A stretch of 64,000 nt of DNA from Alphaproteobacteria bacterium (GTDB lineage: Bacteria; Pseudomonadota; Alphaproteobacteria; Rs-D84): contig JAFVUD010000005.1 in the NCBI GenBank assembly GCA_017502865.1, positions 208,007-272,006 of the forward strand. Direction: 5' to 3'. Positions 1 to 64,000 of this stretch are shown one piece after another. The position numbers and the translations under genes were made by a program. The notes under the pieces are model-generated. The model was not told where the DNA came from. It worked only from the letters and a program-made list of their open reading frames with translations, and did not search any database. Each line of letters begins with the position of its first letter. Within the stretch, counting starts at the first letter, position 1.

Positions 1-1126
<1,126 letters not shown>

Positions 1127-1147
1127 CTAATAAAAATCTACCCCAAA

Positions 1148-1176
1148 ATAATACTCTCATTTTTTTCCCAAGGCAA
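1148..1176 (-). promoter_or_regulatory. sigma70-like promoter for nifJ (TTGCCT, 17 nt spacer, TATTAT)
   Basis: On the minus strand, the reverse complement of aggcaa (1171-1176) and ataata (1148-1153) gives -35 and -10 hexamers with a 17-nt spacer, about 35 nt upstream of the start codon. Confidence 0.45.
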
Positions 1177-1267
1177 GATTTATTGTGCTTTTTACCATTG
1201 ACAAATAAAGGTCTGTGCGATTGGATTATCACAGATTTTGGCGACATTATTGGTCGCAGCCGTTAAT

Positions 1268-1294
1268 AAAAATCCCCCAAACGGGGGATTTTTT
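1268..1294 (-). terminator. intrinsic terminator of ctpA
   Basis: AAAAATCCCCC-AAAC-GGGGGATTTTTT hairpin overlapping the ctpA stop codon, with A and T tracts on both sides. Confidence 0.75.
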
Positions 1295-2702
1295 ATTTGT
1301 CTTTTTCATTATCCAACGCATCTGTTGGTGTCATATTCTGGCGTGATTGCATTTTTGACATCGCAACAACCATACCCATTGCACGTTGCAACTGATAATC
1401 CAACGCATCTTTTTCTTCGTCGGTCAATTCTTCGTATGGTGTTTCTTCGTCTTCTTCATCCACATCTTTGTTTTTATCAGCCTTTTTCTTGTTTTTCTTT
1501 TTGGACTGATCATTTTTTAATGAATTCTTAAAAGATGCTTCTGAATACATACTTTCTTTCTTTTCCAGAACTTCCACCTTGGAATGCAACACTTCTACGT
1601 CTGGGGTGATACCTTCATTTTGAATTGAACGGCCGCTTGGTGTGTAATAGCGGGCAATTGTAATATGAATGGCGGTTCCATCACCCAATGGCTTTTGCTG
1701 CTGAACACTGCCCTTGCCAAAAGACTGTGATCCCATAACCAAACCACGCCCATTATCCTGCAATGCACCTGCAACAATTTCAGATGCGGATGCCGACCCA
1801 TGATTAATTAAAACAACCACCGGCTTTCCATTAACCATATCGCCCGGTGTTGCATACACACGTTCAATATCCGTCTTCTGTTTGCCGCGCGTTGAAACAA
1901 TTTCACCACTTTCCATAAACGCATCAGACACATCAATCGCAGCCGTCAAATATCCACCTGGATTATTACGCACGTCCAGAACATATCCAACAACCTTCTT
2001 GCTTTCCATTTCTTTCAGTGCCTTTTTCAAATCACGTGATGTTGTTGCACCAAAATCAGAAATTCTAATATATCCAATACGTGGCGTGTCTTTATCTTCT
2101 GCATCTGCCCCAGCCAACATTTTTTCTTTGGCCTTGACCGATTCCACCTTGATAATTGCACGTTTCAACGTCAAATCTTTTGGTTCACCATCTTCGGAAA
2201 CAACGGTTAATTTAACCTTGGTCCCTGGACGACCCTTCATCTTTTTAACTGCCTGATTCAATGTTAAATCAAAGACTTGTTCACCATCAATATGTGTAAT
2301 ATAGTCACCTGCTTTGATACCCGCCTTGTCTGCTGGCGTATCATCCAGTGGCGAAATTACACGCACCGCCCCACGGTCACTGGTAATTTGAATCCCCAAA
2401 CCACCAAATTCACCCTGGGATTTATCACTAAATTCCTTGAAATCGTCCAGCGACAAATACGAAGAATGCGGATCCAGTGCCCCCAGCATACCATTCATGG
2501 CCGCTTCCAACATCTTTTTTTCATCGGCTTCTTCTACGAAATTTTCCCGTGCCACTTCAAAAATCATGGCCAGTTTTTTCATTTCCTGATAAATCTGTTC
2601 ATCTGTCAAATGAACAATAGGCTCTTCTTTTTTCTTTTTTTCTGCCCCATTTGCCATCATTGGGGTCAACACAGCCATTAAAACCAGTAATTTTTTAAGC
2701 AT
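1293..2702 (-). CDS. ctpA: carboxy-terminal processing protease (S41 peptidase, PDZ domain)
   Basis: Signal peptide MLKKLLVLMAVLTPMMANGA. PDZ segment GGLGIQITSDRGAVRVISPLDDTPADKAGIKAGDYITHIDGE. S41 core NHGSASASEIVAGALQDNGRGLVMGSQSFGKGSVQ. K/E/D-rich C-terminal tail. Confidence 0.93.
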   Translation of the reverse strand: MLKKLLVLMAVLTPMMANGAEKKKKEEPIVHLTDEQIYQEMKKLAMIFEVARENFVEEADEKKMLEAAMNGMLGALDPHSSYLSLDDFKEFSDKSQGEFGGLGIQITSDRGAVRVISPLDDTPADKAGIKAGDYITHIDGEQVFDLTLNQAVKKMKGRPGTKVKLTVVSEDGEPKDLTLKRAIIKVESVKAKEKMLAGADAEDKDTPRIGYIRISDFGATTSRDLKKALKEMESKKVVGYVLDVRNNPGGYLTAAIDVSDAFMESGEIVSTRGKQKTDIERVYATPGDMVNGKPVVVLINHGSASASEIVAGALQDNGRGLVMGSQSFGKGSVQQQKPLGDGTAIHITIARYYTPSGRSIQNEGITPDVEVLHSKVEVLEKKESMYSEASFKNSLKNDQSKKKNKKKADKNKDVDEEDEETPYEELTDEEKDALDYQLQRAMGMVVAMSKMQSRQNMTPTDALDNEKDK

Positions 2703-2795
2703 TTTTCACCCTTTCACTTCGTTATGGGCTCAGCATAGAACAAATACCCAAAATCCGCAACACGATTTTTTAATTAATACAAAATCACAAAAAAC

Positions 2796-2825
2796 TTGAC
2801 AAATATATTTTAAGGATTATATAAT
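2796..2825 (+). promoter_or_regulatory. near-consensus sigma70 promoter of the Fic/kinase cassette (TTGACA, 18 nt spacer, TATAAT)
   Basis: ttgaca at 2796-2801 and tataat at 2820-2825. The ATG at 2862 is preceded by a GGGGGTG SD. Confidence 0.6.
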
Positions 2826-2861
2826 TAGTATAAAAAGAACATCTAATAATGGGGGTGTCTC

Positions 2862-3587
2862 ATGACAAAAACGCCAAAGATTAGAAAAAGAATTGAACAG
2901 AATCGCATCACTATAACCCAGATGTTATCTGGGGCGACTTCTACTAAACGATTGAACAACCTGAATTGGTTGTGCCACGAAATCGCATACGAAGAACCAA
3001 AAATTCTGTTTTTCATGTCGGCCAAGGAACAAAAACCATACTTGGACTATACATACATGCAGAACATTGACGTTGCATACAATTATACATTGCACAACCC
3101 AGACACCCCAATCGATGCAATTGAAATTTGCAAAATCCACAGCATGCTGTGTGCAAACACTAATATCCAGGGCGGTCTGTTCCGTACTTCACCAAAAATC
3201 GTTGAAATTACTGTCAACGGCATGCGCATGCACGCCCCGGACCCATCAGAAATCATGAGCAAACTGAACATGATTGTCTATAAATTAAACAACAGCAGTG
3301 CCGACGTTTTAACACGTGCATTTTCATTACACTATGATTTGATTGCCCTGCAACCATTTGACGACTTTAACAAACGCACCGCCCGTTTGGTAATGAACTG
3401 GTTCTTGGTACAAAATGGTTATCGTCCGGTTGTATTTAACAACAAATCAGACAAACGTAAATATATCGAAGCCATCACCGCATACGCCAACGGCGATCGT
3501 AAACGCTATATGGCATTTATGCAGGCATGCCTGGTCCGTACCCAGGAACAGTTAATAAACGTAATACATAAATCCAAGGTGTTATAA
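2862..3587 (+). CDS. Fic/DOC-fold protein with a degenerate active-site motif
   Basis: The region SLHYDLIALQPFDDFNKRTARLVMNWFLVQNGYRP aligns with the Fic core HPFx[DE]GNGRxxR but reads QPFDDFNKRTAR (3351-3386). His is replaced by Gln and both Gly residues are replaced. Confidence 0.7.
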   Translation: MTKTPKIRKRIEQNRITITQMLSGATSTKRLNNLNWLCHEIAYEEPKILFFMSAKEQKPYLDYTYMQNIDVAYNYTLHNPDTPIDAIEICKIHSMLCANTNIQGGLFRTSPKIVEITVNGMRMHAPDPSEIMSKLNMIVYKLNNSSADVLTRAFSLHYDLIALQPFDDFNKRTARLVMNWFLVQNGYRPVVFNNKSDKRKYIEAITAYANGDRKRYMAFMQACLVRTQEQLINVIHKSKVL

Positions 3588-3589
3588 CA

Positions 3590-4516
3590 ATGGACGACAA
3601 ACTGCAAAATCTTGTTCATGGCCGTGAAACATACGTTGTATATTATGGGCCCGACTATATTTTGAAACGCCCATTACCAACAACATTGGATGCCGACAAA
3701 CCAAAATGGTTGGCCAAACAGCATCGCACCAAAGAAACAATTGATCTGATTCGTTCCATCGGCAATCCTCGTTATAACATCCCAGAAATGAAATTCATTA
3801 ACAACGACGAATTCCAGATTCTAGAAGAACGTGCCCATGGATATCCATTGACCCCCGAATTATTCCGCAACCTGAATACACGTCAACGTTATGAAATCAT
3901 CGACAGTATTGCTTCATTCTTGGTTGACATGAATGAATCACGCAAGGTCAGCGAACTGACCCAACACAAAATTGCAAATGATATCAAGTTTTCACGCCTG
4001 ACTAAATTCGTTGATGAAAAAATGGATAATTGGTTCACAGCGGACGAAACAAAAACATTGGCCCGCATCCGTGACGAAGTTGGCACATTTGAATACGACA
4101 CCCGCACTGCATGGTCACATGGCGATTTGAATTCTGGCAACGTATTATACGACCCATTAAGCAGTACTATTTCATTCATCGACTTTGCCGAAGCAGACTA
4201 TCGTTTTATCTATCGTGATATCTTTTCACCATTACAGATTGAACTGGACATTTGGAATCCTGTGTACGAAGCATACACAAAATTGCATAACAAATCATTG
4301 TACGAAATCCCCAGCCCACGCAGCGACAAATTACGTACCATTATGAAATATCGCATTATTTGCGTATTGCTGCGTCGCATAATCAAGGCTTCGGATGATT
4401 TACGTGCAACCCCTCAATCTGACAAAGGTCGCACAAATAACCTGAACAAAGTGAACTTTATTCGTCAACAAATGAAGAATATCGAATACATTGAACAGGC
4501 AATCAAAACAAAATAA
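3590..4516 (+). CDS. APH/choline-kinase-type phosphotransferase (protein-kinase-like fold)
   Basis: Brenner-type catalytic loop HGDLNSGN (4118-4141), followed by ISFIDFAEADY (a DFG-like metal-binding Asp). N-terminal YVVYYGPDYILKRP supplies the Lys. The start lies 2 nt after the Fic stop. Confidence 0.7.
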   Translation: MDDKLQNLVHGRETYVVYYGPDYILKRPLPTTLDADKPKWLAKQHRTKETIDLIRSIGNPRYNIPEMKFINNDEFQILEERAHGYPLTPELFRNLNTRQRYEIIDSIASFLVDMNESRKVSELTQHKIANDIKFSRLTKFVDEKMDNWFTADETKTLARIRDEVGTFEYDTRTAWSHGDLNSGNVLYDPLSSTISFIDFAEADYRFIYRDIFSPLQIELDIWNPVYEAYTKLHNKSLYEIPSPRSDKLRTIMKYRIICVLLRRIIKASDDLRATPQSDKGRTNNLNKVNFIRQQMKNIEYIEQAIKTK

Positions 4517-4540
4517 AAACGCCCCGATTGGGGCATTTTT
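4516..4540. terminator. bidirectional intrinsic terminator between the kinase gene and the envC-like gene
   Basis: AAAAACGCCCC-GATT-GGGGCATTTTT sits between convergent genes and overlaps the stop of the minus-strand gene. Confidence 0.75.
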
Positions 4541-5612
4541 ATTCTTCTTTGAACAATCGGGCCGGGTCAACTGCACTGTTTCCACGCCGCACCTCTAAAT
4601 ACATTTCTGGCTTATCTGGATTCATACGACCAATTGGTTCCCCCGCCAAAACTTCCTGTTCCAGCATCACATCAATATTCCCCAGATTTGTCATAACTGT
4701 ATTATATCCATTCTTGTGCGACATAATAACCACTTTGCCAAAACCACGGAAACTGTCTGCAAATTTCACAACACCATCGGCCGGTGCCAGAACCAACGCA
4801 TCACCACGTGTACGAATTCGCCACCCATCCGATTTCAATCCCAACGCAGTCTTTTCTGCGAAACGCACGACAACCTTGCCCCGAACAGGCAAATTTAATT
4901 TTCTGCGTGAAAAACGTGAATCTGCTGACATCTGTGAACTTCCAACCCCCGCTGACAATTCTGAAATACTTTTTGCCCGTTCCGACAATTCCCGCAGTTT
5001 TTTCTTTAAAGCTGTATGCTGATTTTTCAACTTTTCATTCTGTGCACTGCGTGTTTTCAATAACTTGTCTAATTCTGTCTTTTCCTTGGCATACTTCTTG
5101 GCGGTTCGGTCCAGTTTTTCTTTTTCAATGGCCCGCTTGTTTCTAATATCTTCTAATTCTGCAATTTGTTTATTCGCACGTTGAATTTCCTCTTCAAACC
5201 GTTCTGCCGCACCCGACAACACCGCCGAAGTCAGCACATATTCCCGCATATTATCTGTATCAAAACTGGGATGCGATGCAACAAACAGAATACTGGCGGC
5301 GGCATCGGCAATACGTCCCTGGTTTTGTTCCATTTCCCGGGAAATTTTATCACGCTTTGCATCTAATTCTGCAATTTTCTTGGCCACTGCCGACCGTTGG
5401 TCTTCCAGTGTACTAACCTTGTCCGCAGCCTTGACCAATTTCTTTTTGGTTTGGGACACTTCACGGGTCGATGCCTTGACCTGTTCTTCTAATTTTTTAT
5501 TCTGCTGTTCTGTCTGCTTAATCTGGGCATTTATTTTGGACAGTTCACTGGCCCCCATCACAGGGCCCGTGAACACAAATAACACAGAAATCAAAGCGAT
5601 GATTTTCTTCAT
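4539..5612 (-). CDS. envC: coiled-coil murein hydrolase activator, EnvC-like (degenerate LytM/M23 domain)
   Basis: Signal peptide followed by a long Q/K/E-rich coiled coil. The C-terminal LytM fold reads APADGVVKFADSFRGFGKVVIMSHKNGYNTVMTNLG...EMYLEVRRGNSAVDP. The metal-binding HxxxD and HxH positions are not conserved (DGWRIR and EMYLEV). Confidence 0.8.
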   Translation of the reverse strand: MKKIIALISVLFVFTGPVMGASELSKINAQIKQTEQQNKKLEEQVKASTREVSQTKKKLVKAADKVSTLEDQRSAVAKKIAELDAKRDKISREMEQNQGRIADAAASILFVASHPSFDTDNMREYVLTSAVLSGAAERFEEEIQRANKQIAELEDIRNKRAIEKEKLDRTAKKYAKEKTELDKLLKTRSAQNEKLKNQHTALKKKLRELSERAKSISELSAGVGSSQMSADSRFSRRKLNLPVRGKVVVRFAEKTALGLKSDGWRIRTRGDALVLAPADGVVKFADSFRGFGKVVIMSHKNGYNTVMTNLGNIDVMLEQEVLAGEPIGRMNPDKPEMYLEVRRGNSAVDPARLFKEE

Positions 5613-6820
5613 TATTTCTTAATAACTTTCAAGAATGTCTTTTTACCCTTTTGCACCATAAATTCATCGGCAACGGCAACGACAAATTTTGGATCTGTAA
5701 TTTTTTCGCCATTTAACTGAATACCACCCTGTTCCACCATACGGCGTGCTTCTGATTTTGATGGGAACAACCCTGTTGTGATTAAGAAATCCAAGATTCC
5801 CATATCACCCGCCATTTCAATTTCAACTGTTGGCATATTATCCAAATTTGCACCACCACCAAACAACGCCGCTGCGGTTTCTTCGGCCTGAACTGCGGCA
5901 TCACGTCCATGTGCAATCTCGGTTGCAGCGAATGCCAGTACCTTTTTCGCTTCGTTTAATTCCGCCCCTTGCAATGCGGCCAAACGTGCAATTTCATCCA
6001 ATGGAATTTCTGTAAATATTTTCAAGAAAGTTTCCACTAAATCATCTGACACATTGCGGAAATACTGATAGTATTCATATGGCGACGTTTTGTCTTCATT
6101 TACCCAAACAGCATTACCCGCCGATTTTCCAATTTTATTTCCATTTGCATCTGTAATCAGTGACGTAGACAAAACGAATGCTTCTTTGCCCAACTTTTTA
6201 CGGATTAATTCGATACCCATAATCGAATTTCCCCATTGGTCTGCCCCACAGAATTGCAACACACAATTATGCTTTTTATATAATTCCAAGAAATCCACCG
6301 CCTGGAAAGTCATATAATTGAATTCCAAGAATGTCATTCCATTATCCAATCTGCGTTTTACAGATTCCATTGACAACATACGTGGCACTGTAAAATCTGT
6401 CCCAAAATCACGCAAGAAATCCAAGTGGCTGTAATTCTTCATCCAATCATAGTTATCAACCATAATCGCATTGCCATCGTCAAAGTTAATGAATTTTTCA
6501 ATAGACTTACGCAACCCTGCACAGTTCTTTTCAATCTGTTCATCGGTCAGCATTGGCCGCCCCTTGTCACGCCCCGACGGGTCACCAATACGTCCCGTTG
6601 CACCACCGACCAATGTAATTGGTTTGTGTCCATATTTCTGGAACCAGCGCATCAACATCAACGACGCCAAATGTCCCACATGCAGTGAATCACCCGTTGG
6701 GTCTGTTCCCCAATATGCGGCAATTTTACCCGCATTCAACGCTTCATTTAATCCATCCATATTTGACGCCTGGTTTATAAACCCGCGTGCTTCTAATTCA
6801 CGTAATAATTCATTCTGCAT
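5612..6820 (-). CDS. tyrS: tyrosine--tRNA ligase
   Basis: HVGH (HIGH) motif in DPTGDSLHVGHLASLM, a KIGKS (KMSKS) motif, and a C-terminal S4-like domain. The stop overlaps the envC-like start by 1 nt (TAATG). Confidence 0.95.
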   Translation of the reverse strand: MQNELLRELEARGFINQASNMDGLNEALNAGKIAAYWGTDPTGDSLHVGHLASLMLMRWFQKYGHKPITLVGGATGRIGDPSGRDKGRPMLTDEQIEKNCAGLRKSIEKFINFDDGNAIMVDNYDWMKNYSHLDFLRDFGTDFTVPRMLSMESVKRRLDNGMTFLEFNYMTFQAVDFLELYKKHNCVLQFCGADQWGNSIMGIELIRKKLGKEAFVLSTSLITDANGNKIGKSAGNAVWVNEDKTSPYEYYQYFRNVSDDLVETFLKIFTEIPLDEIARLAALQGAELNEAKKVLAFAATEIAHGRDAAVQAEETAAALFGGGANLDNMPTVEIEMAGDMGILDFLITTGLFPSKSEARRMVEQGGIQLNGEKITDPKFVVAVADEFMVQKGKKTFLKVIKK

Positions 6821-6896
6821 AATTTTATTTCCCTTATCAGGAAAAATGATAACACGGATTTAGCCCCCATGCAACCATGGGACAAAAATATTTATT

Positions 6897-7871
6897 CTAC
6901 ATTTTATAAATTCTCAGGAACGATGTCTCGCTGGTCCCGGTTGAGCCCGAACCACCATCCCCACCATCGGCATAAAATGCCGAGTTAGACGTTCCATACA
7001 CACCGCCGCCGCCGCCACCGCCGCCATATGATATTGCAACCTGGCCACCACACGAAAACGACACATTTGCCCCACCGACACCACCACTGGCCGTATTTAA
7101 CGCAGTACATTTATATGTAGCACACGAACTTACATCGCCACCATTACCACCACCAACATCACTGCCATCGGTACCAACATTCATATACATTGCGTCATCT
7201 GGGAAAGTCCCCTTATACTGCCACCCGGTTCCGCCCAAATCACTTGGGGCGCCACCACCACCGCCACCAACACCATATGTTTCAGTACCATTGATTGTGT
7301 ACCCACGATATGCATTGACATTACCACTTAAATCCGAACGTCCACCCGACCCGTTACCAATCGCTGTCGCCGTTCTAGAATACGCACGATTTATCACATT
7401 ATTGTTCACAGGAATAGTACATGTATTACCTTCGCCCCCATCGGCACGCCATGCACGATTACCCACCACCAACAGGCTATCTACACCCGATGCACCACCA
7501 CCGAATGTACCGTATCGTCCACTGGAAACATTCACGCCACCTGGATTTCCATCACCACCACGCAACGCATATGCCGTTGTTGGTTCCGACAGTGAAAACA
7601 GTGCCGACACAATTGATGTTTCGGATTGTGCCACATAGTCAACACAGTATTCATTTGCCACACCAACACCCCCACGCAACTCTGCACGATAACACCCCGG
7701 TTCCAGCACAATTTCATTACATGTATTAAAATTCGTCACTTCAAAGACCAGTTCTTCTGTTCCCGACATAACACACGACCCCTGTGGCACTTCATTAGCA
7801 GCCATGTACACGTCCCCACTGGGCCCCGTGATATACAACGCTTGTGCTAAAAATACCATCGGCAAAAACAT
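6897..7871 (-). CDS. glycine-rich repeat protein (paralog 1)
   Basis: GCYRAELRGGVGV...AYALRGGDGNPGG...GGGASGVDSLLVVGNR...GGANVSFSCGGQVAISYGGGGGGGG...GGSGSTGTSETSFLRIYKM. It lies in tandem with, and is collinear to, the next gene. Confidence 0.7.
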   Translation of the reverse strand: MFLPMVFLAQALYITGPSGDVYMAANEVPQGSCVMSGTEELVFEVTNFNTCNEIVLEPGCYRAELRGGVGVANEYCVDYVAQSETSIVSALFSLSEPTTAYALRGGDGNPGGVNVSSGRYGTFGGGASGVDSLLVVGNRAWRADGGEGNTCTIPVNNNVINRAYSRTATAIGNGSGGRSDLSGNVNAYRGYTINGTETYGVGGGGGGAPSDLGGTGWQYKGTFPDDAMYMNVGTDGSDVGGGNGGDVSSCATYKCTALNTASGGVGGANVSFSCGGQVAISYGGGGGGGGVYGTSNSAFYADGGDGGSGSTGTSETSFLRIYKM

Positions 7872-7886
7872 AGTCTTTCTTGCTCT

Positions 7887-8897
7887 TTATCCTATCTTAT
7901 ATATTTTTACAAAACTGCTGGTGCTGGTCCCGGTTGAACCCGAACCACCATTTCCGCCATCGACACAATCCGTATCACACCATGATCCCGAATTGTTACA
8001 TGTTGACGTCACCGGGAAAAAGCACATTGCCCCACCGCCACCACCACCATATGATGTTGCAACCTGGCCACCACACGAAAACGACACATTTGCACCACCA
8101 ATTCCACCATATCCGACATTCTTGGTCAAACTGTCGCCCGCTGTATTTGTCGCATTGCCACCATTGCCACCACCGGTCGATGTGCCCGCCACGCCCGCAC
8201 CCAAGAAACTGTACGCTGAATTAGCAGCACCCGCCATTCCGCCACCATTGGCATTTGATCCACCGCCACCGGCGGCACAATATCCACGTGCCTGATATTT
8301 AACAGTCGACCCGGCATTAATAGTGACATCTGGGTAAATCCCACCGGCCCCACCATAGCACGAATTAAACAACGCATAACCACCACTGTTCAGCCCGGTC
8401 ACCGTTCCTGAAATACATCGTGTTCCCGAACCACCTGTGGCACGAATAACACGATTTCCCACCACCAACAGGCTATCTACACCCGATGCACCACCACCTG
8501 AAACCTGTTGATTGGCAACCTTGGCACTGTTATTACCATCGCCCCCACGCAGAACATATGCCGTTGTTTCCTGGTTTATTTTGAAAATACTGGACACAAC
8601 ATCACTTTTGAATTTCTGCATACCAATACCCGATGTGCATTTGTACGGTTTTCCACCACTGCCACCACGCAATTCTGCACGATAAATCCCCGCAGCCAGT
8701 GTGACTTCTTGACATGTATTGAATGAAGATTCTTCATAAACCAGCGTTTCCGACCCATCATAAATCCCACCATCAACAGGCACCAATGCAATATGATACA
8801 TTTGGCCATTGGAATTTTTGATATGAATTGCCGGCGAAGTCAGTTGCTGTTCCTGTGCAACAATCTGGACCCCGTCAACTGTCAGAACTGCCATCAT
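7887..8897 (-). CDS. glycine-rich repeat protein (paralog 2)
   Basis: GIYRAELRGGSGG...AYVLRGGDGNN...GGGASGVDSLLVVGNR...GGANVSFSCGGQVATSYGGGGGG...GGSGSTGTSTSSFVKIYKIG. It shares identical DNA tracts with paralog 1. Confidence 0.7.
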   Translation of the reverse strand: MMAVLTVDGVQIVAQEQQLTSPAIHIKNSNGQMYHIALVPVDGGIYDGSETLVYEESSFNTCQEVTLAAGIYRAELRGGSGGKPYKCTSGIGMQKFKSDVVSSIFKINQETTAYVLRGGDGNNSAKVANQQVSGGGASGVDSLLVVGNRVIRATGGSGTRCISGTVTGLNSGGYALFNSCYGGAGGIYPDVTINAGSTVKYQARGYCAAGGGGSNANGGGMAGAANSAYSFLGAGVAGTSTGGGNGGNATNTAGDSLTKNVGYGGIGGANVSFSCGGQVATSYGGGGGGAMCFFPVTSTCNNSGSWCDTDCVDGGNGGSGSTGTSTSSFVKIYKIG

Positions 8898-9023
8898 CTC
8901 TCTCTAAACCGTTCCCTTTATCCACATAAAACAGTTGGCAAATTTGCCTTTTTCACACCTTGATATAACAAATGTTACAAAAAATTCTACATTAAACACA
9001 AGCATTAAAAACAAACAAGGATA

Positions 9024-9049
9024 AAAACACGGGTGCCAAAGCACCCGTG
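9024..9049 (-). terminator. intrinsic terminator after the 52-codon ORF
   Basis: Minus strand reads CACGGGTGC-TTTG-GCACCCGTG followed by TTTTTAT. Confidence 0.75.
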
Positions 9050-9080
9050 ACAAAACTCTGCATGAACAAATGTTCATCGA

Positions 9081-9239
9081 TTATTTTTCAAAAGTGGTAT
9101 TTGTAAAATCAACCCCACGTGCACTTAACGCCGCCCCCAGATCAAAAACCTTGGCTGTGGAACGTCTGAATCCTGCCGCTTGACCTTGTCTTGCAACATT
9201 CTGCATCGCTTCGTTAAAAATACCTTTGTTATCAGTCAT
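9081..9239 (-). CDS. small hypothetical protein (52 aa), below the ORF-track cutoff
   Basis: My translation is MTDNKGIFNEAMQNVARQGQAAGFRRSTAKVFDLGAALSARGVDFTNTTFEK. An AAGAGG SD lies about 8 nt upstream of the ATG, and a strong terminator follows about 30 nt downstream. Confidence 0.5.
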   Translation of the reverse strand: MTDNKGIFNEAMQNVARQGQAAGFRRSTAKVFDLGAALSARGVDFTNTTFEK

Positions 9240-9329
9240 TTTCAATGCCTCTTTCAAAAAACATCTCTCTGACAGTGGACAATATAAACTAACAATCTTT
9301 TTTTGTCAAGTCTTTTTGTCCACTATTTT

Positions 9330-10862
9330 TTATTGCATGCACCCATATTCACCGCATTCAGATGCTGGAACTTCTTCCACTTCTAATGCAACGCCACCAG
9401 CCGGTTCCAATTCTTCATAGTGAACTTCTTTCACTACACGAACACGACGATTGTCTGCGTTTGGCGTATTATCTGGTGTTGGTACCGCCAAATCTTCTTC
9501 ACCGGCCGACACTGCGACAATCTGGCTGGCCGGGATACCATACTGAATCAGCATTTTCTGGACCGCTTCTGCACGACGACCACCCAATGCATAGTTATAG
9601 TTTTTGGTCCCAGATGTATCTGTATGCCCAACAACTGAAACCTTGATATTCTTGTTTTCCTGGGTTGCAGATGCCAACTGACGGATTAAATCCTGGTATT
9701 CTGGTTTAATTGTTGCCTTGTTAAAGTCAAAGCGAATTTCAAACACTTCTTCCATAACATGCTGTTTTGGTTCCAATGGAATCTGCTGAACCTTAATCAT
9801 TGTTTTTTCGCCCTGGGCGGCCTGAATCTGGTCCAGACGTGCATTAATTGCCGCCAATTCTTCACGCATAGCCATCATCATATTGATAAATTCTTCACGT
9901 GTGACCAATTCTTCATTAATCTGTGGCTGGGCCGGCTGCTGTTGTGCCGCCCCATCTGGCAGAACAACCGCCACCGGACGTGATGTGCAATGAACACTGC
10001 CCGCTGGTTCACAGTCTTCTACATTTGTTGACACAGATTTATTGCCACCATAAATATTCTGGTTGAATATCATCGGCTGAACAGGTTCTGGTTTGATTAA
10101 ATGTTCTGGAACATTAACATTGTTCACAATAATCACACCTTCACGGGTACGATTTGCCCCATTCATCGCCACCATGTTGCGTGTATCTGGATAATACCCA
10201 TTATTTGCATTTTCACGTTCAACCGCCACCATTGTGACTTCTTCGGTTGTGGTTGAAATTGGTGTTGCCATTGGCCCAGACTGTTCAACAACTTTCTTTA
10301 CAATCTTGCCACCGGTGCAATCACGCAACGCAGTCATCGTTTTGAAATATCTGTCACGACATTCCGCCGCAGTCCCCATTTGGCCACTGGCCGCCGCCGA
10401 CAACCAGCAATCAAATTTAGCCTGGGCTTCAGCCGCCAATTCTGGGTTTGCAGTACTGGCATCGTTTTTCAATTGTTCCATCAATTCATTATATGCAGTG
10501 TACAGTTCGAACGCTTCCTGTTCGTTTTCCACCGGCCAGTTATCTAAACTTTCTGGGAATGGCAGTTCACCTGAAAATGCCGCCACCGCTTTATTTGCAA
10601 ACAGTTCACCCATTTCTGCATAGCCACTGGTGCGTGCATTATAAATTGCATACGAACGATAATTCATCGCCAACTGGTTCAAGAAAGAATCTTTGTGTGG
10701 TGCTGCATAAACATCCAACGATTCCACATAATCCACAGTCGGGGTTGCAACCGGCATATATTCCATATCGCCACCATTCGAACGTGCACACGCCCCCAGC
10801 GACACAACGCCCAGCATCATCAGCACACGTGAAACACCCCAGATTGCTTTTGTATTCTTCAT
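9330..10862 (-). CDS. OmpA-family peptidoglycan-binding lipoprotein
   Basis: Lipobox VVSLGAC. C-terminal OmpA_C motif VVGHTDTSGTKNYNYALGGRRAEAVQKMLIQYGIPASQI...NRRVRV. Confidence 0.85.
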   Translation of the reverse strand: MKNTKAIWGVSRVLMMLGVVSLGACARSNGGDMEYMPVATPTVDYVESLDVYAAPHKDSFLNQLAMNYRSYAIYNARTSGYAEMGELFANKAVAAFSGELPFPESLDNWPVENEQEAFELYTAYNELMEQLKNDASTANPELAAEAQAKFDCWLSAAASGQMGTAAECRDRYFKTMTALRDCTGGKIVKKVVEQSGPMATPISTTTEEVTMVAVERENANNGYYPDTRNMVAMNGANRTREGVIIVNNVNVPEHLIKPEPVQPMIFNQNIYGGNKSVSTNVEDCEPAGSVHCTSRPVAVVLPDGAAQQQPAQPQINEELVTREEFINMMMAMREELAAINARLDQIQAAQGEKTMIKVQQIPLEPKQHVMEEVFEIRFDFNKATIKPEYQDLIRQLASATQENKNIKVSVVGHTDTSGTKNYNYALGGRRAEAVQKMLIQYGIPASQIVAVSAGEEDLAVPTPDNTPNADNRRVRVVKEVHYEELEPAGGVALEVEEVPASECGEYGCMQ

Positions 10863-10932
10863 ATCCAGTTTCCTTCGTTTCTAATCCTTTGTATTATATG
10901 CTTTTTCCAAAATTTAGTAAAGCATAAAAACA

Positions 10933-11748
10933 CTACTTATTCATTGTATTTGAAATAAACGCCCCAATCGACGACAGACCACCCATCGCACCGCCACCAC
11001 TGTTCACAACCCCACTGACCGTACCCATGATATCAGACGTGCTGGTTTTCTGGCCTAAATTACCGATTGTTTCGACCAAATAATTACCCCACAGCGTTCT
11101 TTTAGCCTGGCTTAACTTCGCCGTTGAACACTTTTCAATTTTTGCAATCAATTTACCGGCCATTGTGGCTTCGGTTGGCGTATAGTCATCTTCGGTAAAA
11201 TCAACCAGGTTAAAGATTTCATAAATATCAGACATTGTCTTTTGATTTTTACCACACGTTGCCGACCCATCGTCACAATATGTTGCCTTGCCCACCTTGG
11301 GGAAGTTTTCCCATACCATACCTTCGTTACCTGCCCCACGGAACGTGTCATAGCAAATTTCCATACCGTCAACACTGGTTGCGATACGCACAGATGCCTG
11401 ATACCCACCGGTACCCGACGCATTATCACATGGCTTACGCTTTAACAGTGCTTGCACTTCCTGGGCGGTGGCGGCACCCGTCTTGGCCCATTCTTTAACG
11501 ATATTATCCACGAAAGTAATTTCTGAACTGGTTGGCAAACATTCCGCCGTCAACGCATTTGTTTTTGCCGTTAATTCTTTGACCCCACTGACAATTGCCA
11601 TAACTGTACCACCCAAACTGGCGGCATCGTCCATCACAGTTGCCTGTTGCGTTGCGACCGGTGCAGCCTTTTTAATAGCAACCGCACCCATGACCGTCTG
11701 GACGTTCATGCACAACAAAGCACTAAAAAATATCAGGGTTTTCTTCAT
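10933..11748 (-). CDS. secreted hypothetical protein
   Basis: The track ORF (to 12018) is over-extended. ATG 11748 with an AAGAGAG SD gives the signal peptide MKKTLIFFSALLCMNVQTVMGA. No family recognised. Confidence 0.6.
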   Translation of the reverse strand: MKKTLIFFSALLCMNVQTVMGAVAIKKAAPVATQQATVMDDAASLGGTVMAIVSGVKELTAKTNALTAECLPTSSEITFVDNIVKEWAKTGAATAQEVQALLKRKPCDNASGTGGYQASVRIATSVDGMEICYDTFRGAGNEGMVWENFPKVGKATYCDDGSATCGKNQKTMSDIYEIFNLVDFTEDDYTPTEATMAGKLIAKIEKCSTAKLSQAKRTLWGNYLVETIGNLGQKTSTSDIMGTVSGVVNSGGGAMGGLSSIGAFISNTMNK

Positions 11749-11815
11749 CTCTCTTTGTGCTATTATAACATAAAAACAAAAACAGACAAATATAAAATTG
11801 CTTTTTTGATAACTT

Positions 11816-12313
11816 ATGGTTAAACTAGACACTATGCACAGCAGTAATCGCAATTTTATCATTTTCACAAAACACAGACGCCTGAAACGCCTGTGGCAGT
11901 TTTTCTTTACCGGCTGGGGCCTGGTGATGATTGTCGCCCTGATTGCAGGCACCCTGTTTTCACAACAGTTATTGTGGACACCAATATCTGCAATCAACAT
12001 GACCGATATTGTCAGCAATCAATTCAAAATGTCTGGGGCATCATTTGCCGGCACCGACCAAAATGGCGAACCATTCAAACTGCGCGCCGCCACTGGCCGC
12101 CAAGAATACGACAACCCCGACACAATATTCTTAACAACCGTATCTGGCACCACCACCCGTATCCAGGATGGGAAAAAGGTCATATATGATTTCACCGCCC
12201 GCAACGGCGAATACAATCGCAAAGATAAAAATATCCGCCTGACTGGTGATGTTCGTGTTAATATCAGTACGGGCGACAAAATACTTACAGACGAAATGGT
12301 GATTAAATTATGA
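11816..12313 (+). CDS. lptC: LptC-like membrane-anchored LPS-export protein
   Basis: One N-terminal TM helix (WQFFFTGWGLVMIVALIAGTLF) followed by a beta-rich OstA-like body. The 4-nt ATGA overlap with lptB indicates coupling. Confidence 0.55.
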   Translation: MVKLDTMHSSNRNFIIFTKHRRLKRLWQFFFTGWGLVMIVALIAGTLFSQQLLWTPISAINMTDIVSNQFKMSGASFAGTDQNGEPFKLRAATGRQEYDNPDTIFLTTVSGTTTRIQDGKKVIYDFTARNGEYNRKDKNIRLTGDVRVNISTGDKILTDEMVIKL

Positions 12314-13038
12314 AGCAATCTGTTTTACGCGTTGAACATCTGTCAAAATCATACGGCAAACGTATGGTTATCAAAGACGTATCACTTATCGCACGCCAGG
12401 GCGAATCGGTTGGTCTGTTGGGACCAAACGGTGCAGGCAAAACAACTGCATTCTATTGCATCACGGGCCAGTTATCGGCCACCGGCGGTCAAATCTTCCT
12501 GAATTCCCAGGACATAACCCACCTGCCGTTTTATCAGCGTGCCCGTCTGCACATCGGCTATCTGCCCCAGGAAAACAGTGTTTTCCGTGGCCTGACGGTG
12601 GAACAGAACATTATGGCAATTCTAGAAGTTGTCGAACCAGACCGCAAAAAACGCAAAAAGAAACTGGATGCATTATTGGATGAATTTTCAATTTCATCAC
12701 TGCGTCACAGTCCAGCAACCGCCCTGTCTGGTGGCGAACGCCGTCGTGTTGAAATCGCCCGTGCATTGGCCAACGATCCAAAGTTTATTTTGCTGGACGA
12801 ACCATTTGCCGGTATTGACCCGATTGCCGTTAACGACATTCGTTCATTGGTGTCCCAGTTAAAGAACCGTGGTCTGGGGGTAATTATTACCGACCACAAC
12901 GTTCGTGAAACATTGGGCATTACCGATCGCAGTTATGTTTTGCACGATGGAAAAATTTTGAAACACGGCACCACCGAAGAAATCGTCCAAGACGAAATGG
13001 TTAAAAAAGTATATCTGGGCGAAGATTTCACAATGTAA
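12310..13038 (+). CDS. lptB: LPS export ABC transporter ATP-binding protein
   Basis: Walker A GPNGAGKTT, signature LSGGERRRVEIARAL, Walker B ILLDEPFAGIDP. Typical LptB length and ends. Confidence 0.93.
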   Translation: MKQSVLRVEHLSKSYGKRMVIKDVSLIARQGESVGLLGPNGAGKTTAFYCITGQLSATGGQIFLNSQDITHLPFYQRARLHIGYLPQENSVFRGLTVEQNIMAILEVVEPDRKKRKKKLDALLDEFSISSLRHSPATALSGGERRRVEIARALANDPKFILLDEPFAGIDPIAVNDIRSLVSQLKNRGLGVIITDHNVRETLGITDRSYVLHDGKILKHGTTEEIVQDEMVKKVYLGEDFTM

Positions 13039-13049
13039 AACCAATTTTC

Positions 13050-13076
13050 CCCGCCCCACCTGTGGGCGGGATTTTT
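13050..13076 (+). terminator. intrinsic terminator of lptB
   Basis: CCCGCCC-CACCTGT-GGGCGGG followed by ATTTTT. Confidence 0.7.
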
Positions 13077-13083
13077 CACAATA

Positions 13084-13112
13084 AAAAAAGTTCCCCGCCT
13101 GGGGAACTTTTC
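13084..13112 (-). terminator. intrinsic terminator of tsf
   Basis: Minus strand reads GAAAAGTTCCCC-AGGC-GGGGAACTTTTTTT. Confidence 0.75.
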
Positions 13113-13128
13113 GTAACCACGTACCGAT

Positions 13129-13998
13129 TTAGCCCAACATTTTGGCAACTTCATCTGCCAAATTGTCATCGCGTTTTTCAATACCTTCACCCAATACATA
13201 GTATGCAAAGCCAGACAATTTACCGCCTGCTTCTGCAACAACATCTTTAACTGTCTTGGATGGATCCATAACGAATGGCTGTTCTTCCAGAACAGATTCG
13301 CCATAGTATTTTTTGATACGACCTTCGACCATCTTTTCAACGATGTTTTCTGGTTTGCCGGCTGTTGCACCCGATTCGATGAACACTTTCTTTTCACGTT
13401 CAACCGCAACTGGGTCAACGTCTGCAATTGTCATGAATTCTGGTTTATTTGCCGCAATGTGCATTGCAACCTTGGAACCGATTTCATCGATTTTTGCATC
13501 GTCACCATTAATTGCAACCGCAACACCAATCTGGCCCATACCTGGAACCAACGCATTGTGGATATATGTAAAGATTTTATCACCGTTCACCTTGGCAATA
13601 CGACGCAGTGTCATATTTTCACCAATTGTTGCGATTGTCGCTGCGATATCGTCTTTAACTGCATCCATAGTTGCATCGAAATCACCACCCAATTCCATTG
13701 CTTTGTTTGCAACATCTGCAACCAATTTCTGGAACTTTTCGTTTTTGGCAACAAAGTCTGTTTCTGCGTTCAATTCAACAACACAGCCCATACCATCGCA
13801 TTTTACAACGGTCACCAACCCAGATGCGGCAACACGACCTGCCTTAGAAGCGGCCTTTACAATACCTTTCTGGCGCAACCAATCAGCAGCAGCCTGAACA
13901 TCACCGTCATTTTCCATCAGGGCTTTTTTACAGTCCATCATACCTGCGGCTGTTTTTTCACGCAATTCTTGAATCAATTTTGCTGTAACTTCTGCCAT
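13129..13998 (-). CDS. tsf: elongation factor Ts
   Basis: The true start is MAEVTAKLIQELREKTAAGMMDCKKAL at ATG 13998, with a GGGAGAA SD. The track ORF is over-extended to 14193. Confidence 0.95.
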   Translation of the reverse strand: MAEVTAKLIQELREKTAAGMMDCKKALMENDGDVQAAADWLRQKGIVKAASKAGRVAASGLVTVVKCDGMGCVVELNAETDFVAKNEKFQKLVADVANKAMELGGDFDATMDAVKDDIAATIATIGENMTLRRIAKVNGDKIFTYIHNALVPGMGQIGVAVAINGDDAKIDEIGSKVAMHIAANKPEFMTIADVDPVAVEREKKVFIESGATAGKPENIVEKMVEGRIKKYYGESVLEEQPFVMDPSKTVKDVVAEAGGKLSGFAYYVLGEGIEKRDDNLADEVAKMLG

Positions 13999-14020
13999 TG
14001 TATTTCTCCCATAATTTTTA

Positions 14021-14287
14021 TTATCTGATTTTCGGCCCAAACAATTTAGCCAACCATGACGAAGTATTGTCCACGATATTGCGTACCCGCAATGCCGCTG
14101 CGACATAATCTTTGCACAATGGTCCTGCCTTGCCATTTGGGGTGACTGCAACATAACCTGCAACAGTTTGTGTACCAGGCATCTTGCATTCAAAATATTT
14201 TACATTTCCGATGGTCCCAGCATATGTTGCCATATACTGGTTCCCAACGGACGATTTAATATTGCGTTGTGCTTTGGCTTTCGTCAT
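14021..14287 (-). CDS. hypothetical 88-aa ORF wedged between rpsB and tsf
   Basis: Same strand as its neighbours, 18 nt after the rpsB stop and 22 nt before the tsf start. No recognisable domain, a weak SD, and somewhat atypical codons (AGA, CGG, GGG). Confidence 0.35.
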   Translation of the reverse strand: MTKAKAQRNIKSSVGNQYMATYAGTIGNVKYFECKMPGTQTVAGYVAVTPNGKAGPLCKDYVAAALRVRNIVDNTSSWLAKLFGPKIR

Positions 14288-14305
14288 ATCTACACAACCC
14301 CAATA

Positions 14306-15157
14306 TTATTTGTCTGCCTTTTCAGCTAATTTGCCACGGCGTTCTGCACGTGCTTCGGATGTTTTGGATTTGATTTTAGCTTCTTTTGCTTTTACTTCTT
14401 CTTCCAATTCATCTGCTGCTTCGGCTTTCATATCTGATTCAACCTTTTTACCGGCTGCGCCACCCAGGCGTTTTTCAATACCGGACAAGATTGCATCTAC
14501 GAACAAATCACAGTACAACTGTGTTGCACGTGCGGCGTCGTCATTACCTGGAACTGGGTAATCAACCATTTCTGGATTTGCATTTGTATCGCAAATAGCA
14601 ATTGTTGGAATATCCAGGTTTTTCGCTTCACGTACAGCATTCATTTCACGTGGAACATCAATTACAACCATCGCCTGTGGTGTACCGTGCATATCCATAA
14701 TACCACCAAAGATATCGCGCAATTTGGCAACTTCTTTGGTCATAACGCCAACTTCTTTCTTGGTCAATCCCAATTTTTCAGCGTTTTCAATGTCGGCTTC
14801 CATTTTCTTCAAACGACGGATAGACTGTGAAACTGTTGTCCAGTTTGTCAACATACCACCCAACCAGCGGTTGTTAACATAGTATTGACCGCAACGTTCG
14901 GCTGCATCTTTAACGATGTCTTTGGCCTGGTGTTTTGTTGCAACGAACAATACTTTACCGCCTGCGGCTGCGATTGCTTCCAATGCAACCAAAGAACGGT
15001 GCAACAGTGGTGCAGTCTTGTTCAAATTGATGATGTGAATTTTATCTTTAACGCCATAAACATATGGTGTCATCAGTGGATTCCAGCGACGTGTGTGGTG
15101 ACCAAAATGAACACCAGCTTCCATCAACTGTTTCATTGTAAATGTTGGCAATGCCAT
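14306..15157 (-). CDS. rpsB: 30S ribosomal protein S2
   Basis: MALPTFTMKQLMEAGVHFGHHTRRWNPLM from ATG 15157, with an AAGGA SD. Lys/Glu-rich C-terminal tail. Confidence 0.95.
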   Translation of the reverse strand: MALPTFTMKQLMEAGVHFGHHTRRWNPLMTPYVYGVKDKIHIINLNKTAPLLHRSLVALEAIAAAGGKVLFVATKHQAKDIVKDAAERCGQYYVNNRWLGGMLTNWTTVSQSIRRLKKMEADIENAEKLGLTKKEVGVMTKEVAKLRDIFGGIMDMHGTPQAMVVIDVPREMNAVREAKNLDIPTIAICDTNANPEMVDYPVPGNDDAARATQLYCDLFVDAILSGIEKRLGGAAGKKVESDMKAEAADELEEEVKAKEAKIKSKTSEARAERRGKLAEKADK

Positions 15158-15271
15158 GATTTTATCCTTTTTTCTGTTTTTATCCTCGCCGTCTGTGCAA
15201 CCCAAATCCATACGAATTCAGACAGAAATTTTACAGAACGGCTGTGTTCTTCGCACAATGTGCGTGCCCCG

Positions 15272-15300
15272 ATAATAGACCAAACCACACAAAAAATCAA
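15272..15300 (-). promoter_or_regulatory. sigma70-like promoter of rpsB-tsf (TTGATT, 17 nt spacer, TATTAT)
   Basis: Reverse complement of aatcaa (15295-15300) and ataata (15272-15277). This leaves a leader of about 110 nt. Confidence 0.45.
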
Positions 15301-15345
15301 GTCTTTTTTGAAATTTATCACCAAAATACAAAAAACTAAAATCTG

Positions 15346-15373
15346 TTGACAAATTGCCCGTTTGTATTATATT
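15346..15373 (+). promoter_or_regulatory. sigma70-like promoter of the S8 peptidase gene (TTGACA, 16 nt spacer, TATATT)
   Basis: ttgaca at 15346-15351 and tatatt at 15368-15373. The -10 region TTGTATTATATT is also found at the 41375 promoter. Confidence 0.45.
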
Positions 15374-15379
15374 TACAAT

Positions 15380-17218
15380 GTGTGGGTACATAAATTATTT
15401 TTGTCATTTATTTTAAGCGGTGCCATTGTCTGTGCACCGGTTCATGCTGTATCCATAAACAATAATTGCGAAAACAACGAATTCCGCAAAAACAACCCAG
15501 ATATCTGCCCAGATTTTGGCAAAAAAACATTTTCTTGGGCCACGGCTGGCATCACCACAGGGGCCGCATTGGCAACCATTGGTGCCGGCATCGCATTGTT
15601 CAGTGGTGGGGATTCTGGCGGTTCAAACGCCCCCACCCCAACAACCGCCACTGTGGCAACATATAACACCGTCGGTGCCGATGTCCGCCCCAGCCAAATA
15701 TTATCTATCACCACGACCGAAGATTACACCAAAAACTTTAATCAATACAACGACATACGCTTGGCATATTCTTTGGCCCGTGGATATACCGGAAAAAAAT
15801 CCACCATCGCCGTTCTGGACAGCGGTGCATGGCACGGCAACACCGTGACCAGCATTGCCACCGGCCCAATTGCCCCCGACGCCGTTGTCACCCAGTACAA
15901 AATTACAGACGAAAAACTTAACTTTCTGCCATATGAAAAAATCGGCACAATCATCGACAGCACCAGCGCAAATATATACAACGCCAGTTGGGAAATCACA
16001 AACCGCTATGCCACCCAGGCAAAAACACGCAAGCAATTCGAAGCATACACCCACAAAAACTTTACAGATGCCCTGACCCGTGCAGCGGTTGAACGTGATG
16101 CAATATTTGTATGGGCCGCCGGCAACAGTGGTGCAATTGAATCCAATGCACTGTCTGCTGCACCAATTGCGATTCCCGAACTGAACGGGCACTTTATCAA
16201 CGTTGTCGCATGGGACAGTCAAACCGGTGCCCTGGCTGAATTCAGTAATGCATGTGGCATTACAAAAAATTATTGTATAACTGCACCTGGCACAGACATT
16301 CGTGCCGGCAAATACGCAACTGTTGACGGGACCAGTTTTGCTGCCCCAATCGTATCCGCCGCCGTTGCCACAATTCGTGAAGCATTCCCATACATGAAAT
16401 CAACCCAGATTACAGAATTACTGTTCACAACCGCCCGTGATCTGGGCGAAATCGGCATCGACAGTATTTATGGTCACGGCATGTTGGATTTGGAACGGGC
16501 CACCCGCCCTGTTGGCGCAGAATTGGTTGCCATATCAGACACCATGACCCAACCACTGCAAACTGCACGCATTGCGGCCCCTGTTGGCAACAAAATTAAA
16601 TCTGCCAACCTAACATTCGCATACTTTGACAGTTTTGGGCGTGCATTTACCAAACCATTAAACGAAAATATCCGCACTAAAAACCCAGGACGTGCATTCG
16701 ACCGCCTGAACAAATTCAATCATCAGTCGGTACAAATCGGCAAAACAGAAATTGGTTTTCGCAACACCAACATGTTTGAATCAGACGGCTTTATGCAGTC
16801 AAACAGCCAAACAACCATCGGCTTTGTCGCAACAAACAACACATTCAACATTGGCGACATAGAATTCTTTTACAGATCTGAATTCGGCATTGCATCCCCC
16901 ACCCCATCCCCAGATTCTATAATCCGCTCATATTCGAATGTTTATACAACATCTATTGAAATGGGCACAAAAATAAACGATTGGCGTTTCGCAGTTGCCA
17001 CAAACGACGCAATCATTGACGGCCGCATTAATTTGCACCTGGCATCGGGCCGTGCAAATGATGGCCGCATCTTGTTCCGTGATTATAATATCGACCTGGC
17101 ATCACGCCCTGCATTAGAATACACCGCTTCATATAAAAACGCCACATTTGGATTCATAGACAACCCACATGGCACAGATGAAATCTATGTCATCGCATCT
17201 GGCCGAATTTCATTCTAA
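15380..17218 (+). CDS. subtilisin-like S8 serine peptidase with a C-terminal beta-domain (autotransporter-like); start uncertain
   Basis: Catalytic Asp in TIAVLDSG, His in HGNTVTS, Ser in GTSFAAPIVSAAVA. The C-terminal beta-rich region of about 230 aa ends in ...IASGRISF (terminal aromatic residue). GTG 15380 yields the signal-like sequence WVHKLFLSFILSGAIVCAPVHA. Confidence 0.8.
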   Translation: MWVHKLFLSFILSGAIVCAPVHAVSINNNCENNEFRKNNPDICPDFGKKTFSWATAGITTGAALATIGAGIALFSGGDSGGSNAPTPTTATVATYNTVGADVRPSQILSITTTEDYTKNFNQYNDIRLAYSLARGYTGKKSTIAVLDSGAWHGNTVTSIATGPIAPDAVVTQYKITDEKLNFLPYEKIGTIIDSTSANIYNASWEITNRYATQAKTRKQFEAYTHKNFTDALTRAAVERDAIFVWAAGNSGAIESNALSAAPIAIPELNGHFINVVAWDSQTGALAEFSNACGITKNYCITAPGTDIRAGKYATVDGTSFAAPIVSAAVATIREAFPYMKSTQITELLFTTARDLGEIGIDSIYGHGMLDLERATRPVGAELVAISDTMTQPLQTARIAAPVGNKIKSANLTFAYFDSFGRAFTKPLNENIRTKNPGRAFDRLNKFNHQSVQIGKTEIGFRNTNMFESDGFMQSNSQTTIGFVATNNTFNIGDIEFFYRSEFGIASPTPSPDSIIRSYSNVYTTSIEMGTKINDWRFAVATNDAIIDGRINLHLASGRANDGRILFRDYNIDLASRPALEYTASYKNATFGFIDNPHGTDEIYVIASGRISF

Positions 17219-17294
17219 AAAACATAATAAAAAACTTGCTTTTTCTAAACCCTCATCTAATATATATAAAGACAACGGAAACGGGGGAATCTGA

Positions 17295-20200
17295 ATGCCA
17301 AAACGCACAACAAAACGGGCCAGAAAGTCACACTTTCTGCGTAACGCACTGATTTTACTGGGCATATTTGTGCTGGGCTTTGTCGCATTCTATTCAATTG
17401 GTTCACATCCCAATAAAAATACAACTATTGTAAATTTAACGACCCAGGCCCCAACCCCAATCGAATTTTCCAAACCAGACAATAACGTTTTAATGTCGGC
17501 CAATGGGATTCCAACAATCAACAATAACCGCACATTAACCAAATCTGCCCAATTGGTACTGGATTATGAATGGATTGACGGTCCATACGGCCCATCGTTC
17601 AAGATGGATATCGACGACAAAAATATATCCAATTATGTAAAAATAAAACCTGCCATCCCTGGCAAATGGTCGGTCCGTGGCCACAACACCATCGTATTTA
17701 ATCCAACCGCCCCATGGCCCGCAGATACAAAGTTTTCTGTACATGTTTCACGAAATATTTTTGCAAACGACATTGCACCTGACACACGCCGTGCAACATT
17801 TACCACACCGGCCCCAACCGCCACACTGGCCAGTTTTAACACATATCCCGCCCCCGACACAAAAAAAGCAGTTATTGGGGTCGCTGTTATATCTTTCAAT
17901 TACCCAATCATCACATCTGGATTTGCCGACAGATTAAATGTACGCCTGGACGGCACCAAGACTGATTTTTCTGTTAAATTCGACAAATTCAATCGCACCG
18001 CCATAATCACAACCACGCCAATCACAATAACAGATACGCCACAATCATTACGCATCAAATTAAACCGTACACCAACCGAATTTCCAGACGCATACACACA
18101 AAAAATTACTGGACACACAACAATCGCATCCGCAGATAACTTCTTTAAAATTAATAACATAACCAGCATTATTGCCGACACACCTGATTATAAAACCCAG
18201 CAACTGATTTTAATCGATACAACCGCCCCAATTGCTGCTGACACAGACTGGTCTAAACACATAACCACGTACATATTGCCACAGAAAAAAGACATCAATT
18301 CAGACGCCGATTACCACGATTGGGCGGCCGATGAAATAACCGCCGACGTATTGAAAAAATCTGAAAAGATAACATTAACCCCAACAGATTTTTCGGCCCC
18401 AATCGGCACACACCAATATGCATTGGCATACACATACGGAACCGATGAACGCACCCCACGTTATATTTACGTTGATATTTCACGTGGATTGACATCGGCG
18501 GGCGGCTTTCAAACAACCGCTGGCACAACTGCACTGATGCCGGTCGCATTTCCAAACACATCTGTCCGCATTGTTGGCGATGGGGCCCTGCTGTCTATGT
18601 CAGGGGACAAAAAATTAACATTGGTGGCCCAGGGCGGCGTAAAAACAGTATATGCGAACCTGTACAAAATCAATGCAGACCAAATAAACCACCTGGTATC
18701 CCAGACATACAACCTGTTTGCATCTAATTTAGATTTCAAATCATGGTCATTTGGCACATACGATATGTCGGTTGTATTCCAGAAACGCATTTCATTAACC
18801 CCGACCGATATTTTCACACCAAACTACACATCACTGGACCTGGGGGACTATCTGGACCGCAGCGGCACCGACAAAACAGGAATTTTCATCATCCAAACCG
18901 GAACATCTGAAAACGCCACAGATTTTGCAGACCGTCGCTTGATAATGCTGACCGACCTGGGGATTATTCGCAAAGTTAACAATAATGGCACATCGGCCGT
19001 ATTTGTATCAAACTTTTCAACCGGCACCCCATCTGGCGACACAGAAATCAGTGTTTTGGGTCGCAATGGCAATGCCGTATGGTCTGGCCGAACAGACACA
19101 TCTGGCCACGCCGAAATTCCTGCATTTCCATGGTCTGAATACAAAAACGCACGGGAACCTGTGGCAATTGTAGCCCGCCGTGGAAACGACGTATCTTTCA
19201 TTCCATTCCATGCCGCCTATGCCCAACATATGGACATATCTAAATTTGATACAGACGGTGCATATTCATATTCTAACACCCCATTAAACGCATTTGTATT
19301 TTCAGATCGTGGCATCTATCGCCCTGGCGAAAGCGTTATTATCGGCACAATTGTAAAAAACAAATCATTCAAAACATTGTCTGGTGTACCTGTCCGCCTG
19401 GAAATAGAAGATTCCCGTGGTCACGAATTATTAACAAAAAACATATCATTATCCGCCGATGGCATGTTTGAAACCACATATGAAATCCCCGCATCTGCCA
19501 CATTGGGCGAATACACTGCACGCATATATTCATTAAACGTACGTGAAAAACCACAAGATATGCTGGGCTATACCACATTTCGTGTCCAAGAATTCACACC
19601 CGACACAATGAAAATTTCAGCCCATATCCCAGATACAGAAAACAACGGTTGGATTTTACCAGACAACATAACCGCCAACGTCACCTTACGCAACATGTTC
19701 GGCACACCGGCTGTGAACCGTGAAATTCGTGCAACGGCCACCTTACGCCCAATCAAATACACATTTGATAATTTTGCAAAATATACATTCGGTGACACTA
19801 TATCAAATACCACTATTTCCAACACGGCCGACATTAGCCAACAAACAATCACCATCAAACCAGAAACCGTCATTACAGACGATAATGGCAATGCTGTGAT
19901 TCCTTTAAATTTTGATGGCGACATTCAAAACAACACATATATATTAAACCTGACCGTTAACGGATTCGAAACTGCATCTGGCGATGGCGTTCAAACAACC
20001 ATCACCACCCGTGTATCACCATTTGAATACCTGGTCGGTTATCACCCAGACACCAATCTGGCATACATAAATCGTGATTCCAAACATTCGGTTGATTTAA
20101 TTGCACTGGACAAAAACGCCACCGCAATTGACCTGGCCGATTTACAGATCCAATTGACCCACCGTGAAACAATAACCAGCCTGATAAAAGATTATAATAA

Positions 20201-22982
20201 CTACTACAAATACCAAACCACAACACGTGACAGCATTATCCGTACGACACCACTGTCAATATCCAAAGACGGCACCACAATCGGTTTAGACACCGCCAAT
20301 CCGGGTACGTATTTCCTGAATATTTTGGACAAAAATGGCAATATATTATCTGGATTTGAATACTTTATTGCCGGCACAACAAACACAGACATGACCACTG
20401 ACACCAATGCCGAACTGGACATAAAATTAAACGCATCAAAATATGCCCCTGGCGACACAATCGACATAAACATCACCGCCCCATACACCGGCAGTGGCCT
20501 GATTACAATTGAACGTGATTCCGTTTATGCCCACAAATGGTTTACAACAACAACCACATCATCTGTCCAATCCATTAAAATCCCAGATGATTTCACAGGC
20601 TCGGGCTATATCAGTGTTTCTTTTGTCCGCAATATCAACAGCCGCGATATATTCACCACCCCATACACATATGCGATTGCGCCATTCTCGGCCACGGCGC
20701 CACAACGTCAAATATCGGTTGAATTGACCGCCCCAAAACAAGTATCTGGTGACAAAATATCTGTTGAATACCAAACCAACACCAACGCCCGTGTAATGCT
20801 GTTTGCCGTGAACCAGGGTATTTTACAGGTTGCTAAATACAAAATTCCAAACCCATTTGCACACTTTTTCCAGAAAGCGGCACTCCAGGTTGAAACATAT
20901 CAAATTCTGTCTTTATTACTGCCTGAATACAAAATCCTGCGTGAATTTGCCAAAACCGGCGGTGGCGATTATGGCACAGCCGAAGTATTGGCAACACCGC
21001 TGTTAAACCCATTTGCACGTCGCCTGGCAAAATCTGTTGCATTCTATTCTGGCATTGTATCCACAACCGCAAACACCCCCCAGACATTTGAATTCGATAT
21101 TCCATCTGAATTCAATGGCACATTACACATTTTTGCTGTTGCCGCATCTGATAACGCAATTGGTTCCGCCGACACAACAACCATTGTCCAACACCCAATT
21201 ATCATTTCGCCAAACGCCCCAGCATTTGTGGCACCAAATGATAAATTTGATATCAATACAGTCATTACCAACCAAACCGACAACACGAATATTTCCACCG
21301 ATATTGTTGTTCCAGATAATATTTCCATATCATCCCCAGCCCACACCGAAACAACAATTTCAACGGACACAGAAAAATTATTGGTATTCAATGCATCTGC
21401 AAATCAAAAACTGGGCAACGCCACAGTGATAATAAACAGTGCCTCAATCGATGAAAATGGCAATACTGCATATAATACTGCAACCAATCTGGACATATCT
21501 GTCCGGCCAACAACAATGTTCACTACAAACATCAAATCTGGCCGCATCACATCTGCACGTCACACCGTTCATGATATTGCAATTCCAATGTTCGCAGAAA
21601 AACAAACCCGCCAACTGTACCTGTCATCGGCACCGACAATTCTGGCCCGTCCATTATTTGAATATTTGAAAAAATATGACTTTGATTGTACAGAACAACT
21701 GATATCACGCACCATGCCATATGCCATCGCCCCAAACAACAAAATCCTGGGGACAACATATGATGAATCTGCACAGAAAATAGCCGCCACCATAAACCTG
21801 TTGCGTGGTCGCCAAAACCCAGATGGTTCATTTAACATGTGGCCAAATGCAAATCATACACCCAATTCAGTTTCCGTCACAACGGCCCAATTAACTGCAT
21901 ATGTGGCAGATTTCCTGACCAACGCACGTGAATCTGGCTTTGCCATTCCATCCGACATGCACGCACGTGCATTAGATTATCTGCGTACATTTGCAGGTGA
22001 AACAATAACCTCACACGATATGGCCCAAACCGTTGCATTTGCAACATACGTAATCACACGCAACAATTTCGTCACCACCACATACATAAACAATTTCACC
22101 ACGTACGCAGACGAACATATGAAAAAATGGCAAAAAACTGTCTCTGGCACATACATTGCAACCGCATACCAATTAATGCACCAGACAGACATGGCCAACA
22201 CATTGATTTCAGACTACACCACCGATGACACCGCCCCAGGCGATGCCATACACATGTATTTATCGAACAAATATTTTGACATGCCCCCCGTCACACCATC
22301 AAACGCAATTATGGAATACATTAATGATGCAGATTATAATCCATACACATCTGCATTACTGATTGCCGCCATGACCACACATGCAAATGATGAAAAATTA
22401 CCAAATATTTCCGTTAAATCCGGCGATACACCAATCACTTTTGACACGAATACCGACAATACCATCATCACACTGGATGCAGCCACAGACAAATTAACAA
22501 TCGAATGTGACACATGTTCCAAGACCACACCTGTATTCTTTGCCACGATTCAATCTGGATACCCAACAAAAGAAACCGCACATTCCAACGGCATTGAAAT
22601 AATCCGTGAATATTATAATGAAAATGGGGATCGCGTATCATCTGCCAATCTGGGCGACACATTAACGGCCAAGGTATCCGTACGTGCAACCCGTGGCAAT
22701 GTACCAAATGTTGCGATTGTTGATTTGCTGACCGGCGGAATGACCGCCCGTGATCTGGATGCACCATCGGCTGAACATTATGAAATCCGCACCGATCGTG
22801 TTCTAATATTCACAGACCTGACCCGCACCCCTGTTGAATTCACATACACCGTCCAATTGACTGCCGCCGGCACATTTGCGATACCATCTGTATCCGCCAT
22901 GTCAATGTATAACCCAGACACATCGGCAACATACACACCATTCAGTCCAACATTTACCGTATCTAATGCCCAACTTGACTAG
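17295..22982 (+). CDS. bacterial alpha-2-macroglobulin family protein (YfhM/ECAM-like), membrane-anchored
   Basis: 1895 aa with an N-terminal TM anchor (ALILLGIFVLGFVAFY). Thioester-type CxEQ motif CTEQ at 21687-21698 (FDCTEQLISR). Directly followed by, and overlapping, pbpC. Confidence 0.9.
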   Translation: MPKRTTKRARKSHFLRNALILLGIFVLGFVAFYSIGSHPNKNTTIVNLTTQAPTPIEFSKPDNNVLMSANGIPTINNNRTLTKSAQLVLDYEWIDGPYGPSFKMDIDDKNISNYVKIKPAIPGKWSVRGHNTIVFNPTAPWPADTKFSVHVSRNIFANDIAPDTRRATFTTPAPTATLASFNTYPAPDTKKAVIGVAVISFNYPIITSGFADRLNVRLDGTKTDFSVKFDKFNRTAIITTTPITITDTPQSLRIKLNRTPTEFPDAYTQKITGHTTIASADNFFKINNITSIIADTPDYKTQQLILIDTTAPIAADTDWSKHITTYILPQKKDINSDADYHDWAADEITADVLKKSEKITLTPTDFSAPIGTHQYALAYTYGTDERTPRYIYVDISRGLTSAGGFQTTAGTTALMPVAFPNTSVRIVGDGALLSMSGDKKLTLVAQGGVKTVYANLYKINADQINHLVSQTYNLFASNLDFKSWSFGTYDMSVVFQKRISLTPTDIFTPNYTSLDLGDYLDRSGTDKTGIFIIQTGTSENATDFADRRLIMLTDLGIIRKVNNNGTSAVFVSNFSTGTPSGDTEISVLGRNGNAVWSGRTDTSGHAEIPAFPWSEYKNAREPVAIVARRGNDVSFIPFHAAYAQHMDISKFDTDGAYSYSNTPLNAFVFSDRGIYRPGESVIIGTIVKNKSFKTLSGVPVRLEIEDSRGHELLTKNISLSADGMFETTYEIPASATLGEYTARIYSLNVREKPQDMLGYTTFRVQEFTPDTMKISAHIPDTENNGWILPDNITANVTLRNMFGTPAVNREIRATATLRPIKYTFDNFAKYTFGDTISNTTISNTADISQQTITIKPETVITDDNGNAVIPLNFDGDIQNNTYILNLTVNGFETASGDGVQTTITTRVSPFEYLVGYHPDTNLAYINRDSKHSVDLIALDKNATAIDLADLQIQLTHRETITSLIKDYNNYYKYQTTTRDSIIRTTPLSISKDGTTIGLDTANPGTYFLNILDKNGNILSGFEYFIAGTTNTDMTTDTNAELDIKLNASKYAPGDTIDINITAPYTGSGLITIERDSVYAHKWFTTTTTSSVQSIKIPDDFTGSGYISVSFVRNINSRDIFTTPYTYAIAPFSATAPQRQISVELTAPKQVSGDKISVEYQTNTNARVMLFAVNQGILQVAKYKIPNPFAHFFQKAALQVETYQILSLLLPEYKILREFAKTGGGDYGTAEVLATPLLNPFARRLAKSVAFYSGIVSTTANTPQTFEFDIPSEFNGTLHIFAVAASDNAIGSADTTTIVQHPIIISPNAPAFVAPNDKFDINTVITNQTDNTNISTDIVVPDNISISSPAHTETTISTDTEKLLVFNASANQKLGNATVIINSASIDENGNTAYNTATNLDISVRPTTMFTTNIKSGRITSARHTVHDIAIPMFAEKQTRQLYLSSAPTILARPLFEYLKKYDFDCTEQLISRTMPYAIAPNNKILGTTYDESAQKIAATINLLRGRQNPDGSFNMWPNANHTPNSVSVTTAQLTAYVADFLTNARESGFAIPSDMHARALDYLRTFAGETITSHDMAQTVAFATYVITRNNFVTTTYINNFTTYADEHMKKWQKTVSGTYIATAYQLMHQTDMANTLISDYTTDDTAPGDAIHMYLSNKYFDMPPVTPSNAIMEYINDADYNPYTSALLIAAMTTHANDEKLPNISVKSGDTPITFDTNTDNTIITLDAATDKLTIECDTCSKTTPVFFATIQSGYPTKETAHSNGIEIIREYYNENGDRVSSANLGDTLTAKVSVRATRGNVPNVAIVDLLTGGMTARDLDAPSAEHYEIRTDRVLIFTDLTRTPVEFTYTVQLTAAGTFAIPSVSAMSMYNPDTSATYTPFSPTFTVSNAQLD

Positions 22983-25359
22983 TCCATTCAAAAAATTTTT
23001 CCACCGCCATCGGCGGCTGGTTGTCACATTGGGAATTATTTTTTGCATTTATTTAATAATACGCATATTTTTTACCCCACCCCTGCTCCACGACACACAC
23101 TTTTCCCGTGCATACTATGACCGCAACGGCCAATTATTACGCCTGACCCTGACGGCTGATGACAAATATCGCCTTTACACCCCACTTGACAAAATCAGTC
23201 CTGATTTAATTGCCGCCACCATTTTATACGAAGACAAATATTTTTATTATCACCCCGGCGTAAACCCTGTTTCATTATTTAACGCCACATTAAATTATTT
23301 TTCTGGTGCGCCCCACCCCGCCGGTGCATCAACAATCACAATGCAGACTGCACGATTAAAATATAATCTGGACACCAAAACACCTGTGGGGAAACTGATA
23401 CAAATTGCCGCAGCAATTTATATAGATTTATTCTATTCCAAATCCGAAATTATCGAAGCATACCTGAATCTGGCACCATACGGCGGCAATATCGAAGGCA
23501 TCGCCACCGCATCCCTGATATACTTTGACACACCTGCATCAGATTTGACAAAAATATCTGCCATATCATTATCCACCATTCCCCAAAATCCATCAAAACG
23601 TGGCCTGAACACCCCCAATGGCATAAACAACATATTTAATATGCGTCAAGATTTAGTTAAACGCTGGATTGGCCGCCACCCAACCGACACAGATTTAATC
23701 CAATTGGCGAAAATGCCATTGAATACCCGCCATATATCCGACCTGCCCTTTCTGGCGCCACATTTTACAGACCGCCTGATAAAATCCAGTCCAAATTATT
23801 GGCATGACATCGGTGCCCGCCCATCTGAAATCCGCACAACACTGGATTATTCATTACAGTCCGCCATGACCCACACATTACGTTCCCAGATTTCACGACG
23901 CCACGCATCCGGGGTCCAAAACGCCGCCGCAATACTAGTAAACTATAAAACCATGGAAACATTGGCATACATCGGTTCGACCGATTATCACAATGAAAAA
24001 ATATTCGGCCAAAACGATGGCGTATTCGCAAAACGCAGCCCGGCATCAACCCTGAAACCACTTATCTATGCAATGGCGTGCGATTACGGCCTGATACACC
24101 CAATGACATTACTAAAAGATGCCAAAATCAACTTTGGCGTGTACGCCCCCGAAAACGCAGACAATCGTTTTTACGGCCCTGTCTTGGCCCGTGATGCACT
24201 GACCCATTCCCGCAACATTCCCGCCATCGGCCTGATTCAAAAACTGGGGGCACGAAACTTTTATAACACGTTGAATAAATTCGAAATATCTGGCCTAAAA
24301 TCCCCCGACCATTATGGTATTTCAATTGCACTGGGCGGTGCCGAATTATCTATGTTCGAATTGGCAAACATATATGCAACCATGGCGAACCTGGGGCAAT
24401 TCAAGCGTATAAAATTTGACACATCCACCCCAGACGAAACAATTGACCATATCTTATCTGCCGAAGCTTTCTTTCTAACCCTGGACATGCTGGCATCAAA
24501 CCCACCACCAAAAAACAACATACCATTTGCCACGGCCCAACCAACCCCAAAAATTCAGCACTATTGGAAAACCGGCACATCATCTTCGTACCGTGATGCA
24601 TGGACGGCGGGCATATTTGGCGACTATGTGTTAATTGTATGGGTCGGCAACTTTGACGGCACCCCAAACAACGTTTTCAGTGGTGCCCGCACCGCCGCCC
24701 CAATTTATTTTGCATTGGCCGACACAGTAATAGATTACTTTTCCAACACCGCCACACCCGTACATAACAATGATTTTTTATCCCCCGATATGAATATTGC
24801 CCAACTGGATATGTGTGATACGGTCGGCGGCATTGCAAATGCCCAGTGCCCAAAAACGATAAAATCTTACTTTATCCCCGGCGTATCCCCAATTGACACA
24901 ACCAGCATTTACCGCACCATTCCAATTGACAATGCAACCGGCCTGCGGGCATGCACACGTGATCCAAACACCACCCACATGGAAACATTCGAATTCTGGG
25001 ATGCCGAATTTCTGGATATGTTTGCATCGGCCGGCATAACCCGCAACACCCCACCACCATTTATGCCCAATTGCAACCTGGACGAAATATCAAACGCATC
25101 CAGCGCCCCAATAATCACCCAGCCAATCGCAGATACTAAAACCGTAATAACAAACGATGCCACCGCCACCCCCATTGCGTACCAGGCCATATCCACCAAC
25201 CGCACAGACAAAATCTATTGGTTTCTAAACAGCGATATGATTGGCACCACCATATCCGGCCAGATATTTACCCACCCAACCCCGATGGGCGACCACACAT
25301 TACGCATTGCAACCGAAAGTGGCACCGGCACATCCATAAACTTTACCGTCACAAAATAA
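22966..25359 (+). CDS. pbpC: penicillin-binding protein 1C (bifunctional transglycosylase/transpeptidase)
   Basis: GT51 motif EDKYFYYHPGVNP. Transpeptidase motifs STLK (SPASTLKP), SRN and KTGTS. ATG 22966 overlaps the A2M 3' end by 17 nt; the track start at 22876 is over-extended. Confidence 0.92.
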   Translation: MPNLTSPFKKFFHRHRRLVVTLGIIFCIYLIIRIFFTPPLLHDTHFSRAYYDRNGQLLRLTLTADDKYRLYTPLDKISPDLIAATILYEDKYFYYHPGVNPVSLFNATLNYFSGAPHPAGASTITMQTARLKYNLDTKTPVGKLIQIAAAIYIDLFYSKSEIIEAYLNLAPYGGNIEGIATASLIYFDTPASDLTKISAISLSTIPQNPSKRGLNTPNGINNIFNMRQDLVKRWIGRHPTDTDLIQLAKMPLNTRHISDLPFLAPHFTDRLIKSSPNYWHDIGARPSEIRTTLDYSLQSAMTHTLRSQISRRHASGVQNAAAILVNYKTMETLAYIGSTDYHNEKIFGQNDGVFAKRSPASTLKPLIYAMACDYGLIHPMTLLKDAKINFGVYAPENADNRFYGPVLARDALTHSRNIPAIGLIQKLGARNFYNTLNKFEISGLKSPDHYGISIALGGAELSMFELANIYATMANLGQFKRIKFDTSTPDETIDHILSAEAFFLTLDMLASNPPPKNNIPFATAQPTPKIQHYWKTGTSSSYRDAWTAGIFGDYVLIVWVGNFDGTPNNVFSGARTAAPIYFALADTVIDYFSNTATPVHNNDFLSPDMNIAQLDMCDTVGGIANAQCPKTIKSYFIPGVSPIDTTSIYRTIPIDNATGLRACTRDPNTTHMETFEFWDAEFLDMFASAGITRNTPPPFMPNCNLDEISNASSAPIITQPIADTKTVITNDATATPIAYQAISTNRTDKIYWFLNSDMIGTTISGQIFTHPTPMGDHTLRIATESGTGTSINFTVTK

Positions 25360-25369
25360 AGAAAAACTT

Positions 25370-25454
25370 TGGTGCGACCAGGGGGAATCGAACCCCCAAG
25401 GATTTCTCCACAGCATCCTTAGTGCTGCGCGTCTACCAGTTCCGCCATGATCGC
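25370..25454 (-). tRNA. tRNA-Leu, anticodon AAG (type II, long variable arm)
   Basis: Reverse complement folds as GCGATCA-TG-GCGG-AACTGGTAG-ACGC-G-CAGCA-CTAAGGA-TGCTG-TGGAGAAATCCTT-GGGGG-TTCGATT-CCCCC-TGGTCGC-ACCA. The 5-bp anticodon stem is perfect, with loop C32 T33 A34 A35 G36 G37 A38. The anticodon is at 25418-25420. Confidence 0.9.
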
Positions 25455-25563
25455 AAATCGCAGCCAAAATAAATTTTTCCTAATTCTTGCAAGAACCTGT
25501 TTTTTTTTCAACCATTTTATGATACAATATCGCTTGATAGGAAAAAGGCAAAGGAATTCCAAA

Positions 25564-27063
25564 ATGAAAAAAATATCGAAAATTCTGTTAAATTGTTCAA
25601 TTTTTGCAATGCTGCCTGTGTTTGCAAATGCCGCCGGCACGTATTACAACAGTGGCCTGTATCAATCACCACAAACAACACGTTACAGCCGCCAAACATA
25701 TTCCCAGACCCAACGTTCTGGTGGAATTTCTGCCTATAATCAAAACAGATACGGGACCAGTGGATATACCGCATATGCCAACAATCAAAACCGCAATACC
25801 ACCCAAAATGCCCAGCAACGTGCCCCCCAGAAAAAGGCACCAAACGCAACCCAAACTGGTTTTTCATTGGATGCCGGCATTTCCCACCAAATGGGCAGTT
25901 GGCAATTTGAAATGGCGAACGCTGGTTCAATTCTGCGTTGGGACGATTTGAATTGGAATGTATTTGATGCAAATGGTAAGTATGTATTTAACGCAGGCAA
26001 CACCGCATTACAAATCGGTGCCGGTATTAAATATGGTATGCAATCCGGCGACGCCAGCATGATTGACGATGACATTACAAATAATAGAAACTTTCCTACA
26101 GAACTAATAAATATAGATACAGAAGAAATCATTGGTACAAGATATGGTGCTATATTATCTACGGGAACCGCATCCGATGGCAGTATGTTTGGATACAACA
26201 TCGAATTTGGATTAACCGATTTCTTTAAGTGGGGCAACGCACGCATTACACCCATTATCGGTTGGCGCAGCCTGTCCTATGAAACCGAAACCAGCAAGAA
26301 TTACGGTCTTGGCATGGACTACGTTGATAATGCCAATGGCTGTATAACCCTAGAAGACGGCTCTGTCCAATGCGATCCTTTATTGTTATTATATGTCATG
26401 AACCCTGCTGGCACTTACGACGAGGTCATATTATTACAACGTGACGAGTACGATAACATCGTAATGCCAGACGGTTCCGATGGAAACTACCTAGAACCAG
26501 AAGGTTCATACTATTTCTATCAACCTGGGGTCAGCCACTCTTACGAAGTTGAATGGGCGGGGCCATACCTGGCATTGGATATGTCATATTTAATCAACCA
26601 ATACAACCAAATCAGCGGTCGTATCGAATTGGGTCTGCCATCATACAGCGTAACCGCCAATCAACCAGGTAGATATGAACTTCAACATCCAAAATCTGTC
26701 GAAGATGAAGGCGGCATTGGCGATGCATTCCACTTTGGCTTGGGTGCCAATTGGTCAACCGCCATCACAGACAAGGTTGCATTATCAATCGGTTTGACAT
26801 ATGATTACTACACCGTCAGCGATGCCACCGCAAAAACATATGTAAACTCAGGTTATTATACATCGGCATATGACCAAATGCTGGCTGACTTAAAAGGAGC
26901 GGGCTATACAGAAGAACAAATAAACAGCATCCCACAAGTTATTGACTTGAAAGACTATATCGATTTAATGTCTGCCCAGGGCTGGACCTATACCGATGAA
27001 AAAGAAATTGAATCTGTGTTCAAATCTATGGGTATTCGTGTTGGCATAAACGCACGATTCTAA
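25564..27063 (+). CDS. outer-membrane beta-barrel protein with Q/N/T-rich N-terminal region; possibly omptin-like
   Basis: ATG 25564 gives MKKISKILLNCSIFAMLPVFANA. The C-terminus ...GIRVGINARF carries the OMP signature. Segments SILRWDDLNW...IGAGIKYGMQSGDASMIDDDI and EVEWAGPYLALDMSY resemble omptin blocks as I recall them. Confidence 0.6.
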   Translation: MKKISKILLNCSIFAMLPVFANAAGTYYNSGLYQSPQTTRYSRQTYSQTQRSGGISAYNQNRYGTSGYTAYANNQNRNTTQNAQQRAPQKKAPNATQTGFSLDAGISHQMGSWQFEMANAGSILRWDDLNWNVFDANGKYVFNAGNTALQIGAGIKYGMQSGDASMIDDDITNNRNFPTELINIDTEEIIGTRYGAILSTGTASDGSMFGYNIEFGLTDFFKWGNARITPIIGWRSLSYETETSKNYGLGMDYVDNANGCITLEDGSVQCDPLLLLYVMNPAGTYDEVILLQRDEYDNIVMPDGSDGNYLEPEGSYYFYQPGVSHSYEVEWAGPYLALDMSYLINQYNQISGRIELGLPSYSVTANQPGRYELQHPKSVEDEGGIGDAFHFGLGANWSTAITDKVALSIGLTYDYYTVSDATAKTYVNSGYYTSAYDQMLADLKGAGYTEEQINSIPQVIDLKDYIDLMSAQGWTYTDEKEIESVFKSMGIRVGINARF

Positions 27064-27074
27064 GGGTTTAATAT

Positions 27075-27698
27075 ATGAAAACAACACGAAATTTATTCAC
27101 CATTGTTGCACTTTGTGCCGGCCTGATTGGGTCGGCATTTGGTGCAAATGGTATGTCTGGAACCGCATCTGTTAATATCACCAGTGACACTGCCGCCACG
27201 GCAAAAAACATCGCCATGTCGGATGCACGTCGTCAAATCATCGGTGACGTTTTACGCCAATATACCGACAATGCACAATTAAATCCTGTCTTGAAAAACG
27301 CATCGGGCTCTGAATTAACCAACCTGATATCGGCGTCCAGCATTGAAAACGAACAGACATCTGACACAACATATTCTGCAAATATTTCAATGACAATCGA
27401 CACCAACGCCGCCCGCACATGGCTGGATTCAAACCATGTAAAACACTGGCTGCCCGGTGGCGAAGTTGCCGTTTCAACATTCAACACAACCATTACATTA
27501 AAAAATGGTTTATCTGAATGGATTGAATTAAATCGTATTGCCCGCAATGAACAGATAAACTTCATTACAAAAAATATACATGGCAACAAAATCGTAATTG
27601 AAATTCCATCATCTAAACGTGGTGCATTTACAATTGCGGTTCGTGAATCTGGATGGCGTTATAAAAACGACAACAACGATTTACAGATATGGAAATAA
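27075..27698 (+). CDS. secreted hypothetical protein
   Basis: Signal peptide MKTTRNLFTIVALCAGLIGSAFGA. It begins 11 nt after the preceding OMP gene, so it is probably co-transcribed. Confidence 0.6.
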   Translation: MKTTRNLFTIVALCAGLIGSAFGANGMSGTASVNITSDTAATAKNIAMSDARRQIIGDVLRQYTDNAQLNPVLKNASGSELTNLISASSIENEQTSDTTYSANISMTIDTNAARTWLDSNHVKHWLPGGEVAVSTFNTTITLKNGLSEWIELNRIARNEQINFITKNIHGNKIVIEIPSSKRGAFTIAVRESGWRYKNDNNDLQIWK

Positions 27699-27782
27699 CC
27701 CCATAAATCTGGGAATATAATCTTGACATTTTTTTGTTTTGCGATACTGTATCGCCGAACACAAAATCACAGGGAGAAAGTT

Positions 27783-28649
27783 TTGAAAAAATCATCATTA
27801 TTACTGCTGTGCGCATTATTACCAACCACATCATTCGCAGATGAAAGTTTGACATTATCAATTCGCCGCATTGGTCTGGAATTATCTAAGACCCAGGTTC
27901 GTCACGCGGACCAGTACCAGGATTCACCAATATCGGCCTTGAACGCAGATAACCAAGATTTTATCAAGGGTGTATTTGATACCGCACTGGAATATAAACA
28001 CGGCCGCCTGCAATGGGACAACAGCCTGTTTATGGAATACGGCGAAACAACATTGAAACCATATGACGAACCCGAAACCGTCAGTGAAAATGCAGACGAC
28101 ATTTTGTTGTCCAGTAATTTAGAATACGGTTGCTGGGAAACATCTGGATTTAAATTCGGTCCAACCGTCCGTGCCGCATACGACACAGAATTTGTTGCAT
28201 CCGACGATGCCCCACGCCAGAACGTTGTGCGTGCGAACGCCGGTCTTTCACTGTTCGATAACGCCGTTATCAAAAGTTTATATTTAACCGGTGTGTATGA
28301 ATACGATTTCACATACTCGGACGAACAGGTATCCAAACTGGCGGCTGAATTGGGCTGGCGCCTGGAATACGAGGTTCGCGATGGTGTAAAATTCTCGTCC
28401 AATGGGTATTATCGTGAATATCTAAGTTATTCCCAGTATGTCCCAACCGACCTGGAACGCGATTTAAGTGCCGTTATCCGCATGGACACAAATCTGTGGG
28501 GCGATATGACAATGGGCCCATATGCCCAGTACCGCCGTGCCAAGGCCCGTGGTGCCGATGTCTATGCCAGCAACTTTATAATCGGCATATCATTTAATTA
28601 CATCACAAAATTCGGTCTGATTGACAATAAATCAACCACAGCCGAATAA
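27783..28649 (+). CDS. putative outer-membrane beta-barrel protein
   Basis: TTG 27783 behind an AGGGAG SD gives (M)KKSSLLLLCALLPTTSFA. Alternating beta-strand pattern throughout. The track start at 27723 coincides with a TTGACA -35 box. Confidence 0.55.
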   Translation: MKKSSLLLLCALLPTTSFADESLTLSIRRIGLELSKTQVRHADQYQDSPISALNADNQDFIKGVFDTALEYKHGRLQWDNSLFMEYGETTLKPYDEPETVSENADDILLSSNLEYGCWETSGFKFGPTVRAAYDTEFVASDDAPRQNVVRANAGLSLFDNAVIKSLYLTGVYEYDFTYSDEQVSKLAAELGWRLEYEVRDGVKFSSNGYYREYLSYSQYVPTDLERDLSAVIRMDTNLWGDMTMGPYAQYRRAKARGADVYASNFIIGISFNYITKFGLIDNKSTTAE

Positions 28650-28651
28650 TG

Positions 28652-28681
28652 AAAAAATGCCGACAAAAAAGTCGGCATTTT
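28652..28681 (+). terminator. intrinsic terminator
   Basis: AAAAAATGCCGAC-AAAAAA-GTCGGCATTTT. Confidence 0.7.
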
Positions 28682-28748
28682 CATTACAAAAAAATTATTT
28701 TCCACTTGCCCGGCACTGCGTTTTTTTGCTAGCATTTCATATACAGGA

Positions 28749-31700
28749 ATGAAAGGGATTTTTCTATTTTTATCATTATTGGTTGCACCGCTGGGCTTTC
28801 TGCACAGTGCGGCGGCTGATGATGCAGCCGATATTGCCCGTGCTGCAACCCGCCGTGGTACAACCAATACAGTGACAAACACCCGCAAAAAAACTGAAAA
28901 TTCACCCCTGAAAAATTCACACAGCACAAACACTGTTTCACGTTCTACAAACGTCACACCACAAACAAATAATTCACTGCGTGAACGAAATGTTGGCAAC
29001 CGTTCTGGCAACGTGATATCTGGCACAGACCGCAGCACATCAACAGACACCAAAAAGCCCAGCGTAACCGCACGCAGTGGCACAAACATTGCCCCACGTG
29101 CAACCACTGCACGCACCGCCACACCGGCAAAACAAACCATTCGTACACAATCACAAACATCCATGCGTGCAACACCACGTACCAACAACCGTGGCACCAT
29201 TGCCCGTGCCGCAACCGAAGCAGCCACCGCCGCACGTGAAAAAATTATGTCTGCGAAATACACAGATTGTCGTACAGTTTATTATGATTGCATGGACGAA
29301 TTCTGTGCCAACAAAGACAGCCTGCTGAAACGCTGTGCATGTTCGGCCCGCACGAATGAATTTACCGGTGTTCAAAAACAATTAACCCAGGCCGAAGAAA
29401 AATTATTGGATTTTGGTGAACGCTTGCTAACCGTCAACCTAGAAGCCGAAGATGCCACCGCCATGTTCAACGCAACAGCCGGCGAATTGGCATTTCAAAA
29501 GCCAGACACCACAACATCTAAAAAAATCTTGGATGAAATTGCCGAAAAACTAAACACAAAAATCGACAATTCCACATTTGACAGAACACTTTCACCAATA
29601 TCTTTGTCATTAAACGAAGATGCCGCCTGGGACAGTGTTGATTCCCTGCAGGGGGCTTCAACAACACTAAAATCTGGCACCGAATTATATGCAGCCGCCC
29701 TGCCGATATGTCGTGAAATGGCATTGGAAATCTGCACCCCAGATGAACTGGACATAATCGAAAGCGGTTATCAAATGGCAATCGAACAAGATTGCAACAC
29801 CGTTGCCAAATCATACGTCAACCAAACCGATGCCGCACGTGAAAAAATCCGTGAATCCAGCGCATTGCTTGACATGGCCCGTCTGGACATTTACCAGAAA
29901 CGCAATTCCGACGACATTTTAACATGTAAAACAAAAATGCTGGACATGTTAACCAATACATCTGTATGTGGCGAAAATTTGGGCAAATGCCTGGACACAA
30001 CGGGCCAGTATATCGACCCATCAACGGGTGAAGCATTCTTGACCATGAATCTAGGGAATTTGGCACATTTAATCACACGTCCAACCGGGAACCAGACATG
30101 GACAAACGCCCCCGGCAATGCAAAATTTGTATCATACCTGTATTCGAAAAAACAATACCTGGAACCTGCTATGGAAAATTGCCAGGATGTTGCCGATTAC
30201 GTATGGGACAACTTTATCGAAGACGCCCTGGCCCAGATTAAATTGGCCCAGGACGCCAAACTAGAAGAAGTCCGCCAAAGCTGCACAACCCTGACCACCC
30301 AGTGTTTATCAGACACCGCAAAATCATTGGCCGACTTTGATGCCCGTGCTTTATCTACATTCGGTGTGGCGGCCGATAAAACCGTCAACGCCATGTGTGC
30401 CGACGTTCAAAACGCATGTACCGCCCTGTTACAGGAAACCGGTGGTGGCGATGGCGACTGGGTTGGTGGTATGACAGAAATTGCAACCGACACCACATAC
30501 GAAACACTGCGACAAACCTGTCGCGAGGTTGGACGTGCCTGCATTATCCAGGCCTGCACATCAATTTCTGGCAACTTTGGTCTGTGTGAAAACATCGACA
30601 CATCCATTAACCGCAAGGCTATTATTAACCGCACATCCTGCTGGAACGAGGTATTATCCTGTGTTAAATCCGCTGGCACAGATTCCATTGACAATATCAT
30701 AACCCTGTTGGGCAACCGCGGCAGCATCAAACTGAACGACGGTGCAATTGACACCAAGTCATTCTATTCTAACCTGTATGGATCTTTACCAGAACCATAT
30801 ATTTCAGACATCGGCAATCGAGGCGACTGTGAAAAAACAGAAAACAAAAACTGTGTGTACGACATCTGCTACAGCGATTGCAACACCCAACCAACATCAT
30901 TTGAATGTCGTTCTTGCCGTATCGCAGAACAAATCTGGGGCAATTGCGAGGTTGCACCAACAACCACCCTGTCAACCAAAGAGAAAGATGACAAAGGCAA
31001 CCTAAAAATGTATCACAACCGTATCAAGGCCCCCGTTGGCAAAGATGCAACTACATTGCTGTATTGGTTTGCAGTAAACACCGGCACCAATTTGCGTGAC
31101 GATGCATGCCGTGATACAACCTGTGGACCAGGCTTTATCCCATACGAAGTCAACGGCATCATCACCTGTCAGCCATCTAACAGTGTCGACGATTCCGGTG
31201 CCTTTTGCCCCAAGAATGCAGATGGTGACATGCCAACATATTCTGTTAATGGTGTTAATCTGTGCTGTCCCCTGGGAACAGATTCATATTCCAATTGCTG
31301 CAACGGTACCCCGGATGATATCGATGACACCAATGCCACCACAAACCTGTGCTATATGAGTAACAAAAACAACACCTATACATTAACCTTTGATATTGCC
31401 AACACCCAAAATTACTATTTCGATGGTACGCACTATTTAATATGTTTTGGTGGCAGCGTTAACACCGATAAAGAATACTTCGAATGCAATGGCAATTGGG
31501 TGATTGTATCAGCAACAAATGGTCATTATTACACACCAAAATTAACCAATAGTAACGATGAAACAATTATAAACACCCGCCTGATTACCGAAACATTCCA
31601 TGCTGCCAGTACGACAGACAGCAACGGTATTGAACAACCTGGAATCCAATACACATACCAGAAATCCACAGACACAACCAACGGCACCTGGAAAGATGCC

Positions 31701-31757
31701 AACGGGAACACTGTCGACGAACCTGACAATTGGATGGTAACAATCAACGCAAACTGA
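28749..31757 (+). CDS. giant Cys-rich secreted protein, CMDxFC family paralog 1 (1002 aa)
   Basis: Signal peptide MKGIFLFLSLLVAPLGFLHSAAA, then a basic T/R/N/S-rich low-complexity spacer of about 150 aa. The signature CRTVYYDCMDEFCANKDSLLKRCACS follows. Dozens of Cys residues are spaced through helical segments. Confidence 0.75.
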   Translation: MKGIFLFLSLLVAPLGFLHSAAADDAADIARAATRRGTTNTVTNTRKKTENSPLKNSHSTNTVSRSTNVTPQTNNSLRERNVGNRSGNVISGTDRSTSTDTKKPSVTARSGTNIAPRATTARTATPAKQTIRTQSQTSMRATPRTNNRGTIARAATEAATAAREKIMSAKYTDCRTVYYDCMDEFCANKDSLLKRCACSARTNEFTGVQKQLTQAEEKLLDFGERLLTVNLEAEDATAMFNATAGELAFQKPDTTTSKKILDEIAEKLNTKIDNSTFDRTLSPISLSLNEDAAWDSVDSLQGASTTLKSGTELYAAALPICREMALEICTPDELDIIESGYQMAIEQDCNTVAKSYVNQTDAAREKIRESSALLDMARLDIYQKRNSDDILTCKTKMLDMLTNTSVCGENLGKCLDTTGQYIDPSTGEAFLTMNLGNLAHLITRPTGNQTWTNAPGNAKFVSYLYSKKQYLEPAMENCQDVADYVWDNFIEDALAQIKLAQDAKLEEVRQSCTTLTTQCLSDTAKSLADFDARALSTFGVAADKTVNAMCADVQNACTALLQETGGGDGDWVGGMTEIATDTTYETLRQTCREVGRACIIQACTSISGNFGLCENIDTSINRKAIINRTSCWNEVLSCVKSAGTDSIDNIITLLGNRGSIKLNDGAIDTKSFYSNLYGSLPEPYISDIGNRGDCEKTENKNCVYDICYSDCNTQPTSFECRSCRIAEQIWGNCEVAPTTTLSTKEKDDKGNLKMYHNRIKAPVGKDATTLLYWFAVNTGTNLRDDACRDTTCGPGFIPYEVNGIITCQPSNSVDDSGAFCPKNADGDMPTYSVNGVNLCCPLGTDSYSNCCNGTPDDIDDTNATTNLCYMSNKNNTYTLTFDIANTQNYYFDGTHYLICFGGSVNTDKEYFECNGNWVIVSATNGHYYTPKLTNSNDETIINTRLITETFHAASTTDSNGIEQPGIQYTYQKSTDTTNGTWKDANGNTVDEPDNWMVTINAN

Positions 31758-31776
31758 ACAAACCAACAAAAACAAT

Positions 31777-32919
31777 ATGAAAAAAATATTTATTGCATCT
31801 TTACTGCTGTTATCCATTTCTGGCAAATATTCATTCGCCGCTGTAAATCCTGTAACATGTACAAACACCGTATCAAGTGATGCATGCAACACCATAGAAG
31901 GCTGCGGCTGGAAAGCAACCGATGAAGCCGGCGGCGGGAAATGTACCCCCTGTACTCAAGGGTGGTATGGTGCCGGCTGCACAGAACAATGTCCCGAATC
32001 TCACCCAACCACAATTGGCAATGGTGCACAAGTAAAAACCGAATGTGTTTTTATCTGCCAAGAAGAAGAAATTACCGACAATAACGGTAACCCGATGGGA
32101 AAAAAAACCCCAAAACAAGAACATATACCGTTCATTAATTCCGACGAAACCCCATCGTGCGAATATACAATCAGTTGTTATGGCATAGCCCCCCCAGATC
32201 ACACACACCCATGCACAACATATCACCTGGGCCAGGACGAACAAACATGTGAACCCGATTATAAAATAGCTTCTTATAACAATAACCGGCCCGGCACCGG
32301 CGGCTATGGTGACCAGTGTAACAAGTATTTTATGGTATATGAAAATAACCGCTACACACCCATATCATGCACAGAATGCGTTGCTGGCAACCACCTAAAC
32401 CCAACAGCAATCACCGACTACTGTGGCATTCCTACTGGCAACAAATGTGATGCAAACTCTATTTCATGCGACCCACTGGGGAATCCCGGCAGTTTAACCA
32501 ACTGTGAATATATAGAAAATACAAAAGAAAACAAATACACATGGGATGCCGACAAACAATCGTACGATTACAGTGCATGTACAAAAAAATGCAAAGTTAA
32601 AGAAGGCCGAAACACAAACGAATATATATTCAGTTATAATGGTAATGAATGGGTCAAAGGCGATTCCACAGGGAGCACAGAATGCGATACTGGATCTTGT
32701 CTGATGCCAGGCGAAACAGCGTGTGATGCCGCTGACTATGGATATTATGCAGTCCAAAAACAAAACAACTGTAAACCATGTCCAGGCGGAACAACCACTG
32801 ATAAAAAAGGTGCAACATCTGTAGACGACTGCGTAATAACAAACGCAACCAAATTCTGTGACAAAAAGGGCTGTTTTACCCTGCCAATCAATGACGATGT
32901 CACAATAGACTATTTCTAG
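31777..32919 (+). CDS. Cys-rich secreted protein with eukaryote-like CxxCPxG repeats
   Basis: Signal peptide MKKIFIASLLLLSISGKYSFA. Motifs CTPCTQGWYGAGCTEQCP and CKPCPGGTTTDKKGATSVDDC (ephrin-receptor-like/GCC2_GCC3-type pattern). Ends in ...TIDYF, 19 nt downstream of the previous gene. Confidence 0.7.
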   Translation: MKKIFIASLLLLSISGKYSFAAVNPVTCTNTVSSDACNTIEGCGWKATDEAGGGKCTPCTQGWYGAGCTEQCPESHPTTIGNGAQVKTECVFICQEEEITDNNGNPMGKKTPKQEHIPFINSDETPSCEYTISCYGIAPPDHTHPCTTYHLGQDEQTCEPDYKIASYNNNRPGTGGYGDQCNKYFMVYENNRYTPISCTECVAGNHLNPTAITDYCGIPTGNKCDANSISCDPLGNPGSLTNCEYIENTKENKYTWDADKQSYDYSACTKKCKVKEGRNTNEYIFSYNGNEWVKGDSTGSTECDTGSCLMPGETACDAADYGYYAVQKQNNCKPCPGGTTTDKKGATSVDDCVITNATKFCDKKGCFTLPINDDVTIDYF

Positions 32920-33437
32920 AAAATCTTAATCTGGTCGATTGTATTTTTGATAATTTCCATTTGAACGGCACCAAAACGCCCCAAAACCCAATCGGCCGGA
33001 TCCATTGGCAATTCAAAATCACGTGGATGTCCAATGCCAATTCGCACACGACGATAACCGTTTCCAACCGCCGAATCAATTGATTTTATTCCATTGTGAC
33101 CGCCACTGCCACCGCCTATTTTTTGACGCATATCACCAATTTTCAAATCCATATCATCGTGAATCACAATCACATTTTCCAACGGAATCTTATAAAATGC
33201 CATTAATGGTCCAACCGCATTACCACTGTTGTTCATATATGTCTGGGGTTTAACAAATATCACACGTTTCCCATCAATTTCCCCATTTGCGACCAACGCA
33301 TTTTTATCTTTCTTCCACTGGACACCATCGCCCGCCATTGCTTCGACCGCCATAAATCCAACATTATGTCGTGTTTTTGCGTATTCAGGCCCCGGATTCC
33401 CCAGTCCAACAATTAAAATTGGTTTATTTTCTTGCAT
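32916..33437 (-). CDS. pth: peptidyl-tRNA hydrolase
   Basis: MQENKPILIVGLGNPGPEYAKTRHNVGF from ATG 33437, plus GGHNGIKS. The track start is over-extended. Confidence 0.93.
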   Translation of the reverse strand: MQENKPILIVGLGNPGPEYAKTRHNVGFMAVEAMAGDGVQWKKDKNALVANGEIDGKRVIFVKPQTYMNNSGNAVGPLMAFYKIPLENVIVIHDDMDLKIGDMRQKIGGGSGGHNGIKSIDSAVGNGYRRVRIGIGHPRDFELPMDPADWVLGRFGAVQMEIIKNTIDQIKIF

Positions 33438-33484
33438 ATATAAATCTCTTTTTTCTATTATATTATCATACAAAGGAGTAAAAA

Positions 33485-34036
33485 ATGAAATTAAATTCCA
33501 CCGGTATTTTAACAGCGGCCGCAATTATGTTCATGGGCACAAACGCAAATGCAAATTTGCTGTTTGATATCTATGGCGGTGCATCATTTGGCGTTGGCGG
33601 CACAACAATGTTTATTGACGATGAACATCCTGGTTTTTCCGCAACCAGTTATGGTGCATTGTTGGGGGTTGACCTGCCCCTGTTCCGTGTCGAAGGTGAA
33701 TATAATTTCATCGACACATCCGACATGGATTTGAATTTGGCAATGGTGAACGCATATTTCAAAATTCCAACCCCAATGATTAAGCCATACTTTGGTGCCG
33801 GTGTTGGTGCTGTATTTGATGGCAAATACGAACCAAATTCATTGACATCTGTTGAAACAGAATCTGCCATGGCATACGCAGGTATGCTGGGGTTAACAGT
33901 TGACCTGCCAATGTTGCCATTCACATTCGACATCGAAGGCCGCATTGTCTATGCCAACGATGTATTTGAACTGGTGCACGACAATGCAGACCTGTTGCAT
34001 TACGAAGGTCGCCTGAAAGTACGCTATGTGTTCTAA
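33485..34036 (+). CDS. small outer-membrane beta-barrel protein (OmpA-TM/opacity-porin-like)
   Basis: AAAGGAG SD and signal peptide ...MFMGTNANA. 183 aa with alternating strands; the C-terminus is RLKVRYVF. Confidence 0.7.
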   Translation: MKLNSTGILTAAAIMFMGTNANANLLFDIYGGASFGVGGTTMFIDDEHPGFSATSYGALLGVDLPLFRVEGEYNFIDTSDMDLNLAMVNAYFKIPTPMIKPYFGAGVGAVFDGKYEPNSLTSVETESAMAYAGMLGLTVDLPMLPFTFDIEGRIVYANDVFELVHDNADLLHYEGRLKVRYVF

Positions 34037-34063
34037 AAAAAAACGGGGCACAAATGTGCCCCA
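34035..34063 (+). terminator. hairpin terminator after the small OMP gene
   Basis: AAAAAAAAACGGGGCAC-AAAT-GTGCCCCAT. The T tract is weak. Confidence 0.5.
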
Positions 34064-34086
34064 TAATTAAATATGGGAAAATCCAA

Positions 34087-36852
34087 ATGCTGACATTAAT
34101 TGATGGTAATTCATTATTATTTCGTGCCTATTACGGTGTACACAGCCGCCTGACCCGTACCGACGGCACCCCCACCGGGGCAGTATATGGATTTTTCAAT
34201 ATGATATTGCCGATATTGTCTGCGGCCAATCCAGATGATTCTTTTATATGCGTATTTGACGCATCACGCATCACATTCCGCCAAGACATATATCCGCAAT
34301 ACAAAATGAACCGCACTGAAACACCCGCCGATTTAATATCCCAGGGCGAAATGATAAAATCCGGTCTGTGTGCAATTGGCATGCCTGTCCTGTGCATTCC
34401 CGGGGTCGAAGCAGATGATGTAATCGCAACACTGGCACATAAAAACTGTCACGGTGCAAACCAAACACGAATTATCACCAGCGACAAAGATTTAATGCAA
34501 TTGGTATCTGATTGCACATTCTTGTACGACGGCATGAAACAACGTGAAATTCGCACCCCCCAGGTATTTGAAAAATTCGGTGTTCGCCCAGACCAGGTTA
34601 TCGATGTACAAAGCCTGATGGGTGATTCGTCTGACAACGTACCGGGCGTACCCGGCATTGGCCCTAAAAAGGCAACCGAACTGATAACCCAGTTTGAAAC
34701 ACTGGACAATCTGTATGCCCATCTGGATGAAATTAAAAACGAACGTACACGCAACCTGCTGCGTGATAATCGTGAAATGGCATACATTTCTAAACAATTG
34801 GTCACACTAAAAACAGACGTTGATTTATCAAATTTACAAATCACACCATTTGTATTTAACACACCCGCTGCATTAGAATTTATCAAGACCAATGTAGAAA
34901 GCAATTCACTGATGGCAAAAATAGAAAAATTGTTCCCATTGGAAAAGTTTACCCCCGCCACTGCATCAGCCCCAGATTTATTCGGCAATATATGCACAGT
35001 TTCAACTGCCCCTGCGGTCACCGACAACTATGCAAAAATCGAATCGCAAACAATTACAACGGTTGCAGAACTGGATGCATTTCTGGCAACGGTAAAAAAC
35101 ACACTGGCAATCGACACTGAAACAACCGGCCTGAATCAAATGACCGACCGAATTGTTGGCATTTCATTAAGCACGTCTGATAAATCTGGTGTCTATATCC
35201 CAGTCGGCCATCGTGATGCCAACAGTGACCTGTTTGGTGGAGGTGCCCCTGCCCCAAACCAATTACCGCTGGAAACAGTTTATCAAAAACTGTGGCCGAT
35301 ATTTACCAACCCCAATATTACCAAGGTTGGACACAATCTAAAATTCGATTTGCACATTATGGCAAACCACGGATGGGATATTTCCCAAATCCACCCATTG
35401 GACGACACAATGTTGCTGTCCTATGCTTTGCACGGTTCGCTGCATGGGCATGGTCTGGACGAATTGGCACTGAAATATTTGAACCACGAAAACATTCGTT
35501 TTTCATCGCTGTTCCCGCCCAAGACCCGTGATTGTGACATGCATTTTGACGCATTGCCAATCGCCACTGCAACGCCATATGCCGCCGAAGACACCGCCAT
35601 CTGTATGGCATTATACAAATTGATGCGGCCCGAATTGGATGCAAACCCAACACTGCGACACCTGTATGAAACATGCGATTTACCATTAATGCCATTGTTG
35701 GTAAAAATGGAACGTAACGGCGTATTGGTTGACCGGAATAAACTAAATCACCTGTCCACCATATTCCATGACCAATTAACAGAACTGGAAAACGAAATAT
35801 GGACATTAGCCGGTCACGAATTTAACATCGCCAGCCCCAAACAATTAAGTACCATTTTATTCGATGAACTGCACCTGCCGGCAAATAAAAAGCGTTCAAC
35901 CGATGCCGACACCCTGAACGATTTAATAGACAGCCACCCAATTGTCGAAAAAATATTAAATTGGCGGTCAATCGCAAAACTGGCCGGCACATACACAGAC
36001 GCATTGCCGCACCAAATTGCATTCGATGGCCGTATTCATACCACATATTTGCAGACCAGCACCAACACCGGTCGCCTGTCCAGTCGTGATCCAAATCTGC
36101 AAAATATTCCAATTAAAACCAAACTGGGCGAAGAAATCCGCAAATGCTTTATTGCACCATCTGGTCGCACACTGATTTCTGTCGATTATTCCCAGATTCA
36201 ATTACGCCTGTTGGCCGATGTCGCCGCCGTTCAAACATTCCGTGACACATTTAACAACGGCACCGACATTCATGAACAAACCGCCCGACGAATATTTAAC
36301 ATTGACCCATCAACCCCGGTCAGCAAAGATCAACGTCGTGCGGCAAAAACTGTCAACTTTTCAATCATCTATGGCATATCGTCATTTGGTCTGGCGGCCC
36401 AGTTGGGCACAACACGTGCCAATGCCGGTGAAATTATAAATTCATATATGGCGGGCCTGCCTGAAATAAAAAAATACATCGAAGACACAAAAAAATTCGC
36501 ACTGGAAAACGGCTATGTCATGACACCGTGGGGCCGCCGCATTGAATTACCAGGTGCAAACAACCCACGCATGCGTGGCTATGTCATGCGTGCCGCAATC
36601 AATGCCCCAATCCAGGGATTCGAAGCCGACATGATGCGACGTGCCATGATTGAAATTGATGAAAAAATCATAAAGCCAAATGCCGATAAAATCCAAATGA
36701 TACTTCAGGTACATGACGAAATAGTATTCGAATGCGACACCGCCCATGCAGAACATTTCGCAAACGAAATCAAATCTGCCATGGAACACATCGCAACCTT
36801 ATCTGTACCACTGGTCGCTGAATATGTAATCGGTCCCGCATGGGGCAAATAA
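34087..36852 (+). CDS. polA: DNA polymerase I
   Basis: MLTLIDGNSLLFRAYYG (5'-3' exonuclease), LAIDTETTGL (3'-5' exonuclease), RRAAKTVNFSIIYG and QVHDEIVFE (polymerase motifs). The track start at 34054 lies inside the upstream hairpin. Confidence 0.95.
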   Translation: MLTLIDGNSLLFRAYYGVHSRLTRTDGTPTGAVYGFFNMILPILSAANPDDSFICVFDASRITFRQDIYPQYKMNRTETPADLISQGEMIKSGLCAIGMPVLCIPGVEADDVIATLAHKNCHGANQTRIITSDKDLMQLVSDCTFLYDGMKQREIRTPQVFEKFGVRPDQVIDVQSLMGDSSDNVPGVPGIGPKKATELITQFETLDNLYAHLDEIKNERTRNLLRDNREMAYISKQLVTLKTDVDLSNLQITPFVFNTPAALEFIKTNVESNSLMAKIEKLFPLEKFTPATASAPDLFGNICTVSTAPAVTDNYAKIESQTITTVAELDAFLATVKNTLAIDTETTGLNQMTDRIVGISLSTSDKSGVYIPVGHRDANSDLFGGGAPAPNQLPLETVYQKLWPIFTNPNITKVGHNLKFDLHIMANHGWDISQIHPLDDTMLLSYALHGSLHGHGLDELALKYLNHENIRFSSLFPPKTRDCDMHFDALPIATATPYAAEDTAICMALYKLMRPELDANPTLRHLYETCDLPLMPLLVKMERNGVLVDRNKLNHLSTIFHDQLTELENEIWTLAGHEFNIASPKQLSTILFDELHLPANKKRSTDADTLNDLIDSHPIVEKILNWRSIAKLAGTYTDALPHQIAFDGRIHTTYLQTSTNTGRLSSRDPNLQNIPIKTKLGEEIRKCFIAPSGRTLISVDYSQIQLRLLADVAAVQTFRDTFNNGTDIHEQTARRIFNIDPSTPVSKDQRRAAKTVNFSIIYGISSFGLAAQLGTTRANAGEIINSYMAGLPEIKKYIEDTKKFALENGYVMTPWGRRIELPGANNPRMRGYVMRAAINAPIQGFEADMMRRAMIEIDEKIIKPNADKIQMILQVHDEIVFECDTAHAEHFANEIKSAMEHIATLSVPLVAEYVIGPAWGK

Positions 36853-36862
36853 AAACCGCCCA

Positions 36863-37084
36863 AATCCCTTGCTTGGCAGAAACGAATTATAATGATTTAG
36901 ATAAAAGCAAATCGGGAATCGTAGTGTACATGATGCTACATAAGATTCCCGTACACCACCCCAATCCCTTGCTTGGCAGAAACGAATTATAATGATTTAG
37001 ATAAAAGCAAATCGGGAATCGTAGTGTACATGATGCTACATGAGATTCCCGATTTGCTTTTAGATGAATTATTATAATTCGTTT
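36863..37084. repeat. exact 100-bp-period tandem duplication (two 88-nt units) ending in a long imperfect hairpin
   Basis: 36863-36950 and 36963-37050 differ at one base (36942 A versus 37042 G). 37051-37084 is the inverted complement of 36980-37013, apart from an 8-nt bubble. An inner GGGAATC...GATTCCC stem is present in both units. Confidence 0.85.
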
Positions 37085-37088
37085 ATAT

Positions 37089-38201
37089 TTAGCGATTTGT
37101 TAATTGCAATTCTATCCGTCTATTCTTTTGCAGACTGTCTTTGTCTGTGCCCAACGCAACAGGATGCATTTCACCAAATCCGCTGGGGACCAAACGGCGT
37201 TGTGAAACACCGGCACGTGCCAATTCATTGGCGACGGCGGTCGCACGCAACAATGACAATTGTGTATTGTTACGATAACCACGTGTACCCGGTACAACCT
37301 GTTTATTATCTGTATGGCCATCAACACGAATAATCCAATCCACATCCGTTGGGATTTTATTTTCCATATCCTTGATAACATTGGCAATTAAACTTAACTG
37401 CTTTTTGCCATCTGCCGACAATTTATACGAACCACTGGGGAACAGAATATCACTGGACACGATAAATCTGTCACCATCTGGCTGGACCGTTGTACGATCA
37501 CCAATTGCCAGTTTAACAGCCTTGTAAAAATCAGATTTATACTTTGCCACATCATTCAATTCTGCAACCTTGTCTGCCAACGCTTTGTTCAACCGTGTTG
37601 ACATTTCAACATATTGAATTTCTTGATTACGTGACTTTTCTTCGGCCGCATCTAACGCCGCCTGCAGTTTTGTCAATTGTTCTGACAATTCCGCACGTTG
37701 CTGTGCCATCTGTTCTTGCAAATCTTTACGTTCCTGTTCCAGTGCTGCTGCCTTTTCCTTGTCAACCTTGGCCTGGGATAATTGTTGGGTTAAATCTGCA
37801 ATCTGTGCCTGCATTTCTTCGCCCTGTGTGGTCAGTTCCAACACCTTGGCCTCGTACGCAGTAACTAAATCTTCTGCACCTAAATCTGCCGCCTGTAATT
37901 CAGTGGACAATTGTTGATTATCAGATTCCAGAACCTCTAACTGGGTACGTGCCATCAGCAGCAACTGGGTTGCTTCTTGTTCATCGGCTGTCATCTGTTG
38001 AATTTTTTGGGCCTGTTGTGCATTTTCCGCCTTTAAATCCGCAACCACCTTGGCCCCAGATGTTTTGTTAAAGACACTGGTCGTTGTCCACAAGAACACA
38101 AACACAATCAGCAAGAAAATCAAAATAATCACCAGATTCGAAAACAAATCCACGAATCCCGGCCATGCATTAGTCTTTTCACGAAAACGAATGTTTAACA
38201 T
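37089..38201 (-). CDS. MotB/OmpA-like protein with a long central coiled coil
   Basis: N-terminal TM with a conserved Asp (WPGFVDLFSNLVIILIFLLIVFVFLW). A Q/E/A/L coiled coil of about 180 aa. C-terminal OmpA_C motif RVDGHTDNKQV...NTQLSLLRATAVANELARAGV...NRRIELQL. Confidence 0.8.
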   Translation of the reverse strand: MLNIRFREKTNAWPGFVDLFSNLVIILIFLLIVFVFLWTTTSVFNKTSGAKVVADLKAENAQQAQKIQQMTADEQEATQLLLMARTQLEVLESDNQQLSTELQAADLGAEDLVTAYEAKVLELTTQGEEMQAQIADLTQQLSQAKVDKEKAAALEQERKDLQEQMAQQRAELSEQLTKLQAALDAAEEKSRNQEIQYVEMSTRLNKALADKVAELNDVAKYKSDFYKAVKLAIGDRTTVQPDGDRFIVSSDILFPSGSYKLSADGKKQLSLIANVIKDMENKIPTDVDWIIRVDGHTDNKQVVPGTRGYRNNTQLSLLRATAVANELARAGVSQRRLVPSGFGEMHPVALGTDKDSLQKNRRIELQLTNR

Positions 38202-38231
38202 TTTTTCCTCTCTCGCCTTGTTTTTCTATTT

Positions 38232-53802: not shown

Positions 53803-54624
53803 TTATTTCAAAGCTTCCAAAATCTGATCTGCTGGAACTGCACCTGGGAATGCCTGTTCGTTCACGATCAAGAATGGTGTACCAGAAATATCGAATTCGC
53901 GTGCCATGTCACGAACGTTTTTCATTTCACGTGCGACAACTTCGCCCTTCATGTCTTTTTTCAGTGTTTCCACATCCAGACCAATTTCTTTTGCGAATTC
54001 CAGGACTTTCTTTTCAACTTTTTCACCCAATTTAGCCTGGTCTTTCATGTCATCACGTGAATAGTAATCACGTGTCATCAACATATCAACCAATGCGGAT
54101 GCTTTTTCTGGGTTCTGCAATTTTGCAGCGATTGTTGCCTTGGCTGGTGCATCAGACAATGGGCCATGGATAGAAAAGTTTTTGATAACAACACGAACAT
54201 CATCACGTTCGGCCATTACACGATCCAATTCACCATGTACACGACGGCAGTATGGGCATGAAAAGTCTGTCCAAACATAGATTGTGTTTTTGGCTTCTGC
54301 ATTACCCATAACTGGGGCATCTGCAATCAATGTGTCTGCGTTTGCACGAACATGTTTACGGATTTTTTTGTTCTTTTCCGCATTCTGCTGTTCCTGCATG
54401 CTTTCAACCATTTCCTGCAAGATTGCTGGGTTAACAGATGTCAAATAATATGGTGTGTACAAACGGCATACCGCACCCATCATCAACAAAACAGCAACCA
54501 ATTTGATTACTTTTTTGCCAATCATTGCACCTGATGTTGGCTTTTTAGCATCGACCTTGACCAGTTTACCACCGAACATGAACAATGCAATCGCCAGTAC
54601 TAATACTAAGATTGTCCAAATCAT
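53803..54624 (-). CDS. membrane-anchored DsbA-family thiol:disulfide oxidoreductase
   Basis: N-terminal TM helices and a thioredoxin fold with the active site DFSCPYCRR (CPYC). Confidence 0.85.
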   Translation of the reverse strand: MIWTILVLVLAIALFMFGGKLVKVDAKKPTSGAMIGKKVIKLVAVLLMMGAVCRLYTPYYLTSVNPAILQEMVESMQEQQNAEKNKKIRKHVRANADTLIADAPVMGNAEAKNTIYVWTDFSCPYCRRVHGELDRVMAERDDVRVVIKNFSIHGPLSDAPAKATIAAKLQNPEKASALVDMLMTRDYYSRDDMKDQAKLGEKVEKKVLEFAKEIGLDVETLKKDMKGEVVAREMKNVRDMAREFDISGTPFLIVNEQAFPGAVPADQILEALK

Positions 54625-54701
54625 GATTTTCTCCTTCTTCTGTTGAACGAATTCACAATAGCAAATTTTCAGAATTTCGCAAGAAATAAATCACTGCAAA
54701 T

Positions 54702-55370
54702 TTACATTAAATTTAACATTTTGCGACACATGGGCATATCTATACCTTGCTGAATACAAACACTGTCTAAAAATCGCCCTGTTGTATTCAAATTCAGCGG
54801 TAATTTGTACAACTTATTTATATATGGTGCGGCACATTCATCACAAACCGCCCGTCCCGTCTTGGGCGACAACCAATTCAAATTATGTGCCACCCCGCAT
54901 CCTGAACAGCGACTTAAATCCAACGCATACCCCAATTCACGCAGCAATTCTGTTTCCCATTTCAAATACGCCGATTCGTTTCCAGAATTCAATTCATTTA
55001 ACAAAACAACCGTATCTTCGTACAATGTGGCATAGCCTTCACGTTCTGGCAACAACGCCACCAACAATCCAAACGCAGCGTTCATTTCCGCCAATGCCCG
55101 TGGCCGCACCATCAACCCCGCCGCCAGATTTTTTTCCGCTTCCCAATGAAATGTTCCCAATTGCGAATCCAGCCGTGCATTCCAAGACACAGCCCCAACC
55201 TGGCCCACCAGTGGTTTATTCTTTTTGGCAACAACGGCACCCCGCATCACCCCGACCATCACCCCAAAATCCTGGGTAAATATCTGGGCAACCGCATCCC
55301 GTTCGTTCAGGGGCCGCATACCTATTAAAATTCCATATGATTCCAGTTTCATTTTCGCCTTGGCCCACAT
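54702..55370 (-). CDS. recO: DNA repair protein RecO
   Basis: OB-fold N-terminus (ILIGMRPLNERDAVAQIFTQDFG) and a C-terminal zinc motif CSGCG...CDEC. Confidence 0.88.
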   Translation of the reverse strand: MWAKAKMKLESYGILIGMRPLNERDAVAQIFTQDFGVMVGVMRGAVVAKKNKPLVGQVGAVSWNARLDSQLGTFHWEAEKNLAAGLMVRPRALAEMNAAFGLLVALLPEREGYATLYEDTVVLLNELNSGNESAYLKWETELLRELGYALDLSRCSGCGVAHNLNWLSPKTGRAVCDECAAPYINKLYKLPLNLNTTGRFLDSVCIQQGIDMPMCRKMLNLM

Positions 55371-55461
55371 TATATAACAAGCCCCTAAAAAATGGCAATT
55401 TTTTTTGGGTTTGCTTTTTGTTATAATATTGGTAACCTGTCACAGTCTAAAAAGGATTTTT

Positions 55462-56469
55462 ATGTCAGCAAAGACAAAACGCCTGGTCAAGAAAATTATT
55501 AGTTATTCTGGTATTTTCTTTTTTATCTTGGCCGCAGGAATGTTATGGTGGCAATTGCGTGATTACAGTTTATTGGATATCGCACACGCAATTCTGGACA
55601 TTCCATTTATAAACCTGGTTGCAGCATGCATTGCGTGCCTGTTGGGGTATTTAGCATTATCATTATACGATTACCTGGCACTGAATTATGTCGGCGGGCA
55701 TGTTTCATGGTGGAAATGGATGTTGGCCGGGATGTTGGGCTTTGCCATCAGCAATAACGCCGGCAACGCAATGGTCAGCGGTGGTGCAATAAGATATCGT
55801 CTGTACACCCGTTGGCGTATTCGTGGTGGCGACATATTAAAAATGTTAACCCTGTCGGGAATAACCTACTTTCTGGGGGCGGCCGCCATAGTAGTTATCG
55901 GGTATTTTCTGATTCCCCGTGCAGATTTAAGTGAATCTGCCGGCCTGACAATGGGTCTGGGATGGCTGTTCGGGATATGCGTCACATTATTGTTGGTATA
56001 TTTTGCATCAACATTCATTTTCAACAAAAAACATATCCAGATTGGGCAAATTAAATTCCAAATCCCAACCCCAAAAACTGCGTTTTTTCAATTAATTCTG
56101 GGTATCAGCGACAGCATCTTGGCCAGTTTGGTTTTATACTTCTGCCTGACCCCATTTGTGCAAATTCCATTTGGGACATTCATCGGCCTGTTCGTAGTTG
56201 CCCAGGCAACCGGCATTTTCAGCCAGGTCCCCGGCGGCATCGGCGTATTTGAAAGCATCTTTTTGGCCGCCCTGCCCGACACAATTGACAAAGCAAACAT
56301 ATTTGGTGCCCTGTTGGCATACCGTATAATCTATTACGTATTGCCATTAATTGGTGTTGGCAGTTTGTTCTTTATCTATGAACGCTGGTTGCGTGCCCGT
56401 ATGAAGCGTTGGGCCGCCGAAGCCAAGCAGATAATTAACAAAATTCCACTGCATAAATCAAAAAAATAA
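55462..56469 (+). CDS. UPF0104/LPG-synthase-TM (flippase-like) integral membrane protein
   Basis: AAAAGGA SD before ATG 55462. Multi-pass TM protein resembling the MprF N-terminal/AglD2-type domain. Confidence 0.65.
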   Translation: MSAKTKRLVKKIISYSGIFFFILAAGMLWWQLRDYSLLDIAHAILDIPFINLVAACIACLLGYLALSLYDYLALNYVGGHVSWWKWMLAGMLGFAISNNAGNAMVSGGAIRYRLYTRWRIRGGDILKMLTLSGITYFLGAAAIVVIGYFLIPRADLSESAGLTMGLGWLFGICVTLLLVYFASTFIFNKKHIQIGQIKFQIPTPKTAFFQLILGISDSILASLVLYFCLTPFVQIPFGTFIGLFVVAQATGIFSQVPGGIGVFESIFLAALPDTIDKANIFGALLAYRIIYYVLPLIGVGSLFFIYERWLRARMKRWAAEAKQIINKIPLHKSKK

Positions 56470-56676
56470 AATACCTTGCGAACGCTATATTGTCGTGCTA
56501 AAATTGCATTTGTGTATGACAATGGGGTTATGAATTGGTGTTTATTTTATCACTTCTTTCTATAATTCGCATGGCACTGATGGTTATCGTGGTGCAATCC
56601 CTTGGCATGGGCTTGGACGCCCCACGGGGACGGGTTATGGCCATTGCATATACCACCAACAAAAAAGGATTATTAA

Positions 56677-58473
56677 ATGTCAAAGAAAATCTATGTGGAT
56701 GCAGTCCACCCGGAAGAAACCCGTGTAGTAGTCGTAGATACCACTACCAATCGTGTTTCTGATTTTGACGTTGAAACAACGACAAAGCCTCAGATTAAAG
56801 GCAATATTTACCTGGCCAAGGTTATTCGTGTCGAACCTTCTTTACAGGCGGCATTTGTTGACTATGGTACTGGTAAAAATGGATTTTTGCCATTTTCTGA
56901 AATTCATCCGGACTATTATCAGGTAACCCCTGAACAAAAGAAAAAATTACTGGAATTGGCACACGCCAACATTGTTGACGACGACGACGATCCAAATGAC
57001 GAAGATGACGAAGTCGCCGAATACGATGATCACAGTGCTGGTGAAGACAACAAAGAATTCACCAAACGTGCACACGAATTCAAAATCCAGGACGTAATTA
57101 AACCAAAACAAATCCTGTTGATTCAGGGTGTCAAAGAAGAACGTGGCCAGAAAGGTGCATCGATGACAACATACTTGTCATTGGCGGGCCGTTTTGCCGT
57201 TTTGATGCCTAATTCCCGCAAACGCAACAGTTATGGCATTTCTAAAAAGATTTCTGATAAATCTGAACGTGCCCGTCTGCGTGAAATTTTGCACGACCTG
57301 AAAATACCTAAGGGTATGACCGTTGTTCTGCGTACAGCCGCCTTTGGTGCATCTGCCGCAGATATCGCCGGTGACTATGACTATCTGGTAAATCTGTGGA
57401 ACGAAATCCGCAAAACAACACTGGAATCTGTCGCACCGGTCACCATTCATACCGAAGATTCATTGTTACGCCGCGTCGTTCGCGATTTCTTAAGTGACAA
57501 AGAAGACACACTGGTTATCCAGGGTGAAGAAGCATACGATGCCGCAAAACAGTATTTCCAGCAAATGTATGGCCGTGCCCCACGCAAACAACTGGTCCAA
57601 TACAAAGACATCGCTGTTCCATTAATGGTCAAGGCTGGCGTTGAAAAACAACTAGAAGGTCTGCATGGCCCATACGTCCAATTGCCATCTGGCGGTTCAT
57701 TGGTTATCAACCAAACCGAAGCCATGGTGACAATCGACGTTAATTCGTCCCGTGCGATAAAAGAAAAAGATATCGAACAAACGGCATTAAATACCAACCT
57801 GGAAGCGGCCGAAGAAATTGCCCTGCAATTACGTCTGCGTGACCTGGCCGGTATTGTTGCTATTGACTTTATCGACATGGAAGAAGAAAAGAACAACCGC
57901 AAACTGGAATTAAAAATGCGCGAGGTTATGAAGCGTGACCGTGCCCGCACCCAGGTTGCAAAAATTAACAACTTTGGCGTATTAATGTTATCACGTCAAA
58001 GACTGCGCAGCAGCTTTATGGAATCATCATACGTCGCATGCCCACATTGTATGGGTGCCGGTGTTGTTCCATCTATCCAGACCGCTGCGATTATCTTGTT
58101 CCGTCATTTACAAGAAAAACTGTTGGCAAAATCTGCCCAGAAAATAATCATGACCGTTCCAACCGACGTTGCAGTTTATTTGTTAAACCACAAACGTGCC
58201 GAATTGGCGGAAATGGAATCAAAATTCGAAACAGAAATTGTCATTGTTGGCGATGACAGTTTGATGAATATTGACCAATATTCAATCCAACGTGTCGCCC
58301 CTGAACAGAACAAGACCGAAGATTTGCTGGGGGCATTCGCACCATCCACAGATGCTAAGCGTAAAAATGCCCAACACGTGGACGCAAAAAAGACAACTAT
58401 GTCCGCCCCACGTCGCAAACGCAAAAAACAACCCCAGAAAAAACAAAGTATCTGGAAAAAATTGGTTGGATAA
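56677..58473 (+). CDS. rne: ribonuclease E/G family endoribonuclease (short RNase E with an acidic insert in the S1 domain)
   Basis: KGNIYLAKVIRVEPSLQAAFVDYGTGKNGFLPFSEIHPDYY, then acidic insert DDDDDPNDEDDE, then ...MVTIDVNS...IVAIDFIDM...CPHCMGAG. 598 aa with a short Lys-rich tail and no long scaffold region. Confidence 0.88.
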   Translation: MSKKIYVDAVHPEETRVVVVDTTTNRVSDFDVETTTKPQIKGNIYLAKVIRVEPSLQAAFVDYGTGKNGFLPFSEIHPDYYQVTPEQKKKLLELAHANIVDDDDDPNDEDDEVAEYDDHSAGEDNKEFTKRAHEFKIQDVIKPKQILLIQGVKEERGQKGASMTTYLSLAGRFAVLMPNSRKRNSYGISKKISDKSERARLREILHDLKIPKGMTVVLRTAAFGASAADIAGDYDYLVNLWNEIRKTTLESVAPVTIHTEDSLLRRVVRDFLSDKEDTLVIQGEEAYDAAKQYFQQMYGRAPRKQLVQYKDIAVPLMVKAGVEKQLEGLHGPYVQLPSGGSLVINQTEAMVTIDVNSSRAIKEKDIEQTALNTNLEAAEEIALQLRLRDLAGIVAIDFIDMEEEKNNRKLELKMREVMKRDRARTQVAKINNFGVLMLSRQRLRSSFMESSYVACPHCMGAGVVPSIQTAAIILFRHLQEKLLAKSAQKIIMTVPTDVAVYLLNHKRAELAEMESKFETEIVIVGDDSLMNIDQYSIQRVAPEQNKTEDLLGAFAPSTDAKRKNAQHVDAKKTTMSAPRRKRKKQPQKKQSIWKKLVG

Positions 58474-58499
58474 AAAAAACGCCCATTCGGGCGTTTTTT
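58472..58499. terminator. bidirectional intrinsic terminator (rne / mscS)
   Basis: AAAAAAAACGCCC-ATTC-GGGCGTTTTTT, overlapping the mscS stop. Confidence 0.8.
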
Positions 58500-59343
58500 A
58501 TTTAACCAATCGCACATCCATCTGCGGGAATGGGAACGAAACCTTCTTCTTGGGCAATGTTTCATAAATCTGTTCAATCAATGCATTCTTGCTGCCATAT
58601 ACATCTGAATATTTCGACCAATACCGAACCGTCAATTCAACACCACTGTCCCCCAAATTGCTGATAAACACTTCTGGGGCCGGTGTCTGCATAACCCGCA
58701 CATCTTTGGCCAAAATATCCAAAATTACCTTGCGTGCAATATCTACACTATCTCCATATGAAATACTAAGTTGCAAATCACTGCGTCGAATTTCACCATC
58801 TGATAAATTTACAATTTCACCATTTGCCAATGCACCATTTGGCAAAAACACAACCTGATTATCAAAAGTATGTAATTCTGTTGTAAAAATCATAATCTTT
58901 TTGATAACACCTGTTTTTCCTGTGGCTGTTTCAATCGTATCCCCCACCTTGAACGGCTTAAACAGCAATATTACAATACCACCTGCAAAATTCTGTAATG
59001 TCCCCGACAGTGCCATCCCCACAGCCAAAGACGCAGCCCCTAAAACTGCAACAATCGATGTCATTTGAACACCAACTGTGGTCAAACAGATTACAACCAC
59101 AAACACTTTGAATAAAATATTCAAAAACGATAGCAAGAAAGACCTTAACGACGCTTCTAAATTACGTCTTTCCATGCCCCGTTTTATCACATTCATAAAA
59201 CGTTTTGTTAACCACAATCCAATCGACAAAATCGCCAAGGCAGCCAACAATTTTAATCCAAACGATACCGCCTTTTCCCCCAGTGTCGACAAAATCGCTT
59301 CTAAACTGCTAACTTCTATATCTAATTTTTCTGCAACATTCAT
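58498..59343 (-). CDS. mscS: small-conductance mechanosensitive channel
   Basis: SIVAVLGAASLAVGMALSGTLQNFAGGIVILLFKPFKVGDTIE (pore helix TM3 and beta domain). Confidence 0.9.
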   Translation of the reverse strand: MNVAEKLDIEVSSLEAILSTLGEKAVSFGLKLLAALAILSIGLWLTKRFMNVIKRGMERRNLEASLRSFLLSFLNILFKVFVVVICLTTVGVQMTSIVAVLGAASLAVGMALSGTLQNFAGGIVILLFKPFKVGDTIETATGKTGVIKKIMIFTTELHTFDNQVVFLPNGALANGEIVNLSDGEIRRSDLQLSISYGDSVDIARKVILDILAKDVRVMQTPAPEVFISNLGDSGVELTVRYWSKYSDVYGSKNALIEQIYETLPKKKVSFPFPQMDVRLVK

Positions 59344-59390
59344 ATTATTTTCCTTTTACTTAAACGGGCCCATCTGGGCCCGCATTTATC

Positions 59391-61928
59391 TTACAGTGGA
59401 ATATCTTCACATTTTTCGACCGGATCAGACGATGTACATTCCATTGTCTTGCTGGCCCCAATGCCCAAGAATCCACTTTTCTGTTTTACTTTACAACTTT
59501 GTGTAATTGTGCTGGTACAGAAATGGCAATTACGTGTTTCGCGGTTAAACATAGACCACACTTCACGGGTCGAGCCTCCACCTTCAAACTTGAACTTGTT
59601 CGAACCAAAGGATCCTGCCCCCAGATGAACACCTGCACTACCAAAGTCACCCGACATTTTACCAAATTCTGTCATAGACTTTCCACCAGCCATCAATTTA
59701 TCTGATGTCAGCCCAGCACCAACATCATACGAAATTGCATACGGTGGTGCCAATGGTGTATCAACTTCGGTATTTGTTGAACCCGACAATTCACCATTTG
59801 TTGCCGCCAATTTATGACACATATACTGTGCGATATCCGCAGATGCATCCTTGGATGCTTCAAACACAGCATCATTAAATTTCTTGTTATAATTATTCTG
59901 GGCCTGACGCAGGGCCGAAACCGCAATCTGCATCTTAACCTGGTTCAACAGATTTGGGAAACGTGCCTTGGTCTTTTGACCACGTTTACCAGTAATCTGG
60001 GACAAATCACGACCATTGACACAGAACTGAATTTCTGGGTCCTGTTCAATCATTTCAATTGTACGATTGATTGTACCAGTAATATTATTCAATTCTTCTT
60101 CGATTGTCGCAATAATCGAATCCTTGTTCGGGACATCTTTGTTCGTTTCACGAATCTTGGCCAAATATCCCTGAATTCCCAATTCACCCGGTCCCAGTTT
60201 GTATTCTTCACCGGCGGCATCAACATCCATTGTACGACCCGACGCATCACCCATTTTAATAGACCCAAATGAAATCATACCCGACACACGATAGATTGTG
60301 CCATCTTTCTGGGAACGCAACGACCCGGCCCCAATTGTATCATCGGCGGCAAATCTGTTGCAGTCTGTGGTACTGCCACAAACTTCTTCCATTTTGGCAT
60401 TGACCAGATTCTGGCACTGTTCCATGGCGGCATTATCAATATTCAAATACAGCCCCATCAGCATTGAATCCAAATCATCAATCGAGAAATTTGGGTTATT
60501 TGCCTTGCACACTACCAAACTGTCAACTGGGCAAATTTCATGGATATAGTCATAATCCATACCAATACAGTTTTCAAAGTTTTCACCACAACGTGTATCT
60601 GCGGTAAAGCAATCTTTTACTTCTTGGGTACAGGCATCGACACGCATCGCCGCCAATTTATCAACAACATACCCCCAAATCAGTGGTTCCATGCGTTCAC
60701 AGCGGTCAATTTCCACTTTACAGAAACTGCGTGCCATATCTGGACGTGATAAACACGCATCCATTGTATCAACACCCTTGCCGGCAATATCGTCTTTACA
60801 TGCTGTCTGGATACAGTCTGAAATATCTGTCAAACATGATTGACGCATCTTGGATTCTGCGTTTGCTTCGGCCATTTTGATTGTTGGGGCGGCTTCTCGC
60901 AAGAAATCTGGCCACACCATGTCACGCACCGCCATACATTGGTTCAAAACCTTTTCACAGATATTACGTTTTGATTCCAATATTTCCATTGTCGATGCCG
61001 TGATATCATATTTATCAACGGTTTTAACCTTGGTCCCTGCAGTGCTTGTGGCGGCCTGGTTCTGCATATTTTCAGACGCAATAATTGAAACACAGTTTCC
61101 CCAATCTTCGCCACAGGCATCTTCGGTCTGCATACACTTTTTAAATTCAACCATACATGTTCCACGGTCAAATTTATTGGCTTCGTTAAAACTGTCTTTT
61201 AATGCAGAACGCACTTCGGTTTCTGCATCCAACATAGCCACTTCTGCTTCACCAGATTTGGTTTCAATCAAATTTTCATACGCTTTGCAGTCTGACAAAA
61301 TTTGACGTGAATACATCTGCTTTAACAGATTCAAATCTTTTTCACACTTATCTGGAATCTGGGCCAAACAAACTTCCTGGGCGGCACTGTGCAATATATC
61401 GCCTGTCATATCTGCAATATCTGTCACAGCCCCTTCTTCATCATCTTCGTCATAGACATTTGAATCAAACAACGCCATTAAATCTTGACGTTTTTGTGTT
61501 TTTTCTTCATCTTCGGTATTTACATCAACCTTGATTACATTGCCATCTTTGTCGTATTTACGTTCCCCACCAAAGATAATATCTGCATCTGCCCCGGCCC
61601 TAACCTTTTCGACTTCAATTGTTTTGATACGTTCTGCCTCGACCAGGGTTTCTTTGATTTTTTCAAATTCTTGGTCCAGTGCAATGGATTTATCACTGCA
61701 CCCACAACTGCCACCGTTGGCATTATCTGTGATACAGAACTGGTCCATACATCCATAATATAAATCATAACATTCCTGGTCATACAGACCGGTTGTTTCT
61801 GCCTTGGTACGAACCTTGGTCCCCTTTTGCACTGCCGATTGTTTGGTTGTACGTGCCGCTGCTGCGAACGCATCAACATTATACGCACACAGACACAGCA
61901 CCGAACATAACGCAACCCATTTTTTCAT
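59391..61928 (-). CDS. giant Cys-rich secreted protein, CMDxFC family paralog 2 (845 aa)
   Basis: Signal peptide MKKWVALCSVLCLCAYNVDAFA. Signature CYDLYYGCMDQFCITDNANGGSCGCS. Collinear Cys blocks with paralogs 1 and 3. C-terminal box RNCHFC...CEDIPL. Confidence 0.75.
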   Translation of the reverse strand: MKKWVALCSVLCLCAYNVDAFAAAARTTKQSAVQKGTKVRTKAETTGLYDQECYDLYYGCMDQFCITDNANGGSCGCSDKSIALDQEFEKIKETLVEAERIKTIEVEKVRAGADADIIFGGERKYDKDGNVIKVDVNTEDEEKTQKRQDLMALFDSNVYDEDDEEGAVTDIADMTGDILHSAAQEVCLAQIPDKCEKDLNLLKQMYSRQILSDCKAYENLIETKSGEAEVAMLDAETEVRSALKDSFNEANKFDRGTCMVEFKKCMQTEDACGEDWGNCVSIIASENMQNQAATSTAGTKVKTVDKYDITASTMEILESKRNICEKVLNQCMAVRDMVWPDFLREAAPTIKMAEANAESKMRQSCLTDISDCIQTACKDDIAGKGVDTMDACLSRPDMARSFCKVEIDRCERMEPLIWGYVVDKLAAMRVDACTQEVKDCFTADTRCGENFENCIGMDYDYIHEICPVDSLVVCKANNPNFSIDDLDSMLMGLYLNIDNAAMEQCQNLVNAKMEEVCGSTTDCNRFAADDTIGAGSLRSQKDGTIYRVSGMISFGSIKMGDASGRTMDVDAAGEEYKLGPGELGIQGYLAKIRETNKDVPNKDSIIATIEEELNNITGTINRTIEMIEQDPEIQFCVNGRDLSQITGKRGQKTKARFPNLLNQVKMQIAVSALRQAQNNYNKKFNDAVFEASKDASADIAQYMCHKLAATNGELSGSTNTEVDTPLAPPYAISYDVGAGLTSDKLMAGGKSMTEFGKMSGDFGSAGVHLGAGSFGSNKFKFEGGGSTREVWSMFNRETRNCHFCTSTITQSCKVKQKSGFLGIGASKTMECTSSDPVEKCEDIPL

Positions 61929-61956
61929 AAGAAACCTCTCTCCGTTAAATATGAAC

Positions 61957-64000
61957 TTACATATTTATATCTTCGCAACTTTCAATTTCCTGGCAGAATT
62001 CTTCCTTGCCTGATGCCATCATACCCATGATACCACCACCAATCATACCAACAACACCACCAATTGCAGTTCCCCAACCCGGTGTCACCATTGTACCAGC
62101 CGATGCCCCCGCTGATAATCCACCTGCGGCACCCTTGGCAAAACCTGCACCCTTGGATTCACCACCTGTTTCGCAAACCTGTTGCATACGGCACACATGG
62201 CAATTACGCAAATCTGGTTCAAAATGCACACTGCGGATATAACTATAGTTCTTATCAGATTCATCCGGTTTTTCTACTTTATATGTGTTATAGCAGTTCT
62301 GTTTTGCCTGTTCCAAATCCTGTTTACGTGACAGTTCGGCAATTTTCATTTCCAACGCACGCAATGCACGATTTTCCGCACCAATTTCTGCAATCATCTT
62401 TGCAGAATTGAATACGCTGTCCCCCAGACTTTTGCGACCTGCTGGCTTTTTACTGTCCATACATGCCGCAACCGTGATATCTTTTTCAAACTGCTTAAAG
62501 AAATCTGCCACTGCTGTCTTGGAATTATTACGCACTGTTGCACGCAATGCGACCAAGCCTTCTTCGGTGTCTGGGATATCCAGCAAAGATTCCACCGTGG
62601 AATCAGATGGCAAACATGCCATATCTGTACCACAAACCTTGCCCAGTTGTTCGCCAAAATAGTTTACACAGCCCTGCAACAATTGATAATCCATCTGCAA
62701 CATAACAGCCTGGACAATAATATCAAACTGTGTTTCATTTTTGCATGACGGATACATAGATTGTGGACACAGTTCTACAATCTCAGATGTCTTTTTGCCG
62801 ACACATTCTGGTGCATTAAAGTTTTCACCACATTTATCACGCAAACATTTATCAATATCATTTTGACAGAATTGTGTACGCAAGAATCCCAACTTATCAT
62901 TCACAACTGTCTTAATACCTGGAATCATGGCTTCACATTCATCAATAATTGGGCAAACACCCGCCGCAACATTAACGTCTGTCAAACACGCAGAATTAGT
63001 CGATGTTGAACACCCATCTTCTAAACAGGTCTGAATCCGTGCCAAACATGTCTGGCGACGATATTTGTCTGCATATTGTGCTGCATCAACCAAAATTGCC
63101 TGCGATTCCGCTTCCCAGTCGGTCAACACATATGAACGCACCGCCATACACTGGTCCAGAACATTTTCACATGCATTTGCACGACGGCCCAACAAATCCG
63201 CATCCAAACAGTTTTCAAAGTTTGCACCACATCCACCCTTGTCTGCGATACAGGCTTTATACGCCAACAAACATTCACCACGATTATATTTGTTGGTTGT
63301 ATCCAGCATTTCTAAACGTGCCTTACGCACAGCCGCTTCGGCCGTACGTTTATTCGCCTGGGCATTAATCTTTTGATCTGACAAATATGATTCAAACGAT
63401 TTACAATCTGCAATCACCTGACGCAGATACAGCATTTCTTCCATATCCGCCTTGGAACTGCACGAATCCAATTCCGACGCACAGAATTCAGATGCCATCG
63501 CATACAAACCATCACCAATATCTGCGTCTGCACCCAACGATTCGTCATCATCAACCGAACCATTCAACCATTCTGAAAAACTTAACCCCGACGCACGCGA
63601 ACTCTTCTTGGCCGCTTCACTTTCGCCAAAGACCAACTTTGCCTTGGCCCCTAACTGTTCACGTTCAACACCTTCGGTATATAATTTATCTGCTTCTTCC
63701 TGGATTTTTTGAATTTCCAAAATCAAATCTTTGGACTGATTGATATTAGACGAACAGGCACAACGATAGCCTTCGGATTCATCCAGCAGACAGAATTCAT
63801 CCATACATGCACGATACGCCTCGCGACAATCTTTCTTTTCGACCGGTGTATCATCCGCACCTGAATCACCATTACCAGAATCATCACCTGAATTTCCAGA
63901 ATCATTACCTGAATTATCATTACCACCCGACGGCTTTTGCGAAACATTCACATCCGCAGACGGCGTATTAACCACCTTGTTCACGGCGGCATTAACACTC
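61957..64000 (-). CDS. giant Cys-rich protein, CMDxFC family paralog 3; 5' end probably beyond the right edge
   Basis: The frame is open to position 64000 (track start 63984 is a GTG, and no signal peptide has appeared yet). Signature CREAYRACMDEFCLLDESEGYRCACS. C-terminal RNCHVC...glycine-zipper hydrophobic segment...CEDINM. Confidence 0.72.
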   Translation of the reverse strand, partial: SVNAAVNKVVNTPSADVNVSQKPSGGNDNSGNDSGNSGDDSGNGDSGADDTPVEKKDCREAYRACMDEFCLLDESEGYRCACSSNINQSKDLILEIQKIQEEADKLYTEGVEREQLGAKAKLVFGESEAAKKSSRASGLSFSEWLNGSVDDDESLGADADIGDGLYAMASEFCASELDSCSSKADMEEMLYLRQVIADCKSFESYLSDQKINAQANKRTAEAAVRKARLEMLDTTNKYNRGECLLAYKACIADKGGCGANFENCLDADLLGRRANACENVLDQCMAVRSYVLTDWEAESQAILVDAAQYADKYRRQTCLARIQTCLEDGCSTSTNSACLTDVNVAAGVCPIIDECEAMIPGIKTVVNDKLGFLRTQFCQNDIDKCLRDKCGENFNAPECVGKKTSEIVELCPQSMYPSCKNETQFDIIVQAVMLQMDYQLLQGCVNYFGEQLGKVCGTDMACLPSDSTVESLLDIPDTEEGLVALRATVRNNSKTAVADFFKQFEKDITVAACMDSKKPAGRKSLGDSVFNSAKMIAEIGAENRALRALEMKIAELSRKQDLEQAKQNCYNTYKVEKPDESDKNYSYIRSVHFEPDLRNCHVCRMQQVCETGGESKGAGFAKGAAGGLSAGASAGTMVTPGWGTAIGGVVGMIGGGIMGMMASGKEEFCQEIESCEDINM

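Follow-up and report, generated by a model that had tools for sequence, protein, structure and literature searches.

The window analysed here is a stretch of 64,000 nucleotides from Candidatus Enterousia, of the alphaproteobacterial order Rs-D84; this gut lineage is uncultured and its genomes are smaller than 1 Mb. The Enterousia/Rs-D84 group occurs widely in the guts of humans, livestock, rodents and birds, and possibly in those of insects; its genomes (<1 Mb) are devoid of most biosynthesis and its members are predicted to depend on partner cells (PMC12306168). The gene studied (the target) encodes a cysteine-rich protein composed of four successive parts, and the same window includes two of its paralogs, a cysteine-rich companion gene and a DsbA-like oxidoreductase gene (Table 1).

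Table 1. Target gene, its parts and related features, in positions of the window
Feature	Position	Strand	Basis or remark
Target gene (type-A family member)	28749..31757	+	Intact 1002-aa ORF, 40 Cys
Promoter-like site TTGACA-18-AATAAT, 11/12	28621..28650	+	Consensus scan; consensus match alone
Palindromic hairpin, 12-bp stem	28653..28682	.	Between DUF3078 stop codon (28649) and target start
Putative Sec-type signal peptide (MKG, hydrophobic core, HSA/AAA cleavage-type motif)	28749..28814	+	Read from sequence
Basic T/A/R/N/S low-complexity spacer, aa 23-165	28815..29243	+	Composition; predicted disordered
All-helical cysteine core, aa 166-660, 22 Cys, common to all paralogs	29244..30728	+	Conservation and AF2 model
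N-terminal signature CRTVYYDCMDEFCANKDSLLKRCACS (C174...S199)	29268..29345	+	Pattern scan, alignment
Putative twin C-x6-C helical hairpin, C512-x6-C519-x30-C550-x6-C557	30282..30419	+	Cys spacing
Second module, C591-x6-C598-x4-C603-x9-C613...C631-x6-C638	30519..30662	+	Copies the Cys spacing of the signature
Fast-evolving Cys-rich, beta-rich C-terminal region, aa 661-1002, 18 Cys	30729..31754	+	Rates, identity
Companion gene, predicted 380-aa secreted protein, 30 Cys	31777..32919	+	19 nt past target stop
DsbA-like oxidoreductase, two N-terminal hydrophobic segments, CPYC	53803..54624	-	Pfam DSBA 1.2e-19
Paralog 2, type B, 845 aa, 36 Cys in mature protein	59391..61928	-	Tail ...EKCEDIPL
Paralog 3, type B	61957..64000	-	Runs past window end; tail ...SCEDINM

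The genes neighbouring the target code for outer-membrane proteins (Pom-like, DUF3078 and OmpA). The promoter-like site overlaps the 3' end of the upstream DUF3078 gene, and the palindromic hairpin is likely the terminator of the upstream outer-membrane-protein genes, setting them apart from the target. A conserved operon joining the target to the three outer-membrane-protein genes upstream was rejected, since they lie on the opposite strand in about 70 related genomes and the hairpin separates them in the window. The target itself is a single-copy core gene, with synteny kept in about 70 of 80 related genomes and full-length orthologs, at 46-97% identity, present in 275 species-level genomes.

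The N-terminal MKG...A-x-A pattern is kept in 36 target orthologs, consistent with Sec export by means of a cleavable signal peptide, which would be the first step in the life of the protein. Tat export was rejected as the RR motif of the target lies after, and not before, the hydrophobic core, and lipoprotein anchoring because no conserved lipobox occurs in the signal peptide of any paralog. A basic low-complexity spacer of about 150 aa had been described for the target, as well as a Cys-rich C-terminal part, and both are real. The spacer (T 21%, A 14%, R 13%, N 10%, S 10%) has a net charge of +16, is flanked by ARAAT motifs and shows a pLDDT below 35 in the full-length AF2 model. Its identity among orthologs is 32%, yet periodic Arg residues are conserved.

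The first-pass annotation had proposed that the target and the two large minus-strand ORFs are paralogous. BLASTP comparisons confirm this, with E-values of 2e-22 (target and paralog 2), 3e-12 (target and paralog 3) and 3e-55 (paralogs 2 and 3). The three signature strings it quoted are exact and all three proteins carry C-x6-C-M-D-x-F-C-x9-C-x-C; in a six-frame scan of the 64 kb, CMDxFC was found at those three sites only. Among the collinear downstream blocks it listed, the first two are common to the three paralogs. The third, N[IA]CExVL[ND]QCMAVR, is present only in the two minus-strand paralogs, the target having a single Cys there (C478).

Paralog 3 lies directly upstream of paralog 2, forming an adjacent gene pair, and is 723 aa long with its signal peptide, as deduced from the 100%-identical P0241. 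A fourth paralog, also bearing the N-terminal signature, is located just past the window edge. All four proteins begin with a sequence resembling a signal peptide. At least four paralogs occur per genome and the four considered here fill about 10 kb of a genome below 1 Mb; for proteins of 720-1000 aa, the earlier qualifier 'giant' was overstated. They fall into two architectures. In type A (target and fourth paralog) a disordered basic spacer precedes the core, which is followed by a Cys-rich C-terminal domain that varies; in type B (paralogs 2 and 3) the core is combined with additional Cys modules and ends in a conserved tail, ...C-E-D-I-x-M. Near its C-terminus, paralog 3 has a glycine-zipper-like hydrophobic segment, with a Gly-zipper_Omp Pfam match at E = 0.1 only, which may place this type-B protein in a membrane.

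These genes belong to a large family that is real and has never been annotated. A family profile retrieved 961 clusters at 50% identity, all named 'hypothetical', with relatives in 275 species-level genomes. The target is thus not a singleton, and the term 'founding member' used in the first-pass annotation does not suit a family for which public data already hold at least 961 such clusters. As far as sampled, the family appears confined to Candidatus Enterousia and other Rs-D84 gut Alphaproteobacteria. That it was unrecognised holds for curated resources: nothing was found in Pfam or NCBIfam. The target gave no Pfam-A 2025 match at E ≤ 1, the three paralogs gave nothing over any cut-off in Pfam-A 2025, NCBIfam 20.0 and PHROGs v4 (the sole PHROGs match being glycine-rich-segment noise on paralog 3), and in a Pfam scan of 23 members no family was matched by more than two of them. 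A phage or mobile-element origin was rejected, as no relative of the family was found in IMG/VR and no PHROG beyond the glycine-rich segment, and as the chromosomal context is syntenic. Our literature search found no paper tying Rs-D84 or Enterousia to cysteine-rich proteins.

In all four paralogs C-x6-C-[ML]-D-x-[FL]-C-x7-11-C-x-C follows the signal peptide, and about 20 invariant core cysteines are collinear. The pattern C-x6-C-x4-C-x7-11-C-x-C is present in 128 of 154 diverse representatives, with MD[ESQA]F in the middle in 109, which rules out a chance pattern; N-terminal truncation may explain why the other 26 are devoid of it. Of 137 diverse representatives, 124-137 retain each of about 21 core cysteines, the exception being C603, specific to one subfamily. 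The spacing C-x6-C-x4-C-x9-C of the signature recurs in the target at aa 591-613 (CREVGRACIIQACTSISGNFGLC), and related C-x6-C modules recur three to four times in the paralogs. The signature is therefore one instance of a recurring module instead of a unique N-terminal mark. When compared by hhalign, the cysteines of the N-terminal signature and of the 591-646 module were in register (E=0.016, probability 2.8%), as were those of the 580-646 and 500-566 modules (E = 0.028, probability 2-3%). Since these scores are weak, we speak of a recurring Cys-spacing pattern, duplication not being proven.

The mature proteins have an even number of cysteines in 51 of 57 target orthologs, in 115/117 and 112/114 orthologs of paralogs 2 and 3, respectively, and in 75 of 89 diverse family representatives. 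This is what would be expected if all cysteines were paired, with no positive sign of free thiols. The high Cys content and the CxC and CC doublets of the target could instead indicate metal-binding or redox-buffering proteins, whose cysteines act as ligands or as a thiol reservoir and not as structural disulfides. We regard this as scarcely credible: besides the even parity, most cysteines follow an i/i+7 spacing along predicted helices, no His accompanies the CxxC and CxC doublets, the proteins bear predicted export signals and the family is linked to a DsbA oxidase (see below). Binding of c-type haem was rejected, no CxxCH being present and the conserved type-B motif being N-C-H-x-C.

A full-length AF2 model of the target, built from 36 orthologs, had a pLDDT of 57.7 with a poorly resolved core; it was replaced by a core-only model from a 145-sequence, three-subfamily alignment (pLDDT 77.7). 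The core model is all-alpha with helices of 40-55 residues, and C512, C519, C550 and C557 are located inside, or at the start of, predicted helices. In the C-terminal region, pLDDT is mostly 70-90 over roughly aa 580-930 (blocks 53-92). Foldseek gave no match for these models in PDB, where the best E-values were 0.9 (full model) and 2.9 (core model), or in BFVD (best E 0.36). Searching PDB sequences by hmmsearch gave a best E of 0.48 with the A1 profile and nothing at E ≤ 1 with the A3 profile. The helical core, having no detectable relative in PDB or BFVD, is a target for structure determination.

Two known systems offer a precedent for such a core. Helicobacter Hcp proteins, made of Sel1-like repeats, are exported proteins of host-associated bacteria in which alpha-helical units with short regular Cys-Cys spacing are pinned by disulfides. 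The family resembles them in its helical units, the short Cys spacing recurring along the chain, the host-associated bacterium and, presumably, the disulfides. It differs from them in that no Sel1/SLR Pfam match was found in 23 members (no match to the Sel1 profile at E ≤ 0.5), in helices of 40-55 residues compared to about 15, and in proteins three to four times larger with extra non-helical domains. Moreover, while Hcp proteins form short helix-turn-helix units, each with one disulfide across the turn, most C-x6-C cysteines here lie within predicted helices or at their ends and would therefore pair with another helix, not across a turn. In mitochondrial CHCH proteins (twin Cx9C/Cx3C), two cysteines on a helix face are matched by those of an antiparallel helix; C512-x6-C519...C550-x6-C557 could pair in the same way. 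A further likeness would be folding in an oxidising compartment that has its own oxidase. The spacing is x6 and not x9 or x3, and the proteins are bacterial, of about 1000 aa, with many modules and no sequence similarity to CHCH. In the mechanism we propose, the core would fold into long alpha-helices held together by about 11 disulfides within the molecule, and twin C-x6-C hairpins would arise from the recurring C-x6-C pairs that lie on helix faces.

The first-pass annotation had also pointed to a membrane-anchored CPYC DsbA-like protein in the window, and its sequence indeed reads FSCPYCRR. The gene lies about 5 kb from the paralog 2/3 pair. In a distant lineage two family members in tandem are immediately followed by its ortholog, with copies resembling paralogs 3 and 4 within 19 kb. 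DsbA is therefore linked to family paralogs in two distant lineages, and this co-localised, membrane-anchored protein is a candidate oxidase which would put in the bonds. Neither DsbB nor VKOR was found in the sequence examined, and the Enterousia lineage is reportedly devoid of respiratory chains (PMC12306168). Both points count against the explanation we favour, as DsbA would have no evident means of being re-oxidised.

Evolutionary rates separate the parts of the target. The core has a median ortholog identity of 72%, compared to 72.6% for PolA in the same genomes, and a dN/dS of 0.01-0.07 (0.01 in the closest strain pair). In contrast, aa 661-780 show 39% ortholog identity and aa 781-1002 show 23%, with dN/dS of 0.15 and 0.95, respectively, versus the closest strain, both alleles of this pair having 40 cysteines. 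In nine other pairs the median dN/dS of aa 781-1002 was 0.26. This region exceeded the core 3.7-6.5 times in seven of the eight pairs for which the ratio could be computed and about 1.7 times in one, the ninth not being computable because of saturated dS. A dN/dS near 1 thus concerns one close pair; omega was 0.05-0.42 in the other computable pairs, and relaxed constraint could be an alternative cause. In the closest pairs dS was also two to five times higher in aa 781-1002, which suggests recombination in this region.

A similar behaviour was found for the companion gene, which is probably co-transcribed with the target: its dN/dS is 1.35 with all 30 cysteines retained. The companion protein has an Ephrin_rec_like match (2.8e-6), and about two thirds of related loci have a Cys-rich ORF, mostly of 330-540 aa, in the same place. 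In the target C-terminal domain and in the companion, the Cys scaffold stays fixed as the residues in between change fast; this recalls the Cys-rich variant surface proteins of parasites, such as the VSPs of Giardia, to which the Ephrin_rec_like match adds a related module. The family nevertheless has no CXXC-repeat core and no C-terminal transmembrane anchor, its helical core is highly conserved, and the target is single-copy and syntenic, with no large switching repertoire.

A variable C-terminus placed after a disordered N-terminal region and a long helical region also resembles the layout of colicins, with the end of the protein as a 'warhead'. The target would then be a secreted toxin, bacteriocin or effector, and small downstream ORFs would be immunity genes. 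ORFs of about 145 aa between target and companion in many related loci fit this scheme, and colicin Ia was among the non-significant Foldseek matches (E = 3.2). We nevertheless judge it very unlikely. The C-terminal domain is homologous across orthologs and keeps its Cys skeleton instead of being swapped for unrelated domains, the gene is single-copy, syntenic and part of the core genome, the Sec signal peptide and the 40 cysteines set the protein apart from colicins, no small ORF separates target and companion in the window, and no toxin domain was detected in Pfam or NCBIfam.

The location of the proteins bears on another alternative, in which they would build a disulfide-cross-linked structural lattice, periplasmic or associated with the outer membrane, that stiffens the envelope from the inside of the outer membrane. 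The first-pass annotation had suggested a layer of this kind, conceptually like the cysteine-rich complex of chlamydiae (OmcB, OmcA and MOMP). The two share Cys-rich envelope proteins in a host-dependent Gram-negative bacterium with a reduced genome, and a Pom-family porin gene lies near the target. No autotransporter, lipobox or other known surface-sorting signal was found in the family proteins, a separate autotransporter gene of the same genome being readily detected by the Pfam domain that is missing from all paralogs. With no route across the outer membrane evident, the whole target protein could therefore stay periplasmic. The extreme conservation of core and type-B proteins, the outer-membrane proteins encoded by neighbouring genes and the segment of paralog 3, of a kind found in outer-membrane lipoproteins (again, Pfam E = 0.1 only), would also suit a lattice.

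The chlamydial comparison itself was not supported. No homology to OmcA/OmcB was found (no Pfam or NCBIfam match in family members), the family core is all-alpha and the Pom-like protein encoded nearby is not rich in cysteine. Genes for peptidoglycan synthesis occur, with PBP1C in the window and MreB/RodA in the lineage (PMC12306168), and there is therefore no obvious need for a peptidoglycan substitute. Even Cys counts in about 85-98% of members fit full pairing and do not point to spare thiols, which a cross-linked network would be expected to have, although symmetric intermolecular bonds could still form. Finally, a domain with a dN/dS near 1 and signals of recombination would be unexpected in a strictly periplasmic protein. 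We therefore consider a cross-linked layer possible but rather unlikely, and a weaker rival to rod-like proteins with variable tips.

Taken together, these data are best accounted for by exported, oxidatively folded, rod-like envelope or surface proteins that are specific to the lineage and consist of a conserved stalk and a variable exposed tip, a reading which we hold to be evenly balanced between right and wrong. According to it, the conserved cores and the type-B proteins would constitute a fixed envelope-associated scaffold, and the fast-evolving C-terminal domain of the target would be exposed on the outside together with the hypervariable companion protein. The exposed tip may be involved in contacting partner or host cells, or may be under phage or immune pressure. 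An 'adhesin set', as proposed earlier, receives indirect support as concerns the target, whose C-terminal domain, like the next gene, evolves fast on a fixed Cys scaffold. It does not fit paralogs 2 and 3, which are extremely conserved, unlike variable adhesins: versus the sister strain, paralog 2 has no amino-acid change and paralog 3 has one.

A more extended version would make the four paralogs and the companion a single, hitherto undescribed disulfide-stabilised envelope or surface apparatus, specific to Rs-D84, with a membrane-associated type-B base and type-A stalks and variable tips, by which these obligately partner-dependent bacteria would attach to and exploit host or partner cells; this we find distinctly unlikely in its full form. 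Since cores conserved like PolA, a link to DsbA and one diversifying domain are combined, the family proteins are prime candidates for this lineage's envelope or contact machinery. If they were ordinary periplasmic structural proteins, the outcome would be a useful family definition and little more. In either case the family profile provides a clade marker, diagnostic as far as sampled.

The first-pass annotation had described three large paralogous ORFs sharing a cysteine signature (C-x3-Y-x2-CMDxFC-x7/8-CxCS), and as a whole this observation was confirmed. All three ORFs exist, but two of them, paralogs 2 and 3, lie on the minus strand, and the latter runs past the window edge; its full length, 723 aa including a signal peptide, is given by the 100% identical database protein P0241. 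Paralogy was supported by pairwise BLASTP (target against paralog 2, 2e-22 across 388 aa; target against paralog 3, 3e-12; paralog 2 against paralog 3, 3e-55). The three quoted signature strings are letter-exact, and a six-frame scan located CMDxFC at no other place in the 64 kb. The block N[IA]CExVL[ND]QCMAVR, proposed as common to the three, is present in the two minus-strand paralogs only and not in the target. The signature spacing C-x6-C-x4-C-x9-C is repeated within the target at aa 591–613, and related C-x6-C-x6-C-x6-C modules occur 3–4 times in the paralogs. Profile-profile comparison placed the cysteines of these modules in register, but with no better than E = 0.016–0.028 and 2–3% probability, so that an internal duplication is at most suggested.

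Among 90%-identity clusters, over 900 relatives were recovered for every paralog at E ≤ 1e-3, all without a Pfam domain and named solely 'hypothetical protein'. The family profile suggested earlier was built from the three window paralogs together with orthologs, and all of 1.84 billion 50%-identity representatives were searched with it. Matches at E ≤ 1e-3 numbered 961, of which 782 reached ≤ 1e-10 and 552 reached ≤ 1e-30. The target is therefore no singleton or 'founding member'. Its description as 'giant' is unsupported. Ten lower-ranked listed matches were looked up; the 4 with an organism name were all Alphaproteobacteria or Rickettsiales MAGs. When one genome per GTDB species was scanned, a relative was encoded in 275 of them. 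All of the top 80 were gut MAGs, labelled Candidatus Enterousia, 'Alphaproteobacteria bacterium', 'Rickettsiales bacterium' or unspecifically 'Proteobacteria/Pseudomonadota', with a few evident mis-binnings. No relative was found in IMG/VR. The gene family is real, core and lineage-specific; it is large and apparently restricted to the Rs-D84 clade.

The claim that the family is unrecognised held up. The target had no Pfam match at E ≤ 1 and no Pfam family recurred among 23 members; NCBIfam and PHROGs gave no meaningful match for the paralogs, and a PDB sequence-profile search gave none. In Foldseek searches of PDB, the lowest E was 0.9 for the full-length AF2 model (pLDDT 57.7) and 2.9 for the core model (pLDDT 77.7, pTM 0.49); in BFVD the core model reached 0.36. 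The family is new and uncurated, with a fold that has no detectable relative in PDB or BFVD; its general kind, that of exported helical proteins, rich in disulfides, in the envelope or on the surface of a host-associated bacterium, is familiar.

Conservation of the cysteines was assessed in 137 full-length representatives, mutually more than 50% different. The core cysteines listed in the table are kept in 124–137 sequences where the column is occupied, while C603 is confined to one subfamily. Mature proteins carry an even number of cysteines in 51/57 target orthologs (mode 42), 115/117 paralog-2 orthologs (36), 112/114 paralog-3 orthologs (36) and 75 of 89 diverse representatives. An even-number bias is a classical mark of proteins in which all cysteines are disulfide-paired. 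The '6, ~30, 6' spacing suggests twin C-x6-C helix hairpins with a putative pairing, as in C512-x6-C519-x30-C550-x6-C557 and C591-x6-C598...C631-x6-C638.

Coordinates and properties of the target ORF, its paralogs and neighbouring features (window coordinates unless contig L081 or aa is indicated; median identity over 35 orthologs; dN/dS by Nei-Gojobori against the closest strain, L086, at dS 0.05–0.09)
Feature	Position	Properties	Median identity	dN/dS
Fic/DOC-domain protein, then at once APH/choline-kinase-like phosphotransferase	2862-4516 (+)		
Alpha-2-macroglobulin, then PBP1C	17295-25359 (+)	first protein 1895 aa		
Pom-p207-DUF3078 block	25447-28649 (+)	Pom-like porin, 207-aa secreted protein, DUF3078 protein		p207 0.08; DUF3078 0.02
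Target	28749-31757 (+)	intact ORF, 1002 aa, 40 Cys		
Target, signal peptide	aa 1-22	Sec-type, read from sequence: MKG, hydrophobic core, A-x-A	36%	
Target, spacer	aa 23-165	basic T/A/R/N/S, net +16, ARAAT motifs both sides, disordered in model	32%	
Target, signal peptide + spacer	aa 1-165			0.06
Target, core	aa 166-660	all-helical, acidic (net -27), 22 Cys, predicted helices of 40-55 residues; 1 change/495 codons	72%	0.01
Core Cys, first eleven		C174, C181, C186, C196, C198, C321, C329, C349, C393, C407, C414		
Core Cys, rest		C478, C512, C519, C550, C557, C591, C598, C613, C631, C638		
Target, C-terminal part 1	aa 661-780	Cys-rich	39%	0.15
Target, C-terminal part 2	aa 781-1002	Cys-rich, beta-rich; 21 changes/222 codons + indels; 40 Cys in both alleles	23%	0.95
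Companion	31777-32919 (+)	380-aa secreted protein, 30 Cys; 51 amino-acid changes, all Cys kept		1.35 (dS 0.056)
Pth				0.09
omp183 (neighbour gene)				0
Secreted protein	45833-46429 (-)	198 aa, 9 Cys		
GC-rich stretch	46000-48211	0.53 vs ~0.44		
Secreted protein	46862-48211 (-)	449 aa, 15 Cys, no Pfam match		
DsbA-like oxidoreductase	53803-54624 (-)	membrane-anchored		
MscS-family channel	58498-59343 (-)			
Paralog 2	59391-61928 (-)	845 aa		
Paralog 3	61957->64000 (-)			
Paralog 4	L081:6943-9501 (-)	852 aa, 33 Cys (odd)		
Secreted protein	L081:6242-6946 (-)	234 aa, 9 Cys		
Repeat protein	L081:19919-22172 (+)	>750 aa		

The core of the target is as conserved as PolA (72.6% in the same genomes) and more so than Pth (66.5%) or PBP1C (62%), showing that it is constrained like housekeeping proteins. 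Against a sister strain, paralog 2 differs by no amino acid and paralog 3 by one. The rate contrast between the core and the C-terminus is robust. In nine other close ortholog pairs, core omega was 0.03–0.07, and that of the last 220 aa was 0.05–0.42 (eight computable pairs, dS being saturated in the ninth). In the closest of these nine pairs (L001/L014, L004/L005 and others) the dS of aa 661–1002 was 2–5 times that of the core, which suggests recombinational exchange of C-terminal alleles. Either positive selection or relaxed constraint with recombination could account for the C-terminal rates.

The companion gene starts 19 nt past the target stop codon. It contains an Ephrin_rec_like module and ends in ...VTIDYF, aromatic like an outer-membrane-protein beta-signal. 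At the same position, about two thirds of related loci carry a Cys-rich ORF (mostly 330–540 aa, 4–9% Cys), which has usually diverged beyond the reach of tblastn and often has one to three ~145-aa ORFs ahead of it; the remaining third carry nothing. The usual order, seen in ~70/80 related genomes, is A2M, PBP1C / DUF3078, p207, Pom (opposite strand) / target / variable region / pth, omp183, polA. The Pom-p207-DUF3078 block is thus transcribed away from the target in ~70 genomes, whereas in the window it is inverted and co-directional. Even here, block and target are separated by a hairpin with a 12-bp stem and by a promoter-like site, so the target shares no conserved operon with the outer-membrane-protein genes.

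A fourth paralog lies beyond the window end, across infA from paralog 3, on contigs reaching further. It carries the signature CRDAYFTCMDQFCAVQNETYRRCVCS and a basic T/R/S/A spacer, as does the target, to which it is 27% identical over 552 aa (5e-50); both represent one architectural type (A). Paralogs 2 and 3 (28%, 1.5e-54) form the second (type B), with a common C-terminus ...N-C-H-x-C...C-E-D-I-x-[ML]. In other strains as in the window they are neighbours, with 28 nt between them, and they have consecutive NCBI locus tags in several MAGs. Paralog 3 includes a glycine-zipper-like hydrophobic segment (Pfam Gly-zipper_Omp at E = 0.1 only).

The DsbA-like protein (two N-terminal hydrophobic segments, active site FSCPYCRR) is encoded ~5 kb from the type-B pair. 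A distant lineage is represented by a 19-kb stretch from JGI metagenome 3300010049, whose family member P0444 shares 37% identity with paralog 2. This stretch carries a paralog-4-like gene adjoining infA, two tandem paralog-2-like genes followed directly by the ortholog of the window DsbA, and a paralog-3-like gene with an SCEDVNM end. The physical linkage of the family with DsbA is therefore ancient. Re-oxidation of this DsbA is a weak point: the lineage is reportedly without respiratory chains, and neither DsbB nor VKOR turned up in the sequences examined.

Taken together, the family itself, its signal-peptide-like N-termini, the invariant, even-numbered cysteine skeleton, the predicted long-helix core and the DsbA linkage suggest that these proteins would be exported and, on oxidative folding, form rods stapled by disulfides. 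The conserved parts may form a fixed envelope-associated structure. The conserved-stalk/variable-tip rate pattern of the target and the adjoining hypervariable Cys-scaffold gene are consistent with a C-terminal domain and companion that would face an external selective agent, such as phage, immunity, or the cells of a partner or host. This reading is weakest in that the proteins have no apparent means of crossing the outer membrane. The first-pass annotation had offered, as one inference, a cross-linked layer comparable to that of chlamydiae. Such a layer is possible, especially for type-B proteins; it finds no homology support, gains nothing from even cysteine parity and leaves the variable tip unexplained. 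A toxin-like role for the target and metal binding by the Cys-rich proteins are weaker readings still. The family of putative rods offers a good lead for understanding a gut lineage that is widespread yet uncultured, and it lends itself to a clean definition.

The window carries ordinary chromosomal genes (rpsB, tsf, tyrS, polA, pth, rplI, clpB, recO, RNase E/G and three tRNAs). Among the papers searched, none mentions these proteins. Enterousia, of GTDB order Rs-D84, has genomes of 0.75–1.0 Mb without most biosynthesis and respiration, and its members are proposed to live on other cells as obligate symbionts or parasites (PMC12306168).

Several further genes were observed. The MscS-family gene is flanked by paralog 2 and RNase E/G. 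Three contigs of very close strains (L081-L083), whose paralog 3 is identical to the window's or one residue different, have no called gene there and a gap of only ~80 nt. After the DsbA gene, sister-strain contig L081 encodes a protein of ~23–25-aa units ('...C.GLTG.IPE.LF.GI.G.P...MF..TF') resembling BspA-type leucine-rich repeats, whereas the window carries tRNA-Leu and DUF4301, indicating local rearrangement. On L081, paralog 4 is followed by the 234-aa secreted protein, and an autotransporter gene is nearby. Bacterial alpha-2-macroglobulin and PBP1C, a known periplasmic 'defence' gene pair, are kept in a <1 Mb genome and conserved in related loci. The genes for the 198-aa and 449-aa secreted proteins adjoin each other, the latter within the locally GC-rich stretch. 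The Fic/DOC-domain and APH/choline-kinase-like proteins may be a functional pair.

Follow-up and report, generated by a model that had tools for sequence, protein, structure and literature searches.

The glycine-zipper two-transmembrane (2TM) outer-membrane lipoproteins SlyB/Pcp, YfgH, OsmB, YiaD and the Rickettsia 17-kDa antigen (PF05433, PF13488, PF13441) are small, lipobox-bearing proteins of the diderm envelope, with the zipper located after the lipid anchor. In chlamydiae, OmcA and OmcB form a DsbA-dependent cross-linked outer membrane complex. Glycine-zipper segments are also found in membrane-damaging toxins such as Caulobacter CdzC/CdzD, the class IIc bacteriocins and the T7SS LXG-T2 proteins, which are small or modular, are exported via T1SS, T7SS or a leader peptide, and are accompanied by immunity genes.

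Two adjacent genes in the window analyzed here (the whole stretch of 64,000 nucleotides) encode proteins, Par2 and Par3, that resemble each of these groups in part. Like the SlyB-type lipoproteins, to which its sequence matches are weak, Par3 is a diderm envelope protein with two consecutive predicted helices of small residues, bearing GxxxG repeats and joined by a short turn. However, it is 723 aa long, has a signal-peptidase-I type signal, misses the Pfam cut-off of the SlyB-type glycine-zipper family and carries its zipper in a putatively disulfide-closed loop of a C-terminal beta-sheet, on a large Cys-rich helical body. Par2 and Par3 are also comparable to OmcA/OmcB (PMC6752827), likewise Sec-exported, Cys-rich envelope proteins of a reduced-genome, partner-dependent bacterium that keeps DsbA. 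They share neither sequence nor fold with OmcA/OmcB, their bodies being alpha-helical, and whereas the OmcA/OmcB complex is cross-linked, cysteine covariation in Par2/Par3 appears to favour intramolecular disulfides. With the glycine-zipper toxins Par3 shares zipper segments of the same composition, but it is large, conserved and Sec-exported, and its locus contains neither an immunity gene nor a secretion system.

Three ORFs with the CMDxFC signature are located within the window and a fourth just beyond its edge; the family thus has at least 4 paralogs within about 70 kb, with differing C-termini. Par1 (1002 aa; 28749..31757, + strand), the third paralog, carries a low-complexity linker of basic character and ends differently, without the C-terminal box (C-box) described below; its neighbours encode outer-membrane-type proteins, and a Pom-like (Protochlamydia) porin is encoded nearby. 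A profile search retrieved 989 clusters (50% identity) at E <= 1e-3 and 473 at E <= 1e-30, and all the named members are gut Alphaproteobacteria, 'Rickettsiales' or Enterousia MAGs, except for two apparently mis-binned records. Searches of Pfam, NCBIfam, PDB and Foldseek with Par2 and Par3 gave no match, and the family, with about 1000 clusters, is new, unannotated and uncharacterised. Candidatus Enterousia (order Rs-D84) comprises gut bacteria with genomes of about 1 Mb, and this lineage, which lacks standard transporters, is predicted to rely on other cells (PMC12306168).

The par3-par2 gene pair

The par2 gene (59391..61928, - strand) starts with ATG and encodes 845 aa, including the signal peptide MKKWVALCSVLCLCAYNVDAFA. 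The par3 gene (61957..64000, - strand) is truncated at its 5' end by the window edge: from the stop codon at 61957-61959 the frame is stop-free over 680 codons, covering residues 44-723, and residues 1-43, with the signal peptide MNLRILATLLCVVPSLGFA/AE, fall outside. The first-pass annotation had reported this open frame and proposed recovery of the 5' end, and the full 723 aa could be read from contigs encoding an identical Par2, a protein found on 9 public contigs. The 28-nt spacer GTTCATATTTAACGGAGAGAGGTTTCTT (61929..61956, - strand) holds the ribosome-binding site GGAGAGAGG. Par2 and Par3 share 28% identity across about 496 residues (BLASTP, E = 3e-55), a region of about 260 aa in Par2 being missing from Par3, and by sequence they are true paralogs. 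The earlier description of head-to-tail, minus-strand paralogs 28 nt apart was therefore correct, and all the peptide strings quoted with it were reproduced by re-translation at their exact coordinates.

The tandem order, with the Gly-zipper gene upstream and the short-loop gene downstream, was found at 70 of the 80 GTDB species loci, the gap having a median of 28 nt and ranging from 14 to 78 nt in 61/63 species; tblastn placed par3 before par2 at every locus with sufficient upstream DNA. The 80 Par2 orthologues show 63-73% identity, and Par3, with a median identity of 71% among its orthologues, ranks among the better-conserved proteins that the locus encodes. Over 70 Candidatus Enterousia species retain both the C-box and the Gly-rich insert. 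In a termite-gut relative (of a lineage 50-57% identical), a Par3-type gene is followed by its partner at a distance of 18 nt, with the flanking genes rearranged and infA and a Par4-like gene separated from the pair; the synteny around the pair is otherwise highly conserved, the unrelated infA included. These data agree with the proposal that the two genes are conserved as a unit across relatives. The pair is real; the function that we infer for it is considered below.

Its placement upstream of mscS (58498..59343, - strand; four MscS Pfam domains) holds for the window and not for the relatives in general: mscS is directly downstream of the pair at 33/70 loci, is absent at 35/70, and is absent from the contigs encoding the identical Par2. 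It is a variable neighbour outside the unit. A GC-rich hairpin, CGGGCCC-AGAT-GGGCCCG (59365..59382, - strand), just past the par2 stop codon may terminate or attenuate transcription before mscS, its function being uncertain because the minus-strand T-tract is weak.

Common architecture and the C-terminal box

Both proteins have a Sec signal peptide and contain 36 cysteines each in the mature form, and signal-peptide-like N-termini are present in 66/72 Par3 and 74/78 Par2 orthologues. The N-terminal family signature is CREAYRACMDEFCLLDESEGYRCACS in Par3 (63751..63828, - strand) and CYDLYYGCMDQFCITDNANGGSCGCS in Par2 (61695..61772, - strand), with its C, M, D, F and C invariant in 89 aligned family members. 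An acidic Gly/Asp/Ser/Asn low-complexity linker, seen in the translation of Par3 (residues 66-95; 63844..63933, - strand) and overlapped by a 21-nt tandem repeat at 63865-63916, varies more among orthologues than any other part of the protein (identity 0.12-0.13); the contrast drawn earlier between this region and a basic one in Par1 is valid, the latter being rich in S/T/R. The bodies are long and mostly alpha-helical, and the AlphaFold2 models (mean pLDDT 71.9 and 74.3) have helical cores and C-terminal sheets, with a loop between strands. A DsbA-like thiol-disulfide oxidoreductase (53803..54624, - strand; Pfam DSBA, E = 1.2e-19) is, by context, a plausible candidate oxidant for these 36-Cys proteins.

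The C-box common to both termini has the form RxCHxC...C-loop-C...CEDIxM/L-COOH, with five cysteines and with CEDIx[ML] as the extreme C-terminus. Its first half in Par3, FEPDLRNCHVCRMQQVCETG (62164..62223, - strand), contains C1-C3 (C643, C646 and C652), has an orthologue identity of 0.93 and is modelled in a beta-hairpin (strands 628-637 and 642-655); the second half, KEEFCQEIESCEDINM-COOH (61960..62007, - strand), contains C4 and C5 (C712 and C718), is near-invariant in 72 orthologues and is modelled as the last beta-strand (709-722; 10-residue block mean pLDDT 85 and 80). The Par2 C-box, FNRETRNCHFCTSTITQSC-KVKQKSGFLGIGASKTME-CTSSDPVEKCEDIPL (59394..59549, - strand), is modelled as strands 800-817, 826-833 and 837-844, and AlphaFold2 thus predicts a small beta-sheet. 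That the two paralogs share this box, as first noted, is upheld by its conservation in 72 Par3 and 78 Par2 orthologues (GTDB species genomes) and by profile-profile alignment of the first halves (P = 1.7e-5), a likeness that exceeds chance.

Cysteine losses in the box correlate across the family. The 21 divergent Gly-zipper C-termini comprised CCCCC (11), CxCCx (5, plus 2 partial) and CCxxC (3) types, with no case of one cysteine lost alone; 47 short-loop representatives included CCCCC (23), CxCCx (9) and CCxxC (1). Because of this correlation we infer a C2-C5 disulfide, which would tie the last strand to the sheet, and a C3-C4 disulfide, which would close the variable loop that joins the second strand to the last. 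The covariation points to intramolecular bonding.

The loop in Par3 and Par2

In Par3, the loop consists of 42 uncharged residues (666-707), GAAGGLSAGASAGTMVTPGWGTAIGGVVGMIGGGIMGMMASG (62008..62133, - strand), with two arms, AGGLSAGASAGTM and GTAIGGVVGMIGGGIMGMMA, connected through a P-G-W-G turn; the first arm is short and rather polar, and the second bears a perfect (GxxxG)4 zipper. Par3 orthologues have an uncharged run of 37-49 aa, and the 42 aa of Par3 compare with a median of 13 aa for the longest run in Par2 orthologues, in line with the earlier observation that the Gly/Ala-rich stretch inside the box is unique to Par3. Following the GWG turn, 70/72 Par3 orthologues retain the register G-x3-G-x3-G-x3-[GA]-x3-G, as do relatives with as little as 36% identity (C-terminal 85 aa), in which the glycine columns G48, G52, G56, G60 and G64 show little or no variation. 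The hydropathy of the zipper is borderline, its Kyte-Doolittle 19-residue value being 1.56 (orthologue median 1.34, range 1.09-1.75) with a classical TM cut-off of 1.6, and the Hessa sum, a crude estimate, is about +3 kcal/mol. The pLDDT is below 50 over residues 667-703. Against Pfam Gly-zipper_Omp, Par3 scores 16.9 bits, under the 25-bit cut-off, and 6/21 relatives match (best E = 2.1e-6); the relatives also match the Rick_17kDa_Anti and YMGG profiles, and weak matches were obtained to Bacteriocin_IIc, SlyB (7ojf) and a Legionella Dot/Icm OmpA-family protein. The assignment of a glycine zipper in the first-pass annotation is supported by the GxxxG register and not by the Pfam score. This loop probably dips into a membrane.

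Par2 has at this position the short tip GFLGIGAS (59451..59474, - strand). The variants among orthologues (GFLGIG, SWFHN and GGNWFRK) have Lys/Arg beside each, and such basic plus aromatic/hydrophobic tips (KKSGFLGIG, SKSWFHN, GGNWFRK) look like a peripheral membrane contact, so that Par2 as a 'released' subunit, suggested earlier, is doubtful. Distant single-copy Par2-like proteins, from lineages with one gene and no pair, instead carry a strongly hydrophobic hairpin in this loop (best 17-residue hydropathy 2.5-3.0), which fits the view of GFLGIGAS as a remnant.

A membrane-contact model and its alternatives

Our preferred model, put forward tentatively, is that the family contacts membranes through the disulfide-closed loop, with Par3 embedded, Par2 peripheral and the two acting together. 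The Par3 segment would most likely form an antiparallel helical hairpin, comparable to the SlyB-type 2TM hairpins, that enters the membrane from the oxidising (periplasmic) side and may self-associate, and the Par2 loop, with its short Lys/Arg-flanked aromatic/hydrophobic tip, would suit peripheral contact only. The genes are very probably co-transcribed; this, and an adjacency kept through deep divergence and local rearrangement, suggests that the embedded and peripheral partners most likely act together. Their likely role is in cell contact or as a structural assembly of the envelope, in a bacterium that is poor in transporters and dependent on a partner organism. The earlier 'anchored plus partner' idea is plausible, since the Par3 zipper, the Par2 basic/aromatic tip and the hydrophobic hairpin occupy the same loop; the co-conserved pair and the zipper register favour it, and the borderline hydropathy and the doubtful release of Par2 weaken it.

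It is rather unlikely that Par3 and Par2 act separately in the envelope or at the surface as products of tandem duplication that form no complex. The several paralogs with different C-termini, the low identity and the extra Par2 region, the synteny extending to infA and the single-gene state of the distant hydrophobic-hairpin type would fit such independence, and in small, little-rearranging genomes adjacency is weaker evidence for functional coupling than elsewhere. However, the gap is narrowly constrained, the genes directly beside the pair, such as mscS, vary in presence between loci, and the pair is intact in the lineage in which its flanks are rearranged. We consider it unlikely that Par3 is a soluble periplasmic protein whose Gly-rich segment, as a loop that is flexible or associates with itself, works as a linker or as a zipper between proteins. 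If disordered, such a linker would not preserve the exact i,i+4 glycine register, exclude charge over 37-49 positions or retain a Trp-containing turn across 36-80% identity, and homologous loops in the family are clearly hydrophobic, although the hydropathy is under the classical threshold in most orthologues, the pLDDT and Pfam scores are low, and the periplasm is the default location for a Sec-signal protein without a recognisable outer-membrane targeting system.

Very unlikely is a role of Par3 as a pore former or contact-dependent effector whose zipper oligomerises in a partner or target membrane, with Par2 as carrier or chaperone. Several toxins and bacteriocins are reported to form channels by means of glycine zippers (Kim et al. 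2005; PMC12955049), and both the Bacteriocin_IIc matches and the predicted cell-dependence of the transporter-poor host are compatible with such a role; but the conservation of Par3 and its near-invariant C-box is unlike that of fast-evolving effectors, the zipper is confined to a putatively disulfide-closed loop within a protein of 723 aa, and no immunity-like small gene, secretion-system genes or PADLOC/toxin domains were found nearby.

Arrangement and conservation of the Par3-Par2 tandem

Par2 (59391-61928, minus strand) starts with ATG and encodes 845 aa. The stop codon of Par3, on the same strand, is at 61957-61959, and the frame of this gene remains open up to base 64000, the edge of the window, as stated in the first-pass annotation, whose quoted peptide strings were all reproduced by re-translation at exact coordinates. 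In nine public contigs with an identical Par2, Par3 is a protein of 723 aa with the start MNLRILATLLCVVPSLGFA/AERTSE, so that just 43 N-terminal residues, a typical Sec signal peptide among them, fall outside the window. The spacer between the two genes is 28 nt, with GGAGAGAGG seven bases 5' of the Par2 ATG. A 21-nt tandem repeat of ~2.2 copies (63865-63916) codes for the GNDSGNS-type acidic linker of Par3 and probably explains the variation in linker length among the Par3 orthologues (proteins of 705-753 aa).

The proposal that the two genes are conserved as a unit held in a synteny comparison. Among the best 80 GTDB species loci, both full ORFs were found in 70, the Gly-zipper type (Par3) being located upstream and the short-loop type (Par2) downstream, with a median gap of 28 nt between the Par3 stop and the Par2 start (14-78 nt in 61 of 63 species). 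The same tandem, in the same order, was present in 55 metagenome loci. It also persists where the flanks have been rearranged: in a MAG from termite gut the orthologues of Par3 (P0258, 50% identity) and Par2 (57% identity) are 18 nt apart, the upstream neighbour is a Na/Ca exchanger, and infA and a Par4-like gene are 5 kb off. Every one of the 80 loci with enough upstream DNA has the order p234(-), Par4(-), infA(-), Par3(+), Par2(+), and the p234/Par4/infA arrangement is kept in nearly all 80. Here Par4, located just past the right edge of the window and divergent from Par3 (L002:4743-7301, minus), is a fourth paralog of 852 aa with the motif CMDQFC, a basic Thr/Ser/Arg-rich linker and no C-terminal box, and p234, which follows it in the same orientation (L002:4042-4746, minus), is a secreted Cys-rich protein of 234 aa; infA lies between Par4 and Par3.

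The mscS gene (58498-59343, minus) lies downstream of Par2, past a GC-rich hairpin. It was rejected as a functional partner, as it is directly downstream of Par2 in just 33 of the 70 loci, is absent from 35, and is missing from contigs with an identical Par2. Its presence is thus polymorphic among contigs with 100% identical Par2 (the window versus L001, L003, L004 and L005), those without it having an RNase E/G gene directly after Par2. Another strain difference concerns a protein of 881-891 aa with BspA/LRR-like repeats of ~25 residues (..GLTGEIPENLFAGISGAPA..), which in some strains (L001:17719-20394; L003, L004) is encoded between the dsbA-like and TM2-domain genes. It is absent from the window, where the corresponding place (~53000-53800) contains a tRNA-Leu(CAA) gene (53024-53108) and a GC-rich 30-nt tandem repeat (53153-53214).

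A family of exported cysteine-rich proteins

We define the CMDxFC family by a signal peptide, followed by C-x3-Y-x2-C-M-D-x-F-C-x9-C-x-C-S and a homologous Cys-rich helical core. The motif occurs in both Par2 and Par3, and their cores align at E = 3e-55 (28% identity over ~496 residues), in agreement with the paralogy proposed earlier; its columns are invariant across the 89 sequences aligned. A third paralog, Par1 (28749-31757), is located within an envelope gene cluster (25447-33000). Also in this cluster are genes for a porin similar to Protochlamydia Pom (25447-27063), for a DUF3078 protein (27723-28649) and, immediately following Par1, for a protein of 380 aa that has an Ephrin_rec_like Cys-rich domain (31777-32919). 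At 17295-25359, a gene for a bacterial alpha-2-macroglobulin (1895 aa) is directly upstream of one for a penicillin-binding protein of class A whose C-terminal domain is of the PBP1C type; this is the known A2M-PbpC gene pair, kept in a roughly 1-Mb genome. A further Par2-like paralog (~33% identical to Par2, ~1005 aa) was found upstream of p234/Par4 in some Enterousia genomes (L010:63-3080, L047:25-1974), indicating that the copy number of the family varies between species.

A profile built from both ortholog groups and Par1 was searched against 1.84 billion representatives of clusters at 50% identity, yielding 989 clusters at E <= 1e-3 and 473 at E <= 1e-30; 137 of the best 150 representatives contain C[ML][DEN]x[FYW]C. 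Scans of Par1 to Par3 against Pfam, NCBIfam and PADLOC gave no family at E <= 0.01, the best profile match of Par4 was non-significant (E = 0.044), p234 had none, and nine long distant members contained no Pfam domain. The family appeared in no paper found by literature search.

The 80 loci come from MAGs labelled Candidatus Enterousia, Alphaproteobacteria or 'Rickettsiales', obtained from ruminant, horse, chicken, human and termite guts and including one 958-kb chromosome. Two records, under the names Bacteroides or Muribaculaceae, are apparently mis-binned, and named members of the distant clusters are 'Rickettsiales bacterium' MAGs. Enterousia, a member of the order Rs-D84, has genomes under 1 Mb without TCA cycle or respiration, lacks the standard transporters for sugars, amino acids and peptides, and is predicted to be an obligate symbiont or parasite (PMC12306168). 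Members of Rs-D84 are also known from termite guts (PMC11257099).

The C-terminal box and its loop

Par2 and Par3 end in a common box of five cysteines, C-x2-C-x(5-8)-C-loop-C-x(5-9)-C-[ED]-x-[IV]-x-hydrophobic-COOH, where the loop separates the third and fourth cysteines (C3 and C4). The box, noticed earlier in the two window proteins, is conserved in every orthologue retrieved: the 72 Par3-type proteins have FEPxLRNCHVCRMQQVCExGG...GWGTAIGG...(E/D)FCQEIESCED(I/V)NM, with ~0.9 identity in its blocks, and the 78 Par2-type proteins have RxCH(F/Y/V/I)CT...C-loop-C...CEDIxM. By hhalign of the two C-terminal profiles, the first halves of the box are aligned at P = 1.7e-5, and in both proteins the second half forms the very end of the chain. 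A strict regular expression detected the box in about 37 of the 150 family representatives; Par1, like Par4, does not have it.

In AlphaFold2 models built from the 89-sequence alignment (mean pLDDT 71.9 for Par3 and 74.3 for Par2; pTM 0.43 and 0.44, values for which only local structure is to be trusted), both proteins have all-alpha cores and a C-terminal sheet. The strands are at residues 628-637, 642-655 and 709-722 in Par3, the last two separated by the Gly-rich residues 667-703, which are drawn as two short helices at pLDDT below 50, and at 800-817, 826-833 and 837-844 in Par2, where GFLGIGAS forms the hairpin tip. Foldseek searches of PDB and BFVD gave no match at E <= 0.001 for either protein (best E-values in PDB 0.81 for Par3 and 1.7 for Par2, in BFVD 0.055; all TM-scores below 0.4), and a sequence profile search of PDB gave nothing significant. 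Alpha-actinin or spectrin rods and internal virion proteins of phages were matched at low score, which was put down to long helices only.

The box cysteines of Par3 are C643, C646, C652, C712 and C718. Among 21 divergent Gly-zipper C-termini, 11 retain all five cysteines (CCCCC), 5 (plus 2 partial) have CxCCx and 3 have CCxxC, no cysteine being lost alone. The respective numbers among 47 short-loop representatives are 23, 9 and 1, the other patterns stemming from visibly misaligned hydrophobic-hairpin sequences. Since C2 is lost together with C5, and C3 together with C4, this covariation points to disulfides C2-C5 (C646-C718) and C3-C4 (C652-C712). The variable loop, bounded by C3 and C4, would thus be an insert closed by a disulfide, its two ends lying on one side and in a compartment that is oxidising. 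The mature forms of the two proteins contain 36 cysteines each, many of which probably form disulfides, and a DsbA-like gene is present in the window (53803-54624, minus).

Many family C-termini (P0241-P0390) conform to E-x-C-x-[DE]-[IVL]-x-[MFYL]-COOH (window 61960-61980 and 59394-59414). This last strand, apparently disulfide-stapled to judge from the C2-C5 covariation, loosely resembles the beta-signal of outer-membrane proteins (polar-x-G-x-x-hydrophobic-x-aromatic), with Cys replacing Gly; the likeness is an unproven lead. A sorting signal of the PEP-CTERM, GlyGly-CTERM or sortase type was rejected, since the tail following the hydrophobic stretch is acidic and not basic, two conserved cysteines are present, and the region is modelled as a strand of a sheet.

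The Gly/Ala-rich stretch reported within the Par3 box proved to be a run of 42 residues (666-707) containing zero charged residues; this uncharged run is 37-49 residues in Par3 orthologues versus a median of 13 in Par2. In it, arm 1 (AAGGLSAGASAGTMV) is followed by a T-P-G-W-G turn and then by arm 2 (TAIGGVVGMIGGGIMGMMA). Two adjacent predicted helices rich in GxxxG/AxxxG, with a short turn and no charge, are the features of a glycine-zipper 2TM hairpin. The register following the turn, G-x3-G-x3-G-x3-[GA]-x3-G, is kept in 70 of the 72 orthologues, and its glycines stay invariant, or almost so, in relatives that share as little as 36% identity (C-terminal 85 aa). The window Par3 scores below the Pfam gathering cut-off for PF13488 (Gly-zipper_Omp; 16.9-17.0 bits versus 25, E = 0.006), a family matched at E <= 0.01 by 6 of the 21 divergent relatives (best 2.1e-6), while 3 of the 21 match PF13441 and 1 matches PF05433 (Glycine zipper 2TM). 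A profile of the segment gave weak matches to a Legionella Dot/Icm OmpA-family protein (E = 0.021) and to SlyB (7ojf, E = 0.49); a phmmer search of PDB with the bare zipper returned nothing informative. These matches weakly suggest a glycine-zipper family assignment.

Unlike SlyB/Pcp-type outer-membrane lipoproteins, which carry an N-terminal lipobox, [LVI][ASTVI][GAS]C, Par3 and Par2 have no cysteine in that context at the end of the signal peptide (...VVPSLGFA/AE and ...NVDAFA/AA, respectively), and a lipoprotein anchor was therefore discarded. So was a type 1 secretion signal, since both proteins have N-terminal Sec signals.

Possible membrane contact and roles of the pair

Sec export, a high cysteine content, a helical body and a conserved C-terminal beta-sheet box are common to the paralogs Par3 and Par2. 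We infer that the disulfide-closed loop of this box would contact a membrane, through a glycine-zipper hairpin in the case of Par3 and a peripheral tip in that of Par2, and that the two proteins, probably co-transcribed, would act together in the envelope. The earlier idea of an anchored protein and its partner is plausible in view of the putative zipper hairpin of Par3 and the conserved tandem, but the "released" state envisaged for Par2 is doubtful. Its basic/aromatic tip (variants KKSGFLGIG, SKSWFHN, GGNWFRK and KKGWFKD) looks like a peripheral membrane-binding loop, so that "released" is not the best description.

Three other explanations were considered: that Par3 and Par2 are independent paralogs, that the Gly loop is a non-membrane element, and that Par3 is a pore-forming effector. 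The first leaves room for two related genes that merely adjoin, and has to be set against a tandem intact across the GTDB and metagenome loci. The second is to be judged on the properties of the loop. The 19-residue hydropathy of the Par3 segment (KD19) is 1.56 (median 1.34 in orthologues), borderline with respect to the classical threshold of 1.6, and a crude Hessa sum for the zipper is about +3 kcal/mol; the segment is thus not a classical stop-transfer helix, and any entry into a membrane would probably follow export and involve a hairpin, possibly in oligomeric form. Among the 150 representatives, this loop has three forms: short basic/aromatic (e.g. KKGFLGIGAK, SRGFLGLWDSRG, KKPVFGKYY and RTMWGGGR), Gly-zipper-like and strongly hydrophobic. 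Single Par2-like proteins of the last form, encoded in two metagenome loci (L087 and L135; 31-35% identity to Par2 over ~790 residues), have long hairpins, rich in Ala, Val and Ile, that turn at PVVGW or PIGT, reach a 17-residue hydropathy of 2.5-3.0 and precede ...C.....C.DIQM. These hairpins support the reading of the loop as a membrane-contact module of the family. They also bear on the description of GFLGIGAS as a remnant: it occupies the position of the zipper loop, and the distant hairpins are compatible with the derivation of Par2 by loss of an anchor.

An effector role, the third explanation, would draw on the same putative membrane-entering hairpin. Median identities to the window copies are 71% for Par3, 65% for Par2, 54% for Par4, 49% for p234 and 91% for InfA, and this moderate-to-high conservation argues for a constrained structural role rather than rapid diversification.

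Returning to a membrane-contacting pair in the envelope, we can imagine, as a speculation that we think unlikely, that Rs-D84 bacteria rely on the CMDxFC proteins as their main envelope or cell-contact apparatus: disulfide-stapled helical rods with an exchangeable, disulfide-closed C-terminal membrane-insertion loop (peripheral tip, glycine zipper or hydrophobic hairpin), a zipper-driven Par3-Par2 oligomer serving as a conduit or attachment device by which these transporter-poor cells, obligately dependent on partners, hold on to other cells or draw metabolites from them.

Glycine-zipper hairpins, Sec export and Dsb oxidation together are a known anchoring principle, and the novelty is in the uncharacterised family that carries it; the family, its fold and its disulfide-closed exchangeable loop are undescribed in the libraries and papers searched. 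A swappable membrane loop closed by a disulfide would be an unusual way of joining a glycine zipper to a protein. The reading makes predictions that can be tested, namely i) disulfides C646-C718 and C652-C712, ii) a zipper hairpin anchor, and iii) one anchored and one peripheral subunit. The observation itself is solid, the function of the pair being what we infer from it, and it concerns an uncultured lineage, Candidatus Enterousia/Rs-D84, that is widespread in human, livestock, bird and termite guts and whose cells, lacking respiration and most recognisable transporters, are presumed to live at the expense of others (PMC12306168). With at least four large paralogs of this 36-cysteine family encoded within ~70 kb of a roughly 1-Mb genome, and the pair intact through deep divergence, the CMDxFC family is a leading candidate for the lineage's envelope or contact machinery.
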